Assembly: GCA_016187035.1 (NCBI GenBank) | Contig: JACPKL010000001.1 | Location: 78,607-142,606, forward strand | Source of the DNA: Candidatus Daviesbacteria bacterium | GTDB lineage: Bacteria > Patescibacteriota > Microgenomatia > Daviesbacterales > UBA10151 | Direction of reading: 5' to 3' | Length of the DNA stretch: 64,000 nt | Shown here: piece by piece, positions 1 to 64,000 of the stretch | How positions within the stretch are numbered: position 1 is the first letter of the stretch | Layout: every line of letters begins with the position of its first letter | Notes under the pieces: model-generated | What the model saw: the letters and a program-made list of their open reading frames with translations, nothing else | Told to the model about the DNA's origin: nothing | Database searches by the model: none | Program-made: the position numbers and the translations under genes

Positions 1-1847
1 GCTGCAGATAAAATCTTTGGCACTAAAATAAGTCCTAAGAAGTTTGAATTCTCCTCCCCCATTTTCCCTTTAGACAAATTCATAATCAATATTTTCCCTT
101 CATCCATTACCTTTCTTAAATCAAATGAAGACTCCGATTGCCCAATAATATTCCTCATCATTTTATTAGTCACAAAACGGCCAAACTTAGAAACCGTATA
201 ATCTAATACTTCTGATTTATGAAAATCAGTAGTCTGGGCAATCTGGTCGGTCCAGTAACGTCTGACAACCGGATCTGCCACAAGCGGTAGTAGTTCTTTG
301 ACAAAGTTAGCATCTGTCATAATTCTCATCACCTCTACAAAAGTAGCGCCCTCTTTTGCCATAGCAGTCAACATGGCATTCCTGACCCCATGCTCAAAGC
401 GGGGGCCAATAATTCCTGTTTTATTTGGATCAAACAATTTGTACATCAAACCTATGATAGAAGCCACTACAAAGTGTTTTTGCTGTTCTGTGTGAGCTTC
501 AAGCATATTCAAACCAAAAGGACGGGCAATATCTGAAGGATCAAAATAGATTACGTCCTCTGCCCTGTTTGGCGGAATTAGCTCTAACATTTCCTCTGCT
601 GCATCACCATGAGGATCAATAAAACAAAGTCCTTTACCAGATAAGATATCCTGAAGCATCATACTTTTTAAAAGCTCTGACTTACCAGTGCCGGTTCTTC
701 CAATAATATACATATGACGCCTTCTATCATCTTCTGAGACATAAACCGGACGTATCACACCTCTAAATATGGACCTGCCCAGATAAAGTCCAGAAGTCGG
801 AATTTTTTCAGGTGCCGGTGCTCTTTTGGAAGAAAGCCAAGCAATATATGGTGTTTCAATGGATTTATTTGGAAAATGGAAAATTGAGGCTAACTCATCT
901 GCAGTCAGGACTGATCCTTTAGAATACTTTGGCAGGTAACGGTAAATGAAATCAGTTAAGAAACCTTTTTCAGAAGTTGCTTTAGCTCCACTAAATTGGT
1001 TATACGGACCGCTGAATTGCTCACAAGCAGCTTTCATGTTAGTCAAATGAGCTTTGGCTGAATCTTTAGAAACGCTGGAAGCTACTATCCTAATCACAGT
1101 ATCAAAACCAGCCTTAACAATTTTTCCTTCGACTGCTTCTAATTGCTTGGCATCCGGTGGAGGCTTAGGATTATCCGGCTTGCCTGGGTCTTTTTCTCTT
1201 TTCACCCATTTTTTGCCTGCTTCTTTCCACTTACTGCCTGCAGGAGAAATGATTATTTGGACAGCTGCGCCTTCATCAATTTGCATTTTAGCCAAAGCTG
1301 AGGTTAATGCAGATAAAGGATCAGTTGGCAGATCACGGAAAGTTTTAAGCGGAAAATAATCAGCACTCTTAAGTTTAAGTTGAGTATAAGCAGTTTGGGA
1401 ATTTTCAGAGAAAATATTATATTCTGACACCTCTTTAATTTCTGCGTCAGGATAAGCCCCGTGGATTTGTTTTTCTAACAAATCCTGATAAGACTTATGA
1501 CAACTGACAAAAAATTTAATAGATTCATGGGTAGCTACCAGCTCAAATGCTAAATGAGGTTGGGGAATAAAATTTGCAAACATACCGCCTGATTTTCGCA
1601 AAGAGGCAAAGGTGGCAAATAATTGTTCTGCAGCATCAATCTTTATTTCATTTCCTTTAGGAACCTTTACTTGTAAAAGCACAAACTGCAAAGAAGTTTT
1701 TTCTCTATTCCTATATTTTATCCAGCCTACTAAATACTTTTTTAGAAATAGGAAAATTCCCAAAATTAACAAAATTACAGCCAAGGCTGCCACTAAAGCC
1801 ATTATTGAACTGACAAAATCCATTCCTGTGCTTGTTGTTACTTCCAT
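1..1847 (-). CDS. VirD4/TraG-like coupling-protein-type P-loop ATPase (C-terminus runs off the window start)
   Basis: Open minus-strand frame from the ATG at 1847 to the window edge; it is absent from the ORF track because it has no stop. N-terminal TM segment (MDFVSSIMALVAALAVILLILGIFLF). Walker A 'YIIGRTGTGKSEL' is encoded at about nt 680-720 and is in frame with the 1847 start; 'CFIDPHGD' follows. Confidence 0.6.
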   Translation of the reverse strand, partial: MEVTTSTGMDFVSSIMALVAALAVILLILGIFLFLKKYLVGWIKYRNREKTSLQFVLLQVKVPKGNEIKIDAAEQLFATFASLRKSGGMFANFIPQPHLAFELVATHESIKFFVSCHKSYQDLLEKQIHGAYPDAEIKEVSEYNIFSENSQTAYTQLKLKSADYFPLKTFRDLPTDPLSALTSALAKMQIDEGAAVQIIISPAGSKWKEAGKKWVKREKDPGKPDNPKPPPDAKQLEAVEGKIVKAGFDTVIRIVASSVSKDSAKAHLTNMKAACEQFSGPYNQFSGAKATSEKGFLTDFIYRYLPKYSKGSVLTADELASIFHFPNKSIETPYIAWLSSKRAPAPEKIPTSGLYLGRSIFRGVIRPVYVSEDDRRRHMYIIGRTGTGKSELLKSMMLQDILSGKGLCFIDPHGDAAEEMLELIPPNRAEDVIYFDPSDIARPFGLNMLEAHTEQQKHFVVASIIGLMYKLFDPNKTGIIGPRFEHGVRNAMLTAMAKEGATFVEVMRIMTDANFVKELLPLVADPVVRRYWTDQIAQTTDFHKSEVLDYTVSKFGRFVTNKMMRNIIGQSESSFDLRKVMDEGKILIMNLSKGKMGEENSNFLGLILVPKILSA

Positions 1848-1851
1848 GAAT

Positions 1852-2145
1852 TTATTGCTTTCTTCTAAACCTGTCCAAAACCCAGCGACCAAACCTTCTC
1901 CCAGAACTAACTCTAATGCCTTTATCTGGACCTTCTGTTCCAGAAAGAGTATTTTCAATATGGCCACCTATTGTGTTTCCTATGGCTTCCATAGCATCTC
2001 CTGGACCAAATACCGGCTTTTCTCCTGCCGGGACTGTTTCAGTAGAATGACCCATTGTTTCCAAGGCTTGGCCAACCTCTTGGTGTAACTGAGCGGTAGT
2101 TTGTTCAACTGATTGGATAATTCCTTTTGGGACAGGTTCTTGCAT
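1852..2145 (-). CDS. small hypothetical protein immediately upstream of the VirD4-like gene
   Basis: ORF 1852..2226, trimmed to the internal Met (MQEPVPKG...) to avoid overlap with the divergent 2186 gene. It ends 5 nt before the VirD4-like start. No recognisable motif. Confidence 0.35.
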   Translation of the reverse strand: MQEPVPKGIIQSVEQTTAQLHQEVGQALETMGHSTETVPAGEKPVFGPGDAMEAIGNTIGGHIENTLSGTEGPDKGIRVSSGRRFGRWVLDRFRRKQ

Positions 2146-2185
2146 AGGTATTATTATCTCATACCAGTGTAGTATCATTACAGCC

Positions 2186-2851
2186 ATGATTTTAAAAGTA
2201 TTAGAAAAAAGATTAGAAACCAACAAATATTTTAGTCTAATCTTGGAAAAGAGTGTTAATTTTAGCTTCTACCCTGGACAATATTTAGATATTAGGCTGC
2301 CTGTTAATGATAAACATGGCAGCACTAGAACTTTTACTATTGCTTCTTCCCCTACTGAGGATTTTTTAATGGTCACTACCAAAACAGGAGTTAGCAAATT
2401 TAAAAAGATGATGGAGAAGTTAAAGAGGAGAGCTACTGTCACCACTGCTCATCCAGCAGGCACTTTTACCCTGGATGAATCTACACCGGCAATTTTTATA
2501 GCAGGAGGAATTGGCATTACCCCGTTTAGATCAATGATTAAATATGCTGTAGATAAAAAACTTACCTTCCCAATCACCTTGATCTATTCTAACTCTGATA
2601 ACAACTTTCTTTTTAAAGAGGTTCTAGATCAATGGCAAAACCAACTACCTAATTTGAAAATTATTTATCACAATACCAGACAACAGGATCATTTGAATAG
2701 GACACAACTTACGACGATCGTTCAAATGTATGGGAATCCTATTTACTACTTGGCAGGACCACCTGGATTTGTAAACAGTATGGAGGAAAAACTACTCCAG
2801 TTAGAAGTAGACAAAACAAATATCAGAACTGATAGATTTGATGGGTACTAA
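2186..2851 (+). CDS. ferredoxin-NADP reductase-like FAD/NAD(P)-binding oxidoreductase
   Basis: 'RTFTIASSP' (RxYS-type FAD-binding motif) and 'FIAGGIGITPFRSM' (NAD-binding GGxGxxP). Confidence 0.75.
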   Translation: MILKVLEKRLETNKYFSLILEKSVNFSFYPGQYLDIRLPVNDKHGSTRTFTIASSPTEDFLMVTTKTGVSKFKKMMEKLKRRATVTTAHPAGTFTLDESTPAIFIAGGIGITPFRSMIKYAVDKKLTFPITLIYSNSDNNFLFKEVLDQWQNQLPNLKIIYHNTRQQDHLNRTQLTTIVQMYGNPIYYLAGPPGFVNSMEEKLLQLEVDKTNIRTDRFDGY

Positions 2852-2891
2852 GAAGTTTATCTATCAGATTCAACCATGGTAAAATATCAGT

Positions 2892-3251
2892 ATGAAGACA
2901 AATGCTGTTAAATTCCTTATCATTTTGATAATGAGCGGTTGCCTGCTTGTTTTTACATATCTTTTTCTTGCTTCTCCTCACCGAGTCAGCGGCTCTCCTA
3001 TATCTCCCTTTAAAAGAGGACAATTTATCTTATCAGAAAAGATGACTTACTTATTTTTTCCTCCAGAAGTTGGTGATAGAGTCATCTTCCAACCAGTAGA
3101 AAAACAGGTTGATTCTGTCGGAGCTGGTGACTTTGTGGGAATCATCATGAAAAAAGATAGTGACTTGCATTACACCATCCAGTCAAGAGAAGGTAGTCCC
3201 TGGATAGTATCAAGGAAAGAAATCAAAGAGAGAATATATTATCCATTCTGA
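2892..3251 (+). CDS. membrane-anchored S26 signal-peptidase-like protein, probably catalytically degenerate
   Basis: N-terminal TM. 'VSGSPISPF' aligns to the S26 'GxSMxP' box, but Pro occupies the nucleophile Ser position. Overall resemblance to the 8298 S26-type protein. Confidence 0.35.
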   Translation: MKTNAVKFLIILIMSGCLLVFTYLFLASPHRVSGSPISPFKRGQFILSEKMTYLFFPPEVGDRVIFQPVEKQVDSVGAGDFVGIIMKKDSDLHYTIQSREGSPWIVSRKEIKERIYYPF

Positions 3252-6200
3252 GGATGATCTTTTTTTCGTCTCAAGATCACTGCAACAATTACCAATGATC
3301 CGCCAATGAGTAATACTGCTGCTGCATAGAAAGGAATAAGACGAAGCTTATGCTGAACAGTTTTCTTAAAAACAGAGAATGGATCTGCTTTGGAAGTTCT
3401 GGTAACTATCATTTTGCCAACCGCAGAACTTCCCCATACCTCTGGCGCATACATCAAAGAGGCAGTAACCGGCGGCACGATAAATGTCCCTTCACTTACC
3501 ACCCTTGCTTTGTAGGTATATACTCGCTCACCTGGAACTATTTGATAAAGTGACAACACCATACCATTCTCTGTAACTTCAGTATCAGAAACATCATAGG
3601 AAGTGTAGTAAGTATTTGGATCATATCCATATTGTTCATTTTTAAATGATTGGTTGATCGGTACTAAACCAGAGGGCAACTCATCATTTATTACTCCGTA
3701 ATTTTCATTTGCCTTAAGACCTCCTACAGTTATCTTGACAATCACAGTATCGCCAACACCGATAGAATACTCATCACCCTTTTCATTTACATATTCTCTT
3801 TTAACAGATAAACCACGATTAACTGATTTTGCGTTTCTATCTGTATGGAACTCGGAAGTTACAAGAGTTGAATAGACTTGGCCATCACCTGCTTTATCGA
3901 TTGATAGGGTTGACCCGCCATCCTTAATGTTTGAAACTGGTACAGTAATATCCTGGATAGTCTGTTTTGAATTTGTAACAGTTCCTTGAGCGATTTGTTT
4001 ACCATCCAAAGATACAGCGTAGTTATAATTTGGAGTTAATTCATCACCAGTTTTTGAAAAATCAACCAAGGCTTGAGTAACTTGAGCAGTGGCATATGTA
4101 TTTGACCAATAATCAGATTGTCGGACACGAGTAAGATATCTTACACCTTTAGCTGCTAGGTCTCTATCTCCACCTGCTAATACAATTGCTCTTATGGCGA
4201 GTGCAGTTGAAGCATCTTTTGATCCAAAGTTAAGTTTACTACCTGACCCCCAAAAAACTGCGTCCCCTTGAGTCTGCGCCATAGAAACCAGTTTGTCCAA
4301 ACCATTACTACTAGAATTTTTATCTCCATTTAAGTAATTTGTCATGACAGCAAAAGAGAGTAGATCAGGAGTTAAGTTGTTAAGATCACTTATATGTACA
4401 CTGCTTTTTTGAGCATTAAGCAGGGTTAAGGCGTATGTCTTTGCTACTGTAGCTTCTATGCTGTTATCTTGACTGTTTTCAAGGAAACCTTGAGCTCGTG
4501 ATAACAGATCATCATCAACTTGAGTTCCAGCTTGTTTTGCCTGAAGAAGATACTCTACAACATAAGCTGTTATGAACGGGTCTGATTTACCGGAGAACCA
4601 CCATGCCCATCCGCCATCTCCTTGTTGCAAGGTTGACAGCCTTGAAAGACCTTTTTGGATAACATCATTTAGATCCTTATCTTTTAAGACTTCAGCAAAT
4701 ATATCCTGATTGACTTTTGCTATTACTGCCGGAACAAATCTACTGGTTGTTTGTTCAACACAGCCATAAGGATAGTTGATTAGATATTTCATTGCTGTAG
4801 CTAAAGTACCTATGATAGTCGGTGATAGGGATAGAGTTACTTTGGAATTTTGGGTATGAGCATCAGAAGAAAGTTTTACAGTAAAGCTCTTTGATCCTTC
4901 TCCTGCTTCAGCTCGTCTTTCTTCAAAACCGAAAGGCAAAATAGGTATTTCTTGGGTGACAACATCGGCCAAGTTATTATTGTTTTTCACTCTGGCAGCA
5001 AAGACTAACTTGGACTTTTCATTTTCTGTTGTGGGCTTTACCTTCCAATATAATTGTTTTATTTCATTTGATTTGACAGTCACATCTGAAAAAAGAGGCT
5101 GGTCTATATTGCCTGCGTCAAACTTTAGGTCAATATCAAAAGTTTGATCAAGAGTAGTAAAATTTTGCACAATTGCAGATAAAACTATTTCATCACCAAT
5201 GCGCATGATATTTGGCAAAATCGGACGGACTATGACATCTTTGGTGACTACTATTTCATTTGTTGTTTGTCCGACTCTTGTGTCTGCTGTGGCTGCTACG
5301 GCGGCAATAGTCCAGGTAGTTAAGTTATCAGGTAATTTAAAGCTTACTTGAGCCCTGCCGGCAGCATCTGTACGGATTGAAGGATTCCAATAGGCAGTAT
5401 CTTTGAAAGCATTTCTTTCTATACCCTTATCATTGTGGACCCAAACACCATTGGCAAAATATGTATGATATTTTTCAATCTCCAAATTATAAACGCTGAT
5501 TTTACTTCTTTGCCACTCAACAGAGCTGACCACTACTTTTCTGCCTTGGCTATCAGTTAAAGTATCGCCAACTTGAATACTACCTGCTTGCCTCCAAGCT
5601 TTGCTGACCCACATTATATGGTTGGCTGTCACTTTAAGGTCGCCATTAATGATTAAGTAACCAGCTTCCTCTGTTTGATGAGTTTTTAGCACTTTTGCTT
5701 TTACTAATTTAGAATCTGTCTGACTACTTCTTGTTGAAATATAATCCCCCACCTTGACATCTTCTATATTTTTTAATGTTCCATCAGCCATGAGCACTTT
5801 TGTTCCCGCAGCAAAACAGCCACCGCCGGCTCCTCCCATCTGCTGAACTAAAATACCCTCCAGTGAATGGGACTTTTGAGTTGTATCGCTTCTTTCTTTC
5901 CAGAAGTTTTTAAAAATATCACCAAGTTTATTGTCTGACAGCTCAAAGATTGCTTTATCCACAGTCCAAAGGGCAAGCTCTGTTGAAACAGGGTTTCCTC
6001 CCACATCAGTGGTAGATACGTTGACATTTACCGTTTCCCCAGGACCAAAAGTTTTACTGTTTGGGCTAACTTCAACCAGTAATTTTTTACTCTCTGATGA
6101 GACAACTACATTAATTTGATTTGAATCAAGAGCGCTGCTGGAAAAACTTGAAACTTGGGCATAAATATTTGGTATATCTGTATTTACCAATGGCGCATCA

Positions 6201-8323
6201 ATTGCACCAGTTTTACCATTAAGATGAACTACTTGAAATCTATTAACTCTTCCTCTTTCAAGAGACAAAAAGACATCTCTATCCGGCACCTGTGAGAAAA
6301 TGTTGAAACGCACTGTATCGCCGGGTAGGTATTTTTGTTTATCCGTAGAAATTGTTAAATCGTTATTCCCTCCTTCGGTATAATAAGGCTGGTCTTCTGT
6401 GGAGACATAAGAATAGAAGATTTTTGAAACCAGATTACCCCTGCTGTCTTTACCTTCAACAGTTATGGTGTATGAACCGATTTTGTTTGGCGTCAAGGTA
6501 AACGTAGCGTTCCCTTGTCCATCGGTTCTGGCTGTCAGACCTTGTAAGTCTTCCTCCTCTTTTTTGTATGAAGGGTATTTTTTATCCGGCTCGAGGATCG
6601 ATACCCAATTTGTTCTGTGCAGCTTGGCTGTCAAAGAAATATTAGAAACATTGCCACCGCTTCTGTAAGGGATAAGTGTTACCGGAATATTTTGAGAGGT
6701 ATTCACCTTTGTTCCATAGGAGGTATCTTTGCGGTATATTCCCCAGTCTCCCCCGTAAACTAAGATATTTTTTCTGCTGAAAGACGGATTTTGTGAACCA
6801 TCCTCGTGAGTGGCCTCTATAGAAAATACCTGGCTTTTTCCTTTATTGAAATTCATTACGGTGTTAAGATCTATTTGCGCTTCGCCTTTTTTATCAAGGG
6901 TAGCTGTTCCTTCTGTCACTTTATTGCTGCCGTACCAGTGCCCATAGCGATAATCATCGCTTAAATCTTGAGAAAGGCTTTGCTGGTCAGTTGCATATTG
7001 ATACTCATAAAAATCTGCTGCAAAGACAGTGTATTTTACTTTTTGACCAATCATTGGCTGACTTGAAAAATAAGTACCGGAAATTGTAAATGATGTTTTA
7101 TCTCCGGCTATAAGTTCTGTTTTTGGTGTGGTTACATCAATTGAAAACTCGGGTTTCCTGAAAAATTGCACTTCAAAGTAAGCTGTATTTGAGGAGTATT
7201 CAAAGTCCCAAAAATTCTCTCTGCCTTTCTGCGATGGAACAGTAACAGAAAGATTATAATAATCAACTTTTGCATCGGCTGGTAGCTGATATTGACCACT
7301 TATTGTTCCATCAGAGGATATCGGATAACTTTTTTCAAATACTGAATTCTTTTCATCATACCCTGTATAAATTTTAACTAGAGCTTGCCCGCCTGAAATT
7401 GAATATCGGGCGTCGTCGTCGTCTCTTAGGACTGTTTTAAAATTAACTGTATCTCCTGGTTTGTAAAGTGGCCTGTCAGTAAAGATAAAATATCGAGTTA
7501 ACCTGCCTTTTGGTTGAAACTGTGTATATGAATAACCTGTATTAAGGTATTTTAAGTTTAAAGGAACTATTACCCTATCAGTATTTTGCTCTACTATGGC
7601 AATATCTGCTTGGGCATTTAAGCTTGCTTTGGCTATTCCATCAGCATTAAAGGAAACAGTCTGAAGCTCTTTTTGTAAGTCTGTCAAATTTAATATTTTT
7701 ATCGTTCCATCCGAGATACTTCTTTTAGTTTTGAAATTCTGCCCCCAAAAAATAAATTCATTATCTCCTTCTTTAGTTAAGACGCCAATATTTGATCGTA
7801 GTACAAATGCATCAGCAAAAGTTTTGCCAATTTTGACTTTCAGATACCAAATACCTGTCTCGCCAAAGGGCAAAGGGACTTTTGAACCCTGATAAGAAGC
7901 GGTATTAACAGCATGTTTTACAGTAGTGACGTATTGGAACGAACTTACATCTGGATTTTTCTTTGTCTGTTTACCATCTTTATCGTGAGTTAAATAATCA
8001 AGCATGGCAGCCTCGTTTGCCTGATACATTGTTACTTGCGCCTCACCGGAAATGTTGTATCCGCCTATTATCACTGCCGGTTCATCTGTTGAAGCAAGCG
8101 CTATCAAACCGCCACTACTATAGCCCTGTTCTCCGTCTGAGATATAAATTTGCGGAATTTGTGTATTGCTTCCCAGGACTGTGGACTGCTCAGTTTGTTG
8201 GTTCTGTTGTTTAGCTTGCTGTTTAATCTGCGGGGAGAAAAATAGTGCGAAACCAGTTATTGAAGATATAACCAAAAGAAGGAGTAAAATTAAAAATTTA
8301 TGGCGTGGGAATATTTTGGCCAT
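3239..8323 (-). CDS. alpha-2-macroglobulin family protein with an inserted Hint/BIL domain
   Basis: Thioester motif 'YPYGCVEQTTSRF' (CVEQ encoded at nt 4751-4762). The post-bait motif 'ERNAFKDTAYWNP' and MG-domain-like repeats are present. N-terminal signal/TM from MAKIFPRHKFLILLLLLVISS (start moved from 8440 to the Met at 8323). C-terminal TM anchor. Confidence 0.85.
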   Translation of the reverse strand: MAKIFPRHKFLILLLLLVISSITGFALFFSPQIKQQAKQQNQQTEQSTVLGSNTQIPQIYISDGEQGYSSGGLIALASTDEPAVIIGGYNISGEAQVTMYQANEAAMLDYLTHDKDGKQTKKNPDVSSFQYVTTVKHAVNTASYQGSKVPLPFGETGIWYLKVKIGKTFADAFVLRSNIGVLTKEGDNEFIFWGQNFKTKRSISDGTIKILNLTDLQKELQTVSFNADGIAKASLNAQADIAIVEQNTDRVIVPLNLKYLNTGYSYTQFQPKGRLTRYFIFTDRPLYKPGDTVNFKTVLRDDDDARYSISGGQALVKIYTGYDEKNSVFEKSYPISSDGTISGQYQLPADAKVDYYNLSVTVPSQKGRENFWDFEYSSNTAYFEVQFFRKPEFSIDVTTPKTELIAGDKTSFTISGTYFSSQPMIGQKVKYTVFAADFYEYQYATDQQSLSQDLSDDYRYGHWYGSNKVTEGTATLDKKGEAQIDLNTVMNFNKGKSQVFSIEATHEDGSQNPSFSRKNILVYGGDWGIYRKDTSYGTKVNTSQNIPVTLIPYRSGGNVSNISLTAKLHRTNWVSILEPDKKYPSYKKEEEDLQGLTARTDGQGNATFTLTPNKIGSYTITVEGKDSRGNLVSKIFYSYVSTEDQPYYTEGGNNDLTISTDKQKYLPGDTVRFNIFSQVPDRDVFLSLERGRVNRFQVVHLNGKTGAIDAPLVNTDIPNIYAQVSSFSSSALDSNQINVVVSSESKKLLVEVSPNSKTFGPGETVNVNVSTTDVGGNPVSTELALWTVDKAIFELSDNKLGDIFKNFWKERSDTTQKSHSLEGILVQQMGGAGGGCFAAGTKVLMADGTLKNIEDVKVGDYISTRSSQTDSKLVKAKVLKTHQTEEAGYLIINGDLKVTANHIMWVSKAWRQAGSIQVGDTLTDSQGRKVVVSSVEWQRSKISVYNLEIEKYHTYFANGVWVHNDKGIERNAFKDTAYWNPSIRTDAAGRAQVSFKLPDNLTTWTIAAVAATADTRVGQTTNEIVVTKDVIVRPILPNIMRIGDEIVLSAIVQNFTTLDQTFDIDLKFDAGNIDQPLFSDVTVKSNEIKQLYWKVKPTTENEKSKLVFAARVKNNNNLADVVTQEIPILPFGFEERRAEAGEGSKSFTVKLSSDAHTQNSKVTLSLSPTIIGTLATAMKYLINYPYGCVEQTTSRFVPAVIAKVNQDIFAEVLKDKDLNDVIQKGLSRLSTLQQGDGGWAWWFSGKSDPFITAYVVEYLLQAKQAGTQVDDDLLSRAQGFLENSQDNSIEATVAKTYALTLLNAQKSSVHISDLNNLTPDLLSFAVMTNYLNGDKNSSSNGLDKLVSMAQTQGDAVFWGSGSKLNFGSKDASTALAIRAIVLAGGDRDLAAKGVRYLTRVRQSDYWSNTYATAQVTQALVDFSKTGDELTPNYNYAVSLDGKQIAQGTVTNSKQTIQDITVPVSNIKDGGSTLSIDKAGDGQVYSTLVTSEFHTDRNAKSVNRGLSVKREYVNEKGDEYSIGVGDTVIVKITVGGLKANENYGVINDELPSGLVPINQSFKNEQYGYDPNTYYTSYDVSDTEVTENGMVLSLYQIVPGERVYTYKARVVSEGTFIVPPVTASLMYAPEVWGSSAVGKMIVTRTSKADPFSVFKKTVQHKLRLIPFYAAAVLLIGGSLVIVAVILRRKKDHPQNG
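5432..5818 (-). other. 129-aa Hint (mini-intein / bacterial intein-like) domain embedded in the A2M ORF
   Basis: It starts 'CFAAGTKVLMADG' (block A, Cys1 at nt 5816-5818), has 'TANH' (block B TxxH), and ends 'VYNLEIEKYHTYFANGVWVHN' (blocks F/G, terminal HN at 5432-5437). The +1 residue is Asp, not Cys/Ser/Thr. Confidence 0.75.
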
Positions 8324-8603
8324 AAGATGAATATACCACTTTTCCCACAACTTGATCCATGCTAACTGGACCAAATTCCCTTGAATCAGTACTTTCTTTT
8401 GGGTTATCTCCTGTGACAAAAACTTCACGGTCGTAAACATTTTGTACGCGTTTAACTATTTCCTTACCATCTTGTTTAAGCACAACAATATCTCCTGCTT
8501 TTACTTTATAAAACCAGTTAACAGACACCAGATCTTGACCTTCTCTTAAAGCAGGAAACATAGAATTACCATGGATGGTGAATCTGGAGATAGGAGCTTT
8601 CAT
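8298..8603 (-). CDS. sodX: S26-family peptidase, likely NiSOD maturation protease
   Basis: 'HGNSMFPAL' S26 catalytic Ser box and 'VKRV' Lys region. It lies directly downstream of sodN, separated by 1 nt. Confidence 0.7.
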   Translation of the reverse strand: MKAPISRFTIHGNSMFPALREGQDLVSVNWFYKVKAGDIVVLKQDGKEIVKRVQNVYDREVFVTGDNPKESTDSREFGPVSMDQVVGKVVYSSYGQNIPTP

Positions 8604-8604
8604 A

Positions 8605-9108
8605 CTATTTGTGTGATACTATCTCTCCTCCTGTAGGGTATCCTGAAGGAATTCTAATAGGCTCTAGGCCTTTTGATTTCCAAAAAATCTCTGCAAATTC
8701 CTGTACCTGTAACAACAAATCCATTACTACTGATTCATCAACTCCCTGTTTTGCTTTTGAAGCTAGTTTCATTATTTTCCAAACCTTCTCATGTAAGTTT
8801 GGGGCATCTTTTAAAGCCTCTTCTTTAAAATAATCTCCCCAAATTATTCTAATTTCTTTTTTAACAATTTCTGCATGCTCTTCTTTAATATGAGTTAACC
8901 TGGTAATATCATGGATAATCTTTTTTCTTTCTTCAAGAGGGATGCCATCGCTTTCCACTTTAAGACTTTTTATTAATTTAGTCATTCTCAAAACTGTGTG
9001 GGCTGCTATTTGGGCTGGGTATGGATCATATATCCCACAGGGAATATCACAATGAGCAAAAATGGGTTTTGCAGGAAGGAGTTTAATTAGGAGATTAACT
9101 AAATTCAT
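8605..9108 (-). CDS. sodN: nickel superoxide dismutase precursor
   Basis: Ni-hook 'HCDIPCGIYDP' preceded by a short propeptide (MNLVNLLIKLLPAKPIFA). Length is about 167 aa. Confidence 0.9.
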   Translation of the reverse strand: MNLVNLLIKLLPAKPIFAHCDIPCGIYDPYPAQIAAHTVLRMTKLIKSLKVESDGIPLEERKKIIHDITRLTHIKEEHAEIVKKEIRIIWGDYFKEEALKDAPNLHEKVWKIMKLASKAKQGVDESVVMDLLLQVQEFAEIFWKSKGLEPIRIPSGYPTGGEIVSHK

Positions 9109-9147
9109 AACTTTCGTATTATACCACTTTGTATCCTTTACTTTATA

Positions 9148-9217
9148 GTCTTTCGACTACTTCGACTATGCTCAGTACAGGTACGCTCACCACAAGTACG
9201 CTCAGGGTCGGAATGAC
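9148..9217. repeat. GC-rich inverted-repeat-bounded intergenic element (gtctttcgac ... gtcggaatgac)
   Basis: The termini are near reverse complements. Internal direct repeats are 'ttcgact' x2 and 'gtacgctca' x2. It shares the 'tcggaatgac' end with the element at 22442-22473. Confidence 0.4.
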
Positions 9218-9265
9218 ATTTTCTTTGACTATTCCTGAACTATTACGTCAATTTGACATAAGTCT

Positions 9266-10189
9266 TCACTTCATATTCTCTAAATATTCTTCTGCGTCAA
9301 AGGTAGCTTTACAGCCTGCTCCTGCAGCTGTGACTGCCTGGCGGTAATGATAATCAGCCACATCCCCTGCTACAAACACTCCATCTACTGAGGTTTTAGT
9401 TTCATCATGGATAACAACATATCCTTTTTGATCTAAGTTTATTTGCCCTTTTAAAAATGTTGTATTTGGTTTATGGCCTATGGCAATAAAAATGCCATCT
9501 ATTTGAAATTCTTGGGTCTCCCCGGTTTGGGTATTTTTTAATTTTACGCCAGTCACTTTATCCTGCCCCAAGACTGCCTCTACTTGAGAATTCCAGATCA
9601 AATCAACGTTTGGTTTGGATTTGACTAGCTCTTGTAAAGCCAGTTGGGCCCTAAGTTGATCCCTTCTGTGGACTACTGTGACCTTTTTACAAAGCTTGGA
9701 TAGATAAGCTGCTTCCCTCATGGCAGTATCCCCTCCTCCTACCACTACAACATTCTTACCTTTGAAGAAAAACCCATCGCATACTGCACAGGCAGAGACT
9801 CCTTTTCCCCGAAGCTTTGTTTCCGATTCTAAACCCAACCACATTGCTGAAGCTCCTGTTGCCAGGATAACTGTTTGAGCTGACAATACTTGGGTTTCTG
9901 TTTTAATTTCAAAAGGCTTTTTGGAAAAATCCACTGATACCACATCTTCACTGATAAATCTGGTGTTAAAACGCTCTGCCTGTTTTCTGATTTTACTCAT
10001 CAACTCCGGTCCTTGAATACCCTCAGGAAAACCTGGAAAATCGTCTACATCTGTAGTCTGGATTAACTGTCCTCCTGCTTCCCTACCAGCTATTACTAAC
10101 GGGTTTAGGCCTCCTCTGGCAGCATAAATGCCGGCTGTTAATCCTGCCGGTCCAGAACCAATAATAATCAGTTTCTCACTCTTTTCCAT
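9266..10189 (-). CDS. trxB: thioredoxin-disulfide reductase
   Basis: 'IIGSGPAGLTAGIYAARG' FAD motif, redox-active 'CAVCDG', and second dinucleotide motif 'VVGGGDTA'. Confidence 0.92.
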   Translation of the reverse strand: MEKSEKLIIIGSGPAGLTAGIYAARGGLNPLVIAGREAGGQLIQTTDVDDFPGFPEGIQGPELMSKIRKQAERFNTRFISEDVVSVDFSKKPFEIKTETQVLSAQTVILATGASAMWLGLESETKLRGKGVSACAVCDGFFFKGKNVVVVGGGDTAMREAAYLSKLCKKVTVVHRRDQLRAQLALQELVKSKPNVDLIWNSQVEAVLGQDKVTGVKLKNTQTGETQEFQIDGIFIAIGHKPNTTFLKGQINLDQKGYVVIHDETKTSVDGVFVAGDVADYHYRQAVTAAGAGCKATFDAEEYLENMK

Positions 10190-10193
10190 ATCC

Positions 10194-10448
10194 CTATCTT
10201 CTTGTTCCGCCGGAAGTAGCGCTTCTCTGCCTTACCGAACCAGTCGCTTCTTTACCTTGAGGGCTAGCTGATGGTGAAGCAGATTGCTCTGGACTGCTAG
10301 CAGGACTAGGTGTAACCTGTATCTCCTCGTTGATCTGAGGACTAATCGGCGGCTGATATCTGCTTCTCAACCAAACCAAATACCCCGCTATTACTACTAG
10401 TACCAAAATTGTCACCACAATTGTGATATTTCTATTGATAAAAATCAC
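10194..10448 (-). CDS. small single-pass membrane protein with a Ser/Pro-rich tail
   Basis: One TM (ITIVVTILVLVVIAGYLVWL) followed by a low-complexity SP-rich region. Tightly spaced with trxB. Confidence 0.5.
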   Translation of the reverse strand: MIFINRNITIVVTILVLVVIAGYLVWLRSRYQPPISPQINEEIQVTPSPASSPEQSASPSASPQGKEATGSVRQRSATSGGTRR

Positions 10449-10494
10449 CTCCCAGGCAGTTTGACGATATCTTAAACCTTTTTAGGCTGTAAAA

Positions 10495-11136
10495 TCAACC
10501 CTTTGACAGACCCAGGGTAAATATTGATGCAAAAAACCCCATTCCTGCCCCCAGTAGCGCCCCGCCAATCACATCTGATGTCCAATGTTCCCCTAAATAT
10601 ACCCTGGTTACTCCCATTAACAAAGAAAAAACCAATATAGAAAGCGTACCGATATATTTCATCAGAGGGTTTTTTGATTTATAGATCATAGCCAGCAAAA
10701 TGGTAGCAATAAAAATTGTCCTGGTCATATGCCCTGAAGGATAAGAATAATCAGTATGAACATAGAAAGACGGTAATGTTGTAAATAAAGAGGTTCTATT
10801 TAAAAAAAATGGAGGAGCAGGATGAAATAATACTAGTTTTCCAAATACCTCTCCCATTGATGCCGGCACAATCATTGACCAGCCTAAAATTGCCAGCCAC
10901 TTTAACCTAATCATTGATAGAACAGCCATTATCAAGCAAAAACCAATTGTGACTTCTGCACTGCCTAATAAGCTAAAGTAGGAGAAATATTTATCAAACC
11001 TTCTTGAGATATGATCCTGCAGCTTAACAGTGGTATCAAAATCAAATTGAACCCATCTTTCTTTGGCAACAGTATAAGAAAAATAAGTAAACAAAATAGT
11101 TAAGAGCAAGGCGCACAGGAATAGTTTTTTTCTCAC
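10495..11136 (-). CDS. PAP2-family phosphatase (membrane)
   Basis: PAP2 motifs 'SYPSGH' and 'RVYLGEHWTSDV'; multiple TM segments. Confidence 0.8.
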   Translation of the reverse strand: MRKKLFLCALLLTILFTYFSYTVAKERWVQFDFDTTVKLQDHISRRFDKYFSYFSLLGSAEVTIGFCLIMAVLSMIRLKWLAILGWSMIVPASMGEVFGKLVLFHPAPPFFLNRTSLFTTLPSFYVHTDYSYPSGHMTRTIFIATILLAMIYKSKNPLMKYIGTLSILVFSLLMGVTRVYLGEHWTSDVIGGALLGAGMGFFASIFTLGLSKG

Positions 11137-11151
11137 AGAAGATAATTGTAC

Positions 11152-11574
11152 TTAAATTTTCAGCATCTTGCTAGTAGAGTAATTACCTGCTAATTTAGTC
11201 ACATATTTTAATTTTGCCCCGACCAGTTTAGCTGCCCTTTCTTTGTGGTGACTGTCAGGATCTCCTTGGGTTGTTGCAATCACATCTGGTTTAATTTTTT
11301 TGACAATAGCATCATATTTATCTTCTGCTTCTATAAAGGGAAGTAATACTACTTGATCCACAGACTTTAAAGCTTTTAAAACCAATGCCCTCATCTTCTG
11401 TTTATGAACCGGACGGTTAACCCCTTTTATTTTCTTGATTTTCTCATCACTTTCTAAAAGAACTATTAATTTATCTCCCATTTTTTTAGCTTCCTCAAGA
11501 AAAATCACATGGCCTGGATGTAACACATCAAAACATCCTCCAACCAAAACAATAGTTTTCTTTTGAGAATTCAT
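11152..11574 (-). CDS. cytidylyl/adenylyl-transferase family protein (HxGH nucleotidyltransferase)
   Basis: 'GGCFDVLHPGHVIFLEEA' HxGH motif; about 140 aa, like TagD/RfaE-II/RibL-type enzymes. Confidence 0.75.
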   Translation of the reverse strand: MNSQKKTIVLVGGCFDVLHPGHVIFLEEAKKMGDKLIVLLESDEKIKKIKGVNRPVHKQKMRALVLKALKSVDQVVLLPFIEAEDKYDAIVKKIKPDVIATTQGDPDSHHKERAAKLVGAKLKYVTKLAGNYSTSKMLKI

Positions 11575-11634
11575 TAAGAACGATTATAACGTTCTCATTA
11601 CAAGAAGTGAACGATGTAATTAAGAGTAGACAAC

Positions 11635-11808
11635 TTAGGTTAAAGACATTTCGTTTTTTGGTTTTTGCTGCCTAAGTTCATTATGGATTTTTATTTCCGT
11701 TACAACATCAGCAATCATTAATATTAACATGATCAACAGCACTATAGGAATAACGCTTTGAAGAAACTCAAATCCCTCAGTATTGTGGGTAATTATATAA
11801 GATACCAT
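11635..11808 (-). CDS. possible 57-aa membrane peptide
   Basis: My own translation: MVSYIITHNTEGFEFLQSVIPIVLLIMLILMIADVVTEIKIHNELRQQKPKNEMSLT*. It has one hydrophobic segment, is below the ORF-track cutoff, and is the only ORF in a 420-nt gap. Confidence 0.25.
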   Translation of the reverse strand: MVSYIITHNTEGFEFLQSVIPIVLLIMLILMIADVVTEIKIHNELRQQKPKNEMSLT

Positions 11809-11954
11809 AAATATTTACAGTATTTTATCTATTCCTATTAATAGGATAGCTATATTTCTGAAAGAATCATGTAAGACATTTAGAAGTCATATTCATTTCA
11901 GAAGCGGGTGGACATTTCTATGCAGTAAAGTTAATACGGTTATTTAGTTGTTTC

Positions 11955-11978
11955 TCGAGTAAGAACTATCTGGCTCCC
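11955..11978. repeat. distal copy of the tRNA-Asn 3'-end/downstream direct repeat
   Basis: 'tcgagtaagaactatctggctccc' matches 14407-14415 plus 14441-14458. The last 8 nt equal the tRNA-Asn 3' end (gggagcca on the minus strand). Confidence 0.6.
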
Positions 11979-11997
11979 TAACCCTCAGGCCAAGTTA

Positions 11998-12618
11998 TTA
12001 AAACCCCAGCTTTTCTTTAACTAAAATAACTGTAATCCTTCCCAGGCTTACCTCTTTGTTAATGATGAGAATTTTATTGACAGCCGAGGGCATACCATAA
12101 GCTTTTCTGGCTCGCTCATCCTCCAAAGGCAAACAGTATTCATAAATTCGCTTTATTCCTTCTTCTATACTTTTGACAATTTTTTGTGTACCTACTACAA
12201 AGATTGCCTTACCTCCGGCATAGGCTTCCGCTGAGAGCTGACTGCCCGTATTTGAGGCAATTAAAAGATTGCCGTCTTCTGTGACTGCAGAGACTGAAGC
12301 CACCACCCAGTCAGGAGCAGCACCAAGCTTTGCCATCTCTCTGCTTTGGGTATTTCTATCCATGGCATAAAGTTTCGGTCTGACAGCATTATATTTACCA
12401 GACTCGTTAATTTCCCTGTCTACCCCAATGACTTCCAAAGTTTGAGAGCTCATGGTAAAAACCTCTGTCCCAGAAGGTAGAAGCTGTAAAACTTTATTCT
12501 TGGCTTCTTCACTGTTTCCGACCACCTCTACCTTAAAATTGTTCGACCGTAAGGCTTTCACTGTTGTTTGAATGGCCTCTGCGTTTGCCAGTTGGCCATA
12601 TTTTTCATTTGGCTTCAT
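11998..12618 (-). CDS. LUD-domain (lactate utilisation C-like, DUF162) protein
   Basis: Size and overall sequence pattern resemble LutC/LUD family proteins. No catalytic motif could be verified by eye. Confidence 0.6.
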   Translation of the reverse strand: MKPNEKYGQLANAEAIQTTVKALRSNNFKVEVVGNSEEAKNKVLQLLPSGTEVFTMSSQTLEVIGVDREINESGKYNAVRPKLYAMDRNTQSREMAKLGAAPDWVVASVSAVTEDGNLLIASNTGSQLSAEAYAGGKAIFVVGTQKIVKSIEEGIKRIYEYCLPLEDERARKAYGMPSAVNKILIINKEVSLGRITVILVKEKLGF

Positions 12619-12740
12619 ATTGACCCACCTCCTTTTTTACTGTCAACTATCTTTGTAAGTTCCTGACGGGAAATATTACTCTTTCGTTTTAAGGCTGATA
12701 AAATCTGTTTTTGACGACTACTAAGATTCGTATCATTCAT
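12612..12740 (-). CDS. possible 42-aa HTH peptide
   Basis: MNDTNLSSRQKQILSALKRKSNISRQELTKIVDSKKGGGSI* resembles a DeoR/MarR-type HTH N-terminus. Its stop overlaps the LUD start (ATGA). Below the ORF-track cutoff. Confidence 0.3.
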
Positions 12741-12792
12741 ATGCTTTAATCGTACCATAAATGATACGAATAGTGAATGTAACTACAATATC

Positions 12793-13365
12793 TTAAAAAG
12801 ACCTTGCAGCAATTACTGCTATAAATATCCCGATTGAGTTTAAAAGGAAGGATAGTATAAGAAACTGCCAGTTCTTTAACTTTGACACGCCAAGTAATCC
12901 TATTCCTAGCTCATCCGGAAAAGGAGAAGCAATAATCAAAGCCCCTAAAAAGGGTAGTAACCATCCAAAATATGGTGTTTTAAATAGTTTAACTAATATA
13001 TTACCTCCACTATTTAGAAATAGAGGTTTAAGCTCGTCAAATACCCTGTCCCTTAAAAACCTGAAGATTAAATAATCACCAACTACCGCACCTATTCCGG
13101 CAAATAACGCTACCATTAGAGGATTAAGGTGATCTGCAAGAAAGTAAAGAACCACTATTGCAGGAGCCACAGTAAAAATAGAAACAAAGAGTATTCCTGT
13201 AATAAAAGCTCCGATATAACCGAAGCTGCCAATCAAATCGATGGTGTTTCGTACAGCGGGATGCTCCGCAAAGAGAAAAAAGACAGTCAAGCTAAGAATG
13301 AGTAAAGCAGTATTTTTATAATGCCAATTTTTCCATCTGTTATTTAACCTAACCAATTCTTCCAT
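12793..13365 (-). CDS. polytopic membrane protein (DedA/VTT-like)
   Basis: About 5 TM segments, with 'GAVVGDYLIFRF' resembling the DedA/VTT signature. Confidence 0.55.
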   Translation of the reverse strand: MEELVRLNNRWKNWHYKNTALLILSLTVFFLFAEHPAVRNTIDLIGSFGYIGAFITGILFVSIFTVAPAIVVLYFLADHLNPLMVALFAGIGAVVGDYLIFRFLRDRVFDELKPLFLNSGGNILVKLFKTPYFGWLLPFLGALIIASPFPDELGIGLLGVSKLKNWQFLILSFLLNSIGIFIAVIAARSF

Positions 13366-13384
13366 ATATTTATCTTACTATCGT

Positions 13385-13636
13385 CTAAGCTATCTTAAAT
13401 CCTTTTTCATTTATCCAAGATGTTATGGTAGATGAGACTAATCCCAAGATAAAAGAAGAGATTGTTATATTTAAAGCTGCCTTACTAAACCCAATACCAT
13501 GAAACCAGGATCCCGCAATGGAAAATGAAATATCAGGAAATAATCCCACCAAGATAGCACACAGTACAAAAACAGAAGCTGTTGTCACAGCTAAAGCATT
13601 AGGGATAGCATATGATTGTGTTTTCATCAATTCCAC
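13385..13636 (-). CDS. small two/three-TM membrane protein
   Basis: Hydrophobic 83-aa ORF with no recognised motif. Confidence 0.5.
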   Translation of the reverse strand: MELMKTQSYAIPNALAVTTASVFVLCAILVGLFPDISFSIAGSWFHGIGFSKAALNITISSFILGLVSSTITSWINEKGFKIA

Positions 13637-13771
13637 CTCCTCTCGAGAAAATTCATTAGATAATCACATCATTGCATTAATAACAAGAGGTGTAAAGAGG
13701 AAATGAGAACAAAATTGGCTCCGTATTCCTAGTTTTAATCGAACTTGAAGTATCAATTCGAACCTATCTTG

Positions 13772-14056
13772 CTAATCTAGGACTACTTTTTTCTCCCCTT
13801 TTATATATTGACGAATTAATAAACCGATTAAGGTTTGATAGGCTATACCATTTCTCTTGGCTTTCGCTTTAACCTTAATCAAATCCTCAGTATTAACCCT
13901 GAGTGTGATACTTTTTGTTTGTTGTAACTGCCTGAAGTTTTCAGCAGCTTCCTGAAACATCTGTTTAGTAGCTTCTAAATTAGGTACGCTAACAAATTCG
14001 CCCTTATCTAGCGCATCCTCTATTTCTTGCTCGTATTTATCAAGTATGACTCTCAT
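13772..14056 (-). CDS. BrnA-like antitoxin (RHH C-terminus)
   Basis: It overlaps the upstream toxin gene by 4 nt. The C-terminal 'ITLRVNTEDLIKVKAKAKRNGIAYQTLI' is a ribbon-helix-helix pattern typical of BrnA/COG3514 antitoxins. Confidence 0.65.
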   Translation of the reverse strand: MRVILDKYEQEIEDALDKGEFVSVPNLEATKQMFQEAAENFRQLQQTKSITLRVNTEDLIKVKAKAKRNGIAYQTLIGLLIRQYIKGEKKVVLD

Positions 14057-14376
14057 TTTTTGATACCTCCTTTCAAATATTTATCAGTCAACACCCTACT
14101 TGGATAGACTGTTTTAAGGAAAATTGCTCTTCTTTTTTTATCTATTACGTAAGGCACTGCATACACGTATTCTTTTATCTTTATTACTAATATTCTCTGG
14201 TGAGGATATTTTTTGCTACTATGCTGTATGTCAACTAGTATTTTCTTCTCTTCAATAGCAGTAACTACATCCTCAAACCCCACCCTCCTAGTTTCTTTTA
14301 ATAACCAATTCTTCTCTTCGGCGAATTCAATTCTGTAACCTTTGTACTGCACAAAGATATTATACTCTGTGTACAT
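14053..14376 (-). CDS. BrnT-like (DUF497) toxin
   Basis: 107 aa. 'IEFAEEKNWLLKETRRVGFEDVVTAI' resembles the BrnT 'FEWDxxKxxxNxxKHGxxFEEA' region. Operonic with the RHH partner. Confidence 0.6.
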   Translation of the reverse strand: MYTEYNIFVQYKGYRIEFAEEKNWLLKETRRVGFEDVVTAIEEKKILVDIQHSSKKYPHQRILVIKIKEYVYAVPYVIDKKRRAIFLKTVYPSRVLTDKYLKGGIKK

Positions 14377-14406
14377 ACTTTGTCAATACATAAAACGAGG
14401 CTAAGT

Positions 14407-14458
14407 TCGAGTAAGTAAAGCTTGCGATCCTTCGGATCTAAAGAACTATCTGGCTCCC
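14407..14458. repeat. proximal copy of the direct repeat at the tRNA-Asn 3' end (with a 25-nt hairpin insertion)
   Basis: It reads 'tcgagtaag' + 'taaagcttgcgatccttcggatcta' + 'aagaactatctggctccc'. The inserted piece contains the gatcc-ttcg-gatc stem-loop. Confidence 0.6.
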
Positions 14459-14525
14459 CCGGGAGGATTTGAACCTCCAACCTAGCGATTAACAGTCGCG
14501 CGCTCTACCGTTGAGCTACAGGGGA
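14451..14525 (-). tRNA. tRNA-Asn(GTT)
   Basis: Minus strand: tcccctgtagctcaacggtagagcgcgcgactGTTaatcgctaggttggaggttcaaatcctcccgggggagcca. It folds as a cloverleaf, with GTT central in the 7-nt loop, and the CCA is encoded. Confidence 0.9.
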
Positions 14526-14641
14526 TTATTAATGTGCCTGGGATATTTTATCATCTAATAAAACACTTATCCATCCGTATTCTCCGATTAGGGTGATTAG
14601 GGATATTTTGGGAAATTAGGGAAAGCGGAGAAAATAAGCAT

Positions 14642-15733
14642 TTATTCCAGGTAATCTCTTAGCTTTTTGGCTCGGGTTGGGTGTTTGAGTTTTCTGATGG
14701 CTTTGGCTTCAATTTGTCTGATACGCTCCCTGGTTACCCCAAATTCTCTTCCTACTTCCTCAAGCGTCCTCTGTTTGCCATCTTCTAATCCAAACCTAAG
14801 CTGCAAAACCCTCTTTTCTCTGGGAGATAAAGAATCCAATACTTCATCTAAGTGAATCTTCAAAAGCTCCCTGGTAGCTTGCTCATCCGGTTGTAAACCC
14901 TGATCAGCAATAAAATCACCTAAATGTGAATCCTCTTCGTCTCCAACCGGAGTTTCCAAAGATGTAGGCTCTTGCGAAACTTTAATAATCTCTCTGGCTT
15001 TTCCTTCATCAATCTCCAAAACTCTACCTACTTCTTCAGGGGTTGGTTCTCTACCTAACTCCTGCATAAGTCTTCTTTGAGTTCTATTAAACCTGTTAAT
15101 AGTTTCAACCATATGAACTGGAATGCGGATGGTCCTGGCCTGATCAGCAATAGCCCTGGTGATAGCTTGCCTAATCCACCAAGTGGCATAAGTTGAGAAT
15201 TTATAACCGCGCCGCCAGTCGTATTTATCAACAGCCCTCATCAAACCAATGTTTCCTTCCTCTATCAGATCAAGTAAGCTCATACCACGTCCTACATATT
15301 TTTTAGCAATAGAAACAACCAAACGTAAATTGGCGCTAATCAGTCTATCCCGCGCCTCCTTTTCATCTCTTTCAGCTCTTTTAGCAAGATCAATCTCATC
15401 AACTGCGGTTAAAAGCGGAATCTTTCCAATATCTCTTAAGTATTGTCTAACTGGATCTGTTACAGCACCTTCTTCTAAAGTGGACAAAAGTTCTAATTCT
15501 TTCTCTAAATCTGTGGTAATTTTGGATTCTGATTCTAATTCCTCAGCTGTTGTTTCAAATACATCAATATTTTCATTAATGAGCTTTATATAAAACTCAT
15601 CCAAAGCCTCAATTGTTTCTTCAGGCTTGGGAAAAACTTGCAATATTTCTTCTTGAGTTACAAATCCTCTCTCCTTACCCAACTTGAGTATTTTTTTTAA
15701 ATCTAATAATACTTCTTTTTTATGTTTAGCCAT
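14642..15733 (-). CDS. rpoD: RNA polymerase sigma-70 factor
   Basis: Regions 1.2-4 are recognisable: '[41 protein letters not shown]' and region 4 '[20 protein letters not shown]'. Confidence 0.95.
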
Positions 15734-15737
15734 ATTT

Positions 15738-17513
15738 TTAGAGATTTTTCAGCTTTACTGACAGATCTCTGAAACGCTTATTCAGCGTTTCCACCATTTC
15801 CATCTTACCAAATTCCTGGGCATTTTTAATTTCAAAAGACAATTTTTCTAACGAGGCTTTAATTAAAGCCTTTTTCAGCTCTGCCACCACCCCTGTCATC
15901 TCTTTTTGCCAGTTTTTTGCATCAACCAGCTTACCATCTAACTCTGTTAAGTATAATGTATCTACTTCTGTTAGTAATTCTTTAGGTAAGTTGGCAGAAA
16001 ACTCATTAATATGAAAGGCCCTCATTTTAAATGAAATAGAATCTAAATATAACACCAGTAAAACATATAACTGCCTGAAAGCTTCTTTTAAAAATAAAGT
16101 TTCTGGAAAAGATGGCACAAAATCAGAATCCTTAGGAGGATGTAAAAGCAAAGCAATTAAATATTCCTCAAGTAATTCTCTTCTGGACCTAGCTCCTACC
16201 ACATTATCTTGTTTATTTTTTTGCTGAAAAATCTGTTTAAAGTTGGGCTCAGCTGATTTTCTGATCTTTTCAATAGTGTCCCGCAGGATCTTATCATCTA
16301 TTTTGAGAAAGGCTGACAGCTTTTGAATATAGTGTTCTCTGACTAAATCATTAGGTATTTTTGCCCAAACAGGAATCAATTCTTCTCCAATCCTTTTTAA
16401 ATCAGATGCTTTTTTAATATCAAAACGGCGGGCTGTTGAGAAAAGGTAATAATCATAAATAGGTTGTGCATCCTGAATAGCTTTTTGCCAAAGATTTTTA
16501 TCCTCTTTAATAATTTCTGCAGCGTCTTTACCCCCCATTATCTCTATAACTTTAATGTTTAAATTTGCTTTCTCAGCTAACTCAATACCTCTTCTGGAAG
16601 CACTATCCCCAGCTAAATCCATATCAAAACAAAAGCTTAAATTTTCAGTATATTTTTTCAACAGTTCAATTTGACCCTCAGTTAAAGCAGTTCCTTTGCA
16701 AGCTACCACATTTTTAAATCCTGCTTGATGAGATAAAATCACATCCATTTCTCCTTCCACCAAGATAGCTTCTTTTTTATTTCTAATCTCAGTCTTAGCT
16801 AAATTCAAACCAAACAAAAATTGGCTTTTATCAAAAATTGGTGTTTGAGGACTATTAATATATTTTGGTTCAACTGCATGTAAAACACGGCCTGAAAAAC
16901 CTCTCAATTTCTCCTTTCCGTCAATTAAGGGAAAAGTGATTCTACCCCTAAAACGATCGTAACAACCAGCTTTTGAACTAACACCTAAACCTGAGGTTAC
17001 TGTTTCTGAAATAGTAAAGTTCCTTTTGAGCAAAAATTTAGTTAGGGATTCCCAGGAATTTGGGGCATATCCTAAACCAAACTCTTCAATAGCAAGGGAT
17101 GTGATATTCCTACCTCGGAGATACTCTAAAGCTCTTTTACCCAAGTTATGCTTGGTTAGCATATAATGGAAAAACTCCTGAGCTTTTAAATTGATTTCAA
17201 ATAGTCTATCTTTAAAATCTTTTTTAGCCTCAGTTTGCCTAAGAGTTATACCAGCTTTTTTAGCTAAAGTTTCTAGCGCATCTTTAAAATCCATCCCTTC
17301 CTTTTCCATTAGAAAAGTAAAGACATCACCACTTTTACTGCAGCCAAAACATTTAAAAATCTGCCTTTCCGGGGAAACTACAAAAGAAGGAGTCTTTTCA
17401 TTATGGAAAGGGCAATTAGCTTTAAAATTTACACCAGCTTTTTTAAGGGGAAGGTATTCCTGGATTAAATCTACAATATTTACTTTTTGTTTAATCAGTT
17501 CAACATCATCCAT
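15738..17513 (-). CDS. dnaG: DNA primase
   Basis: Zn-ribbon '[25 protein letters not shown]'; TOPRIM '[11 protein letters not shown]'. Adjacent to rpoD, the classic operon. Confidence 0.95.
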
Positions 17514-17637
17514 AGTCTAACAATCATCCCAAAAGTCCCCTGTACCAGACGGCGCAGGGAGGCTTCCAGGTATTGCGGTGGGAATTATACCCCAAAGAAG
17601 TCCCGAAGGCAATACTACTGGTATAATAGACGATACT

Positions 17638-17724
17638 GGAGGAGTCAGATAGCGGTTTATTCTACGCGCTTGGAAAGCGCGCGAGCGCAAGCTCACGCGG
17701 GTTCGAATCCCGCCTCCTCCGCCA
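17638..17724 (+). tRNA. tRNA-Ser(GGA)
   Basis: ggaggagtcagatagcggt...cgcgcttGGAaagcgcg, a long variable arm (cgagcgcaagctcac), T-arm gggttcgaatccc, and encoded CCA. Confidence 0.9.
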
Positions 17725-17765
17725 AACTTGACAAGTTGTCAAGAAAATATTATATTTTACATAGT

Positions 17766-18005
17766 ATGCAACAGTTGACTGTAGGTCAGTTTAAATCAAA
17801 ATTTTCACAAGTATTGGAAAAAGTGCTGCAAGGTGAAAGCGTTGGCATTACCTATGGCAAGAGCAAAAAAAAAGTAGCAGCTCTGGTGCCGTATAATAAG
17901 GTATTTAAGAATCACAGCATTAAATTGGGTTTACTTACAGGAAAGGCTTCGTTTAAAATAAGGCGTGGTTTTAAGATGACCGACGAAGAATTTTTGGGAT
18001 CGTGA
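17766..18005 (+). CDS. Phd/YefM-type antitoxin
   Basis: The track ORF 17487..18005 was trimmed to the Met after the tRNA (MQQLTVGQFKSKFSQVLEKV...). There is a 4-nt overlap with the downstream PIN gene. Confidence 0.65.
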   Translation: MQQLTVGQFKSKFSQVLEKVLQGESVGITYGKSKKKVAALVPYNKVFKNHSIKLGLLTGKASFKIRRGFKMTDEEFLGS

Positions 18006-18400
18006 ATTATCTGATTGATACACATTTATTCTTGTGGGCTCTATTTTCTTCGAAAAAAATCTCAAATTCTGTAAAAAAGATTTTACTAAACCCTCAAGAT
18101 GCAAAGTATATCAGCGCAGTTACGTTTTGGGAGATTTCTCTTAAATTCCAACTTAAAAAAATTGAGTTAAAAGGAGCTTTACCGGACGAGTTGCCAAATC
18201 AAGCCCAAAAAATCGGCTTTGAAATTTTAAACCTTGATTCCGAAACAGTATCTTCATTTTACAAATTGCCTATAATAAAAAATAGGGACCCATTTGACCG
18301 GATGCTGGCTTGGCAAGCTATTAATAAAGATTATTGCTTGCTGACACAAGATCCTGATTTTGCAGAATATAGGGACCATGGCTTGAAGGTAATCTGGTAA
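18002..18400 (+). CDS. vapC: PIN-domain toxin (VapC family)
   Basis: 'LIDTHLFLW' N-terminal acidic PIN motif; C-terminal 'DPFDRMLAWQA...LLTQD'. Confidence 0.8.
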   Translation: MNYLIDTHLFLWALFSSKKISNSVKKILLNPQDAKYISAVTFWEISLKFQLKKIELKGALPDELPNQAQKIGFEILNLDSETVSSFYKLPIIKNRDPFDRMLAWQAINKDYCLLTQDPDFAEYRDHGLKVIW

Positions 18401-18420
18401 AAAATTACCAACTTGCCCGT

Positions 18421-18675
18421 TTGAATTTTGTGTATAATATTAAAGAGATGTTTAATTGGAAATTTCCAGATTTAGGGGCAGGAATTTTTATCCTTATTTT
18501 ATGGGAGGTTTTTTGGAAAGGGATTGCTCTTTGGAAAAGCGCTAAAAGAGGAGACCTTCTTTGGTTTATTGCTATATTTTTAATTAACCTTTTTGGTTTC
18601 ATACCTATTTTCTATTTGTGGCAAACCAAACAATTAGGAGATGTTTTCATAAAATTTAAGAGCTTCTTTAAGTAG
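18421..18675 (+). CDS. small two-TM membrane protein (DUF5652-like)
   Basis: 'WKGIALWKSAKRGDLLWFIAIFLINLFGFIPIFYL' pattern. The start codon is uncertain. Confidence 0.5.
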   Translation: MNFVYNIKEMFNWKFPDLGAGIFILILWEVFWKGIALWKSAKRGDLLWFIAIFLINLFGFIPIFYLWQTKQLGDVFIKFKSFFK

Positions 18676-19089
18676 AACTTTATCCTGTGAGAAAGTTAAT
18701 TGTTTTAAAGCATCTTCAGGTATATACCAGCCAGCCTCTTCCACCTCCCAGTCATGCAAAGAAGGATCTCCGGATAAAAATTTCATTAAAAAATATGTCA
18801 CCACCTTAAAGATTTTTTCATTATTAAATGTATATACATATTTTGAATAACCAATCTTATCAATAATTTCTGCTTCCACTCCCCCTTCTTCTTTAACCTC
18901 CCTTAAAGCAGCTTCTTTGGTGGTTTGGCCCGGGTCAATTAAACCCTTAGGAAAACTCCAGTGTTTACGTTCTGCGTCAGCAGAAGGCAAGGTTCTACGA
19001 AGTAGGTCCTTCTTTTGAGACCGCTGAATCAATAACACCTGTCCTTTATCATTAAAAACTATCCCTCCAGCACTAAATTCCCGTTTCAT
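18634..19089 (-). CDS. NUDIX hydrolase
   Basis: Nudix box 'GLIDPGQTTKEAALREVKEEGGV'. Confidence 0.85.
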   Translation of the reverse strand: MKREFSAGGIVFNDKGQVLLIQRSQKKDLLRRTLPSADAERKHWSFPKGLIDPGQTTKEAALREVKEEGGVEAEIIDKIGYSKYVYTFNNEKIFKVVTYFLMKFLSGDPSLHDWEVEEAGWYIPEDALKQLTFSQDKVLLKEALKFYENIS

Positions 19090-19144
19090 CCAATCTATTG
19101 TACCATTGACAAAATATTGGTAATACTATAAAATTGGTAATACT

Positions 19145-19435
19145 ATGCAGATACAACCTACCACTATCACCCAAAAAGGCCAGGTCACTATCCCTGTTTC
19201 CATCAGAAAAGCTCTGGGGCTTAAACGCGGAGACCAGGTAAAATTCATCCTCGGTAAGAAAAAGGAGGTAAGGATTAAGCCTGCCAAAAAGTTTTCTATA
19301 ATGTCTTTATACGGCTCCTTAAAACCCCGGATAAAGTATAAAAAAACAGATGATATTTATCAAATTATCAAGAGAGAAGAACAAGCTTGGCCTGAGGCTG
19401 CTGCTGAAAGAGATTTAAAAAGTAAAAGCAGATGA
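19145..19435 (+). CDS. AbrB/MazE/SpoVT-family antitoxin
   Basis: 'KGQVTIPVSIRKALGLKRGDQVKF' swapped-hairpin motif; 4-nt overlap with the PIN gene. Confidence 0.8.
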   Translation: MQIQPTTITQKGQVTIPVSIRKALGLKRGDQVKFILGKKKEVRIKPAKKFSIMSLYGSLKPRIKYKKTDDIYQIIKREEQAWPEAAAERDLKSKSR

Positions 19436-19833
19436 TATTTTTGGACACAAATATAATCTTAAGATTTATTTTAAAAGATCATCCTATTTATTCCCCTAAA
19501 GCAGAGACAATCATTGAAAAAATTGATAAGGGTATTGTCAAAGTTTACATCTCTTGGCCGACTATTCTTGAGGTAGTATTTATATTGCAAAATTCCATTA
19601 AGTTACCCAAAAAAGAAATTACTGAAAAATTACTGCCGATTTTTCATTTAGAAAACGTAAATTTAGAACACGGAAAATTACTTGACAATATCTTTGGATA
19701 TTATGTGGATAAAAATATCAGTTTAACAGATGCATATCACGTTGCATTAATGGAGAAGAAAAAAGTTAAACAGATTTATTCTTTTGATCAAGACTTTGAT
19801 AAATTCTCACAAATCAAGAGATTAGAGGGCTAA
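19432..19833 (+). CDS. vapC: PIN-domain toxin (VapC family)
   Basis: 'IFLDTNIILRF' and C-terminal 'IYSFDQDF'. Confidence 0.8.
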   Translation: MIFLDTNIILRFILKDHPIYSPKAETIIEKIDKGIVKVYISWPTILEVVFILQNSIKLPKKEITEKLLPIFHLENVNLEHGKLLDNIFGYYVDKNISLTDAYHVALMEKKKVKQIYSFDQDFDKFSQIKRLEG

Positions 19834-19840
19834 ATTAAAG

Positions 19841-19914
19841 TACGCCTGAGAGGACTCGAACCTCCAATCTCAAGATCCGGAATCTCGTGCTCAGTCCAAT
19901 TAAGCTACAGGCGC
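19841..19914 (-). tRNA. tRNA-Arg(CCG)
   Basis: Minus strand: gcgcctgtagcttaattggactgagcacgagattCCGgatcttgagattggaggttcgagtcctctcaggcgta. It folds as a cloverleaf, and CCA is not encoded. Confidence 0.85.
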
Positions 19915-19915
19915 A

Positions 19916-20000
19916 TGGCGGAGGGTGCAGGAGTCGAACCTGCTAGGGCTTTCACCCGATGGTTTTCGAAACCATTACTTTACCGTCCAGTCCACCCTCC
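19916..20000 (-). tRNA. tRNA-Ser(CGA)
   Basis: Minus strand: ggagggtggactggacggt...atggtttCGAaaaccat with a long variable arm and encoded CCA. Confidence 0.85.
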
Positions 20001-20005
20001 TTAAG

Positions 20006-20079
20006 CGCCCCTGGAAGGACTCGAACCTTCGACCTCAACGTCCGCAACGTCGCACTCTAATCCACTGAGCTACAGGGGC
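20006..20079 (-). tRNA. tRNA-Arg(GCG)
   Basis: Minus strand: gcccctgtagctcagtggattagagtgcgacgttGCGgacgttgaggtcgaaggttcgagtccttccaggggcg. The anticodon loop is ttGCGga. Confidence 0.8.
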
Positions 20080-20124
20080 AGTATGGGTATTTTAACAGAA
20101 ATCTAGTCTGAAAGCTGTGGCTAC

Positions 20125-20454
20125 TTGACAAAAAGTAATGAGTTTGATATGCTTTCCTTACTTATGCAACAAAGCATTACTCCAAATTCAACCTCCAGAG
20201 AGATTGTTTCCACTGTTACTGGTAAAGGCCAGGTTACTGTCCCTAGGGAAGTCAGAAAACATTTAGGGATTGATATAAATGACAAAATTGCCTTCATTAT
20301 TGAAGAAGGTGGAGACGTGAAGGTAACACAGGTCAAATATCCAGATATTCAGTCTTTACGAGGGGTTGCAGGAACTCTAAAACAGCCTCTAACTTTTAAG
20401 GAGATACAAAACATAGCCAGGGAAGACAGATTAGCTAAGAAATATGCCAAATGA
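20125..20454 (+). CDS. AbrB/SpoVT-family antitoxin (start uncertain)
   Basis: 'KGQVTVPREVRKHLGIDINDKIAFI'. It overlaps the downstream PIN gene by 11 nt. Confidence 0.75.
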   Translation: MTKSNEFDMLSLLMQQSITPNSTSREIVSTVTGKGQVTVPREVRKHLGIDINDKIAFIIEEGGDVKVTQVKYPDIQSLRGVAGTLKQPLTFKEIQNIAREDRLAKKYAK

Positions 20455-20869
20455 TCCTCCTGATCCATATGTAGATACTGATGTTATTATCCGACTGATA
20501 ACTCACGATGACCCTAAAAAACAAGAAGCTGCTGCTAAACTGTTTGGAAAAGTTGAGAATGGTGAGTTAATCCTGACTGCCCCGGATACAGTCATTGCTG
20601 ATGCTGTTTTCGTTCTCTCTTCTCCTAGACTCTATAACCTTCCCAGAACAGAAATCAGAGATGTTTTGACTTCACTTCTACGTTACACCAACTTCAAAGT
20701 CGATAATAAACAGGCGGTTATAAATGCTTTAGACCTTTATGCTTCTACTAACCTCGACTTTGGAGATTGCATTCTTATTGCCTTAACAGCTCAAACCGAA
20801 GCTAGAGAGATTTACTCCTATGACCGTGATTTTGACAAAATTCAAGGAATAGTTAGAATTAAGCCATGA
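20444..20869 (+). CDS. vapC: PIN-domain toxin (VapC family)
   Basis: 'YVDTDVIIRL' and 'IYSYDRDFDKI'. Confidence 0.8.
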   Translation: MPNDPPDPYVDTDVIIRLITHDDPKKQEAAAKLFGKVENGELILTAPDTVIADAVFVLSSPRLYNLPRTEIRDVLTSLLRYTNFKVDNKQAVINALDLYASTNLDFGDCILIALTAQTEAREIYSYDRDFDKIQGIVRIKP

Positions 20870-20886
20870 GTTAAGCAAATCAATGA

Positions 20887-21408
20887 CTATCTATGTGTAT
20901 TTTCCAGGGGGAAGTGTTTTTGCAAACCTTCAGACCATTTTTCCATCCATGTTCTATATGGTTTTTCGTAAAATGGTAAGAATCTAGATAATATTTTTTT
21001 AATCTTTTCCTCATCAACCTCCTCTAATACAATTATCAGTTGCGCTGGAAAGTTGAAACGGGTTTGGATATGAACAACTCTATGCCCTTCCTTTTCTTTA
21101 AACCAAAAGAAAGATAAAAAATGCCAAAAATAGAAATCATCCCCAATAGTAACACCCTGGGTAGAAATTCTATAGTTAATTCTATGAGGAGGAACAAAAG
21201 CCAGTACGTAGGTGACAAAAGCTACAGATAAAATAGCGCCGATCAGTAAAAACTCCCTGGCCAAAAGTAGAATTAGTACCAAAAGAATCACAATGATAGC
21301 TAAAGTAGTATAAAAAGATCTGTCCTTTTTTCTAAAAGGACGGGCTGGGGCATCCCAAGCAAGAAGTGTTTTAATTTCTTCTTGGGCAGGTTGCTCTTTT
21401 TTGGGCAT
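20887..21408 (-). CDS. membrane protein with a cytoplasmic PH-like domain
   Basis: Two TM segments followed by a soluble domain. No recognisable catalytic motif. Confidence 0.5.
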   Translation of the reverse strand: MPKKEQPAQEEIKTLLAWDAPARPFRKKDRSFYTTLAIIVILLVLILLLAREFLLIGAILSVAFVTYVLAFVPPHRINYRISTQGVTIGDDFYFWHFLSFFWFKEKEGHRVVHIQTRFNFPAQLIIVLEEVDEEKIKKILSRFLPFYEKPYRTWMEKWSEGLQKHFPLENTHR

Positions 21409-21467
21409 GTTTTCCTTTCACTGATAATTATACACCTTTAAAGAAAGGTGGAGAGGGTGGATATATG

Positions 21468-21554
21468 CGGAGAGGGTGAGATTCGAACTCACGGCTGACT
21501 TGCGTCAGCAGAAGTTTTCAAAACTTCCGCACTCGGCCACTATGCGACCTCTCC
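21468..21554 (-). tRNA. tRNA-Ser(TGA)
   Basis: Minus strand: ggagaggtcgcatagtggccgagtgcggaagttTGAaaacttc with a long variable arm (tgctgacgcaagtcagc) and T-arm gagttcgaatctc. Confidence 0.85.
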
Positions 21555-21555
21555 A

Positions 21556-21644
21556 TGGCGGAGGGTACAGGATTCGAACCTGTGGGCGGCTATTCACCGC
21601 CGCGGATTAGCAATCCGCTCCATTAACCACTCTGGCAACCCTCC
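21556..21644 (-). tRNA. tRNA-Ser(GCT)
   Basis: Minus strand: ggagggttgccagagtggttaatggagcggattGCTaatccgc with a long variable arm and encoded CCA. Confidence 0.85.
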
Positions 21645-21675
21645 CTATGCCTAATTTTACCAGAATAGAGCTTCA

Positions 21676-22401
21676 CTATCTAGCCAAAGTTATAGCCCAG
21701 ACTTTTTTGGCACCAGCGCGTTTTAGAAAGTAGCAACATTCCCGAAGGGTTGAACCTGTAGTCCAAACATCATCTATTAAAAGCACATTAGTATTATGTA
21801 TTAGGTATTTACCTCCGAAGGAGGGGTGTGTTGTATTAAGGGTAAATGCATTTTTGATATTTCCTTTTCTATCCTTTTCCTTTAATCCAACTTGCGACTT
21901 GGTGTAACGGGTACGTTTTAATGCTTCGCAGTAAGATAAACCTAGATTATTGGATAATAGTTGTCCTATTAGCGCAGACTGGTTAAATCCCCTTTTATTT
22001 TCCTTAAACCAGTGAAGAGGCACAGGAACAACAACCCATCCCCGACCTTGATCTTTTTTGATTAAATCCAAAATAAAAGGTTGATATTTTGCCCAATATT
22101 CTATAGTTATATCCATCAAAACAGGAGCAAAATCTTTTACTAGAGAAGGCTCATATTTCAGCTTTTGAATGGCAGTTTTTAGTGGACCTGCGTAAACTCC
22201 TAAACTCCAAAGTCCATCCAGTCCAAATTTCTTTCTGCAAATTGGGTGAGTTTGGCCACCTACTGCTAAACCTTCACACCTTGGACAAACTAGATCAGCT
22301 TGGAGGATATTACTGATACAAGATTGACAATAATAGCTGCCTTCCTTTTTACAGCCTATGCATTTTTTAGGAAACAAAATATCCAAAATCCAATTTGTCA
22401 T
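21676..22401 (-). CDS. comF: ComF-family phosphoribosyltransferase protein
   Basis: N-terminal double Zn-ribbon (CIGCKKEGSYYCQSC...CPRC) and PRTase motif 'VLLIDDVWTTGSTL'. Confidence 0.8.
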   Translation of the reverse strand: MTNWILDILFPKKCIGCKKEGSYYCQSCISNILQADLVCPRCEGLAVGGQTHPICRKKFGLDGLWSLGVYAGPLKTAIQKLKYEPSLVKDFAPVLMDITIEYWAKYQPFILDLIKKDQGRGWVVVPVPLHWFKENKRGFNQSALIGQLLSNNLGLSYCEALKRTRYTKSQVGLKEKDRKGNIKNAFTLNTTHPSFGGKYLIHNTNVLLIDDVWTTGSTLRECCYFLKRAGAKKVWAITLAR

Positions 22402-22473
22402 TGCGAGAAGCGAAGCGACGTGGTAATCTTAATTAAAGAAAGATTCCCACGCCCCTGCGGGGCTCGGAATGAC
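22397..22473. repeat. pair of inverted GC-rich units (GTCATTSCGA-variable core-GTGGNAATC)
   Basis: Unit 1 at 22397-22428 is gtcattgcgagaagcgaagcgacgtggtaatc. Unit 2 at 22442-22473 has the reverse complement gtcattccgagccccgcaggggcgtgggaatc. Unit 1 overlaps the comF start codon. Confidence 0.55.
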
Positions 22474-22528
22474 GATAGTTAGTTATAGTATTTGATTTAA
22501 GACTGATTATATGGTAATATAATGACCT

Positions 22529-22955
22529 GGGGATGTATAGTTTCGACAGGATTGCTCTTTAAAAACTGCAAGTCGAAGAGGAAACATTATTCGTTAAATA
22601 TTGTTTCAAAACATACACGCCAAAAATACTGGCCGTGATGATGTAGTAAAAGCTGTAAAAAGCTTCGGTAGCGATGTTCTCGCCTTTATTGGTGGAACTC
22701 AAACCGCTGCATACGCAGTAGCTTAATCATCTACTTTAGTAACTCTTCTTTCTGACGAGAGTCTAAGGTATGTACAAAGTCAGGATGCACAATTTTACTT
22801 AATCCAGGTAAAATTGGACAAGCAATTTGGATTAAGCGTTAATCTTCCTGCTAACGGGTTACAAATTAACGCTCAAAAAAATACATTAGCTAAACTTGTA
22901 GAAGTTTTTTTGGAAATATTTCTGGACGGCGGTGCAAAACCGCCCATCTCCACCA
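22529..22955 (+). ncRNA. ssrA: tmRNA (SsrA)
   Basis: 5' ggggatgtatagtttcgacagg and 3' ggacggcggtgcaaaaccgcccatctccacca. The acceptor stem has a G3:U pair. The internal tag frame ends ...TAAYAVA-TAA (stop at 22724-22726). smpB lies adjacent. Confidence 0.9.
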
Positions 22956-22962
22956 ATTCCTC

Positions 22963-22996
22963 CACCTCCGAGGAGTCAAAGCCCACCTCGGAGGTG
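22963..22996. terminator. 11-bp stem hairpin between the convergent ssrA and smpB genes
   Basis: cacctccgagg-agtcaaagccca-cctcggaggtg is a perfect stem. It starts 8 nt after the tmRNA CCA and ends 3 nt before the smpB stop. Confidence 0.55.
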
Positions 22997-22998
22997 TT

Positions 22999-23439
22999 CT
23001 ACTCTTTTCCTCTTAATTCTTGTTCTATTCTTCTTTGATGATCTCGTTCCTTAATTATCTTCCGTTTATCAAATTCTTTTTTTGATTTGGCAAGACCTAC
23101 CTCTACTTTAAATCTATTATTTTTTTCATAGATAGAAACAGGAATTAAAGTATTCTTTGAGCCGGAAGTTTTACCTATTAAAGTATTTATCTGGTCTTTG
23201 TGCAGCAGCAATTTTCTGGATTTGGTGGCATCATAAGATGTATCAGAACCTTGCGCATATCTCGCAATATTGGCATTAAGTAAATAAGCTTCTCCATTTA
23301 AAATCCTGACATAAGCCTCCCCTAAATCAATTCTTCCTGCCCTGATGGATTTTACCTCCGAACCAGTTAAAACAATACCTGCCTCAAGCAGATCAAGGAT
23401 ATGGTAGTTATGGAGAGCTTTTTTGTTTATTATTTTCAT
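22999..23439 (-). CDS. smpB: SsrA-binding protein
   Basis: 'KKALHNYHILDLLEAGIVLTGSEVKSIR' and 'KLLLHKDQI' are typical SmpB motifs. The gene is adjacent to tmRNA. Confidence 0.95.
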   Translation of the reverse strand: MKIINKKALHNYHILDLLEAGIVLTGSEVKSIRAGRIDLGEAYVRILNGEAYLLNANIARYAQGSDTSYDATKSRKLLLHKDQINTLIGKTSGSKNTLIPVSIYEKNNRFKVEVGLAKSKKEFDKRKIIKERDHQRRIEQELRGKE

Positions 23440-23462
23440 AAGTTACTTAAGTGACTTAGAGA

Positions 23463-25358
23463 TTATTTTAAGTCTACTTGAAATATTTTGCTTCCATCCA
23501 ATAAATACACCTTCTTTCCCTTCTCATCCACCACTAAATCAGTGGCTTGACCAAATTTTTCACCGCTCATTTGGGCTTTATAACCACCTGTTTTAGTTAA
23601 AATTAATAATCTTGAGTTACCTGAGTCTAAAAGATACAAATTATCTGTGTCTGATGAGACAAAAAAACTTTTAGGATCTTTAACATTCTTGTCTAACCCA
23701 TCATATGAGAAATTATCTTTGTCACCTCTTGTAAATCGCAACATGCTGCCATCTTTTTTGAGAACATAAACCGAAGACTCAATCTGCATTCTTAAAGCAT
23801 CTGTAAAATCCGCTTGAGTATTTTTAGTCAGGTATTCTTTTTTATCTGAATAACCTTCTGATGCAGGCAGATATTTCCAGATCTTATTTTTACCTATATC
23901 CAGAAGGTAAACATTTGAAGCAAAGCCATAGATATCTTCCACGCGATCCAGCTCACTGTCCTTTTTAGACACTGAGGTTATTTTTTGTTCTGGCGAAGCC
24001 AGGTTATTTTTCGTACTATCAATTTTGAGCACTCCTTTGTCTTTTGAGAAAACAAAAGCCAATGCCCCATTTAAAGAAACAGCTTGAGCATCTCCTAATT
24101 GTTCTGATCCGGCTAAAATCTGCGGACTCTTTTTAGCCACATCAATTAACACTAAAGTTTTAACAGCAGGATCTAAAAGTATCAGCTTGTTAGCCGATAA
24201 ATTGATCTTCGAGGCTGTAAAGTTTTTCTTGACTAAATCTAAATCCAAAAATATGGGAAATTCAGATAACTGGAATTGCTGTAAAATTGCGCCTGAATCT
24301 TGTTCGATTTGTTTTTTTAAAGCTTGAGCTTCCATTTCCTTTGGTTTTAAGCCCAAAGCTTGATTAACTTTATCTTTTGCGCTGTCTAACTTACCTTTTG
24401 CTTCATTAGAATTAAGTGTGGCTATATTTTTGGCAGCATTAAAATCGTCTTTAGCTTGTTGCAAAACTTGTTTGAAAGTTTGTTCTTTTTGAGCATCTTT
24501 TGATGATTTAACCTTAAAGCCAACTCCTGAAGCTACTATAATTATTAAAACAACTGCTATCAAGAGTCTGCTTCTGCCTCCTTTTGGCAGGTAAGCAGCA
24601 ATAGAGCGGATGAATCCTAAAATCTGACCCAGGGTTTGTAATACAATAGCGCTTGAATCAGACTGAGTCCCTGCTGCAGAATCTTGATAAGAACCCCCAG
24701 AAACTTCCCTGCCAAGACTGGGGATTGTTGACTTTGAATCAACAGCAGATTCTGCTGGTTCAATATTTATCAGCAGCGCCGCTAAATCTTGGTTCTCTAA
24801 AACTGAATTTGAGTGCGTTGGATCAGAACCACTAATCCGGCCTGTCACTTCTTCTTCAAAGTTTTGAGCAGGTAGATCTAATAATTTATTTAAATCTTCC
24901 CCTAAAAAGTTAACTAAACTGGAAGTTGACAGCAGTAACTTATCCCCTTCTTTTAAAAATCCAGAGATTAACTGGTTGAGAGCGCCTACAGAAAGCAAAG
25001 GTGAAGTGTTACTATCTCTTTTAAGCATAGCTTCTACTGCACCTTGGCTAATTAAGTACAGAACCTTGCCAGAAAGCGCTGCTAAAAGCAGCGCCACTTC
25101 TTCTGTCTCAAACTTTTTCAGAGACTGCTCAAAGGCAGCTTTCAGTTTTTCAGCAGGAGTACCCTCAAAATCAAAATAAAAATCTGAGATTTCCCCTAAA
25201 ACCTGTCTGCCTTTAGTGAAAGCGTCATCACAGGTTAAATCCAATACTGCAAAAAATGAATTATCCCCATCTCTTGACTCTGAAATAACTTGAGCTGCTT
25301 TTTGATCTGTATTTAAACCTATTGCTTGAGCAACTTTAAGCTTCATAACACCCTCCAT
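23463..25358 (-). CDS. large single-pass membrane protein with a C-terminal beta-propeller-like repeat region
   Basis: Cytoplasmic N-domain, TM (LLIAVVLIIIVASGVGF), coiled region, then repeated 'YLLD/VYLLD' strand motifs. No catalytic motif recognised. Confidence 0.65.
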   Translation of the reverse strand: MEGVMKLKVAQAIGLNTDQKAAQVISESRDGDNSFFAVLDLTCDDAFTKGRQVLGEISDFYFDFEGTPAEKLKAAFEQSLKKFETEEVALLLAALSGKVLYLISQGAVEAMLKRDSNTSPLLSVGALNQLISGFLKEGDKLLLSTSSLVNFLGEDLNKLLDLPAQNFEEEVTGRISGSDPTHSNSVLENQDLAALLINIEPAESAVDSKSTIPSLGREVSGGSYQDSAAGTQSDSSAIVLQTLGQILGFIRSIAAYLPKGGRSRLLIAVVLIIIVASGVGFKVKSSKDAQKEQTFKQVLQQAKDDFNAAKNIATLNSNEAKGKLDSAKDKVNQALGLKPKEMEAQALKKQIEQDSGAILQQFQLSEFPIFLDLDLVKKNFTASKINLSANKLILLDPAVKTLVLIDVAKKSPQILAGSEQLGDAQAVSLNGALAFVFSKDKGVLKIDSTKNNLASPEQKITSVSKKDSELDRVEDIYGFASNVYLLDIGKNKIWKYLPASEGYSDKKEYLTKNTQADFTDALRMQIESSVYVLKKDGSMLRFTRGDKDNFSYDGLDKNVKDPKSFFVSSDTDNLYLLDSGNSRLLILTKTGGYKAQMSGEKFGQATDLVVDEKGKKVYLLDGSKIFQVDLK

Positions 25359-25567
25359 GCCACTAAAATTAATCCTATGACAAAAACTGCATGAACCAGA
25401 GATAATAATTTAACATATGGAGAAATGCCAGTAATTAAGGTCTTGCTCATTAAATCAACCTGCCTTATTATGACTAAAGCAAATATAGCGTAAAAAACCA
25501 AAATAAGCAAAATAGCAGCTTTTAAAAAAACCAATATTGCTTCCTGGTTCAATAAATTAACTTCCAT
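25343..25567 (-). CDS. small two-TM membrane protein
   Basis: The track ORF 25343..25705 was trimmed to the internal Met (MEVNLLNQEAILVFLKAAILLILVF...) to remove the overlap with the upstream gene. Confidence 0.45.
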   Translation of the reverse strand: MEVNLLNQEAILVFLKAAILLILVFYAIFALVIIRQVDLMSKTLITGISPYVKLLSLVHAVFVIGLILVAWRVL

Positions 25568-26102
25568 ATAATTTATGCACCTCATCCAGGATAAAATCTG
25601 CCACATGATGAGGTCTTGGAACAGAGTGAAAATCAATGTTTCTTGAGGCTCCTGCTGTCTGGATAAAAACATTGCCATAGTTAAAAATAGACTGCAGCAA
25701 ACCACCCATTGAGGATGAGGTATCTTCTACATTCCTAAGAGGCGCTACATCAATATTTTTAAAAAGAAGTGAGTGGAAATCTATATCAATAATATTTTTA
25801 TCAGTCACAATAAAAACATTAAAATACCAATGTAAAAAACCCTCAAAAGCAATCACTGCCGCTAATAAATAATTAATTATTAAAAAGATAAGCCTGTATT
25901 CTACAGGAAATTGAGATATATTAAAATTAAGTAAGGTTAAAACTGGAGGTATGAAGAAAGGAAAAATAATAAGTGATACAACTGGTATTATCCAGATAAA
26001 ATTAGTAATAGGGTGAGCCCTTAAAAGCAGGAGAATTTTCTCATTAGGATCCTGGCCTTCAAACCGGCAGTTTTGCGGATGAACTACATAGGACGGGAAC
26101 AT
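25557..26102 (-). CDS. membrane protein with a bacterial PH-like domain
   Basis: Two TM segments plus a soluble C-terminal domain; resembles YdbS/YdbT-type bPH proteins. Confidence 0.5.
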   Translation of the reverse strand: MFPSYVVHPQNCRFEGQDPNEKILLLLRAHPITNFIWIIPVVSLIIFPFFIPPVLTLLNFNISQFPVEYRLIFLIINYLLAAVIAFEGFLHWYFNVFIVTDKNIIDIDFHSLLFKNIDVAPLRNVEDTSSSMGGLLQSIFNYGNVFIQTAGASRNIDFHSVPRPHHVADFILDEVHKLYGS

Positions 26103-26146
26103 GGCTGGCTACAGTATAACATAATGAGTAACTTAGGGAACTTGGG

Positions 26147-27922
26147 TTACTTAAGTTCTACGTTAAATAAAGGTCCAACTATTTGAATATTTGCAGGGGC
26201 TCTTAGGTTAAAAAAGTTTTTAAATTCTGACCCGTTAAAAGTTTCTGAATGACCATCTCCTGAGATAGTCACTAAAGTAGACATACCGGTATTAAAATCT
26301 GCCAAAACAGAAACAATGGAGACCTGGTTAAACGGAGCGCCGCCCCTGTTTTTTAACTCCTCCTTAACTTTATCATGATTCCAGGTATCAGTACCTTCCG
26401 GATTAGGTTTATCTACCTGATATAGATGTTCTGACAAACCGCTGTCACGCTTGGTAAGCATAATCATATTGGCAATATCGGCAACTTCCTCAGGCTTTAA
26501 CCAGGCTGATTTAGCATATTCAGACCTGAAACCCTGGGCTGCATAAAAACAAGGAGAATCTTTATCATAAGCTTTACTAAATAGGTCAGCAAAAGAACCT
26601 ATATCTCCATTTGTATCTTTGGACCTTTTAGTAAAAGAGCGGTCACTCCAACCAACATCCTGGGCTGAAAAAGTATATCCCCCATCTGTTGATGAATACC
26701 AGGCAGTCACAGCTGACCCGCCTGAAATCATAGTCTTGCCTTCGGTAAGTTTGACAGCCTGCTCCCAATTACCTCCTTTATTGCCTCCTTTATAAACCTG
26801 GCAGGATTGGGTGGTACAAATCTCTTTTGAGCCATTGTTAGTATAAGATAGGGCATAAGAGCGGGCAGCAATAGCCTGGGCTTTTAAAGCCTCAATCGGC
26901 CAGGACCCAGGCATCTCATAAATACCTAAAAGATAAGTTTCCATGCTCATGGAACCAAAACCGGCAACAGAGATATTAATATTTGGTTTTTGCTCAAAAC
27001 CAAAGTTAGCAAAATATGCTCTTAAAATATCTTCATGATTTTGCCCTGCCTGGGCTCTGCCTAAGGCTCCATATTGATTCATCCCTACTCGATGAGGAAT
27101 ACCAAAAGTAAAAAAAACAAAAGCAGGCCTAAAGCCAGGATCCAATTTCCGATCATCGCTGCAAAATAAAGGGCCTGCCCCCAAAGAAGTAGGCAGATTT
27201 AAAGAGGCTTGTCTTTGAGCAATGATAGCTTGCTGTCTTGCCGAAAGCTGGGCAATTTGTTTAGATATATCAGCCTGGTAAGCTTTAGCTTTTTTAATCT
27301 CCCCTCCTAAAAAAGAGGCGTTTTTATCCACTTCTGCTTGTAAGCCGGCCAGCCTTGCTTTATCTTTCTCCAGTTTGTTTTTTTCACTGAGCAAATCAAC
27401 TACCTCTTGAGTAATTGAGGTAATGATTTGCTGGTCTTCTTTGGCAATATTTTGGCGGAAAGATAATTCTCTGAATAAATCTGCAGAATTAATTGAGGAA
27501 AGTATCACCAGCATTGGGTTGACAAGATATGAACGGATATAATATGCCCTGACTCTTTTTTCCAAAAGAGCATGCTGCAAGGCTAACTTATCTTCCCTTA
27601 AGTTTAGATCATTTTGTTTTTGCCCAATAGTTGCTGCTAAATGATCAATGCCAGCCTGGATTTGGGCAAGCTGCAGCTCTAAAGATTTTAACTGGCCTTC
27701 TAAAGGTTTTTTAGCCTTTTCTACCTGCTGCCATTCACTGCTTAGTTTATTGATCTGGTTTTTGATATCATCCAGCTCATCAGCATAAACAGGTAAAGGC
27801 AAATGTAAAATGTAAAGTGTAAATATCAAAATGACAATGCAAAGTTTAAAATGTCTTAAAAATTTTGAATTTTGATATGTATTTTTGATCTTTGAATTTT
27901 GGTTTTTGAATTTCCCTATCAT
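26147..27922 (-). CDS. SpoIID/LytB-domain peptidoglycan-remodelling protein with an N-terminal coiled coil
   Basis: 'EALKAQAIAARSYAL' and 'CTTQSCQVYKG' are SpoIID signatures. Long coiled-coil N-terminal half. The signal peptide is encoded by a low-complexity tract. Confidence 0.8.
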   Translation of the reverse strand: MIGKFKNQNSKIKNTYQNSKFLRHFKLCIVILIFTLYILHLPLPVYADELDDIKNQINKLSSEWQQVEKAKKPLEGQLKSLELQLAQIQAGIDHLAATIGQKQNDLNLREDKLALQHALLEKRVRAYYIRSYLVNPMLVILSSINSADLFRELSFRQNIAKEDQQIITSITQEVVDLLSEKNKLEKDKARLAGLQAEVDKNASFLGGEIKKAKAYQADISKQIAQLSARQQAIIAQRQASLNLPTSLGAGPLFCSDDRKLDPGFRPAFVFFTFGIPHRVGMNQYGALGRAQAGQNHEDILRAYFANFGFEQKPNINISVAGFGSMSMETYLLGIYEMPGSWPIEALKAQAIAARSYALSYTNNGSKEICTTQSCQVYKGGNKGGNWEQAVKLTEGKTMISGGSAVTAWYSSTDGGYTFSAQDVGWSDRSFTKRSKDTNGDIGSFADLFSKAYDKDSPCFYAAQGFRSEYAKSAWLKPEEVADIANMIMLTKRDSGLSEHLYQVDKPNPEGTDTWNHDKVKEELKNRGGAPFNQVSIVSVLADFNTGMSTLVTISGDGHSETFNGSEFKNFFNLRAPANIQIVGPLFNVELK

Positions 27923-27929
27923 GCCCTAG

Positions 27930-27974
27930 AATTCTACCATTTTTAAATCCTTTGTGCTAAGCTTTAGGTTGATG
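27930..27974 (+). promoter_or_regulatory. copy 1 (diverged) of the repeated leader/promoter-like motif 'aattctaccatttt..tcctttgtgctaagcttt'
   Basis: It contains TGcTAAGCT (an extended -10-like sequence) 9 nt upstream of the ATG at 27972. Related copies lie at 28879, 29365 and 29941. Confidence 0.4.
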
Positions 27975-28868
27975 ACTAAACTTAGCCTTTGGTTAATGCC
28001 AATTATTATTTTGATTTGGCTGTTATCCGCTCCTCAAGCTTACGCGAAAATAGTAGCTCCAACAGGAGATTTTTGTATATCCAATAAGATTAACGGCGCT
28101 TATATAGATTCATCCGGGGAAAACCTAATAGTAGAATATTCAGGGATTGACTCAACTCCAACTTTATTAAATATCCAGAAAATTGGTAATATTCAAGTCA
28201 ATGCCAGCTCTGCTCAAGCATTAAACCTGGGAGAAAATTGGGCTTTTAGGATTCAGGTTCCTAAACCATCCAGAGACCTGCTTAATTCTGAATTTAAATC
28301 TTCTACTAAAACTCAAGTTAGCATTGATTACTCTTCTGATCTGCAGAAACCAAACACCGATCTGGTGACTTGCAGATCCCAACGCTCAGATGTGCAGCTT
28401 GCCAGAATTACTCCACAACTTGAGCAAAAGGTAAATGAAGCTATCCAAAAGCAAGCCCAAGCCCCTGGAGCTGCAGCTTCTGCTGCTCCTCCTGTTGCCC
28501 ATCCCGCATCTCCTAATCCACCAGGTCTTAACCTGCAAAGCAAGCCCTGTGATCCAAATGACAAAGCAGCAGAGGCCAAGTTTGGGCCTTGTCCTGCAGG
28601 AATTGGGGAATTTGAGCAAATTTTTAGCAAAATTATTACTGTCATAGTGGGACTGGCCTTTGTGGTAATGTTAGTAATGTTAATTTGGGGAGGTATTAAA
28701 TACTTAACTTCAGGGGGAGAACCTAAAGCAATCCAATCTGCCCATTATACAGTGACCTGGGCTCTTTTGGGAGTATTATTTATGGCTGTTGCCTGGCTGA
28801 TTTTACAACTTATTAGAATCTTTACAGGCATTGATGTAACTATATTTAATATCAGAGTCCTTATTTAA
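27972..28868 (+). CDS. secreted domain fused to a C-terminal VirB2/TrbC-like T4SS pilin hairpin
   Basis: Signal peptide MTKLSLWLMPIIILIWLLSAPQAYA and a Pro/Ala-rich linker. The C-terminal 'VGLAFVVMLVMLIWGGIKYLTSGGEPKAIQSAHYTVTWALLGVLFMAVAWLILQL' matches the motif shared by the other five pilin-like ORFs. The start was moved from the GTG at 27954 to the ATG at 27972. Confidence 0.65.
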   Translation: MTKLSLWLMPIIILIWLLSAPQAYAKIVAPTGDFCISNKINGAYIDSSGENLIVEYSGIDSTPTLLNIQKIGNIQVNASSAQALNLGENWAFRIQVPKPSRDLLNSEFKSSTKTQVSIDYSSDLQKPNTDLVTCRSQRSDVQLARITPQLEQKVNEAIQKQAQAPGAAASAAPPVAHPASPNPPGLNLQSKPCDPNDKAAEAKFGPCPAGIGEFEQIFSKIITVIVGLAFVVMLVMLIWGGIKYLTSGGEPKAIQSAHYTVTWALLGVLFMAVAWLILQLIRIFTGIDVTIFNIRVLI

Positions 28869-28878
28869 TCTTTAAAAA

Positions 28879-28905
28879 TGTGCTAAGCTTTGGGTAATGT
28901 CCAAA
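28879..28905 (+). repeat. copy 2 of the 27-nt motif tgtgctaagctttgggtaATGtccaaa
   Basis: Identical to copy 4 over 27 nt. It is followed only by a 19-codon ORF (MSKIMSYFEVRRWKLEDRS*). Confidence 0.7.
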
Positions 28906-28972
28906 ATAATGTCTTATTTTGAGGTTAGACGCTGGAAACTAGAAGATAGATCTTGATGTTAGAAGATAGAAG

Positions 28973-29284
28973 TTAGAAGGTTTTCCAATTCCTTTGTAGA
29001 TTAGTTAACTTACCGCCTAATTGATTATACCTGGTAAGTAAACTATTGCAAAAATCCCTTTGCCAATAATCTAAATCTCTAGCAGTCTCAATATGAACTT
29101 CCATTTCGTTTGCCGAACCAATTGATGCATCCAGGTGATGTTTAAATTCTTTCTCAAATCTCCTCTTTGCCCAGCCTTCAGCAATATTTGCAGGACATGA
29201 TTTTGAAGCTCTACGCATCTGGGATACCAAATCGTTTCTCTCGTAAACAGGAAGTTTCTTGATAGATTGATGAATCATTATCAT
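28973..29284 (-). CDS. four-helix-bundle protein (23S rRNA intervening-sequence protein family)
   Basis: 'LVSQMRRASKSCPANIAEGWAKR' and 'GSANEMEVHIETARDLDY' are family hallmarks. It lacks the usual N-terminal helix, so it is possibly truncated. Confidence 0.8.
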   Translation of the reverse strand: MIMIHQSIKKLPVYERNDLVSQMRRASKSCPANIAEGWAKRRFEKEFKHHLDASIGSANEMEVHIETARDLDYWQRDFCNSLLTRYNQLGGKLTNLQRNWKTF

Positions 29285-29364
29285 TAATCTGATCTTATCA
29301 ATCTAGCTTCTATCTATTCAAGCTTCAAATTCTAGATTCAAATTTCTAATGTCCATCCTCAAAA

Positions 29365-29414
29365 AATTCTACCATTTTCCTATCCTTTGTGCTAAGCTTT
29401 GCTTAATGTCCAAA
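29365..29414 (+). repeat. copy 3 of the leader motif (long form)
   Basis: aattctaccattttcctatcctttgtgctaagctttgcttaATGtccaaa, followed by an 8-codon ORF that runs into the hicA 3' end. Confidence 0.7.
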
Positions 29415-29415
29415 G

Positions 29416-29646
29416 TTATTTCAGCAAGGTAACAAATTCTTCTTTAGTAATTCTCAAATCCTTTTTAATAATTTTTGTCAGTAAACCAATACCAATAGTA
29501 TCCGCAGGATGAACAGGTATAGTCACCCTTCTGCCATCTGAATGTATATAGACTGCATGACTACCGCTTTGATCCCGAAATTGAAAACCCAAATTTAATG
29601 CTACCTTTACTAAATCACGCGCTTTAACTTGGGGTAATTTTGACAT
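29416..29646 (-). CDS. hicA: HicA-family mRNA interferase toxin
   Basis: 'KARDLVKVALNLGFQFRDQSGSHAVY' is the YcfA/HicA fold signature. It directly abuts hicB. Confidence 0.85.
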   Translation of the reverse strand: MSKLPQVKARDLVKVALNLGFQFRDQSGSHAVYIHSDGRRVTIPVHPADTIGIGLLTKIIKKDLRITKEEFVTLLK

Positions 29647-29889
29647 TTAGATGGCAACTTCAAGAGACGTTAGACTAACAGGTTGCATTCTGGGAATTTC
29701 TTGCCTGTCTTCTTTGGAAATCCTTAAATTAAGTTTGATAGCATCACGGATATTGGTAATTGATTCCTCCAGCGTCTTCCCTTGAGTATGACAACCTTGT
29801 ATTTCAGGACAATCAGCCACAAAAAATCCCTCCTCATCTTTTTCTATGATAACCGGAAAGTTGTAGGTTTTAGTTTTAATCTTTTTCAT
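29647..29889 (-). CDS. hicB: HicB-family antitoxin
   Basis: 'YNFPVIIEKDEEGFFVADCPEIQGCHTQGKTLEE' (UPF0150/HicB N-domain). Start trimmed to the Met at 29889. Confidence 0.8.
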   Translation of the reverse strand: MKKIKTKTYNFPVIIEKDEEGFFVADCPEIQGCHTQGKTLEESITNIRDAIKLNLRISKEDRQEIPRMQPVSLTSLEVAI

Positions 29890-29940
29890 GAAACAATGAT
29901 ACCATAGACTAAAGTCTATGGCTAGACCCATGAATCTCTT

Positions 29941-29967
29941 TGTGCTAAGCTTTGGGTAATGTCCAAA
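29941..29967 (+). promoter_or_regulatory. copy 4 of the 27-nt motif, here driving or initiating the 29959 pilin-fusion gene
   Basis: tgtgctaagctttgggtaATGtccaaa. The extended -10-like TGcTAAGCT ends 7 nt before the ATG, which implies a very short leader or none. Confidence 0.4.
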
Positions 29968-31113
29968 GTAGTTTTTATAACCATTTCATTATTGGTTGTG
30001 ATGGTAGCTTCTGCTTTATTAGCTTACCCCGTACATGCAGCATTACCAAGCTGTTCTAGCCCCACTGTACAAACTAATCCCACTCCTTTAATCAACAATC
30101 AGCGCAAAGCTAAATTTACTATAAATATTGGTAATAACCAAAATTATGCTGATTATAAAATGGAATTTCGATGCGGAGGCAATGCTGTAGTAGACGCAAC
30201 AAAAGAAGGATCAACAGATATTTCTGTGGAGTTTGATAGGTCAACTACTTCATCACCATGTGAGTTTAGCGCAAACACCCATGAAATAGTAGTTAAAGCT
30301 GTAATTAGCAACCAAGATGTGGATCAATGCACAGCTACTTACAGGGTGCTTGATTCCAATACCCAATGCAGGTTAACTATTAATCCGGACAGCGGAATTA
30401 GTTCTGCTACCAAATTAGAAGTTTCAGGAGAGAACTTAACCAATGGGGGCAGATTTTCTGTTTTTGTTGATGATGATGCTATTGATTTTGCCAATAATAT
30501 AACAGGCCGTGCGCTTATTGATTTACCAGCCGGACCAGGAGCCGGCAATGTAGATACACCTCAGTTTGGTCCAAAATCAATACCTCAGGAATTGATGATA
30601 CCGGGCGCACATATGATTTCTTTGCGGCAAAAAACAAATACCAGAGATTGGTTTAATTTACGAAAATCCGAGGCAGATTTTTTTGGCCCTCCTGTATGTC
30701 ATATTACCTTCACAGTAGGAACACCTACTAACCCAGGTGGGGTTGCTACTGCTGGAGCTGCGCCTAAAGTTTGTAAAACAGGAGATCCAACTTGCACTTT
30801 AGGCGGAGGAATACCCTGCCCTGATGGTAGTAATGGATTTTCCACTGCGATTGGCTGCATACATACTAATCCTGTTGAATTTGCCAAGGATATTTTGAAA
30901 TTTGCCATAGGGATAGGAGGAGGGTTGGCATTTTTAATGATGCTTTTGGGAGCATATCAGATGTTAACCTCCCAGGGTAATCCTGATATTTTAAAAGCAG
31001 GACAGGAAAGATTAACCTCTGCTGTAATAGGATTATTATTTGTAATTTTTGCTGTGCTGTTTTTACAGATAATTGGGGTAGGAATATTAGGCTTACCTGA
31101 TTTCAAACCATAA
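29959..31113 (+). CDS. secreted Cys-containing domain fused to a C-terminal VirB2/TrbC-like pilin hairpin
   Basis: Signal peptide MSKVVFITISLLVVMVASALLAYPVHA. The C-terminus 'GGGLAFLMMLLGAYQMLTSQGNPDILKAGQERLTSAVIGLLFVIFAVLFLQIIG' carries the pilin motif. Confidence 0.65.
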   Translation: MSKVVFITISLLVVMVASALLAYPVHAALPSCSSPTVQTNPTPLINNQRKAKFTINIGNNQNYADYKMEFRCGGNAVVDATKEGSTDISVEFDRSTTSSPCEFSANTHEIVVKAVISNQDVDQCTATYRVLDSNTQCRLTINPDSGISSATKLEVSGENLTNGGRFSVFVDDDAIDFANNITGRALIDLPAGPGAGNVDTPQFGPKSIPQELMIPGAHMISLRQKTNTRDWFNLRKSEADFFGPPVCHITFTVGTPTNPGGVATAGAAPKVCKTGDPTCTLGGGIPCPDGSNGFSTAIGCIHTNPVEFAKDILKFAIGIGGGLAFLMMLLGAYQMLTSQGNPDILKAGQERLTSAVIGLLFVIFAVLFLQIIGVGILGLPDFKP

Positions 31114-31122
31114 TAATATAGT

Positions 31123-31154
31123 GATTTACGATTTAAGAATTAAGATTTAAGAAT
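31123..31154. repeat. left 32-nt low-complexity inverted-repeat arm flanking the four-helix-bundle gene
   Basis: gatttacgatttaagaattaagatttaagaat matches the reverse complement of 31521-31552 at 26/32 positions. Confidence 0.55.
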
Positions 31155-31155
31155 A

Positions 31156-31542
31156 ATGAAAGATGGCAAAATACAGTCTTTTACAGATTTGAAAGTTTGG
31201 CAAGAAGGGCATATTCTAGTAGTTATGGTTTACAAAATAACTAAATATTTTCCTAAAGAAGAAACTTACTCGTTAACTGATCAGATGAGAAGATCAGCAT
31301 CTTCCATTACAGCAAATATTGCGGAAGGTTTTGGCAGACATTCTTACAAGGAAAAATTGCAGTTCTATTACCTTGCTCAAGGATCATTAACTGAACTAAA
31401 AAATTTTATACTTATCTCAAAAGATGTAGGATACCTTGATACCGAGGACTTCAACTCTTTAGTAGACCAGGCTAATCTAACTCATCAGATTCTACAGGGA
31501 TTTATTAAAAGCACAAAAACATTCGTAAATCATAAATCATGA
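31156..31542 (+). CDS. four-helix-bundle protein (23S rRNA intervening-sequence protein family)
   Basis: 'FTDLKVWQEGHILVVMVYKITKYFPKEETYSLTDQMRRSASSITANIAEGFGR...YLAQGSLTELKN' is a full-length family signature. Confidence 0.88.
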   Translation: MKDGKIQSFTDLKVWQEGHILVVMVYKITKYFPKEETYSLTDQMRRSASSITANIAEGFGRHSYKEKLQFYYLAQGSLTELKNFILISKDVGYLDTEDFNSLVDQANLTHQILQGFIKSTKTFVNHKS

Positions 31543-31552
31543 ATCTTAAATC
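31521..31552. repeat. right 32-nt inverted-repeat arm (overlaps the four-helix-bundle stop and the next pilin start)
   Basis: attcgtaaatcataaatcatgaatcttaaatc. It contains the TGA of the 31156 gene and the ATG of the 31539 gene. Confidence 0.55.
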
Positions 31553-31889
31553 TATTCAATTAGCGTTACAATTCCCAGGAGGACAAACAATTGAACCTAA
31601 CCCTAATATCCCGGGTTTGGGTAGTTTAAAGCCTGAATTTAAGGATTTGGCTTCTTTTATCTCTCCTTTATTAAACATTGTTTTTTATGTAGCAGTTTTT
31701 TTGGCTTTTTTCTACTTTGTCTGGGGAGCCTGGGCTTATATATTTGCCTCCGGTAATAAAGAGAACTTAGCTAAAGCCAGAGCCAGAATTATGTGGGCTC
31801 TAATAGGATTAATGGTGGTATTTTCAGCCTTTTTTATCGCTAAATTTGCCTCAGAAATATTGACACCCAAAGGAGGACTGCCATTTTGA
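31539..31889 (+). CDS. VirB2/TrbC-like T4SS pilin
   Basis: Two-TM hairpin 'VAVFLAFFYFVWGAWAYIFASGNKENLAKARARIMWALIGLMVVFSAFFIAKF'. Confidence 0.65.
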   Translation: MNLKSIQLALQFPGGQTIEPNPNIPGLGSLKPEFKDLASFISPLLNIVFYVAVFLAFFYFVWGAWAYIFASGNKENLAKARARIMWALIGLMVVFSAFFIAKFASEILTPKGGLPF

Positions 31890-32278
31890 TGATTAGAATC
31901 AAGAAGCATGAATCAAGAATCAAGGTACTTATATTTGTCTTATCCATGATTCATAATTCAATATTCATGATTCAACCTGTCTATGCACAGGTTAATATCG
32001 GAGATAAATTTGGTTTTGGGGATATTACCTCTTTCGGTGATGCTACTTCTAAACTAATTGCTCCTGCTTTTTCTCTATCTACAGCAGCGGTAGTAATTTA
32101 TTTTCTTTTAGGGGCATTTAAGTATTTAAGTGCAGGTGACAGCAAAGAAGAGGTGGAAAAAGGCAGGCAGATGATTACCCATGCCATAATTGGTTTTATT
32201 TTATTAATGTCAGCTTTTTTAATTTTGCAGTTTTTATTGTCTTCTCTTTTTGAAACAACAGGTTTAAAAATTATTTAA
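31886..32278 (+). CDS. VirB2/TrbC-like T4SS pilin
   Basis: Signal peptide ending IQPVYAQ. Hairpin 'AAVVIYFLLGAFKYLSAGDSKEEVEKGRQMITHAIIGFILLMSAFLILQF'. Confidence 0.65.
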   Translation: MMIRIKKHESRIKVLIFVLSMIHNSIFMIQPVYAQVNIGDKFGFGDITSFGDATSKLIAPAFSLSTAAVVIYFLLGAFKYLSAGDSKEEVEKGRQMITHAIIGFILLMSAFLILQFLLSSLFETTGLKII

Positions 32279-32284
32279 GGTTAA

Positions 32285-33499
32285 TTACACCAGTTTCATA
32301 TTGTCTGGAATGTAGACTAATCTTTTCCCGGCAAAACCCAACCACTTTTTAAAAGTATCCAATTCAGGAGATGCAAAATTAAGAGTGTAATAAGTAGACC
32401 TGCCTGCTTCCCTTTTTTTCAGAATATCCTGGTCTACTGCTCTTTGCAGGTATGTCACCAGAGTTTGACGGGCTATCTTTCCTCTAGTTGCTTTAGCCAG
32501 ATTCTTAAACTGTATTTCACTTCTTTTGATAAATGGTTTTAGGACAACAGGGATTTGACCTTCTAATTCTAGTTCTAGTCTCCCTATAAACTCATTCCGT
32601 TTTGTCTCAAGACTGGTTTTCACCACACCAATTATTGAGAGCACTAATGCCTCAAGAACAAAATTTACAAAATGATTTAGGTTTTTGCGCTCCAGTGAAT
32701 ACAACAAATACTTATAATATCTGGCCTTTTGTTTATGATAGTAGTACGAAGTACTGTAAAGATTTTTACCATTTATGCCTAAGCTTCTTAAAAGCACATG
32801 CTCCAGACTGCGGCAAACTCTTTTATTCCCATTATTAAAAGCATGCAAACCATAAAGCGCGGTATGAAAGATGGCTACCCCGTCAACTGTCTGATGCTTT
32901 TGTAACCAGTCAATTAACTCCTTTACCCCACTTTCTATTTCTTCATATGGCGCTGGAGTGTAACTGCCTACTCTAATCATATTATTATCCCGCCACTTCC
33001 CTGACCTATAGACTGTAAAATCAGATAAATACTTTTGAAATAGATCTAGTCCTTGGGTTAAATTTTGATGCAGCTTTTTTATTTTCTCCGGGGTTAACTC
33101 TGCTATCTTGATGGGTTGCTGATTTAAATTGCGGAAAGTTTTAGCAATGTTGAAAAATTCTAACTGATCATAGTCTTTTTGGGTTAACTTTACCCGCGCT
33201 TTTAGTAATTTAGCAACAAAATCATAATCTGGATCAGAGATAAGCAAATTATAAACATCCTGGGCTTCTGGAAGCGTTAAGTGCGAATCCTCTGCTTTAG
33301 AAATGGCAAAGGAAGCAAGCAGTTCATTTTTACTGATCAAGTTTCTTTCAATATCAGGATTTAAGAACACCTGCTCATATTCAGACAGTTCCCTGTCAAG
33401 CGATAAAATCTCCTTATTGGTAAATGGTTGTATTTTTGGAATCCAGACAAATTGTGACAAAAAGCCTTTAGAAAAGGGTCTTAAAATAAGCGTATTCAT
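32285..33499 (-). CDS. Fic/DOC-family protein with a C-terminal winged-helix-like domain
   Basis: The Fic motif variant 'HAFNNGNKRVCRSLEH' compares with consensus HxFx[DE]GNGRxxR, with Lys replacing the second Gly. Confidence 0.8.
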   Translation of the reverse strand: MNTLILRPFSKGFLSQFVWIPKIQPFTNKEILSLDRELSEYEQVFLNPDIERNLISKNELLASFAISKAEDSHLTLPEAQDVYNLLISDPDYDFVAKLLKARVKLTQKDYDQLEFFNIAKTFRNLNQQPIKIAELTPEKIKKLHQNLTQGLDLFQKYLSDFTVYRSGKWRDNNMIRVGSYTPAPYEEIESGVKELIDWLQKHQTVDGVAIFHTALYGLHAFNNGNKRVCRSLEHVLLRSLGINGKNLYSTSYYYHKQKARYYKYLLYSLERKNLNHFVNFVLEALVLSIIGVVKTSLETKRNEFIGRLELELEGQIPVVLKPFIKRSEIQFKNLAKATRGKIARQTLVTYLQRAVDQDILKKREAGRSTYYTLNFASPELDTFKKWLGFAGKRLVYIPDNMKLV

Positions 33500-33600
33500 G
33501 GTTATATTTTAGTCTAAAATCAGTCTAATGATTAGTCTAATAATTAGTCCAGATTAAGTCTAACAGAGATGTTTATAGAAGTCAAATAATGTGTTTGGAA

Positions 33601-33637
33601 GATTGCCACACCCCGCTGGGGCGGGGTTCGCAATGAC
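33601..33637. repeat. third copy of the GTCATTSCGA-core-GTGGNAATC element, terminator-like
   Basis: The minus strand reads gtcattgcga-accccgccccagcggggt-gtggcaatc. The core is a 7-bp GC hairpin that starts 2 nt after the stop of the 33639 gene. Confidence 0.55.
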
Positions 33638-33638
33638 A

Positions 33639-35819
33639 TTACTCTGGCTGTATATCATAGAATTCTGAAGCGCTGAGAGCTAAGTAAGGATTTATTTTAG
33701 TTTTATAAGTAAACCCCGCATCATGCAACATCCGTTTGATATCTTCAACCTGGGATCCCTGACATGCAACTTCTCTTAGTGTAATCCCTCTTATAAATCT
33801 TGCTAACAAGTCCATCCCGCTATCACTCTCAGGATCAACCCCCAAAGGAATAAGATAACCTCTGTTTCTCTCTGCTACAGTTTGAACAAAGGCAACAGCA
33901 GCTTGTGCCAAATTGCGGTTTTCTGCATCACCCGGGCTCTTTACTTCTAATCTTGCGACAAGCTCATCAGGTGTAGTGTTTAGACCAACCCATTCTGACG
34001 TTGCCACTTTTATAAACGCTTCTCTCCTTCTCTCTTCTTCTCTACGAGCTGCCTCCTTATCGTCTGATGTGGGTTGGGGTGCTGAAGCAGCAGGCTGCTT
34101 CTGAACATTCCTGATGAATACAAGATTGTTACCGGGAACTAAACTTGTTTCAAATGTATATCCAGCATTCCGTAGCATCTCTTGAAGATCTTTATCGCCT
34201 TGGGAACCAGCCACACATCCACTTCCTCTCCCCCATAAAATCGTATTTATAAAAGCTACCATCAGTTTTTGTTCATCACTGTTTTTAGAATCAATGTTCT
34301 GAAAAGAAGGGTCATACTTTATCATCTCAGTTCGCAAGAAATTAATAGCAGATTGTATATAATTTCGAGTTGTTTGATCATTTACCCAAGGCTTGGGAAG
34401 ACGCTCGAGTTGTTTCATAAGGGTATCAACAGTGGATGTCGGAGTAATTTGTATATACATTTCCACAAGTTCTCTGTAAGCGCCTTCGTTGGGCTGAACT
34501 TCAGGAACAGAAGGAACTTCAGCAGATGGAGGAGGTGAAGAAGCTTCTGCAGCTGAAGATACTGGCTGAGGTGTTACAACAGCAGGGCTGGCTGGAGAAC
34601 TGCTTTGTGAAGCAACAGGCTGCTCCTGACGGATATTATAGAACTCTGTTGCATCCGCTATTCCAGGCCTTGTTTTATACTGATAATTTAATGCTTGCAA
34701 TGTTGCTTGGATATCTGCAGCTTTGATCAAACCACTCGTAATTATTCCTGTTACAGTTCCTCGTATAACTTCTGCTATTAACGTTCTTGCAATACTGCTT
34801 CCCTGCTCAATGTCAGCAGGTACATGCCGGGCAATCCTGTTTGCTTCATTTCGAACAAAAGCAAGAGCAGCTTGGGCACGTTGTTGACTTTCTGGATTTC
34901 CTGACCATTTTCCATGTAATATCAGTTGATGTACAAGATAAGGAATCGTCGTTTCCGGACTAATCGATATACCCAATTTCATGTATTCTTCGCAAGCTTC
35001 TTTTCCTTGTTGCTGCGCTTCTAGTTCTCTGCGTCGCACAGTTAATCGCTGTATTTCAGCTTGATCTTCAACTTGCGTACCTGGTTGCAATGCTACTGTA
35101 GCTTCGTCTGCTGATACTACAGCATGTTCAATTCTGGCAGGCTCTAAAGCCTCTCCTTCACCTGTTGGGACCGTAGGTTCTGGCGTAGCTGCTGCTTGCG
35201 CCTCTGCAGGTGTTCTCTTAGCTTTCCATGTCCCAGGTTTCCACCAAACTCTTCTAGAAACATGTTCTGGTTGTGATTCTTCCGCTGTAGCTTCGTCTGC
35301 TGATACTACAGCATGTTCAACTCCGGCAGGTTTTGAAGTTTTAGGTTTAGCAGCTTCTTTAGAGCTACCACCACGCCTACCCAATAAGTAGGCCCCCCCT
35401 ATCGCAGCTGTTACTGCTGCTCCACCTTGAAGATAAGGATCTTGAAACCACTCTCTCCTGTTATTCCTAGACCCAGCAGAACCTGAAGAACCGGAAGAAA
35501 CCCTACCTGATTCTGTACCTCCTGACCCAGCTGATGTACCTACTGCAGGCCTAGGTGTAGCTGTTGGAGTAGGAGGATTTGCGGTCTGAAAAGCTTTTAT
35601 TTTCTCTTGTCTAACCCTTTCACTTTCTGCATCTATTTGCTCTTGAGTTCTGGTCGGAGCTGGTGGAGGAGTTTGAGCTGCTGCTGTTTCCAGTGTAACT
35701 ACACCAGCTACTGCTCCACCAACTACAGCAGCTGCTTTTGCTGTATGCTTTAGAAAATCTCTTCTACCCACTTTTCCTATTTCTGCAACTGGTACTTGTC
35801 GACCTTCTGAAGCTTCCAT
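33639..35819 (-). CDS. Tat-signal secreted protein with three ~125-aa internal repeats (orphan)
   Basis: It carries the twin-arginine motif 'GRRDFLKHTAKAAAVVGGAVAG...AAAQ' and Pro/Ala/Ser-rich linkers. Three homologous modules end ...NYQYKTRPG.., ...GYTFETSLVPG.. and ...GFTYKTKINP... GC content is visibly higher than in the flanks. Confidence 0.7.
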   Translation of the reverse strand: MEASEGRQVPVAEIGKVGRRDFLKHTAKAAAVVGGAVAGVVTLETAAAQTPPPAPTRTQEQIDAESERVRQEKIKAFQTANPPTPTATPRPAVGTSAGSGGTESGRVSSGSSGSAGSRNNRREWFQDPYLQGGAAVTAAIGGAYLLGRRGGSSKEAAKPKTSKPAGVEHAVVSADEATAEESQPEHVSRRVWWKPGTWKAKRTPAEAQAAATPEPTVPTGEGEALEPARIEHAVVSADEATVALQPGTQVEDQAEIQRLTVRRRELEAQQQGKEACEEYMKLGISISPETTIPYLVHQLILHGKWSGNPESQQRAQAALAFVRNEANRIARHVPADIEQGSSIARTLIAEVIRGTVTGIITSGLIKAADIQATLQALNYQYKTRPGIADATEFYNIRQEQPVASQSSSPASPAVVTPQPVSSAAEASSPPPSAEVPSVPEVQPNEGAYRELVEMYIQITPTSTVDTLMKQLERLPKPWVNDQTTRNYIQSAINFLRTEMIKYDPSFQNIDSKNSDEQKLMVAFINTILWGRGSGCVAGSQGDKDLQEMLRNAGYTFETSLVPGNNLVFIRNVQKQPAASAPQPTSDDKEAARREEERRREAFIKVATSEWVGLNTTPDELVARLEVKSPGDAENRNLAQAAVAFVQTVAERNRGYLIPLGVDPESDSGMDLLARFIRGITLREVACQGSQVEDIKRMLHDAGFTYKTKINPYLALSASEFYDIQPE

Positions 35820-35885
35820 AATGATAAATATCTCAGTTTTAATATTATAACATTTAGTGATAGAATATTTTTAATTGTCTCTCTC

Positions 35886-36542
35886 ATGAATAAATATTAT
35901 AAAAATAATAAAAAAATTCTGATTTTCCTTTTAATCAGTATTATATTTTTAAAAAGTGCTTCTCGTGTATCAGCTTTAACAGTTGGTAATCCGTGCAGCA
36001 TAGACAATGATCAGTGTGATAAATCAAGCAATTTATATTGTCAACCCAATCCTGTAGCTGGAGCCACCATAACGCATTACTGCCAGCAGGCCTTAACAAT
36101 AGGACAAGAATGTAATCCCCAACGCGATGTATGTGACAAAAAAGCTGGTTTATCCTGTGATCCTAATCCTGTGGCTGGAGCTACCATAAAAAATTATTGT
36201 CAGCAAAATGCTATTGGCAGTATTTTTGGCAAAATTAAGCCTCCTGATGCTTTAAAAGGATTGATAGCAAAAGATCCCACAGGAGCCGGGGGGATTAGCC
36301 TATTTTTATCTAATTTAATAGCTTTAATATATTCCATAGCATTTGTGGTGTTAATCTTTATGCTGATTTGGGGAGCTTTTGACTGGATGACTTCAGGAGG
36401 AGATAAAGAAAAACTAGCCAAAGCCCAACAGAGAATTATCAATGCTTTTATTGGCATTTTGCTTTTTGCTGTTGCTTTTGCCATTATCCAGGTCTTAGGG
36501 GTATTTACCGGCTTCAAGTTTTTTGAGGGTCAGAAACCATAG
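35886..36542 (+). CDS. tandem Cys-rich modules fused to a VirB2/TrbC-like pilin hairpin
   Basis: It has a signal peptide and two copies of 'C..D.CDK...L.C.PNPVAGATI..YCQQ'. The hairpin is 'FVVLIFMLIWGAFDWMTSGGDKEKLAKAQQRIINAFIGILLFAVAFAIIQVLG'. Confidence 0.7.
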   Translation: MNKYYKNNKKILIFLLISIIFLKSASRVSALTVGNPCSIDNDQCDKSSNLYCQPNPVAGATITHYCQQALTIGQECNPQRDVCDKKAGLSCDPNPVAGATIKNYCQQNAIGSIFGKIKPPDALKGLIAKDPTGAGGISLFLSNLIALIYSIAFVVLIFMLIWGAFDWMTSGGDKEKLAKAQQRIINAFIGILLFAVAFAIIQVLGVFTGFKFFEGQKP

Positions 36543-36598
36543 AATTGGGGTATTGTAGGACTTGACAAGCGTCTTGTTTTATGAAACTATAATTATAG

Positions 36599-36997
36599 AT
36601 GAAAAAAATAGCTTTTCTTACTTCTTCAATTATATCCTTGCTAACACCAGTTACTGCTTTTGCTCAAAGCCCTGCTATTAAAGTCTCTGCTCCTCCAGGA
36701 AGAGGATTTCCTTCAATAACTAATTTTATCACTAACTTCTTATTTTTAGCTTTTGGGATAGCACTATTAGTAGTGCTGGTAATGTTGATCCAGGGAGCGT
36801 TTGAGTGGATTACCTCTGGCGGAGATAAAGAGGCTGTGGCTAAAGCCAGAAACAGAATTATTAATGCTTTAATTGGTTTGGCTGTTTTGGCAGTAGCTTT
36901 TGCCTTAACCAGGGTAGCAGGCCAATTCTTAGGATTTAATATTACTGATATAGCCGTTCCCTCTCCACTTCAAACTGTACCCGCAGGTGAACTATAA
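36599..36997 (+). CDS. VirB2/TrbC-like T4SS pilin
   Basis: Signal peptide MKKIAFLTSSIISLLTPVTAFA. Hairpin 'LLVVLVMLIQGAFEWITSGGDKEAVAKARNRIINALIGLAVLAVAFALTRV'. Confidence 0.7.
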   Translation: MKKIAFLTSSIISLLTPVTAFAQSPAIKVSAPPGRGFPSITNFITNFLFLAFGIALLVVLVMLIQGAFEWITSGGDKEAVAKARNRIINALIGLAVLAVAFALTRVAGQFLGFNITDIAVPSPLQTVPAGEL

Positions 36998-37096
36998 TTA
37001 TTAAGTTTAAGGATCGAATGCTTACATCTTTATTATCTGTTTATTATATTTAACAAGTTGCAATTTTTGATTAAACGCTATACGATACTTGTTAAT

Positions 37097-38905
37097 ATGC
37101 ATGCCCCAAGAATCAAGGTTTTAATAATCACTATTTTTTCCATAATTCTTGCTTCATTATTCATAATTCAACCTGTTTATGCGCAAAACTCTGCTTCTCC
37201 TTCCTCCACCTCGAAGGAGTCAAAGCCCACCTTCGAGGTGTCTCAAACGCTACCAAGTACTATCCTTCCTACTTCTCCCATTTATACAGACCTTTTAGTC
37301 CATAATATATTCCATACTTTTTCCTGCTTAGCTGTAGGGCAGTCTGTCATTAGCCAGCCCTGTTTAAATTATGTAAAAGGGGTGCCGGTTTTATCCTCGG
37401 TTAATTTGTCAGGAGGAGCTTTAGGAACAGTTGCAGGAGTAATTGGGGCTTTATACCAAAATCCACCTGTGAGGACTTATGAATCCTTGGCTTCACTGGG
37501 GCAGACTTTGGGAATAGTTAAAGAGGCTAAAGCCCAGGTAGTAGGATCTGGAGCAGGAGTGCTTCAGCCTATTCAAACCCTTTGGCAGGTATCCAGGAAT
37601 ATTTCTTATGTGATCATGATTGTGATTTTTGTAATCATAGGTTTAATGGTAATATTTCGGCAAAGAATTAACCCCCAGACAGTTATTACTGCCCAGGCAG
37701 CCATCCCAGGATTAGTAATAGGCTTAATTTTAATTACCTTTAGCTACTTTTTAGCAGGACTGGTTTCTGATACGGCCTTTGTTGGAACAAATTTAGTTGG
37801 AGCCTACTTTTCTGCAGTCAGAGGAGAAGCAAGTAACCCTCAAAATTTGGTTCAAACTATAAGCAATCAAAATGTTCTGGATATTTTTGGACCATTTACC
37901 AAAATTGTAGGTTTAAGAGAATTAAATGGCGCTATAAATTCTATCTGGCCTAGTCTGGCAGTTTCTGGCAGCAGCTTTTTGCCCTGGGCTTTTGGCCCGC
38001 AACAAGTTCTACAAAGCCTTTCAGGAATCCTAATTTCCCAAGTCATCCTCCCTTTTGGCAGTATGTTCGGAGGTGCAGGACAAATAGTTGCGGGTATAAT
38101 TACACTTACAGGCGCCCTGGCAGTTCCTACAACCATGATTACTGTAGCTCTATCTTTTGTAGCCATGGTGATTTTAATCTATGCAATGTTCAGATTACTT
38201 TTGCGTTTGATTAACAACTATATAACTATTATTTATTTAACTGTAACAGCCCCATTCCAATTTTTATTTGCAGCTTTACCAGGCAGACAAGGAATTGCTA
38301 CTGGCTGGATATTAAATTTCTTAGGTAATATTTTAGCATTTCCAGCAGTCTTGGCTGTATTTTATTTTGTGGCTTTTATTTTAGGACCGGACGTTGTAAA
38401 CCAGCACTGCACAGATCCATGCCCGTTTAAAGTCTCCTACATTAACAATTCCCAAAATAGAGCAACTTCTGTATACGCCCAAGAACCTACTAGCAGAATC
38501 AGTGTCACAGACACATCAACTTTTCCTTTGTTAGGAGGTTTTGATTTAGGGTTTGTGAATTTACTTTTAGCTTTTGGGGCGCTGGTAGCCTTACCTGCTA
38601 TTCCTGATGCTATCCAAAGAACTGTTGGTAAGGTTTCCCAGGCAGGGCAATTGATAGGCCAGGAGATTGGGGCAGGAACCGGCGCTGGACAAAGATACGC
38701 AGGCCAATTCCAGCAAGGAGTTACAGGTTTTGCCGGACAAGTAGGAAGAGTGTCAGATACCATAGGTTTAGCTCCTGTAGATGTAACTGACCCGACAACT
38801 GGCAAAGTGCAAACTGAATGGAGATATAATCCATTAGTATCTCAGGCTGGAACAGGACGTAAAATTAGACTATGGTTTGGCAAAAGATTTGGCAAGAATC
38901 CTTGA
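37097..38905 (+). CDS. VirB6/TrbL-like polytopic membrane protein
   Basis: The signal peptide ends IQPVYAQ, followed by at least 7 predicted TM segments and a Gly/Gln-rich C-terminal tail. It lies directly after the pilin genes. The start was set at the ATG at 37097 (the track uses the TTG at 37058). Confidence 0.55.
   Translation: MHAPRIKVLIITIFSIILASLFIIQPVYAQNSASPSSTSKESKPTFEVSQTLPSTILPTSPIYTDLLVHNIFHTFSCLAVGQSVISQPCLNYVKGVPVLSSVNLSGGALGTVAGVIGALYQNPPVRTYESLASLGQTLGIVKEAKAQVVGSGAGVLQPIQTLWQVSRNISYVIMIVIFVIIGLMVIFRQRINPQTVITAQAAIPGLVIGLILITFSYFLAGLVSDTAFVGTNLVGAYFSAVRGEASNPQNLVQTISNQNVLDIFGPFTKIVGLRELNGAINSIWPSLAVSGSSFLPWAFGPQQVLQSLSGILISQVILPFGSMFGGAGQIVAGIITLTGALAVPTTMITVALSFVAMVILIYAMFRLLLRLINNYITIIYLTVTAPFQFLFAALPGRQGIATGWILNFLGNILAFPAVLAVFYFVAFILGPDVVNQHCTDPCPFKVSYINNSQNRATSVYAQEPTSRISVTDTSTFPLLGGFDLGFVNLLLAFGALVALPAIPDAIQRTVGKVSQAGQLIGQEIGAGTGAGQRYAGQFQQGVTGFAGQVGRVSDTIGLAPVDVTDPTTGKVQTEWRYNPLVSQAGTGRKIRLWFGKRFGKNP
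37207..37240. repeat. second copy of the 11-bp-stem hairpin (inside the VirB6-like ORF)
   Basis: cacctcgaagg-agtcaaagccca-ccttcgaggtg has the same loop and 5' flank (ttcctcc) as 22957-22996. Two stem positions carry compensatory changes. Confidence 0.6.
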
Positions 38906-38909
38906 TTAG

Positions 38910-41900
38910 TTAACGGCCCATTTTTTCAAATAGCCATTGCCTTCTTGTCTTCTTTCCTGCAGGATCTAATAAAGTAGGCTTTTCAAGCAACTTATACCAC
39001 CACTGCGTATCTTCATATGCATCTCCTCCTTTTTCAGGATCAACAAGCCAGTCTATAAAACTATCAAAGAATAGTTTTTGGCTATGTCTGGAACTGCCAG
39101 TATTCATCTCTGACCAAACTAAACCTTCATTAAAGCTGCCATCATCTTTAAAGATCTCTTTTCCCTCAGTTAATAAAGCGCCCTGGGCATTCCTGACAGT
39201 TGATTCTTTAACCCTGATCAGTTTCAACACCCTGTCTAACCTGCCAAAAGACTCAAGCATAGCATGCAGTAGCTCCACTTCGACATCCTTGCTTTTTCCA
39301 GCCATTATTTCACTCATTTTTTTCTGTAATTCATTTAACTTTTCATTATTATTGGTTGGCTTTTCATATAAACCTTCTACATCTATTCCTTTTTCAGAAT
39401 CTTCATAACCATATAATGCCCCAAACAACATCCAGCCATAACGCATTTCATTAATAAATTTAGTATTGGCAAACTGCCCAGCTATTCTTTGACCTACAAT
39501 ATCGCCAACCGCATCCCCGTACATTTCAATAAGTCCTAATACCCCTTTTGCCCCTAATTTATCCGGATGAGAAGATTGATGCATTGGTGAACGAGCAAGC
39601 TCAGCAGCATACCTTCTGGCAAATCTTTTATGATGAGCGCCAGTATATTCTATATTGCCGACAATAAACCTTAACACTCCTCCAAAATCTTCACGATTAT
39701 ACCCAACACCCATTTCATCTCTGGTTAAATCCTGGGGAAGAGTTGATTCAAACAATTCTCTGACTATTTGCCAATGTCCATAATTTGACTCTTCAACCGC
39801 AGCATCAAATATCATAATTTCCCTGTTCTGTTGGAAAGCAGGCAGTCTGGCTGTTCGCCTCAGGGTTGGATCAATAACCAAAAGTTGAGTTGCTGACAAA
39901 TGCTCATCTTCTGGCCGAGATACTCCTGCCCTGATACGTTTGGCTGCAGCGATAGTATCTTCGTCTGTAAGCCTATGCCTGTCTTCCTGCTGGTAAGACA
40001 AATAGGTATTAGATGACCAAAGCGAAAAAACGCTTTTGGATGCAGCTTGTATATCTACTACTTCTTTTCTAATGCCATCAGCGCCAAGCACATTTCCGTC
40101 GGCATCAAACTTAATAGCAACAAAAGCAAGTTTTGCTTCAAAACCCTTTGCAAGCACCTCCTGGATGGCTGCTTCCCGCGCCTGATCTACTGCTGCTTTT
40201 CTTTCTTTTGCAGACTTATTAGCATGTAAAATCTTAGTACGGGTGACAGCATATTGGATAAACTGAATAGCCAAATCAGTAGGTAAACTATCAACAACAT
40301 CAACTCTTTGTTCAGGAGGAATTGTTTGATAAAACTCCTGGTCATCTGGATTTAAATGCGCTACTCTTTCACCTTCTGGTAGATGAGTCAGGCTTCTTAA
40401 TTTATACAAAACCCGTCCGATTCTTTGTTCTGTTGTTAGTCGGCCATCTGACACATTTTTTAAATCTTTAAGATGTAGTTTATAGTCTCGAATAAAGGAA
40501 TTTCTATCTACAAATAACACACCCCCGCCTCTTCTGACTTTTTCTCCTGTTACCCCAACCATTTGAAAAGCAACGTCAAAGTTGGCTTCAGCTTGAGCGC
40601 GGGCAGCCTGATATACTGCTTGTTCTTTTGGCGTTAAGTCTTCTAATTTCTTACCATTTTTCAGCTGATACTGAACACTACCTAACTCTATAGATTTTTG
40701 TAAGCTGCTAGGCAGCTGGCTGAGTTTTATTCTCCCAGATTCCAAATCCTTCTCAAATTCCAAAAAGTTTTGAATATGGCCACCATCTTTTTCAAATCCT
40801 TGGTATAAATTTTTAAACTCCTGTTCGGATTGATGAACTCCTATATGCTCCAAGTTATTCTTAAAGGCATTGTGGATTTTCTGATCATCTTCGCTTAATT
40901 CATTTAATTTTTTACCACTTTTAAGTTCTCTCTCAATTCTGCCTAATGCCAATGCCCTAACTTTTCTTGCTTCAACTGATACTGGTTGATCTGAGTTAAG
41001 AGTTTCATCATGCGGATCATAATACTTAAGCGCAACACCCATACCTTCTTCAATTAATATTTTCTTAATTTCGCCTTGGAGAGGATTTTGTGTATCTGTA
41101 TCATCGCCAATTTGCCCCCTGGAACCACCTGAATTATAGAAAAGGGTAAACCTGGGATCATTATCAAATCTCCACAAAAAGGCGCCAACCTGCCCGTCTC
41201 CTGATCTGGCTAATCTAACCCATCTTTGAGGCCCTTCATGCAAAGCCATCGCCATCATGAACCTGTGATAAAGATCCATATTATAGGCTTCAGCCGAATA
41301 ATCAGCGCCCCAAACATATGACAAACCTTCGAACTCTTGTCTTAATTCTTCTGCAAATTCCCTTGTGACAAGACCTGTCTTTATCTGATCAGATGCTACC
41401 CGCCCAAGAACTTTGGCAAAATTTTCCAGATGAACAAAAAGTTTTTCAGGAGCTAACCCTAAACCCTTATTTTTTATCATCTGCAGGAAGGTATCCTTAG
41501 CCTTGACAAACTGCTCAGGAGTTTTGGCTAATACCTCATAATATTCAGGGTAATGAGCGCTGGCCCGCCAAAAAGTTTCTGTTGATTCCTCATCTCTGAG
41601 TTGTTGAAAATCAAGACGATACTCTCCCTCAATATAAGGAGGCTGTTCCTGACCAGTTAACAACCTTTCAAATCTAGCTAAAGCCCGATCAATATAAGGA
41701 AGCCATACTTCAGCCAATACAACAACCTCAGGATCGCTTGCCAAGTCTAGAAAAGTAGCTTCCGCAGCCATGATGGCTTCTGGTTTATCACCTGGATTAC
41801 TAGGTATAAGACTTCTCCTTAACATTGTCCGGACTTGATCGCGGGGAATCCTACCATCAGCATAACCTTGATAAATTTGGTTTAAAACATCATCTGCTCC

Positions 41901-42821
41901 GCGTAAAAGCCCTTTGTTTTTGGCAGCTCTGAAATATTTTAATAACCCTTTCTCTATATCTACCCTCTCAGCAGCAGGAGTCCTTAAGTTTCTGCTTCTT
42001 TCAATTAAGGCAACCAATCCACCCTTTTGCTCTAGATCAGATAAATCTTCATTAAACGGGCCTTCTTGAGTAGCTTGAGGTGGTTGTCCTTGCTTTCCCT
42101 CTGTTAAATATGCATGAACTGCCTCTTCAACACTTTGATACTTTGACTTTACTTTATATTTTTCCCTAGGATCATAGCATTTAGCTCCTGGCCGTGTTTT
42201 TTTAAAATCCCTGACATACTTTTGAAGATCCTTATAGAGCTGATCTAAATAGGTACCATTTTTTTCGTTATATATATCTGGATTAGTAGCAGATAAAAGT
42301 CCTACTTTTACATTGTATCTATCGGTATAAGATAAGGTCGTTTCTAATCTAATAATCTCTCCGACAACCATTCTGCATTTTTCTGGACTTGTCTCCCATT
42401 CTAGATTACCTGGACCTTCTGGCCCTCTATCCCCCCCCCCCTCCTCCCCCCCCGTATTACCCCCTCCGCCAATAAGCCTATAAATGGGTTGACTAGATGC
42501 ATCTTCTCCGTAATAACCATACTTTATACCATTATCTTCAAAAATACTTATTGGTTGCCGGGGAGGTTTTGGTCCTGAACCAGCAGGAAAATTGATATTT
42601 ACAGAAGATGGAACTGCTTGTTCTGATGCAGATGAGGTAGAAAACATACCGGAACTACCTATACTTATACCCGAAGCCTGATCAGGCTGAGTACCTGACA
42701 ATCCAATATTCCCCTGTTTGGATTGAGCGCCTACTTGCTCAGCACGAGGTGCAGTAGCTACGGTAGCTGCTGATCCTCCTACACCTGGTATGTTTTCTGC
42801 CATATGTTCTGGTCCTGCCAT
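38910..42821 (-). CDS. 1303-aa orphan protein with a Gly-rich N-terminal region
   Basis: Long uninterrupted ORF with no signal peptide or TM seen and no recognised motif. The N-terminal 140 aa are disordered and Gly/Ser-rich. Confidence 0.75.
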   Translation of the reverse strand: MAGPEHMAENIPGVGGSAATVATAPRAEQVGAQSKQGNIGLSGTQPDQASGISIGSSGMFSTSSASEQAVPSSVNINFPAGSGPKPPRQPISIFEDNGIKYGYYGEDASSQPIYRLIGGGGNTGGEEGGGDRGPEGPGNLEWETSPEKCRMVVGEIIRLETTLSYTDRYNVKVGLLSATNPDIYNEKNGTYLDQLYKDLQKYVRDFKKTRPGAKCYDPREKYKVKSKYQSVEEAVHAYLTEGKQGQPPQATQEGPFNEDLSDLEQKGGLVALIERSRNLRTPAAERVDIEKGLLKYFRAAKNKGLLRGADDVLNQIYQGYADGRIPRDQVRTMLRRSLIPSNPGDKPEAIMAAEATFLDLASDPEVVVLAEVWLPYIDRALARFERLLTGQEQPPYIEGEYRLDFQQLRDEESTETFWRASAHYPEYYEVLAKTPEQFVKAKDTFLQMIKNKGLGLAPEKLFVHLENFAKVLGRVASDQIKTGLVTREFAEELRQEFEGLSYVWGADYSAEAYNMDLYHRFMMAMALHEGPQRWVRLARSGDGQVGAFLWRFDNDPRFTLFYNSGGSRGQIGDDTDTQNPLQGEIKKILIEEGMGVALKYYDPHDETLNSDQPVSVEARKVRALALGRIERELKSGKKLNELSEDDQKIHNAFKNNLEHIGVHQSEQEFKNLYQGFEKDGGHIQNFLEFEKDLESGRIKLSQLPSSLQKSIELGSVQYQLKNGKKLEDLTPKEQAVYQAARAQAEANFDVAFQMVGVTGEKVRRGGGVLFVDRNSFIRDYKLHLKDLKNVSDGRLTTEQRIGRVLYKLRSLTHLPEGERVAHLNPDDQEFYQTIPPEQRVDVVDSLPTDLAIQFIQYAVTRTKILHANKSAKERKAAVDQAREAAIQEVLAKGFEAKLAFVAIKFDADGNVLGADGIRKEVVDIQAASKSVFSLWSSNTYLSYQQEDRHRLTDEDTIAAAKRIRAGVSRPEDEHLSATQLLVIDPTLRRTARLPAFQQNREIMIFDAAVEESNYGHWQIVRELFESTLPQDLTRDEMGVGYNREDFGGVLRFIVGNIEYTGAHHKRFARRYAAELARSPMHQSSHPDKLGAKGVLGLIEMYGDAVGDIVGQRIAGQFANTKFINEMRYGWMLFGALYGYEDSEKGIDVEGLYEKPTNNNEKLNELQKKMSEIMAGKSKDVEVELLHAMLESFGRLDRVLKLIRVKESTVRNAQGALLTEGKEIFKDDGSFNEGLVWSEMNTGSSRHSQKLFFDSFIDWLVDPEKGGDAYEDTQWWYKLLEKPTLLDPAGKKTRRQWLFEKMGR
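42431..42453 (-). repeat. homopolymeric G11 and G8 tracts on the coding strand
   Basis: The plus strand has an 11-nt C run at 42431-42441 and an 8-nt C run at 42446-42453. They encode GGNTGGEEGGGD. Confidence 0.9.
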
Positions 42822-42973
42822 AATTTCCTTTCTAGTTCTATGACATTAGATTAAGCATAGAACAAGTTAACTCAAAACTCAAATGTCAAAACTCAAAACT
42901 ACAACTTAAATCTTAAAACTAAAAATTATAATTTGCTTGAGATAAAACTGATAAAATCCTGATGAATTTAAGG

Positions 42974-43387
42974 CTAGAGAATTTTCATTCCCCGTAGAAT
43001 AACTAAAAATGCTTCTGGTTTAACAATCCTAGTATCCTCCCATTTTGCTCCAGGCAGTTCTAGTAGATCTTTATCCCTGGTAATAAGATAGTCTGCTTTT
43101 GAACTTTCTACCAACTCTAGAAGAAAATTATCTTCAGGGTCACGGCATGCAGTGATCCTTATATTTGGACTTACCATTATACCTTTTCCCAAAATCGCCA
43201 TTACCTTGATACTTATTGCCTCATCCACCTGAAAATCATCTAGTTTTTTATCAACCTCTTCCACTAAGCTTGAAGAGATAAAAAGTTGTAATTTATTAGC
43301 AATAACAAGATCAACAACTTGTTCTATCATCCCACCGAATAATGAGGCTGAGAGGATAGCGTTTGTATCAAGCACAATCTTAATCAT
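42974..43387 (-). CDS. PIN-domain toxin
   Basis: 'IVLDTNAILSA' and 'ADYLITRDKD' fit the TIGR00305-type PIN pattern. Confidence 0.8.
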   Translation of the reverse strand: MIKIVLDTNAILSASLFGGMIEQVVDLVIANKLQLFISSSLVEEVDKKLDDFQVDEAISIKVMAILGKGIMVSPNIRITACRDPEDNFLLELVESSKADYLITRDKDLLELPGAKWEDTRIVKPEAFLVILRGMKIL

Positions 43388-43685
43388 GTTTATGATCGTT
43401 TAAGATAAGATCATAAAACTGTTGTTCAGTAATCTTTTTGGGATCTAAGCCTTTTTCTCTCATCAATCTGTTACCGATTTTTTTACCCTCTTTTTTCAAA
43501 TATCCCCAAGCTTGTCTAATGCGTTCTTCCTTATCTGCAATGTTTTCCTGTTCCTGGATATATTTTTCTGAAAGTGCTAATTTAATAATATCTGCTTCAG
43601 ATAACAACTGATACTTACTCCTAAGGAAGGACAAAACTTTATTGACATCTGAAGTTCGAGCTAATCTTATTTGCGGTTGTGACAT
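43380..43685 (-). CDS. putative cognate antitoxin
   Basis: 101-aa ORF overlapping the PIN gene by 8 nt. No recognised DNA-binding motif. Confidence 0.5.
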   Translation of the reverse strand: MSQPQIRLARTSDVNKVLSFLRSKYQLLSEADIIKLALSEKYIQEQENIADKEERIRQAWGYLKKEGKKIGNRLMREKGLDPKKITEQQFYDLILNDHKHD

Positions 43686-43782
43686 ATACTACCCATTTTA
43701 TGACATTAAGTGCTATTTGTCAAGATACCGAAAAATGGATTTTCTGCCATATTTAGTGTAAGGTTTTTGTAAAGAAAACTAA

Positions 43783-44160
43783 TTATTTGGTTTTTCCAGA
43801 AAGAAGCGGGAGTCTGCTTAAGAGAGATTTTGATATTTCATTTACTTTACACTCATTGCTAAGATTAAAACCACCGGCAGAATGTTTTTGCCCACACGTT
43901 GTGCATCTTTCTCTTCTGCTTCCGTGTAAACGCGTGGATAACCTGTGTCTGCCCCGCCAAGATATTTGATTAAGCACAGCTTCCGGCAAGCTACTGCGGG
44001 AAACAACACATACTGTTGGTTTTGCTGACAATTCCATTATCCTTAAAGCTGCCCTTGGGAATTTAAGCATAGGTATTTCTGGGGATGGCTTTTGAATTGG
44101 CTGTATAGGGAGACAGAAGGGCTCAAAATCGGCTAATGGGACAAACATCCGCTCTTTCAT
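43783..44160 (-). CDS. orphan 125-aa basic, Cys-containing protein
   Basis: A strong SD (aaaggagg) lies 9 nt upstream of the ATG at 44160, preceded by a near-consensus promoter. No homology recognised. GC is higher than in the neighbouring sequence. Confidence 0.4.
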   Translation of the reverse strand: MKERMFVPLADFEPFCLPIQPIQKPSPEIPMLKFPRAALRIMELSAKPTVCVVSRSSLPEAVLNQISWRGRHRLSTRLHGSRRERCTTCGQKHSAGGFNLSNECKVNEISKSLLSRLPLLSGKTK

Positions 44161-44189
44161 TATCAAGCACCTCCTTTAAGCAAGGAGGT

Positions 44190-44218
44190 ATAATACAACA
44201 GATCTTTCAAAATTGCAA
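44190..44218 (-). promoter_or_regulatory. sigma-70-type promoter TTGCAA-17-TATTAT
   Basis: On the minus strand, the -35 is at 44213-44218 and the -10 at 44190-44195, with an exact 17-nt spacer. It lies about 30 nt upstream of the 44160 start. Confidence 0.4.
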
Positions 44219-44261
44219 AGTGGCCAGCTGAAATTATGCTTGACACTGGGAAGAACTAAAC

Positions 44262-44672
44262 TCATACGGCCAGCTTGAAACCTAATTTAGAATACCAGTC
44301 ATCAAATGAAAAAATTGCTTCTGCTTTTAATATATCAGCTGTGGCAGCAACTGTACAATCAAAGAAAGTGTTCTTTTTAGACACAGCCCCATCAAATAAC
44401 TCACTGGCACGTTTCATAATCTCTTGAGTCAGATACTCAACATGAAATACTCCTTGTTGGTATTGTTTGTTTATAAGATGAGCTTTTTCCGGTTGGTTTA
44501 AAGCCCGCTTTAAGGTGGTAATTGCTTCTGGAAAAACAGTCACTGGGAATATTATAGTAGCTTCTTGCTGCATTAGTTTGCGGTGAATTACCGCTGCTTT
44601 ATTATGATGAGGGTCTTTTTCTAAAGATAGGGCGATTAGAGCATCAGCGTCTACCACAACAATATTGTTCAC
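44262..44672 (-). CDS. vapC: PIN-domain toxin (VapC family)
   Basis: 'IVVVDADALIAL' and 'IFSFDDWY'. Confidence 0.8.
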   Translation of the reverse strand: MNNIVVVDADALIALSLEKDPHHNKAAVIHRKLMQQEATIIFPVTVFPEAITTLKRALNQPEKAHLINKQYQQGVFHVEYLTQEIMKRASELFDGAVSKKNTFFDCTVAATADILKAEAIFSFDDWYSKLGFKLAV

Positions 44673-44932
44673 TTACGCTTTTCTCCACCCCAAAGGTAAT
44701 AATCCATATTTTCAACTGCGTCTTTAGGCACTTTACCTTTAGTAGGAATTTTTTCCATCAATTTAACAAAATCAAGTAAGGCTTGTGCAGAACTAGATAT
44801 TGGATGAACAACCTCTAATCCTTCTTTCAAAGCATCCCTGATAATCTCAGATTCTACTTTATTTTTGGCTTTAGCAGCTAAGTTAATTCTTTGTTTGATC
44901 TCTTCCGGAATATAGACACTGATTCTTTGCAT
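44669..44932 (-). CDS. CopG/RHH antitoxin
   Basis: 'MQRISVYIPEEIKQRINLAAKAKNKVESEIIRDALKEGL' is a ribbon-helix-helix. 4-nt overlap with the PIN gene. Confidence 0.75.
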   Translation of the reverse strand: MQRISVYIPEEIKQRINLAAKAKNKVESEIIRDALKEGLEVVHPISSSAQALLDFVKLMEKIPTKGKVPKDAVENMDYYLWGGEKRK

Positions 44933-44964
44933 ATTAAATGATTATATCATACGTATGACGTATG

Positions 44965-46359
44965 TCAACACTTTCTAATTGCAGGGCATTTTGGACACTT
45001 TTGTCCTTTTCTTACCACACACTTTATAACTTCCCCGCAAGCCCCACATCTAATACAAAAGTCTTTATCTTTTGAAAATAACCCAGAGATTCCCCTGACA
45101 ACACCAGAAGCCAAGTTACCTATAGATTCTGTTATCCCCCCAAATGAAAACCCCCCGGAAAGACCACAAGCTGCTGCTACTTTTGCTACCATTTGTTTGC
45201 CCAACCAATTTATCTCCTCATCTAAATTTTTAAAAATTGGCGTATTTCTAATAAAATTAGCAAACCCTTCAACTATCCTCCCAGGAACACCTTTAAGCTT
45301 AACTAACTTCCTATCTGCTCCTGCTAAAATAGCATTCCATCTTAAAGCAACCTCCTGAGGATTAAAAACAGATGCACAAATTGCTTCCATAAAATAACTG
45401 ATTCTTTTCCTGCCATCGTTAATAATTTCCTGGAGATTATCTTTAGATAAAACACCTTTTGCAGCACCTGCAAGTTGCATAGAAATCTCTGCAGCGCTTC
45501 TTGTATCGGTTTTAGGATCTATTTTAATTCCATTTTCTGCATAATAATTATCAACCGGGCCTTCAGTCTTTCTATCAAAATAATTCGGTCTATACTGCCT
45601 GACATTAGCTTCGTATTGTTTGTAAGAAGCTGATGAAGTAAACCTGGTCATTTGCAAATACCTGATATTAATAATGGGATCTATCCCCATAAGCTCATAA
45701 ACATCTATAAAATTTTTGGTAAAGGATGTCCCTTCCTGAAAACGCGGGCCACTGATAAATGCGATTTTGAGATGTGCGGGTACTTCTGACTCAGCAGTCA
45801 TTCCTTGAACACTTAAAATACCTCTAAATTGTGCTTCTTCTCTATCCGCATCCGGAGAGCCTAAATTTCTTGAATGCTCAATCCCCCTATTCACCACATC
45901 TTCAAAAGGTTCATTAGGAAAAGCTTCACTATAAAGCTTACCGTCTGATTTGATAACATATTTGGCTATGCTTTCGACTACGTTATATCTTTCTCCTAAA
46001 GCTGTTGGAATGTTTTCGTCTGTTTGCTGAGCAATAAACATTCTTTGCTCTTGGGGAGTTTTAAGCTGCTCCCATATAGCTCTAAGTAGCGGAGGGTCGA
46101 AGTTTCTCGCTTCATTAATTTCACCCTCCATACCTAACCTGGAATAATAAAACCATCTTAACCGGTTAACATCCCTCATTAACTTCCCTGAATTAACAGG
46201 AGTAAAAGCCTCTGGCTGCTGAGACTCAAAAGCTTTTATAAAAGCTGCAGGTACTTGAACTTTCTCTGCAAATGCTTCTTCGAAAGCTTGTGGAACCTGT
46301 ACCCTGTTTAATTGAGGTAAAAAAGAATCTTCTGTTCGTTGAGGTGCTTCTACGCTCAT
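44965..46359 (-). CDS. 464-aa orphan protein with a C-terminal Cys-rich zinc-ribbon
   Basis: The C-terminus is 'FCIRCGACGEVIKCVVRKGQKCPKCPAIRKC', preceded by a Gly-rich hydrophobic stretch. No other motif recognised. Confidence 0.7.
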   Translation of the reverse strand: MSVEAPQRTEDSFLPQLNRVQVPQAFEEAFAEKVQVPAAFIKAFESQQPEAFTPVNSGKLMRDVNRLRWFYYSRLGMEGEINEARNFDPPLLRAIWEQLKTPQEQRMFIAQQTDENIPTALGERYNVVESIAKYVIKSDGKLYSEAFPNEPFEDVVNRGIEHSRNLGSPDADREEAQFRGILSVQGMTAESEVPAHLKIAFISGPRFQEGTSFTKNFIDVYELMGIDPIINIRYLQMTRFTSSASYKQYEANVRQYRPNYFDRKTEGPVDNYYAENGIKIDPKTDTRSAAEISMQLAGAAKGVLSKDNLQEIINDGRKRISYFMEAICASVFNPQEVALRWNAILAGADRKLVKLKGVPGRIVEGFANFIRNTPIFKNLDEEINWLGKQMVAKVAAACGLSGGFSFGGITESIGNLASGVVRGISGLFSKDKDFCIRCGACGEVIKCVVRKGQKCPKCPAIRKC

Positions 46360-46487
46360 ATTGCTCCTGACACGGGATATAAATTGTGGTCGGTCTCCTG
46401 ACTATACAGTTGCGGCACAGTTCCCGAATTACACGGGATTCCCTTTATTGTCTCTTATCCAAACTTGGATTGAGACACCACAGACCA
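46360..46487 (-). promoter_or_regulatory. possible structured ~125-nt 5' leader
   Basis: On the minus strand, the closing helix tgtggt-gtctc / gagac(cg)accaca encloses two hairpins: atcca-agtt-tggat and tcccg-tgtaatt-cggga. A second 'tcccgtgt' sits next to the SD (caggagcaatATG). Confidence 0.3.
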
Positions 46488-46516
46488 ATAATAGCAAACT
46501 CAAAATCAAATGTCAA
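46488..46516 (-). promoter_or_regulatory. sigma-70-type promoter TTGACA-17-TATTAT
   Basis: On the minus strand, the -35 is at 46511-46516 and the -10 at 46488-46493, with a 17-nt spacer. It is embedded in the 'ctcaaaatcaaatgtcaaagctcaaaa' low-complexity tract. Confidence 0.45.
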
Positions 46517-46614
46517 AGCTCAAAATTTAAGTAAATATTCCGATATGGATTGCTCTCTAATGACCTCTTTTGAGCTTCTTGCCATTAGTTTTTTCACGAT
46601 GTATATATTAAGCT

Positions 46615-47625
46615 ATGGAACCACATGCAATCCCGCAAAATGTCACCTCTTTCCAATTTCATTTAGTTGGGGATATGACTTTAAGACAATTTCTTTATTT
46701 GGCTACCGGAGCTGGTATCGCTTATTTTATTTTTATCTTCCTTTCACCGGTATATCCTTTGATCGCCTGGCCTCTAATTTTAATCTCAGCCTCATTAGGA
46801 GCTGCTTTTGCTTTTATGCCTATAGCTTCCCGTCCTTTGGATTACTGGCTGGGAGCATTTTTAAAAGCTATATACCAGCCTACCAAAAGGGTTTGGCAGA
46901 AAAACAATAAGGATTATAAAAACGATCCTTTATTTAACAGCAGATTAGTGACTTATCTTTCCAGCTTAGAACTAGCAAGCCAACAAATCAACAAACCCGC
47001 CGGCATTCCCGCGTCTCTTCCTACAACTGCAGAATTGGGCAAAACAGTAGATCTTGCCCGTCAAGCTCAAAATTTACAACTTAAAATTCTGCAGACCGAA
47101 AGAACCTTAAACCAAATTAAATCTAAATCTCAACAAGCAGCTGTTATCCCAACCGACTATAGCAATCAAGTCAATAAAATAATCGCTGATTTGCAAACTT
47201 TAGTCTCTCAAGCTTCTCAGGTCAGAAACCAGCTTGATACAGTTACCAAAGCCGAACCCATGAAAACAGCGCCTGCTGTGAAAGCCATTCCTGCAGCTGA
47301 GCTAAAAGAACAAGTCAAAGTAGTTACTCCTAGCAAAATCAAACAAACCCAAATGGCATTAACCACTTTCCCGAATGTAATAAATGGCGTAGTTACAGAT
47401 AATACAGGAAACTACCTTGAAGGAGGTATCGCTGTTATTTATGATAAGGAAGGCTTGCCAGTCAGAGCCTTAAAAACTAATAAGCTTGGCCAGTTTACCG
47501 GCTCAACCCCTTTGCCGAATGGCTCATACCGTTTAACTTTGGAAAAGGATAACCTGACCTTTGACACCTTACAAATAGAGTTAAATGGAGAAGTATTACC
47601 GCCCTTGTTGATAAAGGCTAAATGA
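46615..47625 (+). CDS. PrgI/VirB3-like membrane protein with a C-terminal carboxypeptidase-regulatory-like beta domain
   Basis: The N-terminus 'FQFHLVGDMTLRQFLYLATGAGIAYFIFIF...LILISASLGAAFAFMP..RPLDYWL' is the PrgI-family two-TM pattern. The C-terminus is 'INGVVTDNTGNYLEGGIAVIYDKEG...GSYRLTLEKDNL'. Confidence 0.6.
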   Translation: MEPHAIPQNVTSFQFHLVGDMTLRQFLYLATGAGIAYFIFIFLSPVYPLIAWPLILISASLGAAFAFMPIASRPLDYWLGAFLKAIYQPTKRVWQKNNKDYKNDPLFNSRLVTYLSSLELASQQINKPAGIPASLPTTAELGKTVDLARQAQNLQLKILQTERTLNQIKSKSQQAAVIPTDYSNQVNKIIADLQTLVSQASQVRNQLDTVTKAEPMKTAPAVKAIPAAELKEQVKVVTPSKIKQTQMALTTFPNVINGVVTDNTGNYLEGGIAVIYDKEGLPVRALKTNKLGQFTGSTPLPNGSYRLTLEKDNLTFDTLQIELNGEVLPPLLIKAK

Positions 47626-48344
47626 ATACAACACAAGATCATTTATTAATTTCTGATATCCAAGAGGATATTTTGCTTTTGAAAAATGGCGGAGGAGCCC
47701 TGGTTTTACAAGTCTCTGCAGTTAATTTTGGTCTGTTATCAGACAGAGAACAAATAGCTATCATCTCCTCATTTGCCCAAATGCTTAATTCATTAAGCTT
47801 TAGTATCCAAATCTTAGTTTATTCAGAAAGGTTAAATATTTCTTCTTATTTAAATCTATTAGACAAAGCTAAACAAACTCAAACAAATCCCCTTTTATCA
47901 AATATGATTTTAAGTTATAGACAATTTATCCAAACCACAATTAAAGATAATGACGTGCTAGACAAGAAATTTTTCGTGATTATTCCTCTTTATTCACTCG
48001 AGCTTGGGATAACTGCTTCAAAAGAAAACCTGGAACAAAAAATCAAAACAGTTCTCTTCCCAAGACGGGATCAGATCATCAGACAATTAAATAGAGTCGG
48101 ATTAAAAGCTACACAATTAACAAAGCAAAAATTAATAGAGACTTTTTATGATATATACAATGGCCAGTTTGTTCAAAATATTGCAGCTGGACCCAAACAA
48201 CCTGTATCACCCCCTCCGCCAACCCCTGTACCAGCCAGCACAGGGCAGACCTCAACATCACCAGCCAGTATGACACAAACACCTCCCATACAACAAACGC
48301 AGGCAGCAAAAAACCATCCTTTTGTGGTGGAGGAGCTGGAATGA
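47622..48344 (+). CDS. T4SS-associated protein resembling the N-terminal domain of VirB4/TraC-type ATPases
   Basis: 'ISDIQEDILLLKNGGGALVLQVSAVNFGLLSDREQIAIISSFAQMLNSL' resembles the N-domain pattern of Gram-positive VirB4 homologues. Pro-rich tail. Translationally coupled to the PrgI-like gene. Confidence 0.45.
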   Translation: MNTTQDHLLISDIQEDILLLKNGGGALVLQVSAVNFGLLSDREQIAIISSFAQMLNSLSFSIQILVYSERLNISSYLNLLDKAKQTQTNPLLSNMILSYRQFIQTTIKDNDVLDKKFFVIIPLYSLELGITASKENLEQKIKTVLFPRRDQIIRQLNRVGLKATQLTKQKLIETFYDIYNGQFVQNIAAGPKQPVSPPPPTPVPASTGQTSTSPASMTQTPPIQQTQAAKNHPFVVEELE

Positions 48345-48349
48345 GAAGA

Positions 48350-48413
48350 GATTTAAGATTTATGAATTATGATTGAAGAATATTCGTAAATCTTTAATCT
48401 TAAATCGTAAATC
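48350..48413. repeat. 64-nt imperfect palindrome built from the same words as the four-helix-bundle gene flanks (no cargo)
   Basis: The left arm gatttaagatttatgaattatgattgaagaat directly abuts the right arm attcgtaaatctttaatcttaaatcgtaaatc. The arms match at 25/32 as reverse complements. Confidence 0.55.
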
Positions 48414-48423
48414 TAATAAATAT

Positions 48424-50220
48424 ATGGCTATACTAAGTCTATTTAAGAAACAGGCTCAAAATAATCAGAATATCGCTCATCAATTGACATTAGAGGATGT
48501 CCTTGCTCCTTCTGAGATAGAAGTTGATTTTAATAATTTGCGGATTGATAACAGATTTTTTAGAACATATTTTGTCTCAGATTATCCTAGGTTTGTGGAA
48601 CCAAATTGGCTTGAGCCTTTAATTTCTTTTGATCATTCGCTCTTAATTTCAATGTTTATTTATCCGTCACAATCTTCTGGAGTATTGGATGAATTAAAAA
48701 GGAAAATTGCTGAAATGGAAGCCACAATTCAAACAGACCTGGAAAGAGGCCGCGGAGTAGACCCAACCGTAGAAGTAGCTTTAGAAGATGCCCATCTTCT
48801 GCAAGATCAATTAGTTAGAGGGGTTGAGAGGTTTTTCCAATTCTCTCTATATGTTAGCGTTCCTTCCAATAGCAAAGAGGAATTACATAATACCTCTAAA
48901 TTAGTTGAATCCACCTTAGCTTCTTTATCTATAACTGCCAGACCAACTACTTTACAAATGGAGGATGGATTTAGATCTACCTTGCCTTTGGGGCAAGACC
49001 AGCTAAATCTAACTCATAATATGGATACTACTGCTTTAGCCACCACTTTTCCTTTTGCCTCCTCAGAGCTAACAGCTAATGAAGGGATCATGTATGGGAT
49101 TAATGAGCATAATGATTCTTTAATACTTTTTGACAGATTCAGTTTGGAGAACGGGAATAGCTGCATCTTCGCCAAATCCGGCGCGGGCAAGAGCTACCTG
49201 GTAAAACTGGAGGCTTTAAGATCTTTGATGTTTGGAGTTGAAGTTATTGTGATTGATCCTGAACAAGAGTATTTGCCCTTAGCCCAGGCTGTAGGAGGAG
49301 AATTTATTAATTTTTCCACCTCCTCACCAGCCAAAATTAATCCTTTTGACCTATCCCAATCTTCAACTGACGGTGAGAATGAAGGGAACCTTCCTTCCTC
49401 CGGAAGTGAACTAGGCAGAAAGATTTTATCTTTAACCTCCTTTTTAAAATTAGTATTAGGGCAGTTAAGCGCTACTGAGGCTGCTGTTTTAGACCGCAGC
49501 CTGAAACAGACTTATCAATTAAAAGGCATTACTGACAACCCAAAAACCCAGCTTAACCCTCCGTCTGGCCCTCCTTTAATGGAAGATTTATATAGAGTGC
49601 TGATTGGGATGGAAGAAAAAGGGGCTATGGAGTTGGCAGCCAGATTGGAAAGGTTTATCAAAGGCTCTTTGGCTGGTATTTTTTCAACTCAGTCTAATAT
49701 AGATCTTAAAAACCCTTTCACGGTTTTTTCTGTCCGCGATTTGCCTGATCAGCTTCGACCCTTGGCAATTCATATGATACTGGAGTATGTTTGGACCAAA
49801 ATCAGAACCAAGTTAAAAAGGAGGATTATGATTGTTGACGAGGCCTGGTATTTGATGCGCAACCCTGATTCAGCTGATTTTTTGGTAGATATGGCTAAAA
49901 GAGCCAGAAAGTATTATTTAGGGCTGACTACTATCACTCAGGATGTGGAGGATTTTTTAACTAATGAAAGAGGTAAAGAAATTATTTCTAATTCCTCAAT
50001 CCAGATACTTCTAAAACAGGCTCCGGCTTCAATTGACCTTCTGGCAGATATTTTTAATCTATCGGAAGGAGAGGCAAGACTGCTTTTATCAGAAGGGATA
50101 GGCCAGGGTTTATTCTTTGCCGGCAATACCCATGTGGCCATGAGAGTAGTCGCCTCGCCTCAAGAACATCAATTAGTCACTTCGAACCCTCAAGAGCTTA
50201 TGGCAAGACAAAATGTATAG
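48424..50220 (+). CDS. virB4: VirB4-family T4SS ATPase
   Basis: Walker A 'FAKSGAGKSYLVK' and Walker B 'RIMIVDEAWYLM', with 'GLTTITQDVEDF' downstream. The start was set at the ATG at 48424 (MAILSLFKK). Confidence 0.85.
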   Translation: MAILSLFKKQAQNNQNIAHQLTLEDVLAPSEIEVDFNNLRIDNRFFRTYFVSDYPRFVEPNWLEPLISFDHSLLISMFIYPSQSSGVLDELKRKIAEMEATIQTDLERGRGVDPTVEVALEDAHLLQDQLVRGVERFFQFSLYVSVPSNSKEELHNTSKLVESTLASLSITARPTTLQMEDGFRSTLPLGQDQLNLTHNMDTTALATTFPFASSELTANEGIMYGINEHNDSLILFDRFSLENGNSCIFAKSGAGKSYLVKLEALRSLMFGVEVIVIDPEQEYLPLAQAVGGEFINFSTSSPAKINPFDLSQSSTDGENEGNLPSSGSELGRKILSLTSFLKLVLGQLSATEAAVLDRSLKQTYQLKGITDNPKTQLNPPSGPPLMEDLYRVLIGMEEKGAMELAARLERFIKGSLAGIFSTQSNIDLKNPFTVFSVRDLPDQLRPLAIHMILEYVWTKIRTKLKRRIMIVDEAWYLMRNPDSADFLVDMAKRARKYYLGLTTITQDVEDFLTNERGKEIISNSSIQILLKQAPASIDLLADIFNLSEGEARLLLSEGIGQGLFFAGNTHVAMRVVASPQEHQLVTSNPQELMARQNV

Positions 50221-50235
50221 TGATACTCTAAACTT

Positions 50236-52092
50236 ATGGCAGTAAAAGTAAAGGCTGTTAAAATTCCTTTAAAAGATTTAGCGCAGGCTTTAATAGATAA
50301 AACTGCACCTTCATCTCCGTATTTTAAAAAAAATACTTGGGGTCCTCAAAATTATAGTTACGAAGAAGACATTTACCCTCAGGCCAGAATGGCATTCCCT
50401 GAGTATAATAAGCTTTATCCGGATAATGAAGATTTTTCCAAATATTTTGCCAGAGATTTTTATAGACATGACCCAAAACTGCTGGGAACAATTCAAGGGG
50501 TTGTTAGTCAGCCAACTGAGACAACTATAGCTGAAGAAGCATCTGTAGTTTCAAGCGGGCGGATGGCGGGTGAAAACGCAGCCACCATGACAGGAGGAAC
50601 CACTATACCGACTACAACCTCCCTCAGATTTCCAATTATAAATACAGCTAAGAATCTTGGTACTTCTGCCAACATTTTTAGCAAACAAAGCAGCACCAGG
50701 ATTATGAGCGGGATCTCTAATATTTTAGGAGGAGCTGTTGGAGCAGGGGGAAGAGGGTTAGGCGGTTTTGGTTTAAAAGCAGTTAATGGCGGATTAAACA
50801 GATGGCAAACCTTCTCCTCTTTCAAGGGCAGCTTAAGAGCACCCTCATTAAAAGGAGCTGGCGGTAAAACAGCCATAGCCATCTTTGGAGCGCTTTTTTT
50901 ATTCATGTTCTTTTCGGGTTTGCTGGGTGGAATCGGGGCACCAGGTGCCCCCACAGGAGAAGCTGCTCCAATTCCAGGCTCAGATAGCGCATTACCATCT
51001 GGCAATTTAGCCCAGTGCTCTTTTGCTGGAGTTTCAGGAGACCTAAAAGTCGGCAACCCAACTTTAGCAGATATGGTTTCTGATATTTCAGCAAAGGTAG
51101 GTGTACCTGGATCAGTGGTAATGGGAATTCTGCGGATTGAAAGCTCAGATAAGTTCGTAAATAAAGATCCCAATTATTTAACCAATGATTACGACGCTAC
51201 CCCAAGCACTGCAGGAGCAATTGGTATAGCTCAATTTATGCCTGATACGTTTAAGGGTGTGTTCTTAAATAATAAAGATGATATTTCAAAAAAGTTTCAA
51301 AAAGCTGCTGTTATTACAACCAGAGAGCCTGCTGTTTCTCCACCGCCAAATGATGATCTTATGAGAATCACCAGCGTCAGGGATTCAATCATTATGGCAG
51401 CATATAAAATTAAAGATGATAAAAACGCCAGGGCTGGCAGTGCTGCTGGATGGGACGAGAAAGCAGTTAGGGCAGTTGCCAAAGCTTACTATGGAGCCTG
51501 CTCTTATGAAGGAGCTAGTGGAGATTATTGTAAAGATCTAACACAGAGTCTTAATAATTGTAAAACAGCCTCTATTATCTTAGCTGACACTAACCAAATT
51601 GGGCAAATTGTCAAAGGTATACAAAGTGTTTGTGTTTACAATGGGGTGGCTGGGGTAGTTTCTACATACAATTTAAGCTGTTTAAATTCAGTAGACCCTT
51701 CTTTACCTGCAATTGTTGACAGCCAAATCAGATCATCCACAGTATCGCATACTTTTTTACAGTGTGTCGGTTATGTTAAAGCTATAGCATCTTGGATAAA
51801 TAATGAAACACTAAATGATCATAATGTAGCAAACGCTTATGACTATCAAGCTATTCCTCCTTTAGGTTACCGCTTCGTGTCAAAAGGGGATGATAGCGCT
51901 ATAATGATAGGAGATATTGCTATTTGGAATAATGCACCAAACGGTCATGTGGCTTATGTGGTAGGGGTTGAAAGCGCTAACCGTTTTCTGGTCACCGAAG
52001 CCAGCTGGGGACCGCAAGGATATGTCCGGATGGATCGTTATATCGACAAAACAAGCGAATCAGGATTCCAAGGTTGGGCTAGAAAACAATGA
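50236..52092 (+). CDS. membrane-anchored peptidoglycan hydrolase (lytic transglycosylase + CHAP domains)
   Basis: SLT-like 'VVMGILRIESS' and 'GAIGIAQFMPDTF'. C-terminal CHAP-like 'LQCVGYVKA' (Cys) and 'NGHVAYVVGVE' (His). Gly-rich region and a TM segment. Confidence 0.7.
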   Translation: MAVKVKAVKIPLKDLAQALIDKTAPSSPYFKKNTWGPQNYSYEEDIYPQARMAFPEYNKLYPDNEDFSKYFARDFYRHDPKLLGTIQGVVSQPTETTIAEEASVVSSGRMAGENAATMTGGTTIPTTTSLRFPIINTAKNLGTSANIFSKQSSTRIMSGISNILGGAVGAGGRGLGGFGLKAVNGGLNRWQTFSSFKGSLRAPSLKGAGGKTAIAIFGALFLFMFFSGLLGGIGAPGAPTGEAAPIPGSDSALPSGNLAQCSFAGVSGDLKVGNPTLADMVSDISAKVGVPGSVVMGILRIESSDKFVNKDPNYLTNDYDATPSTAGAIGIAQFMPDTFKGVFLNNKDDISKKFQKAAVITTREPAVSPPPNDDLMRITSVRDSIIMAAYKIKDDKNARAGSAAGWDEKAVRAVAKAYYGACSYEGASGDYCKDLTQSLNNCKTASIILADTNQIGQIVKGIQSVCVYNGVAGVVSTYNLSCLNSVDPSLPAIVDSQIRSSTVSHTFLQCVGYVKAIASWINNETLNDHNVANAYDYQAIPPLGYRFVSKGDDSAIMIGDIAIWNNAPNGHVAYVVGVESANRFLVTEASWGPQGYVRMDRYIDKTSESGFQGWARKQ

Positions 52093-53027
52093 ACAGAATT
52101 ATTTTTCTTATATTAATACCTGTAGTAATCTTAGTCCTCTTAATAATAGTGCTTTCTTTTCCAGGCCCTAAAAAGTCAGTGAATAAGCTTCCTATCCCTA
52201 TTTTTAACCCAAGTCCCACCAACCGGCCTGTATCCCAGCTTCCCGCAACCCCGTTGTTTATAACCCAAGTGATACCTGAGGATAATTCTACAAATATTCC
52301 TTCTAATCAGCAAGTCCAAATCATTTTTAATAGAGCGCTTATCTTGGATGAGGTTTACATCTCATTTGGCCCTGGAGTGATTTTCAAAACAGCTGTCAAC
52401 AACAATACTATTGTTTTGATCCCTAGCCCGTCTTTAACAAATGGGCTGACTTATAAATTATTAGTAAAATTCAATAAGACAGAAGAACTTTCAAAACAGT
52501 ATCAGTTTACAGTCGCGGGAACTCCACCGGCAAGCTTACCAGACACTCAACCGCCTGGGGCTGCCAAGCAATCAGAAGAATTTAACCGCCAAAACCACCC
52601 GGATATTTTTCTGGCTAATAAAACTCCGATTAGAGGAAGCCTATTTGATCTTTATAAAGGAGTGCTTAAATCAGCCCCCCAGGAACATTACTCCTTTGTT
52701 CTGGTAACCAAAACCGATCAACCTGCTGCTAGAAATGAGTTGTCAACTATTCTTATCCAGCTAGGATTAAATCAAGATCAGATCAACTCTTTAGATATAG
52801 CAACTATTTCACAAGACCAATTCGCAAAAGTATCCTCCTTGAAAGAAAAGCTCCCATTTTATTCTTCTGATGCATCTATAAGTTATGACATGAGTTTTGA
52901 TAAAATGACTATACATATTGATCAGAAAAACAAAACGGCTGGAGAACAACAGATAACTGATTTTCTCAAACAAAATGAAATTGAATCGACCAATTGGATT
53001 AATAATTTATCAATTAGTTACCAGTGA
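52089..53027 (+). CDS. membrane-anchored secreted protein with an Ig-like (SbsA-type) domain
   Basis: N-terminal TM. 'ITQVIPEDNSTNIPSNQQVQIIFNRAL' resembles Big_5/SbsA Ig-like openings. Overlaps the upstream gene by 4 nt. Confidence 0.5.
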   Translation: MNRIIFLILIPVVILVLLIIVLSFPGPKKSVNKLPIPIFNPSPTNRPVSQLPATPLFITQVIPEDNSTNIPSNQQVQIIFNRALILDEVYISFGPGVIFKTAVNNNTIVLIPSPSLTNGLTYKLLVKFNKTEELSKQYQFTVAGTPPASLPDTQPPGAAKQSEEFNRQNHPDIFLANKTPIRGSLFDLYKGVLKSAPQEHYSFVLVTKTDQPAARNELSTILIQLGLNQDQINSLDIATISQDQFAKVSSLKEKLPFYSSDASISYDMSFDKMTIHIDQKNKTAGEQQITDFLKQNEIESTNWINNLSISYQ

Positions 53028-53036
53028 ACAGATAGG

Positions 53037-53507
53037 ATGGGAATGCTAAATACTAAAACTAAGTTAATTATATTGTTTATATCTTTAGCTGTAGGGCTTT
53101 TTATCTCTTTCAGGCCGAAAATTGAGAATGAACTTAACAAATCAGCTGTGCAAAACAGTCAAAGCGAGAAAACCCAAAATCAGCAGGATGAACCCCCTAG
53201 GATTGTCTCTACCAAGCCCGACTCTCTTGAGGAGAGTATTATTCCAGCAGATGAGGTAATTGAGATAAACTTTAATAGGCCTTTGGAAAATGTTGGAGAA
53301 TTCAAGGTCAGAATCGAACCTAAAACAGATTATAAATTAGAGTTGTCAGGAGACAGGAAAGTTGGCAGAATTATACCTGTTAAGCCTTATGAGCTGGGAA
53401 CAGCCTATACTTTATATATCGGCAGTGAAACTAAATTTGATGGGATAGGAAGGTGGGGGCAGGAGAAAACATATCATTTCAGGACTATCAAATACAGAGG
53501 AATTTAG
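53037..53507 (+). CDS. membrane-anchored Ig-like domain protein
   Basis: N-terminal TM. 'IVSTKPDSLEESIIPADEVIEINFNRPLE' shows the same Ig-like opening as the previous ORF. Confidence 0.5.
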   Translation: MGMLNTKTKLIILFISLAVGLFISFRPKIENELNKSAVQNSQSEKTQNQQDEPPRIVSTKPDSLEESIIPADEVIEINFNRPLENVGEFKVRIEPKTDYKLELSGDRKVGRIIPVKPYELGTAYTLYIGSETKFDGIGRWGQEKTYHFRTIKYRGI

Positions 53508-54601
53508 GTCAGTCTTACCGGCATCACAACGTATTCCAGCCCTTCGACTCCAATCGGCTTAATCAAACAAGCAGAAAGCGCTCCAGAAAATTCAATAGCT
53601 ACCTGTGAGACTGGAACATTAGAGATAGCATCCATCAGGAATTTGGTGTTAAAAGCAATTTTAAGCTCTTCGCCTTCTACTTCTCCTTCTATTTCATTTT
53701 CCTGTTTACCTATTTCTGCAGAGGATTCCAGGATTAAACTGCCTGTTTTAGTTGTTATGGCTACAATATTGGCTTCATTCCTAACAAACACTGCAGCTAA
53801 TTTAATAGCTTTTAAAAGAGTCTCCTTTTCTATCAAAGCCCTACAGACAATTTTTTGAGGCATGATTCTTTCCCAAGCAGGAAACTGACCTTCTATCAAT
53901 CTCGATGAAATAGTATTTAAACCCAGACTGAAGATAATCTGGTTTTGATTTTCCGAGGCAGCCATTTTGACTTCATCTACATCAGTCTCTGATATAATCT
54001 TCAGAACCTCTTCAAAAGTCCTTCTTGGTATCAGACTTCTGAAATGAGTGCCGCCTTCAGGTATGGATACTTGTCTGTGGGCCAACCTAAACCCGTCAGT
54101 AGACACAAAGTCTAGTTTATTTTCTTTAGATTCTGTGAGTATACCTGTCAGAACCGGTCTGCCCTCATCTACGGCTGCAGCAAAAAGCACTGTTTGAGAG
54201 GATAAAAACGCTTCTTTGGGAAAACTGATATTAAAGTTCTCGACAAGCGGGATAGCAGGGAATTCTACAGCCGGAATACCATTAACAGAGGCCCTGAACT
54301 TACCGGAGCTAATTATCAGCGCCTCTCCTTCAGATTCTAAGGTAACTTGACTTTGCCCTAAGCCAGAGATTAAGTCGACCAAGGTCTTGGCAGGGACGGT
54401 AATCTCCCCGTCTGCCCCGTCTGTAATAGGGATGGATTTGACCACCCCTATCTCAAGATTGGTGGCTGCTATTTTCAACCTCTTGTCAGTGATGGATAAT
54501 AGGATATTATCTAAAACAGGCAAAGTTGAGCGGACTCCAACCGAGCGGGAGACAGACTGGAGGGAAGGCAGCAGATCTTGTTGTAAAATGGTGAATTTCA
54601 T
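53504..54601 (-). CDS. dnaN: DNA polymerase III beta sliding clamp
   Basis: 365 aa. 'MKFTILQQDLLPSLQSVSRSV..RSTLPVLDNILL' is a canonical DnaN N-terminus, and it ends 'YVVMPVRL'. Confidence 0.95.
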   Translation of the reverse strand: MKFTILQQDLLPSLQSVSRSVGVRSTLPVLDNILLSITDKRLKIAATNLEIGVVKSIPITDGADGEITVPAKTLVDLISGLGQSQVTLESEGEALIISSGKFRASVNGIPAVEFPAIPLVENFNISFPKEAFLSSQTVLFAAAVDEGRPVLTGILTESKENKLDFVSTDGFRLAHRQVSIPEGGTHFRSLIPRRTFEEVLKIISETDVDEVKMAASENQNQIIFSLGLNTISSRLIEGQFPAWERIMPQKIVCRALIEKETLLKAIKLAAVFVRNEANIVAITTKTGSLILESSAEIGKQENEIEGEVEGEELKIAFNTKFLMDAISNVPVSQVAIEFSGALSACLIKPIGVEGLEYVVMPVRLT

Positions 54602-55047
54602 AGATGGGCAGAGACGAATTTAGAGATCTCTTCCTCAGAAACTTTGATCAATCTGAAATTTACCCTGCCTGTCACGATCAAATTTTTAATATGTTTCTCC
54701 TCATCTGTCAGGTTAGGCGTTACTCCTGATTTGACTTCGATAAAATCAATCCTGTCATTATTCTTGATACCGATGAAGTCTATCGGCCAACCCAAGGGGA
54801 TGATTCTATCATAATCATAACGCAGTTCCGCATAAATTAGCAGCTCTGCCATTTTACCTTTTTGTGGGTTTATTGACCCCTGTATTGTCTGGAGCACTCT
54901 TGCAGGCAGGTCCTGGACTCCTTTATAGAGGTTGATCAAATCTGAAGGAATATCTGATGGTTTTTTGGAGTGCAGCCTGCCTATAAGGTAAGCAATTATT
55001 AAAAGGAGTAAAGTAATTCCAATAACCCACCAGTTAATGTTTTCCAC
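54598..55047 (-). CDS. membrane-anchored PD-(D/E)xK (Hjc-like) nuclease-fold protein
   Basis: GTG start, N-terminal TM, and 'IDFIGIKNNDRIDFIEVKSG' (D...E-x-K). It is inserted between dnaA and dnaN. Confidence 0.45.
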   Translation of the reverse strand: MENINWWVIGITLLLLIIAYLIGRLHSKKPSDIPSDLINLYKGVQDLPARVLQTIQGSINPQKGKMAELLIYAELRYDYDRIIPLGWPIDFIGIKNNDRIDFIEVKSGVTPNLTDEEKHIKNLIVTGRVNFRLIKVSEEEISKFVSAHL

Positions 55048-55216
55048 AACTTCTGTAGATTATACAACAAATTAATAGAATAGTAGTCATATTAATATAC
55101 TCTGTGGATATGTTGATAAGCAATTCTTCAGATTCTATTTTCGGTGTAATTTTGGGTTGATGAGTAGTGAATACCTGGTGGATAAGTTGTGGAAAAGCAG
55201 CTTCATTTGTGGATAA
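55040..55216. promoter_or_regulatory. candidate oriC: five co-oriented DnaA boxes plus an AT-rich stretch
   Basis: The boxes (reverse complement of TTATCCACA) are at 55040-48 (TTTTCCACA, opposite orientation), 55103-11, 55177-85, 55188-96 and 55208-16 (perfect). The AT-rich stretch at 55060-55100 is ttatacaacaaattaatagaatagtagtcatattaatatac. Confidence 0.6.
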
Positions 55217-56519
55217 GCCTACTCCTGATCTCAACCATGACTTTCTGGACATCCCGATCCATTAAAACTAATTGTTTAATCTTGTCCCTGCCGTGCATTA
55301 CCGTAGTATGGTCTCTCCCGCCAAGCATCCCGCCTATTTTTTCAACAGTCAAACCAACCTCTTCACTTAAAAGATACATGGCAATGTGTCTTGGCAGAAC
55401 CAGCTCTTTTTGTCTTCTTGGGCCGGTCAGGTCTTTAAGAGGCAGATCAAAATAGTCGCAAATCCCAGACAGAATCTTTTTCGGATCCTTTAAAGCAGCG
55501 GGAGAAGGAGATTGATGTAGGAGCGAACCGATGTTTTCCATAGTTGGTTGTAAATTTTTAAGTTTCAATACCTGGATAATTCTCATAAGCTCACCCTCAA
55601 GTTCCCTGATGTTGGAATTTAATGAGGCAGCCAGGGTTTCCATCACGTCTTCCGGCAGGCTCTCCCCTCTTTCCAGGCACTTAGCCTGTAAGATTGCCAC
55701 CCTGGTGTCAAAGTCAGGGGGCTGGATATCAAGCATTAACCCTCCTGCAAAACGTGATTTAAGACGGTCTTCTAACTTTTCGATCTCATGTGGAGAACGG
55801 TCTGATGTGAGAATCATCTGGGAATTTTTACTCTGAAGCTCATTAAAGGTGTGGAAGAATTCATCTTGAGTGCCCTCTCTGCCGGAGAAAAATTGGATAT
55901 CATCAATCAAAAGTATATCAGCCTTCCTATATTTACTTCTTAGATCAGCCATCTTACGAGTCTGAATTGCACCCACATAATCATTCATAAAAGTTTCTGA
56001 AGGACAGTAGATGATTTTTAAGCGGGCGTTTTTTGCCTGGAGGGTATTACCAATGCCGATCATCAGGTGGGTTTTGCCTACTCCTGTTCCACCATATAAA
56101 AATAAAGGATTATAAGAGGTGCCGGGATTTTGGACTACGGCCTGGGCAGCAGCATAAGCAACATTATTAGAAGGCCCAACCACAAAGTTTTCCAGGGTAT
56201 ACTTGGGGTTTAAAAAAGATTTAGTTTGAACAGGCTGGAAAAAATCATTTTCCTCTTCATGCTGAATTTGCTCTGTTTCTTTGATGATAAATTCAATGCT
56301 TACTTTTTTATCCAACAGCTTCTCAAAGGTTTCCCTTATCAAAGGTAAATATTTCTGGCTAAGCGTTTCTTTAACAAAGGCATTGGGAGTGGAAAGAATA
56401 ACAGTATTCTCAGTTAATCCTTTTAGGGAAGTTTTCAAAAACCAACTCTTAAAGTTAGCAGAACTTAGGTTGGGTTTGATGGTTTCTAAAAATTTATGCC
56501 AAAGCCTTAAATTATCCAT
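55203..56519 (-). CDS. dnaA: chromosomal replication initiator protein
   Basis: Walker A 'LFLYGGTGVGKTHL', 'LLIDDIQFF', and the domain IV motif 'LVLPRHIAMYL...VGGMLGGRDHTTVMH'. Confidence 0.97.
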   Translation of the reverse strand: MDNLRLWHKFLETIKPNLSSANFKSWFLKTSLKGLTENTVILSTPNAFVKETLSQKYLPLIRETFEKLLDKKVSIEFIIKETEQIQHEEENDFFQPVQTKSFLNPKYTLENFVVGPSNNVAYAAAQAVVQNPGTSYNPLFLYGGTGVGKTHLMIGIGNTLQAKNARLKIIYCPSETFMNDYVGAIQTRKMADLRSKYRKADILLIDDIQFFSGREGTQDEFFHTFNELQSKNSQMILTSDRSPHEIEKLEDRLKSRFAGGLMLDIQPPDFDTRVAILQAKCLERGESLPEDVMETLAASLNSNIRELEGELMRIIQVLKLKNLQPTMENIGSLLHQSPSPAALKDPKKILSGICDYFDLPLKDLTGPRRQKELVLPRHIAMYLLSEEVGLTVEKIGGMLGGRDHTTVMHGRDKIKQLVLMDRDVQKVMVEIRSRLIHK

Positions 56520-56528
56520 GTGTATAAC

Positions 56529-56549
56529 TTATCCACAATCTAATCCACA
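56529..56549. promoter_or_regulatory. two DnaA boxes immediately upstream of dnaA
   Basis: TTATCCACA at 56529-56537 is perfect; TAATCCACA at 56541-56549 has one mismatch. Confidence 0.55.
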
Positions 56550-56586
56550 AGGCAGATTCTTACAAGATAGAGAAACTATAAATTAG

Positions 56587-56671
56587 TAGATCAGATTTAG
56601 GAAACTGATCTGTTGCTTTGCAAGATAGATCAGATTTAGGAAACTGATCTGTTGCTTTGCAAGATAGATCA
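56587..56671. repeat. 39-nt tandem repeat (2.2 copies) with an internal GATC-containing palindrome
   Basis: The unit tagatcagatttaggaaactgatctgttgctttgcaaga starts at 56587, 56626 and 56665 (the last copy partial). Each unit contains gatcag-N10-ctgatc. Confidence 0.85.
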
Positions 56672-56700
56672 AAACTTGTTCATTATGATAAAATAAACTT

Positions 56701-57123
56701 ATGGAATTAAGCAAGGCTAATCTAGAATTATTAAAACAATATTTTGCCAGCCAAAAAGATATCTTGGTGGTTTATCTTTATGGCTCTTTTGCTAGTGGCG
56801 GGATCCATAAAAGATCTGATATTGATTTCGGGGTATTATTTGAAGAAGAAGTTACTTCATTCAAACGTTTAGGGCAAATCTATTCAGACCTTTGCGGCCT
56901 AAAGCTTCCTGCAGAGCCAGAAGTAAGGGATATTGATTTGAAACACCCTCCTGTATATCTGTTCAATGTTATTAGAGGCCAACTTGTATATAGCAAAGAT
57001 GAAGTTAAAAGAATTAATTTTGAGGTACAGGCAATGAGCCAATATTACGATTCCCAGTATTTCAGGGATATTAAATATGATTACATGAGAAAGAGAATCC
57101 AAGAGGGAACATATGGCTATTAG
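56701..57123 (+). CDS. mntA: MNT-type nucleotidyltransferase antitoxin (type VII TA)
   Basis: 'VVYLYGSFASGGIHKRSDIDFGVLF' is the GSx10DxD motif. It overlaps the HEPN gene by 11 nt. Confidence 0.8.
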   Translation: MELSKANLELLKQYFASQKDILVVYLYGSFASGGIHKRSDIDFGVLFEEEVTSFKRLGQIYSDLCGLKLPAEPEVRDIDLKHPPVYLFNVIRGQLVYSKDEVKRINFEVQAMSQYYDSQYFRDIKYDYMRKRIQEGTYGY

Positions 57124-57553
57124 CATTGAGACAATAAAGAATTTACTTGAATATCTGGATGCAGAAATCAGGATTATTGAAAAAAGCCAAGTGACCAGAG
57201 AAGAGTTGGATGAAAAAGAGAATATTGATTTTACTGATGCAACAAAGCGCAGGATGCAAGTTGCAGTAGAAATTGTTATAAATCTAGCAGAACATATAGT
57301 GGCAGGGTTAAATTTAGGTAAGCCTGAGTTTGCAAGGGAATTATTTCCCATGCTGGTTAAAGAAGGAATTATAGAGAAGGAATTGTCAGAAAAACTACAA
57401 AAAGCTGTGGGTTTAAGAAATATTTTAGTTCATATGTATCGGGATGTGGATCTTAATATCTTGGCTGACTGCGCAACAGCAGGACTGGATGATCTTAGAG
57501 AACTTGCCAAAGCTATTTATGAGTTTTTGGAAAAGAATTCAAAAGAAAATTAG
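57113..57553 (+). CDS. hepT: HEPN (DUF86) toxin
   Basis: Rx4H motif 'RNILVHMY' near the C-terminus; about 146 aa. Confidence 0.8.
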   Translation: MAISIETIKNLLEYLDAEIRIIEKSQVTREELDEKENIDFTDATKRRMQVAVEIVINLAEHIVAGLNLGKPEFARELFPMLVKEGIIEKELSEKLQKAVGLRNILVHMYRDVDLNILADCATAGLDDLRELAKAIYEFLEKNSKEN

Positions 57554-57583
57554 AACCCGTCTATATTTTGGTATAATTAATTC

Positions 57584-57847
57584 ATGTATAACTGGTCTGT
57601 GGATGAGAGAAAATTTAAGAAAGAAAATCCCAAAGAGTATCGGCTCTGGAGATTGACTCAGCTGATAAATTATGGATTGGATGGGGAAAAGCTTGACAGG
57701 GAGGAGGTTAAAAAAGCCTGGCCCAAAATAAAGAAAGAGCTTGACCCATATGCCAGACGAGCAATAGAATACTTATTATGGGGAAAACTATACTCACTGC
57801 CAAACAATTTGACTTTCTGGAACTTGCACAAGCACAAACTTCCATAA
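57584..57847 (+). CDS. small hypothetical protein upstream of, and overlapping, the AbiEii-like gene
   Basis: 87-aa ORF whose last ~23 codons overlap the 57778 gene in another frame. No motif recognised. Confidence 0.4.
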   Translation: MYNWSVDERKFKKENPKEYRLWRLTQLINYGLDGEKLDREEVKKAWPKIKKELDPYARRAIEYLLWGKLYSLPNNLTFWNLHKHKLP

Positions 57848-58458
57848 CCAAAAACTTTTACCTGACTGGTGGGACTGCCCTGTCTGAGTTTTATTTTCAA
57901 CACCGTTTATCTGAGGATATAGATCTTTTTTCGGAAAAGGAAGTAAATACCATTGCTGTTCAAGCTTTTTTAGAGAAAGTTTCAATCAAACTGAGTATCT
58001 TAAGGATCATTAAACAGAATTATCTTGGTCTTTATACATATAAACTGGAGTATAAAGACGGTGAGACCTTAAAAGTTGATTTTAACTATTACCCTTTTCC
58101 AAAAATTGAAAAGGGACTCATCTTTGGCAATCTTGAAGTTTCGAGCATTTATGATATAGCTGTTAATAAAGTCCATACTATTGCTATGAGAAGTAGGGTC
58201 AGAGACTATATTGATCTTTATTTTATATTCAAACACGTAAACTATGTTGCCAAGGAGTATTTGCAAAGGTTACGTCTAGATAGCCAGGCAAAATTTGATT
58301 GGCCGCTTGAGGTTAAAAACTTGGCAGCAGCCTTTTTAAAAGTGAAAGATTTTAAACAGGCAGATTTTCCTAAAATGCTTGTACCTTTTGATAAGAAAGA
58401 CATGGAGAATTTTTTTGTAAACTTAGCAAAATCTTTAGAAAAAGACATTTTCCAGTAA
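57778..58458 (+). CDS. AbiEii/AbiGii-family nucleotidyltransferase toxin (DUF1814)
   Basis: 'FYLTGGTALSEFYFQHRLSEDIDLFSE' is the family's NTase signature. Confidence 0.75.
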   Translation: MGKTILTAKQFDFLELAQAQTSITKNFYLTGGTALSEFYFQHRLSEDIDLFSEKEVNTIAVQAFLEKVSIKLSILRIIKQNYLGLYTYKLEYKDGETLKVDFNYYPFPKIEKGLIFGNLEVSSIYDIAVNKVHTIAMRSRVRDYIDLYFIFKHVNYVAKEYLQRLRLDSQAKFDWPLEVKNLAAAFLKVKDFKQADFPKMLVPFDKKDMENFFVNLAKSLEKDIFQ

Positions 58459-58513
58459 CTTTAATTATCTATCCTCTTTAAATTAAAGTCAAGCTTTGGT
58501 AAAATAGTTTTAT

Positions 58514-58870
58514 ATGGGAATGACTGATGTGAGATTACAGATTAGAAGTTTAAAAAATCCAAAGAAAAAAGTTACTGATAAGTTTTTGGTGGATGGTGGC
58601 GCATTCTACACAGTGCTTCCCCAAGCTATAGTAAAAAAATTGGGAGTTCAGCCGGACCATGAGCAAGAATTTAGTTTAGCAGACGGAACATCCATCAAAA
58701 GAAAGATAGGCAGCGCTTTTATTAAATTCCAGGATCAAGAGATGGCATCGCCTGTTGTACTGGGAGAGAAAAACGACACAGCATTAATGGGGACTTTAAC
58801 TTTAGAAGCATTTGGTTTAATACTGGACCCATTTAAAAGAAAATTATATAAGGCAATTTTGAGAATGTAA
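58514..58870 (+). CDS. retropepsin-like (clan AA) aspartic peptidase-like protein
   Basis: '[13 protein letters not shown]' sits at the position of the D[ST]GA active site (here DGGA), and '[16 protein letters not shown]' is at the C-terminus. Confidence 0.45.
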
Positions 58871-58874
58871 ATTT

Positions 58875-59012
58875 ATGCCAAAGAGAACTTACCAGCCAAA
58901 AAAATTAAAGAGACTTAGGAAACATGGATTTAGGGCCAGGATGACTACTTCAGGAGGAATAAGGGTTTTAAAAAGAAGAAGAGCTGCCGGAAGAGCCAGG
59001 CTGACAATTTAA
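58875..59012 (+). CDS. rpmH: 50S ribosomal protein L34
   Basis: My own translation: [45 protein letters not shown]. Below the ORF-track cutoff. Confidence 0.92.
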
Positions 59013-59338
59013 TGCTTCCCAAATCCCAAAGGCTAAATCTAAAAAAGGATTTTAAATGGGTAGCTTCAGGTAAGAGAATAGACACTAAGTTTGCTACGCT
59101 GTTTTTAAAAACAGGTGATAATAACACAGCCAGGGTTGGGATTGCGGTTTCTGCTACCAGGTTTAAAAAAGCAACTCAAAGAAACAGGGCAAGACGGTTA
59201 TTATCCCAAGCTTTCCAATCTACTTACTACTTACTACCATCTACTATTAATATAATAGCTCTTCCCAAACTGGGGGTACTTGAGGTAAAATCAACTGAAG
59301 TATTGGAAGATTTAAAAGAGGTTTTAAGAAAAATATAA
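59012..59338 (+). CDS. rnpA: ribonuclease P protein component
   Basis: 'LPKSQRLNLKKDF', 'RVGIAVS' and 'AVKRNR-like ATQRNRARR'. It directly follows rpmH with a 1-nt overlap. Confidence 0.9.
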   Translation: MLPKSQRLNLKKDFKWVASGKRIDTKFATLFLKTGDNNTARVGIAVSATRFKKATQRNRARRLLSQAFQSTYYLLPSTINIIALPKLGVLEVKSTEVLEDLKEVLRKI

Positions 59339-59346
59339 CAATTATA

Positions 59347-59577
59347 ATGGTTATAAGCAAAGCTTGCGGGATAAATCCCTTAAAAATTATAAAATTTATA
59401 ATAAATTTCTATCAAGATTACTTATCCTTAAATCATGGATTGTTAGCCTTCTTTGCTCCTGGCGGGGCTTGCAGGTATGAGCCAAGTTGTTCAGAATATT
59501 CTAAAAGGGTAATTATTAAATATGGAGTTGCCAAAGGTGGTTGGTTGGCAATAAAAAGAATAGGGAGTTGTAGATAA
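59347..59577 (+). CDS. yidD: membrane protein insertion efficiency factor
   Basis: 'CRYEPSCSEYSKRVIIKYG' is the YidD signature. Confidence 0.88.
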   Translation: MVISKACGINPLKIIKFIINFYQDYLSLNHGLLAFFAPGGACRYEPSCSEYSKRVIIKYGVAKGGWLAIKRIGSCR

Positions 59578-60416
59578 TGGACATAGGAGCTATTTTTAAT
59601 TTATTATTAATTCAGCCTCTAATTAACTTAATGATTTTTATATTAAGGATATTAGAATCCATCCATATTCCAGGGGCTTTTGGTTTTTCCTTAATCATCT
59701 CTACTGTCATAGTAACTCTGGTAACCTGGCCTTTTAGGACTTCCCAGCTTAAAAATATGAGCAAAACTGCTGAGGTGACAGCCAGGTTAAAACCCCAGCT
59801 GGATGAGTTAAAAGAAAAGCATAAAGGGAATAGTATGGCTTTTAATCAGGCTAAGGCAAAACTTTTGCAGCAGCACGGTGTTAATCCTGCAGCAGGTTGT
59901 TTGCCTTCTCTGATCCCAATAATTTTGATTATTCCTTTTTATCAAGTAGTCTTTGCTTTTTTTGATGGAGCTAAGGGTTTGGAAAAAATTAATTATTTTC
60001 TTTATTCTAAATCATGGCATTTAAATAATATGCCAGATTTGAATTTTTTAGGATTAAACCTGGCCACCAAACCCTCTCAATTTGCCAGCGCAGGAGCAGC
60101 AGTATTAATTATACCTGTGCTGACAGCTGTTTTAACTCTACTCCAATCTTTAATGATGTCTCCTAAGGGGGTTAGGCATTACAAAACTGATTCATCGGTA
60201 GAGGTGAAAGAGAAGGAAAAAGAAGAAGATATGACTAGCGCTATGCAATCTCAGATGGTGTTTATGATGCCTCTTTTAATAGGCTATGCAGCATTTCAGT
60301 TCCCAATAGGACTTGCAATTTATTGGAATATCAATACAATATTGGGGATAATCCAGCAGTATTCAATTTCAGGCTGGGGAAGAGCTGGTGATATAATCGC
60401 CAGAATTAAAAATTAA
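59577..60416 (+). CDS. yidC: membrane protein insertase YidC
   Basis: 'NPAAGCLPSLIPIILIIPFY', polytopic, and in conserved synteny after yidD. Confidence 0.9.
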   Translation: MDIGAIFNLLLIQPLINLMIFILRILESIHIPGAFGFSLIISTVIVTLVTWPFRTSQLKNMSKTAEVTARLKPQLDELKEKHKGNSMAFNQAKAKLLQQHGVNPAAGCLPSLIPIILIIPFYQVVFAFFDGAKGLEKINYFLYSKSWHLNNMPDLNFLGLNLATKPSQFASAGAAVLIIPVLTAVLTLLQSLMMSPKGVRHYKTDSSVEVKEKEKEEDMTSAMQSQMVFMMPLLIGYAAFQFPIGLAIYWNINTILGIIQQYSISGWGRAGDIIARIKN

Positions 60417-60424
60417 AAATTCCT

Positions 60425-60898
60425 ATGGAAACAACAAATACAACGGAAGAGCAATTATCAGAGGTGCTGGACAATATCTTAGGTTTACTGCTTTTGGAGG
60501 GTAGTTATGAAGTTGAGGAAACTGATGATAATTTTTCAGTCTTAATAGAGACAAAAGATGCAGGCAGACTAATTGGAGCCAGAGGCGAGTCTTTAGAAGG
60601 ATTACAGCTGGTTGTAAACCAGATAATGTCTTTAAAGCAAAAGACAGGGGAGTTTAAAAGAGTTATTTTGGATGTGGCTGGTTGGAGAAAACAAAAAGAA
60701 GAGGAATTAAAATCCGAAGCTAAGAGATGGGGTAAGCAGGTTTTGGATAGCGGTAAACAGTTAGAGCTTGAACCGATGTCTTCTTGGCAAAGAAGAGTAA
60801 TCCATATGGCTATTTCTGAGCTAAAAGGATTATTGTCAGAGAGCACGGGTGAAGGCAGAGACAGGCATATTGTAATCAAGCTCAAAGGGGATGCCTAA
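60425..60898 (+). CDS. jag: Jag/KhpB-type RNA-binding protein (KH + R3H)
   Basis: 'LIGARGESLEGLQLVVN' is KH-like. The R3H region is 'PMSSWQRRVIHMAI'. Conserved position after yidC. Confidence 0.85.
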   Translation: METTNTTEEQLSEVLDNILGLLLLEGSYEVEETDDNFSVLIETKDAGRLIGARGESLEGLQLVVNQIMSLKQKTGEFKRVILDVAGWRKQKEEELKSEAKRWGKQVLDSGKQLELEPMSSWQRRVIHMAISELKGLLSESTGEGRDRHIVIKLKGDA

Positions 60899-62117
60899 CC
60901 ACTATTTTTTATCTAAAGTATCCAAACAAACCTTCTGGCAGCTAATTGGAAAAACTATTACTTCTCTGTCCACTGTTATTATTCTGAGTATTGTCAGTAG
61001 GAATTTTGGAGAATCAGGCACCGGTGTTTTTACTCTCTCTCTGACTTATCTAGCATTTTTTACTCTTATAATAGATTTTGGGGTAAATGCTCATTTGATG
61101 CCCCAGCTGATTAAAGCAGATTTTGAAATTGTTTGGAGAAAACTATTTGGTTTCAGATTAATCCTAGTTGCTATTTTAGTCCCTGCTGCCATTTTAGGGG
61201 GTGTATTTTGGCCTACTACGAATTACCTTTTTAAACAGCTGATACTAATAGGTTCGATAATGGCTATCCTGGGACCTGCTGTTTATGTCAGCGCTAACGC
61301 TATTTTCCAAAGCAGACTAAGGTATGACCTATCAATAATCGGCTGGTCAGGCGCTGCGTTAACAACTTTGGTTTTAGTTTATATAACTTCATCTTTGAAT
61401 TTAGGTTTACCCTGGTTAATGGTTGATTACTCTATTGGTTGGTTGATCGGTTGTATATTACTGCTTTTCTTCGTAAAAAAATTCGTCAAATTCGTTTGGC
61501 CCATTTTTGATATAAATTTTGCCAAGGATCTAATTAAGAAGTCCTGGCCTATTTCTGCGACGTTAGCCTTAAATGTAATTTATTTTCGTGTTGATGTTTT
61601 TATTCTTTCTTCCTATCATTCCTTTGCAGAGGTAGGAATTTATAATTTAGCTTACCAGATTTTTCAATCAGTTTTAGTTATCCCCACTTTTATGATGAAT
61701 GCTTATTATCCTTTGATGCTTAAATCTTGGGCCAAGTTTAAGCAGGTATCGTTTACTCTTTTTGGATTGTCTTTACTATGTGTAGTTTTAACCTTAATTC
61801 TGGCCCCGTTTCTGGTTGACCTAATTACAGGAGCACGTTTTTTAGGTTCCTCACAAAGTCTGCAGATTTTGTCTTTTTCTTTTCCGGCTTTTTTCCTGTC
61901 AAACTTTTTCATGTGTGCACTGTTAGCAAAAGGTAAATACACAAAGATGTTTGCAATTTATTTAACAGGCTTAAGCTTTAATTTAATACTGAACCTTGTT
62001 TTTATTCCTAAATTTTCTTATCTTGCTGCATCATGGATTACAGTAATTTCTGAATATTTGATTTTGATTTTACAAATTATTGGATTATACTGGATCCCCA
62101 AGCGTTCAAAAACATGA
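60891..62117 (+). CDS. MOP/Wzx-type polysaccharide flippase
   Basis: About 12 TM segments, and an N-terminus 'FWQLIGKTITSLSTVIILSIVSRNFGESGTGVF' typical of O-unit/teichoic flippases. Confidence 0.65.
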   Translation: MPNHYFLSKVSKQTFWQLIGKTITSLSTVIILSIVSRNFGESGTGVFTLSLTYLAFFTLIIDFGVNAHLMPQLIKADFEIVWRKLFGFRLILVAILVPAAILGGVFWPTTNYLFKQLILIGSIMAILGPAVYVSANAIFQSRLRYDLSIIGWSGAALTTLVLVYITSSLNLGLPWLMVDYSIGWLIGCILLLFFVKKFVKFVWPIFDINFAKDLIKKSWPISATLALNVIYFRVDVFILSSYHSFAEVGIYNLAYQIFQSVLVIPTFMMNAYYPLMLKSWAKFKQVSFTLFGLSLLCVVLTLILAPFLVDLITGARFLGSSQSLQILSFSFPAFFLSNFFMCALLAKGKYTKMFAIYLTGLSFNLILNLVFIPKFSYLAASWITVISEYLILILQIIGLYWIPKRSKT

Positions 62118-62518
62118 AACTAATTATTTATACAGATGGAGCTTCAAGAGGAAATCCTGGAAATGCAGCTTACGGTTTTTTTATAGCTAATGAAAAGGGA
62201 AGAGTTTTATTTGAAAAAGGAGAATATATTGGAACTTCAACAAATAATTTTGCAGAATATACTGCTGTCTTAAGATCTTTAGAATATGTTAAAGATTATT
62301 TTAAAAATAATTTAGAAATAGATTTTTATATGGATTCTAAATTAGTAGCAGAGCAGCTATCAGGAAGATATAAAATCAAAAGCTTAAATCTTAAGCCGTT
62401 AATTTACAAAATTAAGAAATTAGAAAGCGAATTTAAGAAAATCACCTATTCACATATCAGACGGGAATTAAATAAAAAAGCTGATAAGCTGGCTAACTTA
62501 GCGCTTGATTGTCGGTAA
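62114..62518 (+). CDS. rnhA: ribonuclease HI
   Basis: 'IYTDGASRGNPG', 'TNNFAEYTAVLRSLE' and 'NKKADKLAN'. Confidence 0.9.
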   Translation: MKLIIYTDGASRGNPGNAAYGFFIANEKGRVLFEKGEYIGTSTNNFAEYTAVLRSLEYVKDYFKNNLEIDFYMDSKLVAEQLSGRYKIKSLNLKPLIYKIKKLESEFKKITYSHIRRELNKKADKLANLALDCR

Positions 62519-62602
62519 TCTTCTTGCTACCGAGTCTCATAGCTATATTCCGATATTGTTTATCTCTATTGCAATCTAACTATTCTTTGATACGATTTAC
62601 CC

Positions 62603-64000
62603 GTGAGCGAAATAGTTGTAAATAGCAATAAAAATCCAAATATTTTACTTGCACGAAACACTCCAGTTGCTTTAGTTGTGGGAGCAGCTTCTTTTTTTGG
62701 CTCTCATTTAGTTGATAAGCTTCTAAGCAAAAATATTCAAGTAATCGGAGTAGATGATTTAAGGATGGGGGAAAGAAAAAATTTATCTAAGGCAATTGAA
62801 AATAAAGACTTTCACTTTTATATAGATTCTTTTGACCAGGACCTTAATTTAAAATTTAACAGACTGGATTATATATTTATAGTTTCTCATCTTAAGCTGG
62901 ATATAAAAGAAGTTATGAATATTTTCAAAAAGTTTAAACCAAGGTTGCTTTTAATATCCTCAATTGATCTTTATGATAAGAAAGGGGCAGGCAAAGATAT
63001 AGAATATTTAACCGAAGTTGAATCAGCAATTGCTAAAGTCGCAAAAGGAGATAATTTAAATGCCAGGATATTAAGGCTAGGAGCTATATATGGGCCAAGG
63101 ATGAACTTTAATTTATTAGGTCCGGATCCTTTAATTAGATTAATCCAACAAAGCTTAACAGGAGATTTGCAAAAGGAAATATCCTTGGATTTCTCATCAA
63201 GAGCGCTATTTGTGGACGATGCTTGTGACTTAGCAGTTAAATGTATATTTGCCGGGGCAACTGCTCAAAAAATCTTTGACGGAGTAAATATTACTCCGAT
63301 TAAGGTAGCTGAGATTAAACAGATTTTGCTAGATCCGGTCTGGTATGAAAATAAAGACTTCAAACCAAGCGAACTGCCTCCTTGGCCAACTCCTAATCTT
63401 GAGAAAACTATTAAATTTTTAAACTGGCAGCCTAAAAATAAGCTAGTATCAAATTTAAAAGAGACACTAAGTTATTTTAAAGAAAATGAGATAAAGGTGC
63501 CTGAACTAGAGGTTAGGAGTGAGAAGTTAGAAGCTGAAAAAGAAAGTGAGCAGTGGAAGATGAAAAAAGCAGAGGAACTTAGAGGATTAAGGTTAGAAGG
63601 GAGTGGGGAAAGGGCAAAGACAGTTTCTGTTTCAACTATTTCTTTATGGATTGGAATTTTAATAATAAGTTACGGTTTAATTTGGCCTATTTTCCAAATT
63701 AGCTTTGGAGTTTTAACTTATAAATACCAGCTTTCAGAAGCAATTAAAGATTTAGAAAAAGGGGAGTTTGAAAAAAGCTTATCCAAAGTAAACCAAGCTG
63801 GTGCAGCGCAAACTCAGGCAAAATCAGTTCTTTATTCATTGGAGCCTTTACAAAAAATAGGTTTCAAAACTCAATTTGAAATAGGGGATAAACTTTTAAG
63901 CTTGGCAACTTTGTCTTTAGACTCTGCCCAGAATACTATTTTAGGGATGCAAGCTCTAATTACCAGCCTCAGGAGTATAACAGGAGAATTAAATGAATCT
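62603..64000 (+). CDS. NAD-dependent epimerase/dehydratase-like domain fused to a TM and a C-terminal extracytoplasmic region (3' end beyond the window)
   Basis: From the GTG at 62603 the frame stays open to nt 64000; I checked 466 codons and found no stop. There is a Rossmann-like 'ALVVGAASFFGSHLVDKL' and a TM 'ISLWIGILIISYGLIWPIFQISFGVL'. Confidence 0.6.
   Translation, partial: MSEIVVNSNKNPNILLARNTPVALVVGAASFFGSHLVDKLLSKNIQVIGVDDLRMGERKNLSKAIENKDFHFYIDSFDQDLNLKFNRLDYIFIVSHLKLDIKEVMNIFKKFKPRLLLISSIDLYDKKGAGKDIEYLTEVESAIAKVAKGDNLNARILRLGAIYGPRMNFNLLGPDPLIRLIQQSLTGDLQKEISLDFSSRALFVDDACDLAVKCIFAGATAQKIFDGVNITPIKVAEIKQILLDPVWYENKDFKPSELPPWPTPNLEKTIKFLNWQPKNKLVSNLKETLSYFKENEIKVPELEVRSEKLEAEKESEQWKMKKAEELRGLRLEGSGERAKTVSVSTISLWIGILIISYGLIWPIFQISFGVLTYKYQLSEAIKDLEKGEFEKSLSKVNQAGAAQTQAKSVLYSLEPLQKIGFKTQFEIGDKLLSLATLSLDSAQNTILGMQALITSLRSITGELNES

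Follow-up and report, generated by a model that had tools for sequence, protein, structure and literature searches.

A type-A BIL (PT-HINT) domain in the bait loop of alpha-2-macroglobulins from CPR bacteria: a candidate for autocatalytic processing at the bait

What defines the proteins of the A2M/C3 family is that their thioester fires only after an external protease has cut the bait or activation loop. The native forms of complement C3/C4/C5 and insect TEP1 are chain-cut with the thioester intact, the removal of C3a or C5a being the activating step. Hint domains of the bacterial intein-like (BIL) or PT-HINT type are known from hosts such as FhaB/MafB/Rhs-type toxins and cellulosomal proteins, where it sets free a cargo at the C terminus; the Clostridium thermocellum BIL (PDB 2LWY) and the pretoxin Hints of polymorphic toxins (PDB 8W20) are examples of PF07591 and of type-A BILs. 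Type-A BILs with a C-terminal His-Asn can also ligate their flanks, the freed alpha-amine attacking the N-terminal thioester (PMC4031507), and Tetrahymena BIL2 forms Lys isopeptides with the Lys of its C-extein and with other substrates (PMC8616854). Here, we describe a Hint domain that occupies the bait loop of an alpha-2-macroglobulin (A2M) encoded on a 64,000-nt stretch of DNA (hereafter, the window), and we weigh what it may do there.

On the minus strand of the window, a single unbroken ORF of 1733 aa (3239-8440) encloses the Hint domain. Its probable start codon, Met40, is the annotated start of a 100% identical database protein from Candidatus Daviesbacteria (P0001). Outside the bait loop, the gene has the following features:

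3239-8323, minus strand: A2M-family gene for a thioester-containing alpha-2-macroglobulin of 1694-1733 aa, with the ORF open to 8440
8321-8323, minus strand: probable start codon, Met40 of the ORF, where the identical database protein begins
8237-8296, minus strand: N-terminal hydrophobic segment, a signal peptide or signal anchor (aa 49-68; Kyte-Doolittle scan)
5939-6358, minus strand: A2M bait-region domain (Pfam A2M_BRD, aa 695-834; 45.8 bits against a cut-off of 22.7)
5132-5398, minus strand: Pfam A2M domain, which opens with the motif FKDTAYWNP (aa 1015-1103)
4751-4765, minus strand: thioester motif G-C-V-E-Q in the TED (aa 1226-1230; sequence motif)
3440-3814, minus strand: bacterial A2M MG10 (C-terminal MG) domain (aa 1543-1667; Pfam, 75.6 bits)
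3272-3331, minus strand: C-terminal transmembrane anchor (aa 1704-1723; hydrophobicity), followed by RRKKDHPQNG

The host protein is an A2M with a thioester and a membrane anchor, from a CPR bacterium (Microgenomates, Daviesbacteria-like). Its MG2, A2M_BRD (model positions 1-140 of 140), A2M, TED and bMG10 domains all score above the Pfam cut-offs, and phmmer matches it to SaA2M and ECAM at E=1e-21 to 1e-22. The thioester motif, in the form GC[VTISN]EQ, is present in 120/120 homologues, and hydrophobic segments are found at the C terminus in 119/119 and at the N terminus in 111/119. With the bacterial type I A2Ms, E. coli ECAM/YfhM and Salmonella SaA2M, the protein shares the MG array, a bait-region domain inside MG8, the CxEQ motif in the TED and the C-terminal MG10; unlike them, it is anchored by transmembrane segments, carries no lipobox, and has its bait cut down to about 18 conserved, Gly-rich residues, which are interrupted by the 129-aa putative autoprocessing domain. 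Exactly two Cys residues, Cys1 of the Hint and the thioester Cys, occur in 90/119 homologues, so that Cys1 persists in a protein which lies outside the cytoplasm and has otherwise been purged of Cys.

The neighbours of the A2M gene in the window encode NiSOD, an S26 peptidase, thioredoxin reductase and PAP2, none of which shows conserved linkage to A2M. Elsewhere in the family, PbpC, the neighbour of ECAM and SaA2M, adjoins A2M in long-form relatives only, and a Memo-like gene lies downstream of A2M in other short-form members; here no pbpC adjoins the A2M gene, and the Memo-like gene is missing from the window. Because the Memo-like and PbpC neighbours accompany Hint-bearing and Hint-less A2M genes alike, they say nothing about the Hint, and a functional link between the Hint and neighbouring genes was rejected on these grounds and on the lack of conservation of the window neighbours.

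A preliminary description of this DNA had placed a complete 129-aa Hint domain at 5432-5818, and so it is: the minus strand translates there to CFAAGTKVLMADG...TANH...GVWVHN. The flanks also agree with that description, with ...QQMGGAGGG upstream and DKGIERNAFKDTAYWNP directly after, as does the spacing to GCVEQ, whose Cys1227 lies 224 residues past Asn1003. The domain and its predicted catalytic residues are:

5432-5818, minus strand: Hint / type-A BIL (PT-HINT) domain of 129 aa (aa 875-1003; Pfam, TIGR01443, phmmer, AF2, Foldseek)
5816-5818, minus strand: Cys875, the Hint Cys1 and predicted nucleophile of the N-S acyl shift, one of two Cys in the protein
5618-5629, minus strand: block B, T-A-N-H (Thr938...His941), the conserved TxxH
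5432-5437, minus strand: block G, the conserved His1002-Asn1003, with the Asn predicted to form a succinimide

Pfam PT-HINT (PF07591) matches the domain over model positions 3-136 of 137 with 61.5 bits (cut-off 27.7, E=1.3e-16), and TIGR01443, the intein C-terminal region, with 28.7 bits (cut-off 15.6). Among PDB sequences, phmmer finds 2LWY, a 'bacterial intein-like domain', at E=2e-15. In the AF2 model, the segment has a pLDDT of 76-97 and superimposes on 2LWY with a TM of 0.83 and an rmsd of 1.9 A (Foldseek), the second-best structural neighbour being BIL2 of Tetrahymena BUBL (6Y75, TM 0.80). The terminal His-Asn, which sets type A apart from type B BILs and from the Hog domains of Hedgehog, assigns the domain to type A; a Hedgehog/Hog-type Hint is ruled out by this ending and by the approximately 730 further A2M residues that follow it. 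Conservation was read from two samples, 121 close homologues and 124 full-length Hint matches among 50%-cluster representatives (approximately 245 sequences together). Cys1 and the terminal His-Asn are each present in 121/121 and 124/124, the Thr and His of block B each in 121/121 close homologues, and the catalytic residues are kept in approximately 245 sequences, down to approximately 33% host identity.

The flanking residues are distinctive as well. The -1 residue (here Gly874) is always Gly in the approximately 245 Hint-bearing homologues, and Lys at +2 (here Lys1005) occurs in 121/121 close homologues and 120/124 representatives, with Gly1006 and Arg1009 as further conserved positions of the C-side linker. 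Neither Gly(-1) nor Lys(+2) is conserved around other PT-HINT domains, and the Hint-less orthologues lack Lys at the position matching +2. The +1 residue, Asp1004 in this protein, varies (Q79/D22/E20 in the 121 close homologues; Q49, D39, G14, E13, K3, N2, S2, L1 and A1 in the 124 representatives) and has undergone at least 40 substitutions across the tree. Cys or Thr was found at +1 in none of the approximately 245 sequences and Ser in two, an avoidance of Ser/Thr/Cys that is weak (2 Ser in 113 leaves against a background of 11-15%). The prevalence of Q/D/E/G/N at +1 across more than 240 sequences bears out the earlier view that the domain is BIL-like. It is a type-A BIL domain and not a canonical intein, which was rejected on the +1 residue, the missing endonuclease (no homing endonuclease is present in the 129 aa) and the insertion site, a bait loop predicted to be disordered in an A2M of the cell surface. 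In its Hint fold, Cys1, TxxH, C-terminal His-Asn, length of approximately 130 aa and lack of a +1 nucleophile or endonuclease, as in lying within a variable stretch of a protein that is secreted or surface-exposed, it resembles type-A BIL and PT-HINT domains; it differs from them in its host, an A2M, and in its site, the bait loop.

That site is delimited by two short linkers:

5819-5878, minus strand: residual bait linker on the N side, ending GGAGGG (aa 855-874; AF2 pLDDT below 50)
5402-5431, minus strand: linker DKGIERNAFK on the C side (aa 1004-1013; AF2 pLDDT below 50 for aa 1006-1013)

In A2M, C3 and C5, the FKDTAYWNP-type motif follows the bait region or the ANA region. Three independent alignments agree on the bait loop. 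Alignment to human A2M puts the Hint at approximately residue 727/728, just past the bait arginines R704/R715/R719, and alignment to C5 puts it in the LNK/ANA/alpha'NT stretch, between residues 613 and 783. Alignment to E. coli YfhM puts it at approximately 947-957, inside the bait region, and the N-side linker aligns with the disordered bait of YfhM; the hhalign mapping to YfhM has a probability of 16.7% and was used only in combination with phmmer anchors, with residue counts from conserved anchors and with the comparison of empty sites. Hint-less orthologues display an exact empty site in the bait loop. With the Hint subtracted, the loop is 16-22 residues long against 17-21 in the Hint-less orthologues; it is short, Gly-rich, conserved in position and in length and not hypervariable, and both linkers are predicted to be disordered. 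There is a weak negative correlation between the lengths of the N- and C-side linkers (r=-0.22, p about 0.03, without correction for phylogeny). The Hint thus occupies the bait loop of its host A2M, the position claimed for it from the start. Complement C3/C4/C5, too, contain an entire inserted domain at this topological point, where the bait-carrying MG domain is split into its two halves, but the Hint and the ANA domain are not homologous.

An assembly artefact can be dismissed as the source of the insert, since all of the best 120 database homologues (100% to 50% identity, from many independent samples) contain both PF07591 and A2M domains. A survey of homologous A2Ms shows the Hint in 84% of representatives and its absence from approximately 15% of related lineages. 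The arrangement recurs in hundreds of relatives. The Hint-less lineages are dispersed through the tree, with at least 15 parsimony events in 100/100 NJ bootstrap trees, which are crude, being built on approximately 35-50% identical sequences, and in which events may be losses or gains. As the Hint-less ingroup was monophyletic in 0/100 of these bootstraps, a single gain followed by strict vertical descent was rejected. These scattered orthologues have the architecture, thioester, topology in the membrane and neighbouring genes of the Hint-bearing ones, and the Hint is therefore dispensable for whatever the host A2Ms do.

The Hint today behaves like a settled component of the host gene: it has no endonuclease, its composition equals that of the gene (GC 38.0% versus 38.7%; GC3 31.0% versus 30.2%), which also led us to reject a recent horizontal acquisition, and among close homologues its divergence equals that of the host and co-varies with it (pairwise identity 58% for the Hint and 57% for the host, r=0.78). 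In deep comparisons the Hint is more conserved than the host (44% versus 33%), and its identity levels off at approximately 42-44% regardless of host identity, so that the correlation of Hint and host distances is uninformative there. Given this saturation and the patchy presence and absence, some of the changes may be gains. One outlier pair, L013/P0171, with 58% identity in the Hint and 25% in the host, hints at Hint transfer between long-form and short-form A2Ms.

What the domain does in the bait loop is a matter of graded likelihood. Our leading interpretation, tentative and with a probability of roughly 45%, is that the Hint is a resident type-A BIL autoprocessing domain that breaks the chain there autocatalytically. 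The complete Hint domain, its invariant catalytic set, the near-absence of nucleophiles at +1, the retained Cys1, the residence of the domain in the gene and the site in the bait loop between linkers predicted to be disordered speak for this reading. From the conserved residues and the established mechanism of BILs and inteins, we infer two steps. Cys875 would attack the carbonyl of Gly874, and an N-S acyl shift helped by Thr938/His941 would yield a Gly thioester; Asn1003, helped by His1002, would then cyclise to a succinimide, freeing the C-terminal part. Since there is no Cys, Ser or Thr at +1, no branched intermediate would be possible, and cleavage products should for that reason dominate, as in characterised type-A BILs. 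Besides the free Hint of 129 aa, these products would be two chains: an N-terminal one that runs from MG1 through the first half of MG8 and ends in ...GGG, and a C-terminal one from DKG... onwards, with the second half of MG8, MG9, CUB, TED, MG10 and the transmembrane anchor.

Predicted cleavage at both flanks would thus sever the bait loop without any protease. The outcome would be a two-chain A2M, joined non-covalently and possibly via two membrane anchors; because the N- and C-terminal hydrophobic anchors are conserved, both chains could remain membrane-bound. Such scission could correspond either to the maturation of C3/C4/C5 or TEP1, with an intact thioester, or to bait cleavage itself, that is, to self-activation, and in the latter case would offer a novel activation mechanism of A2M. 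Complement is cut by furin and convertases, whereas here both scissile bonds flank a domain with its own predicted cleavage chemistry. Even so, the Hint would not be an indispensable activation mechanism, as the approximately 15% of related lineages that lack it are otherwise equivalent. Moreover, bait scission in known A2Ms leads to a conformational change and exposure of the thioester, so that constitutive self-cleavage would seem to waste the trap.

The step that the preliminary description took from Asp at +1, as no splicing nucleophile, to cleavage is incomplete, because type-A BILs can ligate via the alpha-amine (PMC4031507) and BIL2 forms Lys isopeptides (PMC8616854). It is quite possible, though less probable than lasting cleavage, that the Hint excises itself and the flanks are re-ligated in a 'nucleophile-free splicing', the +1 alpha-amine attacking the Gly874 thioester after cyclisation of Asn1003. 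The mature A2M would then have an intact bait of approximately 18 residues (...AEGGG-DKGIER...), like the Hint-less orthologues, and act as an ordinary protease trap, with the Hint as a tolerated or conditional intein-like passenger that might, for example, delay maturation until export and folding are done. This mechanism has been proposed and observed in type-A BILs (PMC4031507), and the ever-present Gly at -1 would make the least hindered thioester. The equal length of the Hint-subtracted and Hint-less loops is what one would expect if a ligated, Hint-free protein were the functional species, and thereby counts against cleavage; the weak anticorrelation of linker lengths and the many independent switches between presence and absence among equivalent orthologues with the same neighbours point the same way. 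On the other hand, cleavage dominates in tested BILs, of which a single mutation to Cys, Ser or Thr at +1 makes efficient splicers, and the rarity of Ser and the absence of Cys and Thr at +1 despite at least 40 substitutions indicate that efficient splicing has not been selected. An endonuclease-free element so often lost should, in addition, vanish unless useful, yet it persists in 84% of representatives.

In a reading that we consider unlikely, the Hint would serve as a built-in 'convertase', first cutting the chain or turning the Gly874-Cys875 bond into a reactive Gly thioester and then being expelled by Asn cyclisation as C3a is from C3, with the thioester captured by Lys1005 or a foreign amine. 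CPR A2Ms would in that case possess two independent thioester chemistries, and activation or crosslinking could proceed without an attacking protease or be armed by a condition controlling the Hint chemistry. More doubtful again, and argued purely by analogy, is the proposal that an amine other than the +1 alpha-amine resolves the Gly874 thioester. The epsilon-amine of Lys1005 would give an A2M that is branched at an isopeptide, still continuous as a covalent chain, and left with a free stub at its N-terminal side, while an external amine, from a target protein or a cell-wall stem peptide, would let the Hint act as a second covalent warhead or as a device for anchoring. Lys(+2) is near-invariant while +1 varies, is not conserved after other PT-HINTs and is missing at the matching position of Hint-less orthologues; the N-extein ends in Gly-Gly, like ubiquitin-like donors; and the structural neighbour BIL2 forms Lys isopeptides (PMC8616854). 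BIL2 (PDB 6Y75/6TMM; TM 0.80) shares the donor-end Gly-Gly, the C-extein Lys and the lack of a +1 nucleophile, but it is eukaryotic and lies between ubiquitin-like domains, and its isopeptide is demonstrated whereas the one considered here is hypothetical. Lys1005, Gly1006 and Arg1009 are equally explicable as P1 sites for bait proteases or as residues that touch the C-terminal MG domain once cleavage has occurred (cf. ECAM Arg956).

It is very unlikely that the Hint is an inert, folded structural plug or enlarged bait, with attacking proteases cutting the adjacent linkers: these are predicted to be disordered and contain Lys and Arg, and Hint-less orthologues manage with a simple loop, but the conservation of all catalytic residues in approximately 245 sequences and of Cys1 in a Cys-purged protein would be unexpected for a spacer. 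Least credible of all is clean splicing by an ordinary selfish class 1 mini-intein (such as the Mtu RecA mini-intein), which the domain resembles in blocks A, B, F and G, in its precise insertion and removal at one site and in its patchy distribution, but from which it differs in having Asp here and essentially never Cys, Ser or Thr at +1, no endonuclease, best family matches to BIL/PT-HINT domains and not to inteins, and a site that is no conserved active site of an essential enzyme or housekeeping protein but a variable loop on the surface of a secreted, non-essential one.

In the searchable literature, whose coverage is incomplete so that absence is no proof, combinations of A2M with intein, Hint, PT-HINT or CPR yielded no description of this architecture. 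In a large family of CPR A2Ms, the bait loop holds a domain of a kind known only for breaking, and sometimes rejoining, its own flanking bonds. If the chain stays cut, this would represent protease-independent maturation or activation of a thioester protein, a bacterial counterpart of how complement chains are processed and C3a is released. Rejoining of the chain would instead make it the clearest natural case yet of 'nucleophile-free' BIL splicing kept in a single conserved host protein. The natural Hint-less orthologues provide ready controls, and the invariant Gly(-1)/Lys(+2) context may interest protein-ligation engineers. Either way, these A2Ms are a new, experimentally tractable host for BIL domains and add to what is known of the cell surface of episymbiotic CPR bacteria.

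The alpha-2-macroglobulin (A2M) gene is a single long ORF of 1733 codons (window 3239-8440, minus strand), and its product is identical to a database hypothetical protein of Candidatus Daviesbacteria that starts at Met40 of the ORF. The host protein belongs to the type I (thioester) A2Ms of bacteria, with transmembrane segments as its anchor in place of the lipobox; it is laid out as follows.

Domains of the A2M ORF product, in ORF numbering (gene on the minus strand; domains from Pfam)
aa 317-411, MG2
aa 695-834, A2M_BRD
between A2M_BRD and the A2M domain, PT-HINT (PF07591)
aa 1015-1103, A2M domain
aa 1213-1326, thioester domain (TED)
aa 1226-1230, GCVEQ thioester motif
aa 1543-1667, bMG10

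The preliminary description had reported a complete 129-aa Hint domain at window 5432-5818, and the minus-strand translation matches these coordinates exactly (CFAAGTKVLMADG...VTANH...GVWVHN), with the flanks it had claimed (...QQMGGAGGG before, DKGIERNAFKDTAYWNP after). Its thioester spacing of about 224 residues is likewise borne out: as GCVEQ occupies aa 1226-1230, the thioester Cys lies 224 residues past the last Hint residue, Asn1003. The thioester Cys and the Hint Cys1 (Cys875) are the only two cysteines of the protein, and exactly two are likewise found in 90/119 homologues.

By every sequence and structure criterion the domain is a type-A bacterial intein-like (BIL)/PT-HINT domain, because the Hint fold, Cys1, TxxH and the terminal His-Asn are all present, and because it has no +1 nucleophile, has no endonuclease and lies in a variable loop of a surface protein. 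The isolated segment scores 61.5 bits against PF07591 (cut-off 27.7), also matches an NCBIfam intein C-terminal motif, and has as its best solved relatives the C. thermocellum bacterial intein-like domain 2LWY (E=2e-15) and the toxin-associated Hint 8W20. An AlphaFold2 model of aa 691-1110 is confident in the Hint (pLDDT 76-97), with low-confidence linkers on both sides (aa 855-873 and 1006-1013); Foldseek matches the Hint part to 2LWY (TM 0.83, rmsd 1.9 A) and Tetrahymena BIL2 (6Y75; TM 0.80), and the rest of the model to A2M, C3, C5 and the E. coli A2M (ECAM, YfhM). The domain lacks the +1 Cys/Ser/Thr that defines a canonical intein, and the earlier preference for a BIL-like domain thus stands.

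The most direct evidence for the insertion site is a natural empty site: Hint-less orthologues read ...HSLEGI....AEKGGGGG-D.R..F.DTAYWNP, and their Hint-bearing counterparts ...HSLEGI....AEGGG(Hint)[QDE]KG..R..FKDTAYWNP. Loop length minus the Hint is 16-22 residues (n=180), and Hint-less proteins have 17-21 (n=17); therefore, the bait-loop placement originally proposed is correct, and alignments to C5, human A2M and YfhM agree. When the Hint was deleted from 21 family members and the resulting profile was run against PDB sequences, the flanks aligned to complement C5 residues 556-613 and 783-860, which places the junction within the LNK/ANA/alpha'NT stretch. Human A2M residue 731 aligned with profile position 119, so that the junction falls near 727/728, a few residues past the bait arginines R704, R715 and R719 (PMC8167298). 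In an hhalign comparison with YfhM as translated from E. coli K-12, the junction came out at ~950/951, a result that is weak when taken alone (probability 16.7%) and whose anchors are consistent with the phmmer alignment; counting from conserved anchors on both sides gives YfhM 947-957. The same Hint position recurs in two architectures, a ~1700-aa short form and a 2100-2300-aa long form (loci L012-L014), the nearest Hint-less relatives of the latter being long forms of Chloroflexi and Peribacteria.

While classical A2M baits are hypervariable, the bait loop of Hint-less short-form orthologues is short, Gly-rich and conserved in length (17-21 residues in loci L017, L019, L020 and others; database proteins P0148-P0264). 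This loop, the counterpart of aa 864-1011 here, is built on a pentaglycine-type run (AE-K-GGGGG-D-x-R) and resembles a decoy aimed at lysostaphin/M23-type Gly-Gly endopeptidases or at Lys/Arg-specific proteases. After the Gly run, the long forms of Chloroflexi have variable, Ala/Pro/Met/Glu-rich baits of 5-60 residues instead.

PF07591 and A2M domains occur together in all 120 best homologues (100% down to 50% identity), whose sources are named as Daviesbacteria, Gottesmanbacteria, Woesebacteria and Woykebacteria. Across the 121-sequence alignment, Cys875, Phe876, Thr938, His941, Asn985, His1002 and Asn1003 are invariant, as are Gly874 (-1) and Lys1005 (+2); Gly1006 is nearly so, and the +1 residue is Q79/D22/E20. 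The presence/absence survey proposed in the preliminary description was run as an exhaustive HMMER search over representatives of 50%-identity clusters, and revealed both Hint-less orthologues and the Hint in 126 of the best 150 representatives. All 124 full-length Hint matches retain Cys1, His-Asn and the -1 Gly, 120 of the 124 have Lys at +2, and +1 varies (Q49 D39 G14 E13 K3 N2 S2 L1 A1). A conserved +2 Lys was not seen in the other PT-HINT proteins compared. Hint and host diverge equally among close homologues (58% vs 57% identity, r=0.78) and share the same base composition; at depth the Hint is better conserved (44% vs 33%).

Twenty-two full-length representatives among the close relatives have no Hint but retain the thioester, a low number of Cys and a hydrophobic segment at either end. 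On a neighbour-joining tree with the Hint masked (bootstrap n=100), such proteins are dispersed: none of the 100 replicates recovers the Hint-less ingroup as monophyletic, at least 15 parsimony changes are needed in 100/100 trees, and the Hint-less P0237 clusters with three Hint-bearing proteins in 100/100. Thus, there have been many losses, or gains, of the Hint, and each involved precisely the whole module. Although their host proteins are only 25% identical, long-form L013 and short-form P0171 have Hints of 58% identity, ~3.8 sd higher than the mean Hint identity at this level of host identity; one A2M paralogue could have passed its Hint to another at the shared Gly-run site.

When each GTDB species is represented by a single genome, the Hint is found at 15 of the best 80 loci, labelled Microgenomates, WWE3, Moranbacteria, Roizmanbacteria or 'Patescibacteria', and some Gammaproteobacteria or Micavibrio; the 65 Hint-less loci belong to Peribacteria, Gracilibacteria, Saccharibacteria, Chloroflexota, Acidobacteriota and others. 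The contigs labelled 'uncultured Gammaproteobacteria', 'Nevskiaceae' or 'Micavibrio sp.' (among L002, L004, L005, L009 and L013-L015) that carry a Hint-A2M of the Candidate Phyla Radiation (CPR) type, some of which also have a Memo-like neighbour, probably come from MAGs with binning or labelling errors; otherwise, the gene would be present outside CPR.

Long forms, with or without Hint, adjoin a PbpC-type penicillin-binding protein, as does E. coli yfhM, and this yfhM-pbpC pairing is conserved in Chloroflexota, Peribacteria and Roizmanbacteria-like genomes; the neighbour is bifunctional (Transgly + Transpeptidase + BiPBP_C; e.g. L013:4102-6507(+), L014 and ~15 Hint-less long-form loci). Short forms, with or without Hint, usually have a membrane-anchored Memo-like gene (PF01875) next downstream, its start codon often overlapping the A2M stop codon (10 loci: L002:13207-14115(+) and equivalents in L003-L007, L009, L010, L017 and L018, L017 being Hint-less). 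No Memo-like gene lies downstream of the A2M gene in the window. Directly upstream are a nickel superoxide dismutase (NiSOD; PF09055, N-terminal hook HCDIPCGIYDP) and, following it, a small S26-family peptidase, a SodX-like maturation protease (8298-9108 (-)), whose ORF overlaps the 5' extension of the A2M ORF, with a thioredoxin-reductase-like gene (9266-10189(-)) and a PAP2 gene (10495-11136(-)) beyond. A small ORF (2892-3251 (+)) runs convergently towards the A2M gene, and its end shares 13 nt with the A2M stop region. Possibly a peptidase gene in truncated or degenerate form, it has a weak S26 signal-peptidase-like N-terminal match (22.8 bits, cut-off 22.9). Three small two-gene modules resemble type II toxin-antitoxin systems: a CopG-like antitoxin with its partner (13772-14376 (-)), a small ORF with PIN (17487-18400 (+)) and a MazE/AbrB-like antitoxin with PIN (19145-19833 (+)).

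Established BIL chemistry comprises an N-S acyl shift and succinimide formation, and in tested BILs cleavage products dominate, with some ligation in which the freed alpha-amine attacks the thioester (PMC4031507, PMC7664689). From this chemistry we infer every step here: the N-S acyl shift would occur at Gly874-Cys875, Asn1003 would form the succinimide, a branched intermediate would be impossible, and the bait loop would end up severed, giving a two-chain A2M without any protease, an outcome to which we assign a probability of roughly 45%. The main rival, excision with re-ligation that restores an ordinary short bait, is possible: Hint-bearing and Hint-less orthologues appear interchangeable, their loops are equally long once the Hint is removed, and the -1 Gly is invariant. 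However, +1 has undergone at least 40 substitutions and has practically never become the Ser, Thr or Cys that would make splicing efficient, although this avoidance is a weak signal against an 11-15% background. Transfer of the thioester to Lys1005 or a foreign amine, suggested by the invariant +2 Lys and with a precedent in the Lys isopeptide formation of BUBL BIL2 (PMC8616854), is improbable. An inert spacer is highly unlikely, and a clean class 1 intein scarcely credible.

Full-text literature searches on macroglobulins with Hint or intein domains and on CPR found no description of this architecture; for CPR membrane proteins with A2M domains they found mention only of a putative role in defence against host proteases (PMC8080830). 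A2M and Hint are each well known; what appears to be new is that they are combined at the bait site, that hundreds of sequences share this arrangement, and that the Hint sits in a Gly(-1)/Lys(+2) context. If the bait loop is indeed severed, this would represent a maturation akin to the chain processing of C3/C4/C5/TEP1, or a self-activation.

Follow-up and report, generated by a model that had tools for sequence, protein, structure and literature searches.

Between a SpoIID-like gene and a pilin gene of Candidatus Daviesbacteria we found an array of small gene cassettes separated by direct copies of one promoter-like module. The module is confined to this locus in all relatives compared, and the arrays that it divides have sharp junctions. 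We think it somewhat probable that the locus is a lineage-wide cassette hotspot of Daviesbacteria in which the module serves as attachment or crossover site, through a recombination step and an enzyme that we infer. How genes are gained in Patescibacteria, whose genomes are tiny, is poorly understood, and to our knowledge few mobile elements have been recognised in this group. We found no integron described in Patescibacteria in the literature, and literature searches on CPR leaderless promoters, on cassette or repeat arrays of Patescibacteria and on Daviesbacteria gave no description of such a locus.

Four module copies bracket cassettes in the window

The analysed stretch of 64 kb (the window) contains the motif core (TGTGCTAAGCT / TGTGCTAAGCTT) exactly four times, at 27953, 28879, 29388 and 29941, always on the plus strand, and shuffled versions of the window gave no match. 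The initial annotation had described an identical 27-mer at 28879-28905 and 29941-29967 and a diverged copy near 27953, and both were recovered, the latter with its core at 27953. The copy at 29388-29414 had been credited with three changes; we count two mismatches to copies 2 and 4, both at spacer positions. Copies 1 and 3 do share an upstream segment as proposed (36 nt at 92% identity, 27930-27965 versus 29365-29400), but this segment corresponds to a predicted reverse-strand promoter, TGGTAGAAT. Long ORFs start only from copy 1 (298 codons, ATG 27972) and copy 4 (384 codons, ATG 29959), both encoding PF18895 T4SS_pilin proteins, while copies 2 and 3 open stubs of 19 and 8 codons (28897-28956 and 29406-29432), and the minus-strand genes lie where they had been placed (PF05635, 28973-29284; HicA, 29416-29646; HicB, 29647-29889). 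For the four-helix-bundle (4HB) gene the location stands, and the gene proved to be part of an IVS-like unit flanked by inverted repeats. The arrangement recurs in independent Logan assemblies of six samples, which excludes misassembly. The features of the locus are as follows.

26147-27922, minus strand: SpoIID-like gene, conserved left border of the hotspot (PF08486 SpoIID, E=6.7e-19)
27931-27960, minus strand: predicted SpoIID promoter, −35 TTAGCA, 18 nt, TG-extended −10 TAGAAT, 8 nt, ATG 27922 (promoter and pattern scans)
27930-27980, plus strand: module copy 1, SpoIID-type left part, core 27953-27963, 8-nt spacer, ATG 27972; opens pilin 1
27972-28868, plus strand: pilin 1, 298-aa fusion with C-terminal T4SS_pilin domain (PF18895, E=2e-7)
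28879-28905, plus strand: module copy 2, 27 nt equal to copy 4, without the −35 part (sequence comparison)
28897-28956, plus strand: 19-codon stub from copy 2, running into the 4HB unit (sequence)
28917-29364, minus strand: IVS-like unit of 448 nt around the PF05635 four-helix-bundle gene, 28973-29284 (Pfam and inverted repeats)
29365-29414, plus strand: module copy 3, SpoIID-type left part, core 29388-29398, ATG 29406 (promoter scan and comparison)
29406-29432, plus strand: 8-codon stub from copy 3, overlapping the end of hicA (sequence)
29416-29889, minus strand: hicBA cassette, hicA 29416-29646 (PF07927, E=3e-17) and hicB 29647-29889 (PF15919, E=9e-10)
29896-29924, minus strand: predicted hicB promoter, TAGCCA, 17 nt, TG-extended TATCAT, 6 nt, ATG 29889 (promoter and pattern scans)
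29923-29967, plus strand: module copy 4, complete, −35 TAGACC (29923-29928), 17 nt, TG-extended −10 TAAGCT (29946-29951), 7 nt, ATG 29959, TCC AAA (sequence; consensus of 60 distinct copies)
29959-31113, plus strand: pilin 2, 384-aa fusion with T4SS_pilin domain, conserved right border (PF18895)
31123-31552, plus strand: second IVS-like 4HB unit, 430 nt, gene 31156-31542, between pilin 2 and pilin 3 (PF05635, E=1.1e-37)

The adjacent HicA toxin and HicB antitoxin genes identify hicBA as a type II toxin-antitoxin system of the HicAB type, and the hicA stop codon begins 2 nt past ATGTCCAAA. The 448-nt unit is bounded by terminal inverted repeats at 28917-28964 and 29317-29364, its reading frame from ATG 29356 has two in-frame stops, and its 4HB gene has a putative promoter of its own (TGATAAGAT, 7 nt, ATG 29284; pattern scan). 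A homologous 4HB unit with the same flanks is found in locus L021. The second 4HB unit is present in some relatives and absent from others at the same junction of pilin 2 and pilin 3.

The left border is constant, with SpoIID homologues at the same place in 43 GTDB genomes, and the pilin 2 orthologue is the gene opened by the last module in every related locus. No relative examined has a pilin-1-like gene adjoining SpoIID, so pilin 1 itself lies inside the hotspot; the sole resemblance to it in relatives is that of a short pilin at the far end of their arrays to its C-terminus.

The copies themselves are mosaic. The −35 of SpoIID is the reverse complement of the core segment TGCTAA, and copy 1 departs from the other copies 3' of the core. 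The left part of copy 3 equals the minus-strand promoter TTAGCA-18-TAGAAT, here pointing at the 4HB gene. Copy 3 thus joins a resident SpoIID-type left part to a variant spacer, and copy 4 joins a cassette-type −35 to a resident right part, the pattern expected from crossover inside TGTGCTAAGCTT. Several insertion orders of pilin 1, 4HB and HicAB fit this chimerism together with loci L021 and L035.

The module is a predicted promoter with a leaderless start

By its sequence the module combines an extended −10 promoter (TGcTAAGCT), of predicted activity, with the ATG TCC AAA at which the first VirB2-like pilin gene would begin without a leader. This gene and the SpoIID-like gene diverge in Candidatus Daviesbacteria, their promoters lying back to back. 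Near-leaderless transcription had been suggested from the 7-nt distance between TGcTAAGCT and the ATG, and the enrichment of such an arrangement at gene starts argues for it: of 27 occurrences of TGnTAnnnT in the window with an ATG 5-8 nt further on, 14 open an ORF of at least 60 codons, versus 18.9% of all ATGs (P=1.2e-4). All neighbouring genes, among them SpoIID, hicB and the 4HB gene, share the architecture, as does another pilin gene in relatives. Leaderless extended −10 promoters appear, at the level of sequence, to be common in this lineage.

TG-c-TAAGCT, with TGn directly before TAnnnT, is present in all four window copies. Across 60 distinct copies TGTGcTAAGCT and TAATGTCCAA are conserved at 90% or more and the 5-nt spacer is variable. 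The −10 is followed by the ATG at 7 nt (8 nt in copy 1), and there is no Shine-Dalgarno sequence. The −35-like hexamer of copy 4, TAGACC, 17 nt before TAAGCT, is absent in copies 1-3; TAGACC or TAGCCA occupies the equivalent −35 position in many relatives. Because promoter and start function fully explains this pattern of conservation, nothing in the sequence demands a role in recombination. An RNA element was considered and rejected, as relatives, in which the spacer varies, do not preserve the stem CTTTGG/CCAAAG that surrounds the ATG, and the region has no Rfam match.

The module is confined to one locus, where cassettes come and go

We compared 69 related loci, across which the module is found at this locus only and always in pilin orientation. 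Full modules lie only between SpoIID and the pilin gene in 43 GTDB loci, and of 26 contigs from a metagenome scan all 18 informative ones represent this same locus, the other 8 carrying only the same cassette families. The initial annotation had named a common promoter upstream of many unrelated genes as the case that would speak against insertion at a specific site, and neither the window nor the relatives nor the metagenomes showed such a distribution. A general promoter or regulon motif that lies beside cassettes by coincidence is thus hardly credible: the module is built like other leaderless promoters of this genome, but a TGTG-prefixed TAAGCT with the ATGTCCAAA start is absent from the rest of the 64 kb and of some 0.9 Mb of related loci, and the 26 metagenome matches show it in no other context. 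We rejected a phage origin, as the module pattern had no match in viral contigs; four viral matches to a looser pattern were unrelated chance matches without homologous genes.

Twelve loci are empty and have one module, at least 25 have cassettes, and 17 have two to four full modules. The proposal first made for the window, that cassettes entered repeatedly at a single site and the module was duplicated each time, is supported by this distribution: the module is single in the 12 empty loci and multiplied in the 17, where cassettes lie between the copies, and the 3' edge of the repeat at ATGTCCAAA is sharp. It is always the last module that opens an intact pilin gene; earlier ones open stubs of 4-28 codons, behind which cassettes stand in either orientation. 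In several loci cassettes accompany a single module or decayed modules, and decayed copies are present in L014 and L033.

By Pfam, the cassettes comprise HicAB, VapBC, YafQ/ParE, BrnTA, DUF433/DUF5615, AbiEii, DUF4143 ATPases and IVS-like four-helix-bundle units. At least ten unrelated families are represented, they recur in differing orders, and arrays differ by whole module-plus-cassette units. Their occurrence is patchy relative to SpoIID similarity: HicAB is present in loci at 48-58% SpoIID identity to the window and absent at 77%, the best identity among GTDB representatives, which do not include the window's own species. A HicAB pair in a Levybacteria genome, outside this locus, lacks the module. 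Exact-protein look-ups aimed at strain variants without cassettes led back to the arrangement of the window, in six Logan samples, and to no other; the SpoIID protein is not on record. Neither an empty/occupied polymorphism within one population nor a circular junction was seen.

Junctions are sharp and constrain the mechanism

The repeat has its sharp end 8-12 nt past the A of the ATG; within genomes, in 37 copy pairs from 17 loci, it stops 3-15 nt (median 8) past that position. In five loci, the window included, 1-3 nt separate the hicA stop from ATGTCCAAA, and the junction AAAAT| recurs with the YafQ and Phd/PIN_3 cassettes at differing array positions of three or four genomes. Stop codons of minus-strand cassettes fall 9-25 nt past the ATG, and cassettes end directly at the −35 or extend into it. 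Separate putative promoters serve hicB, the 4HB gene and the YafQ and Phd cassettes. Unrelated cassette families all finish flush against the same TAGACCCTAA element, which is easier to reconcile with an att-like site of about 50 nt than with duplication of a 27-nt target.

These junctions largely refute the view that the stubs are relics of decayed pilin paralogues, the bodies of two tandem pilin genes having been replaced. Tandem pilin arrays exist here and in Patescibacteria generally, where VirB2-like pilin arrays are reported (PMC12102498, in which text searches met neither a promoter nor SpoIID), and pilin 1 is an additional pilin that starts from a diverged module. Random decay would however give remnants of variable length, whereas similarity to the pilin gene never reaches more than 15 nt past the ATG in the 37 within-genome pairs, and the stubs have no signal-peptide remnant. 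We regard this origin as very improbable.

Module copies are more alike within genomes than between them (edit distance 3.0 versus 5.25; 0 of 10,000 permutations), a likeness also expected from target duplication or gene conversion. It is uneven: copies are near-identical in L064 and L027 and clearly dissimilar in many arrays, for example L005, L059 and L063. Staggered-cut integration, in which an integrase or transposase cuts both edges of a 27-nt site and gap repair duplicates it, as in CRISPR adaptation or casposons, would account for the significant within-genome likeness, for the near-identical pairs of L064 and L027, for the sharp 3' edge of the repeat, and for copies 2 and 4, which are identical over exactly 27 nt with unrelated flanks on both sides. 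It would not by itself produce the dissimilar copies of arrays such as L005, L059 and L063. Unrelated families share a stretch of about 25 nt, TAGACCCTAA and onward, between the cassette end and the 27-mer. Staggered integration would require this stretch to be the conserved terminus of an element, but neither a conserved left terminus to match it nor terminal inverted repeats exist, and no Cas1-like or transposase gene was found in the neighbourhoods examined. We consider this route improbable.

A dedicated mechanism may also be lacking: the module would have been duplicated once in the distant past, and ordinary homologous recombination (unequal crossing-over, gene conversion and transformation between strains) would have followed, with the module as no more than a portable patch of homology. 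The module is indeed the sole highly conserved non-coding stretch of the variable region, the homogenisation of copies within genomes fits gene conversion, and the differences between arrays by whole module-plus-cassette units are of the kind expected. Homologous recombination shuffles existing units, however, and cannot account for the entry of every new family at one and the same nucleotide, with at least ten unrelated families flush against the module on both sides. This explanation seems unlikely to us.

We therefore return to the reading of the module as an attachment or crossover site. The space between SpoIID and the pilin gene would collect small self-sufficient cassettes, each placed directly 3' of ATGTCCAAA. 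A cassette carrying one module, as a circle or other incoming DNA, would recombine with the resident module; a complete module would be regenerated before the pilin gene, and the older one would stay upstream and open a short stub. Direct repeats, arrays that grow in tandem, reshuffled orders and clean losses would all follow from such recombination. The enzyme may be a recombinase encoded elsewhere, or short-homology recombination may suffice. Pfam scans of the conserved neighbours, of proteins from part of the window and of ten cassette proteins of related loci revealed no recombinase gene, and the same window and ten cassette proteins gave no Cas1-family match. The module also lacks dyad symmetry, unlike known tyrosine-recombinase core sites. 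The loci that combine cassettes with a single or decayed module likewise count against this reading, as does the failure to see circular junctions or an empty/occupied polymorphism.

Pilin arrays of this kind are reported to be essential in a cultured relative (PMC12102498). Integration into the first pilin codons would be harmless because promoter and start are rebuilt. The locus amounts to a reproducible, nucleotide-precise hotspot at which at least ten families of toxin-antitoxin or defence type come and go across many species, bracketed by promoter-start modules. If the module is a true recombination site, it would represent a new attachment-site logic, and genetic tools for these organisms could use the site as a candidate safe harbour.

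Comparison with known systems

The two 4HB units, and only these, resemble the intervening sequences of 23S rRNA (S23p/four-helix-bundle; PMC4990558) in their PF05635 ORF and length of 430-448 nt, in terminal inverted repeats whose pairing makes a long stem that encloses the ORF, in short tandem repeats before it and in ORF decay. Those sequences sit in 23S helix 25 or 45, whereas the units here are intergenic in a pilin array, and the window has no rRNA match.

A fixed site of about 27 nt, duplicated per insertion at one polar position, would be the trait in common with CRISPR repeat and casposon duplication; copies 2 and 4 match at 27 of 27 positions, but many arrays have dissimilar copies. 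Here the inserts are whole genes, additional conserved sequence lies 5' of the 27-mer, and no Cas1-family gene was seen in the neighbourhoods examined.

Tandem islands at att sites in tRNA 3' ends or the dusA 5' end likewise have direct repeats that copy the end of the target gene, regenerate an intact gene (here promoter and first three codons) and grow into tandem arrays by repeated use. They measure kilobases and carry their own integrase beside att, whereas the units here are 0.45-1.3 kb and hold toxin-antitoxin, 4HB, AbiEii or ATPase genes, with no integrase in those examined.

Xer modules (IMEX at dif; pdif of Acinetobacter plasmids) are small, often toxin-antitoxin units bounded by a site of about 28 bp and are moved by a host recombinase encoded elsewhere, to which we liken the proposal made here; the 11 + 5 + 11 layout of the module, with conserved arms and variable centre, is similar too. 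The 28-bp dif site has partly palindromic 11-bp arms around a 6-bp centre, whereas the arms here lack dyad symmetry (4/11), and the copies here are all direct repeats, unlike pdif sites, whose orientation alternates. The positions of dnaA (55203-56519) and dnaN (53504-54601) and a turn of GC skew at about 50-56 kb place the array some 27 kb from the origin and not at the terminus. We rejected a dif/Xer site on account of the non-palindromic arms and this distance from dnaA/oriC.

The array is integron-like, its cassettes being small and selfish. As in integrons, including sedentary chromosomal ones and CALINs, tandem cassettes of one or two genes are split by a conserved repeated site and vary between relatives; the array lies beside a promoter, toxin-antitoxin cassettes are abundant, and content and order differ between related genomes. 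We rejected an integron proper: no intI is adjacent among the conserved neighbours and cassettes scanned; the module arms match at 4/11 in reverse complement, forming no imperfect palindrome of attC type (a hairpin occurs in 13 of 60 copies, in a subset of relatives, and is absent in the window); and the cassettes stand in both orientations with putative promoters of their own instead of being promoterless and co-oriented behind Pc. The repeat here is, moreover, the predicted promoter and start codon of a resident gene. It is possible, though less likely than not, that Daviesbacteria and perhaps other Patescibacteria possess an as yet undescribed cassette-capture system that uses a pilin promoter and leaderless start as its attachment site, in which a recombinase encoded elsewhere would insert cassettes precisely after ATGTCCAAA and the promoter would be regenerated with every insertion. 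Cassettes of toxin-antitoxin and defence type would build up, change places and be lost cleanly, and the system would be an independently evolved functional analogue of the integron that works without an attC-like structure.

The module copies and the genes around them

In the 64-kb window the core TGTGCTAAGCTT appears exactly four times, always on the plus strand, with starts at 27953, 28879, 29388 and 29941 (copies 1 to 4). As the initial annotation stated, the 27-mer TGTGCTAAGCTTTGGGTAATGTCCAAA is the same at 28879 and 29941 (copies 2 and 4, 27/27 identity), and copies 1 and 3 have an upstream segment in common. These two copies share 36 nt at 92% identity (27930-27965 versus 29365-29400). 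The third copy (29388), for which three changes had been reported, in fact differs from the 27-mer at two spacer positions. Shuffled versions of the window gave no match to the 27-mer. Long ORFs start from copy 1 (ATG 27972; 298 codons) and copy 4 (ATG 29959; 384 codons), and short stubs of 19 and 8 codons from copies 2 and 3, again as first described. Pfam assignments agree with the gene order proposed earlier, with a minus-strand four-helix-bundle (4HB) gene and hicBA lying between motif copies.

Genes around the module copies (Pfam)
26147-27922, minus strand, SpoIID-like gene
27972-28868, plus strand, pilin 1, T4SS_pilin fusion
28973-29284, minus strand, first 4HB gene, PF05635
29416-29646, minus strand, hicA
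29647-29889, minus strand, hicB
29959-31113, plus strand, pilin 2, T4SS_pilin fusion
31156-31542, plus strand, second 4HB gene
ending at 32278, two short pilins after the second 4HB gene
after the short pilins, minus strand, Fic gene

More pilins follow downstream at 35886 and 36599. The arrangement was identical in six independent Logan assemblies. The repeat is real, and its first interpretation, insertion of small cassettes at one site, is supported. Four Logan contigs of the window strain (L001 and L072-L074, retrieved via pilin 1) share one endpoint at ~27866, within low-complexity sequence at the 5' end of SpoIID (KFKNQNSKIKNTYQNSKF); this points to strain variation or to a repeat at which assemblies break.

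The window is chromosomal and contains tRNAs, a tmRNA gene (22529-22955, plus strand), rpoD, dnaG and dnaA/dnaN. The dnaN and dnaA genes (53504-56519) lie at the turn of the GC skew, marking the replication origin ~27 kb from the array. Close to this origin is a gene of the PrgI family (T4SS; 46615-47625), as has been reported for T4SS genes of Patescibacteria. A cobalamin riboswitch (46371-46497, minus strand) precedes a 464-aa gene that matches no Pfam family. Outside the hotspot, a PIN_3 gene and its small upstream partner (42974-43685, minus strand), beside a 1303-aa gene, are probably another toxin-antitoxin pair. Two minus-strand genes (32285-35819), Fic and a 726-aa gene that matches no Pfam family, split the pilin array between the fourth pilin and the next; at this position relatives have adjacent pilins or a 247-aa minus-strand ORF between them, and the interval is a second variable site.

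The repeat resembles a divergent promoter with a leaderless start

Copy 4 reads TAGACC, 17 nt, TG-c-TAAGCT, 7 nt, ATG. The suggestion of an extended -10 with a near-leaderless start held across the window: 14 of 27 occurrences of TGnTAnnnT followed by 5-8 nt and ATG open an ORF of at least 60 codons, against 18.9% of all window ATGs (binomial P=1.2e-4). Every gene of the region is built with an extended -10 just before its ATG, including SpoIID (TGGTAGAAT, 8 nt to ATG), the first 4HB gene (TGATAAGAT, 7 nt) and hicB (TGGTATCAT, 6 nt). Reverse-complementing AATTCTACCATTTT, the segment that copies 1 and 3 share, gives TGGTAGAAT, the promoter on the minus strand; the -35 of this promoter, TTAGCA, is likewise the motif core in reverse complement. 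The unit thus has the compact form of a divergent promoter pair, back to back. From these sequence features we infer that the motif combines promoter activity with a leaderless start.

Related genomes carry cassette arrays at the same locus

A SpoIID-based scan of GTDB genomes yielded 43 loci, mostly from Candidatus Daviesbacteria (Microgenomates); SpoIID identity reached 77% at best, so these genomes do not include the species of the window itself. Synteny is conserved: SpoIID and two uncharacterized genes occupy one strand, and the other has a pilin 2 orthologue with short pilins behind it. No relative has a pilin-1-like gene adjoining SpoIID; in relatives a short pilin at the far array end resembles the pilin 1 C-terminus, and the window lacks this short pilin there.

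The family-wide module consensus is cTAGACCctaa-N9-TGTGCTAAGCT-N5-TAATGTCCAAA, with two 11-nt blocks at least 90% conserved across 60 distinct copies and a variable spacer. Scanning metagenomes with TRTGSTAAGCTNNNNNTAATGTCCAA returned 26 contigs: all 18 with informative flanks were the SpoIID-pilin locus, and the other 8 held only cassette families also known from the arrays. A general promoter motif of unrelated genes, the case raised earlier against a link to cassettes, is thus rejected, since the core occurs only here in the window, and the related loci scanned and the informative metagenome contigs show one locus.

As anticipated, cassettes lie between module copies in relatives: tabulated across all loci, 12 are empty (SpoIID, single module, pilin) and at least 25 have cassettes between SpoIID and pilin. 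Seventeen loci have 2-4 full modules, every one in the pilin direction; the last opens a pilin of 360-515 aa and earlier ones open stubs of 4-28 codons. The cassettes, in both orientations, comprise HicAB, VapBC, YafQ/ParE pairs, BrnTA, Phd/PIN_3, DUF433/DUF5615, AbiEii, DUF4143 ATPases and 4HB units; families recur while their order differs between loci. Set against SpoIID similarity, the families are patchily distributed, HicAB being present in loci at 48-58% identity to the window and absent from those at 77%. Together, these data establish the locus as a lineage-wide, nucleotide-precise cassette hotspot whose repeat is a predicted promoter and leaderless-start module.

The 4HB units, of 448 nt (28917-29364) and 430 nt (31123-31552), have imperfect inverted repeats as edges, and in RNA folds the termini of both pair into a long stem. 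The 23S rRNA intervening sequence (PMC4990558) has the same build but sits in rRNA, whereas the window units lie outside rRNA, between protein-coding genes. Read from its original ATG at 29356 (minus strand), the first 4HB frame spans 127 codons, of which codons 13 and 18 are stops, indicating that the annotated 103-aa ORF is N-terminally truncated and decaying. A homologue of this unit with the same flanks occurs in the related locus L021, and the second unit varies by presence or absence among relatives at the same pilin 2/pilin 3 junction.

Junctions and recombination

Within genomes, copy similarity ends 3-15 nt (median 8) past the A of the ATG, which excludes relic pilin paralogues as the origin of the stubs. 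In five loci the hicA stop codon comes 1-3 nt 3' of ATGTCCAAA; no module accompanies a Levybacteria HicAB that sits elsewhere in its genome. For YafQ and Phd/PIN_3 cassettes the junction directly after CCAAAAT is kept in three or four genomes at varied array positions. On the other side, cassette ends touch the -35 element or run into it; the -35 of hicB in the window shares 2 nt with that of copy 4.

We lean towards the module as a crossover site, at which a module-bearing cassette would recombine with the resident module. Flush junctions in at least 10 unrelated cassette families and a TAGACCCTAA element common to cassette right ends favor this, as do two chimeric copies: copy 3 joins a resident left part to a variant spacer, and copy 4 a cassette-type -35 to a resident right part. 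Plain homologous shuffling would account for reshuffled existing units but leaves unexplained how each new family enters at the same nucleotide, and we consider it unlikely. Target duplication by staggered cuts would fit the exact 27/27 match between copies 2 and 4 as well as the likeness of copies within genomes (edit distance 3.0 versus 5.25 between genomes; 0/10000 permutations); it is rather improbable, as conservation extends 5' of the 27-mer and element ends are absent. The neighbors and cassettes scanned gave no match to recombinase families. Several orders of events fit the presence of pilin 1, 4HB and HicAB in the window genome.

Disabling changes are frequent in the older internal modules: L014 and L033 show a clean deletion of the -10 core, L012 and L068 carry ATA in place of ATG, and L055 has a GC-rich hairpin inserted between -10 and ATG. 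Such losses may reflect counter-selection of stray promoters. A separate hairpin variant, TGTGCTAAGCCACAAyTAg-loop-cTArTTGTGGTAAGCT, sets the -35 apart from the functional -10. Of the 60 distinct copies 13 have it (L003, L006, L007, L012, L017, L026, L038, L049, L062, L066), none of them in the window; an operator, a recombination feature and a small palindromic insertion are candidate explanations. Many modules (L006, L021, L036 and others) have 2-4 tandem CCCTAAA-like heptamers (e.g., aaaccctaatccctagaccctaaaccctaa) 20-50 nt upstream.

Comparison with known systems

Pilin arrays of Patescibacteria are already known (PMC12102498); text searches of that paper turned up neither a promoter nor SpoIID. 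Our literature searches found no description of repeat-bracketed cassettes, and the recombination mechanism is possibly new. Functionally nearest are integrons and CALINs, which likewise have a tandem array, one repeated site, toxin-antitoxin cargo and an adjoining promoter. The locus does not belong to them: the genes scanned include no intI, attC-like palindromes are absent, and its cassettes carry promoters of their own and point either way. Islands at the ends of tRNA genes or of dusA also regenerate the end of their target gene, but the cassettes examined here have no integrase. Xer/dif modules share the 11+5+11 layout and trans-acting logic, but the module lacks dyad symmetry and the locus is near the origin rather than the terminus. 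The finding extends cassette arrays and attachment-site hotspots by a form in which the repeat is a putative promoter/start module.

Follow-up and report, generated by a model that had tools for sequence, protein, structure and literature searches.

A four-helix-bundle gene cassette with inverted heptamer arms in a pilin-gene spacer of a Candidatus Daviesbacteria genome

Positions 31123-31552 of the DNA analysed here (the window, 64,000 nucleotides of a Candidatus Daviesbacteria genome; the lineage belongs to the Microgenomates, in the Candidate Phyla Radiation, CPR) are in all likelihood a discrete cassette of the type of the 23S rRNA intervening sequences (IVSs), located outside rRNA in the spacer between two pilin genes, and we regard this as the best explanation of the data. 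The arms of the cassette and its open reading frame (ORF) are inherited and relocated as one unit, the cassette is missing from many orthologous sites, and it lies nearly flush with its neighbours, mostly in the same orientation.

Anatomy of the cassette and its insertion site

The features discussed are collected in Table 1. The 5' arm begins 9 nt beyond the stop codon of the upstream pilin gene, and its GA series runs on in phase past the ATG at 31156, the next two units being GAATAAT and GAAAGAT. The reverse complement of the 3' arm, gatttaagattcatgatttatgatttacgaat, matches the 5' arm (direct reading) at 26 of 32 positions. This match, on which an earlier sequence-only reading of the same DNA had been built, was found again, and the inverted repeat formed by the two arms scored higher than all of 200 shuffles (z = 7.4; ungapped score, 86-nt and 90-nt flanks). 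The same reading had placed nothing but a four-helix-bundle gene between the arms, and the only long ORF there is indeed that gene, hb1. It had also located the stop of this gene and the start of the next one inside the right arm, in agreement with TGA at 31540-31542 and ATG at 31539, which opens the sequence MNLKS; the 3' arm codes for the C-terminal tail FVNHKS of hb1 and its stop, and the following pilin gene takes its ATG and opening codons from the same arm. The repeated words in the arms, described earlier as about 8 nt long, turned out to have a period of 7 nt: Tandem Repeats Finder reported GATTTAA x4.3 and TAAATCA x3.9, and each arm holds about five GAxxxxx heptamers. Given this period, the "inverted repeat" is one heptamer array present in two orientations.

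Table 1. Positions of the cassette, its host genes and other heptamer elements in the window
Feature	Position	Strand	Sequence or description
Upstream host gene	29959-31113	+	Large T4SS_pilin-domain protein, 384 aa; its stop is the left edge of the insertion site
5' arm	31123-31154	+	gatttacgatttaagaattaagatttaagaat; GATTTAC GATTTAA GAATTAA GATTTAA GAAT
hb1, four-helix-bundle gene	31156-31542	+	128 aa; 23S_rRNA_IVP / TIGR02436 / S23p family
3' arm	31521-31552	+	attcgtaaatcataaatcatgaatcttaaatc; ATTC GTAAATC ATAAATC ATGAATC TTAAATC
Downstream host gene	31539-31889	+	Small T4SS pilin; starts at an ATG within the cassette arm
Second cassette, hb2	28917-29364	-	ORF 28973-29284, 103 aa; arms 28917-28985 and 29285-29364
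Solo palindrome, no ORF	48349-48414	.	gatttaagatttatgaattatgattgaagaat/attcgtaaatctttaatcttaaatcgtaaatc; junction of ORFs 47622-48344 and 48373-50220
Inverted heptamer arrays	31892-31978	+	AGAATCA/TGATTCA words; encode signal peptide MMIRIKKHESRIKVLIFVLSMIHNSIFMIQPVYA of pilin gene 31886-32278
Two heptamer arrays	27788-27914	-	Encode signal-peptide n-region and h-region of SpoIID-domain protein 26147-27922

A scan for promoters and terminators gave nothing above chance, and no promoter-like site was seen in the 5' arm. The Rfam scan of the window returned no family matching the arms and no rRNA; both neighbours of the cassette are T4SS_pilin genes, and not helix 25 or 45 of 23S rRNA. Searches with Pfam and TIGR profiles detected no transposase, the only ORF of the cassette being the four-helix-bundle protein, and no catalytic domain in the 128 residues of hb1.

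The downstream pilin gene has been altered at its 5' end. Its ancestral start is now an ATT, at 31554-31556. In the related loci L003 and L006 the pilin ATG is retained just past the arm, and in the window, L010 and L011 the gene starts within the arm. Since the ancestral start is an ATT and the ATG in use lies in the arm, the host pilin gene now depends on the insertion.

Hb1 scored 128.9 bits against Pfam 23S_rRNA_IVP (PF05635; cut-off 33.8) and 119.8 bits against TIGR02436 (cut-off 24), and it matched PDB entry 2GSC (XCC0516; a five-chain entry) with E = 1e-18. This homolog has been termed a homopentamer (PMC4990558). Comparison of hb1 with its orthologs gave dN/dS values of 0.06-0.08, so purifying selection on the protein core is strong. 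The conserved tail of hb1 relatives, K-T-F-I-N-H-K-S, is encoded by the right arm, and the one residue of the tail that varies (H/P/R/L/Q) falls at the seventh base of the heptamer, whatever the codon position of that base. The constraint on the tail acts on the nucleotides and not on the protein.

Heptamer arrays, pairing of the arms and a proposed mechanism

The heptamers of the hb1-type arms have the consensus G-A-T/a-T-T/a-A-N. Pairing at heptamer positions 1 to 7 amounts to 98, 98, 81, 85, 73, 91 and 50%, respectively; with only half of the seventh positions paired, the predicted helix has a mismatch, often A.A, once in every seven positions. Exactly five in-phase units make up 53 of 79 left arms and 55 of 79 right arms, several other subfamilies likewise having five, and in many loci the start codon is set at a fixed phase of the array. 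When the 454-nt RNA 31112-31565 was folded, both the minimum free energy (MFE) structure and the centroid contained a predicted arm-arm stem closing the ORF.

Whether pairing as such has shaped the arms is less clear. Cognate arms pair at 23.2 of 32 positions versus 22.5 of 32 for non-cognate arms, which is weak compensation within the subfamily. Partner heptamer units agree at 5.05 of 7 positions versus 4.89 of 7 for non-partner units of the same locus (p = 0.28); as partner units are not more alike, the complementarity of the arms may just reflect one word repeated in both. A comparison of G.U with A.C mismatches, aimed at separating selection on RNA from selection on DNA, gave conflicting results (50 versus 52 in one count, 72 versus 43 in another), and the energies of the sense and antisense duplexes are equal. 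Evolution of the arms driven by pairing is not proven by this evidence. Each arm behaves like a single word, specific to the subfamily, that is repeated in an array; recognition by a protein would fit this pattern equally well.

The mechanism that we propose is inferred throughout. The cassette would be transcribed within the host operon, and its arms would pair in the RNA into a helix of ~32 bp with a 1-nt mismatch at each seventh position and the ORF looped out, as in the MFE and centroid predictions. By analogy with the IVSs of Coxiella, Leptospira and Salmonella, RNase III would cut this helix, and such cleavage would make the insertion tolerable inside an operon; a motif search for RNase III in the window was negative. 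The same helix would bury the start codons of both the cassette gene and the downstream pilin. More speculative still is that the five-unit arrays may be recognised by the encoded protein, which is pentameric in crystals of a homolog and for which there are no binding data. Extended to the whole family, this becomes a conjecture that we put forward only tentatively and consider doubtful: a pentameric ring would read a five-unit array, one subunit for each GAxxxxx, with word and protein co-evolving; this recognition would be what lets a pan-bacterial family spread or persist, with the classical IVSs of 23S rRNA and the "CRISPR-associated" 23S_rRNA_IVP genes among its members; and free heptamer palindromes, those encoding signal peptides included, would be its non-autonomous derivatives or footprints.

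The alternative that survives best, possible though in our opinion unlikely, is a DNA transposon, in which the arrays are true terminal inverted repeats, the encoded pentamer binds them on double-stranded or hairpin DNA and serves, together with host enzymes, as the factor for mobility or for recognising the ends, and the RNA stem is incidental. The pairing data leave room for it: both arms of each protein subfamily share their own heptamer word, the arms are arrays of a single word rather than helices compensated pair by pair, and sense and antisense pairing energies do not differ. The unit number peaks sharply at five and the homolog crystal has five chains; moreover, Ralph and McClelland proposed that the IVS ORF is a mobility component, a proposal cited in PMC4990558. 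Against these points stand a protein of 128 aa without a detected catalytic domain, the lack of a target-site duplication and, in the sample examined, of recent copies, and the strong co-orientation of the cassettes with their neighbours, which would be expected more of an element that needs host transcription.

Terminal inverted repeats are present at the cassette ends, as in MITEs and TIR transposons, with which the cassette also shares its short length, its presence/absence polymorphism, an internally deleted derivative (locus L104) and an ORF-less palindrome (48349-48414). Unlike those elements, it has neither transposase nor target-site duplication, and tandem heptamer arrays take the place of a unique inverted-repeat sequence at its ends; near-identical copies at other sites were not seen in a sample with one genome per species. 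The "terminal inverted repeats" need not be sites for a transposase; they may form a stem in the RNA or serve as arrays to which a protein binds. Integron cassettes (attC) resemble it in being promoter-less single genes, co-oriented and tightly packed, with an imperfect palindromic border, whereas the window cassette carries arrays at both ends instead of one attC, and the insertion sites of its family are scattered genome-wide. There was no integrase among the ORFs of 26147-33499 and no attI nearby.

Occurrence of the cassette at orthologous and unrelated sites

A scan covering one genome per species found 431 relatives; the loci that it listed, 80 at species level across the CPR, have 60-90% protein identity. 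In nearly all of these 80 a left GA-heptamer array abuts the ATG and the inverse array covers the last codons and the stop; the median arm is 29 nt long and the median complementarity 83%. The sequence-only reading had suggested comparing the flanks with shuffled controls. Complementarity exceeded the controls at the window, and across the related loci the energy of the flank duplex was -23.2 kcal/mol versus -13.2 kcal/mol after shuffling; 61 of 80 loci had z < -2.

The arms accompany the gene into very different surroundings, there being 64 distinct neighbour pairs among 76 species-level loci. The neighbours sampled include varied housekeeping genes such as ThyA, ComEC, MreB, AsnB and SucD, and homologs with 75-80% protein identity occur in unrelated sites, beside rplL/rplJ (L7/L12) and beside a Trans_reg_C regulator. 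In nine loci, representing four kinds of context, similarity extends to the outer end of each arm and no further. The median gap to the neighbouring gene is 37 nt upstream and 20 nt downstream, and the upstream neighbour shares the direction of the cassette gene in 60 of 73 cases, the downstream neighbour in 51 of 73. The best pairs of cassettes from unrelated contexts are ~77-79% identical; near-identical copies (>95%) in different contexts were not found in this sample, limited to one genome per species.

Among close relatives the cassette at the pilin site is stably inherited. Those with 84-91% protein identity have unchanged gene order and arms, namely SpoIID (on the opposite strand), a variable toxin-antitoxin/ATPase module, the big pilin, the four-helix-bundle gene and the small pilins; the order from big pilin through four-helix-bundle gene to small pilins is kept in L003, L006, L010 and L011. 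A wider sample consisted of orthologous SpoIID-pilin loci from metagenomes, which were compared at the junction of the big and the small pilin. The presence/absence polymorphism that the sequence-only reading had proposed to look for is evident there, as many SpoIID/pilin loci are empty and the gene is not always present. At the empty sites (L103, L105, L108, L113, L127, L131, L157, L159, L169 and others) the spacer from the big pilin stop to the small pilin ATG measures -4 to +14 nt and holds no gene and no heptamer arrays, and the small pilin has the conserved start M-K/N-K-L-A-L-x-L-P-G.

Occupied junctions differ in what they hold. An hb1-type cassette lies between the big and the small pilin in the window, L106 and L149, and other four-helix-bundle subfamilies, with their own words, lie at the same junction in L122 (AGAGTCA x5), L162 (GTATTAT) and L170. 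In L115 (TAGCGGC) and L142 the cassette is located one junction downstream. The ORF at the pilin junction of L116 was read as a putative distant member of the family, without a profile score. L104 carries a decayed insert of 196 nt, in which the two arms survive along with the 3' half of an L122-type ORF. The empty site of L103 reads TAA-a-ATG and the occupied site of L106 reads TAA-a-cassette-ATG; no target-site duplication of at least 2 nt was found when these two were compared. The earlier claim of a mobile cassette with terminal inverted repeats is thus supported by the 64 contexts, the empty sites and the similarity bounded by the arms, and has to be qualified by the stability among close relatives and by the absence of target duplication, transposase and, within this sample, near-identical copies. 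Given these absences, mobility is established on the evolutionary time scale only.

The comparison also bears on the possibility of a host regulatory device, in which the arms would be hairpins of the pilin operon (acting, for example, in translational coupling or mRNA stability) and the gene a pilus-related member of that operon. Such a device would account for the gene order conserved in L003, L006, L010 and L011, for the downstream pilin start codon supplied by an arm, and for the conservation of the cassette (85.6%, versus ~66% in its flanks). It is nevertheless very improbable: orthologous pilin operons without the gene have no arrays either, and the same arms surround the gene beside rplL, regulators and other unrelated genes, so that empty sites and unrelated contexts largely refute it. 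A functional link to pilins was rejected as well, since pilin genes are nearby in only 12 of 76 species-level loci.

We give next to no credence to a third explanation, that the cassette is the remnant of a diversity-generating retroelement (DGR) and its gene an Avd accessory protein. Avd has its four-helix-bundle fold family in common with the cassette gene; it is pentameric and binds nucleic acid and reverse transcriptase, and hb1 does give weak matches to bAvd (22.6 bits) and DivGenRetAVD (23.4 bits). Both scores are far under their curated cut-offs (40 and 80 bits, respectively). A reverse transcriptase was seen neither in the ten ORFs scanned, 26147-33499, nor in the related loci listed, and no template/variable repeat pair was seen either. 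Chance likeness of two AT-rich low-complexity tracts can be regarded as already refuted: the arms are degenerate and AT-rich and heptamer arrays are common in the genome, but no shuffle reached the arm score, the two tracts are inverted relative to each other at nearly all of the ~80 loci, and arms and gene are present or absent together. The low-complexity caveat that had accompanied the arm match is answered by these comparative data, not by shuffling alone.

Relation to 23S rRNA intervening sequences and to other heptamer arrays

Knowledge of IVSs and of the S23p ORFs in them goes back to about 1990. The Coxiella burnetii IVS carries the family ORF in its loop, with two to three GACAGAT heptamers and a GACAGAA directly before the S23p ATG, and RNase III cleaves it at the first repeat (PMC4990558). 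The family has been found inside rRNA insertions, those of the CPR included (PMC11270868), and has been described as "associated" with cas loci (PMC3936711). In our own set, a 23S rRNA gene (906 bits) at the plasmid locus L180 of Azospirillum is split by a family ORF, the arms of which are inverted and made of ACAGAGG/ACGGATG x5. Cassettes on plasmids of Calothrix, Geminocystis, Picosynechococcus, Stanieria and Riemerella have inverted heptamer arms too, each with its own word; the exception is the Pseudanabaena cassette L175, with direct arrays in place of inverted ones.

The window cassette has every sequence-level IVS feature that was tested. Like the ORF-bearing 23S rRNA IVSs (Leptospira, Coxiella burnetii, Brucella and Xanthomonas-type), it holds an ORF of the PF05635 / TIGR02436 family in the loop of a long inverted-repeat stem, with heptamers immediately 5' of the start, and its distribution is sporadic, such elements having been described as selfish. 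Unlike them, it sits in the stop-to-start spacer of a pilin operon, with relatives in dozens of operons; being located outside rRNA, it is not a 23S rRNA IVS by the membership test. The hb1 ORF also differs in its strong purifying selection from the Coxiella ORF, which is reported to be decaying. Together, these likenesses suggest that classical IVSs and the window cassette form one family of mobile cassettes. In the literature searched, the coverage of which was incomplete, there was no description of cassettes outside rRNA with inverted five-heptamer arms.

If the reading of the segment as an IVS-type cassette is true, rRNA would be just one landing site of a far wider cassette family. The function and movement of IVS/S23p have never been established, and the idea of a mobile element whose ORF serves its movement had stayed untested; a module with empty sites, decayed copies and subfamily words makes the question open to experiment. 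The "associations" of the family with cas operons would also have a simpler reading, as insertions into the spacers of operons, though we looked at no more than two such loci.

Heptanucleotide repeats are also on record from cyanobacteria and Beggiatoaceae (STRR; TAACTGA), where the arrays have been described as direct and as unaccompanied by any gene (PMC4679880). They resemble the window arrays in being short, with two to six heptamers, and in lying at gene boundaries, where they often end before a start codon, and they occur in taxa rich in four-helix-bundle genes. The window arrays differ from them in forming inverted pairs that enclose members of one gene family, and a connection of the two kinds of array is no more than a lead.

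Further heptamer elements are present in the window. Arrays of period 7 number 11 versus 0.2 expected (16-of-21 threshold), there being none of periods 4, 5, 8 or 10, and they cluster at gene boundaries (8 of 13 within 80 nt, versus 25% of random positions). The second four-helix-bundle gene, hb2, is 30% identical to hb1 and lacks the first ~20 hb1 residues. The sequence-only reading had noted a different vocabulary around it, and its flanks do form an inverted repeat of their own (48 nt, 71% complementary; 28917-28964 and 29317-29364) made of other words, of TAGAAGA type. The ORF-less palindrome at 48349-48414 looks like the two arms of hb1 fused, a judgement from sequence likeness: it agrees with the fused arms at ~83% over 83 nt, including a 17-nt exact match that spans the fusion point, and its predicted fold has an energy of -21.5 kcal/mol (z = -3.46). 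Solo palindromes of this kind are rare, with four in 1.38 Mb by a strict hairpin finder and a GA-word regular expression.

Heptamer arrays reshape gene ends in such genomes, supplying start codons and whole signal peptides. The word tracts reported earlier in the n-regions of signal peptides were located, with RIKVLI at 31916 and 37109. Perfect 4x repeats are present in L127 and L131. Among SpoIID orthologs the signal peptide is hypervariable, and the heptamer words that encode it differ.

Modules in the SpoIID–big pilin interval

The intergenic position flanked by the genes for SpoIID and the big pilin carries small modules that differ from relative to relative (see the table), and this interval is a hot spot for the turnover of cassette-like genes. 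In the window, the element TTTGTGCTAAGCTTTGGGTAATGTCCAAAG is present in four copies of about 30–37 nt apiece, all confined to one 2-kb stretch. Judged from their sequence, the copies resemble an extended −10 promoter with an almost leaderless ATG after it; copies 1 and 3 contain an additional promoter-like site on the minus strand (TTAGCA-N18-TGnTAGAAT), directed at the SpoIID gene and at hb2, the second four-helix-bundle gene. The TTTGTGCTAAGCTTTGGGTAATGTCCAAAG copies flank both the hb2 cassette and the HicA/HicB module and have left behind short remnant ORFs (MSKIMSYF... and MSKVISAR*). This arrangement suggests that the divergent promoter region was duplicated as both modules came in.

Coordinates of the features (strand where given)
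Locus	Position	Feature
Window	28973-29931	SpoIID–big pilin interval: HicA/HicB, hb2 and an extra pilin
L003/L006	about 1845-2660	SpoIID–big pilin interval: BrnT/CopG
L010	1222-2355	SpoIID–big pilin interval: AAA_14 ATPase
L011		SpoIID–big pilin interval: no module
Window	27953, 28879, 29388, 29941	TTTGTGCTAAGCTTTGGGTAATGTCCAAAG copies
Window	27788-27914, 31892-31978, 37109-37174	Heptamer arrays coding for signal peptides
L128	3837-4002	ORF-less heptamer palindrome
L130	4863-4992	ORF-less heptamer palindrome
Window	38910-42821 (minus)	ORF of 1303 aa
Window	42430-42453	C-run
Window	42869-42925	AACTCAA x8 heptamer array
Window	46371-46497	Cobalamin riboswitch
Window	46496-46530	Second heptamer array
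Window	56587-56671	39-nt tandem repeat
Window	14454-14525 (minus)	Single tRNA gene
Window	19841-21644 (minus)	Cluster of five tRNA genes
Window	22529-22955	tmRNA gene

Heptamer arrays in signal peptides and at a pilin junction

Heptamer arrays code for signal peptides at three places in the window and at the SpoIID 5' ends of the wider sample of loci (L102-L170), the K/R-rich n-region being derived from the purine-rich arm and the hydrophobic h-region from the complementary T-rich arm. In the SpoIID orthologs the mature protein begins with a conserved ADEIEDLQ, and the signal peptides preceding it are unrelated to one another and built from different heptamer words. Two of these signal-peptide repeats are perfect, TTTTCAA x4 in L127 and CTATACC x4 in L131, and slippage in them could shift the reading frame.

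Arrays lacking an ORF also differ between close strains. At the same pilin-pilin junction, L128 and L130 contain wholly different palindromes, one made of ACTCAGA-type words (fold of −49.7 kcal/mol) and the other of AATTTAA-type words, whereas the sequences on each side of the palindrome are 98-99.9% identical. The ORF-less heptamer palindromes appear to undergo rapid turnover.

Four-helix-bundle genes in CRISPR-Cas operons

Two cyanobacterial four-helix-bundle genes, located between cas6 and cas4 in Pseudanabaena (L175) and between cas10/cmr2 and cmr3 in Picosynechococcus (L177), have heptamer arrays on their flanks, as does the cassette at 31123-31552. Judged by its position, each of the two genes looks like a cassette inserted in an operon spacer. 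Such insertion, rather than a Cas-related function, might also account for the "association" with cas loci that has been published for this family, although the published loci were not inspected.

Other repeats and RNA genes in the window

The AACTCAA array is located upstream of the 1303-aa ORF, and the second array, 3.6 kb apart and adjoining the cobalamin riboswitch, has the same words in the same orientation; in L104, the region of the SpoIID signal peptide also has similar words (AAACTCA). Within the 1303-aa ORF, the glycine-rich N-terminal part includes a tract that is nearly all C on the plus strand, leaving the coding minus strand G-rich with a G10 run; this tract is possibly slippage-prone. 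The intergenic tandem repeat is perfect (unit TAGATCAGATTTAGGAAACTGATCTGTTGCTTTGCAAGA, 2.2 copies, 100% match). The tRNA genes and the tmRNA gene, which scores 125.6 bits, are located upstream of the studied region.
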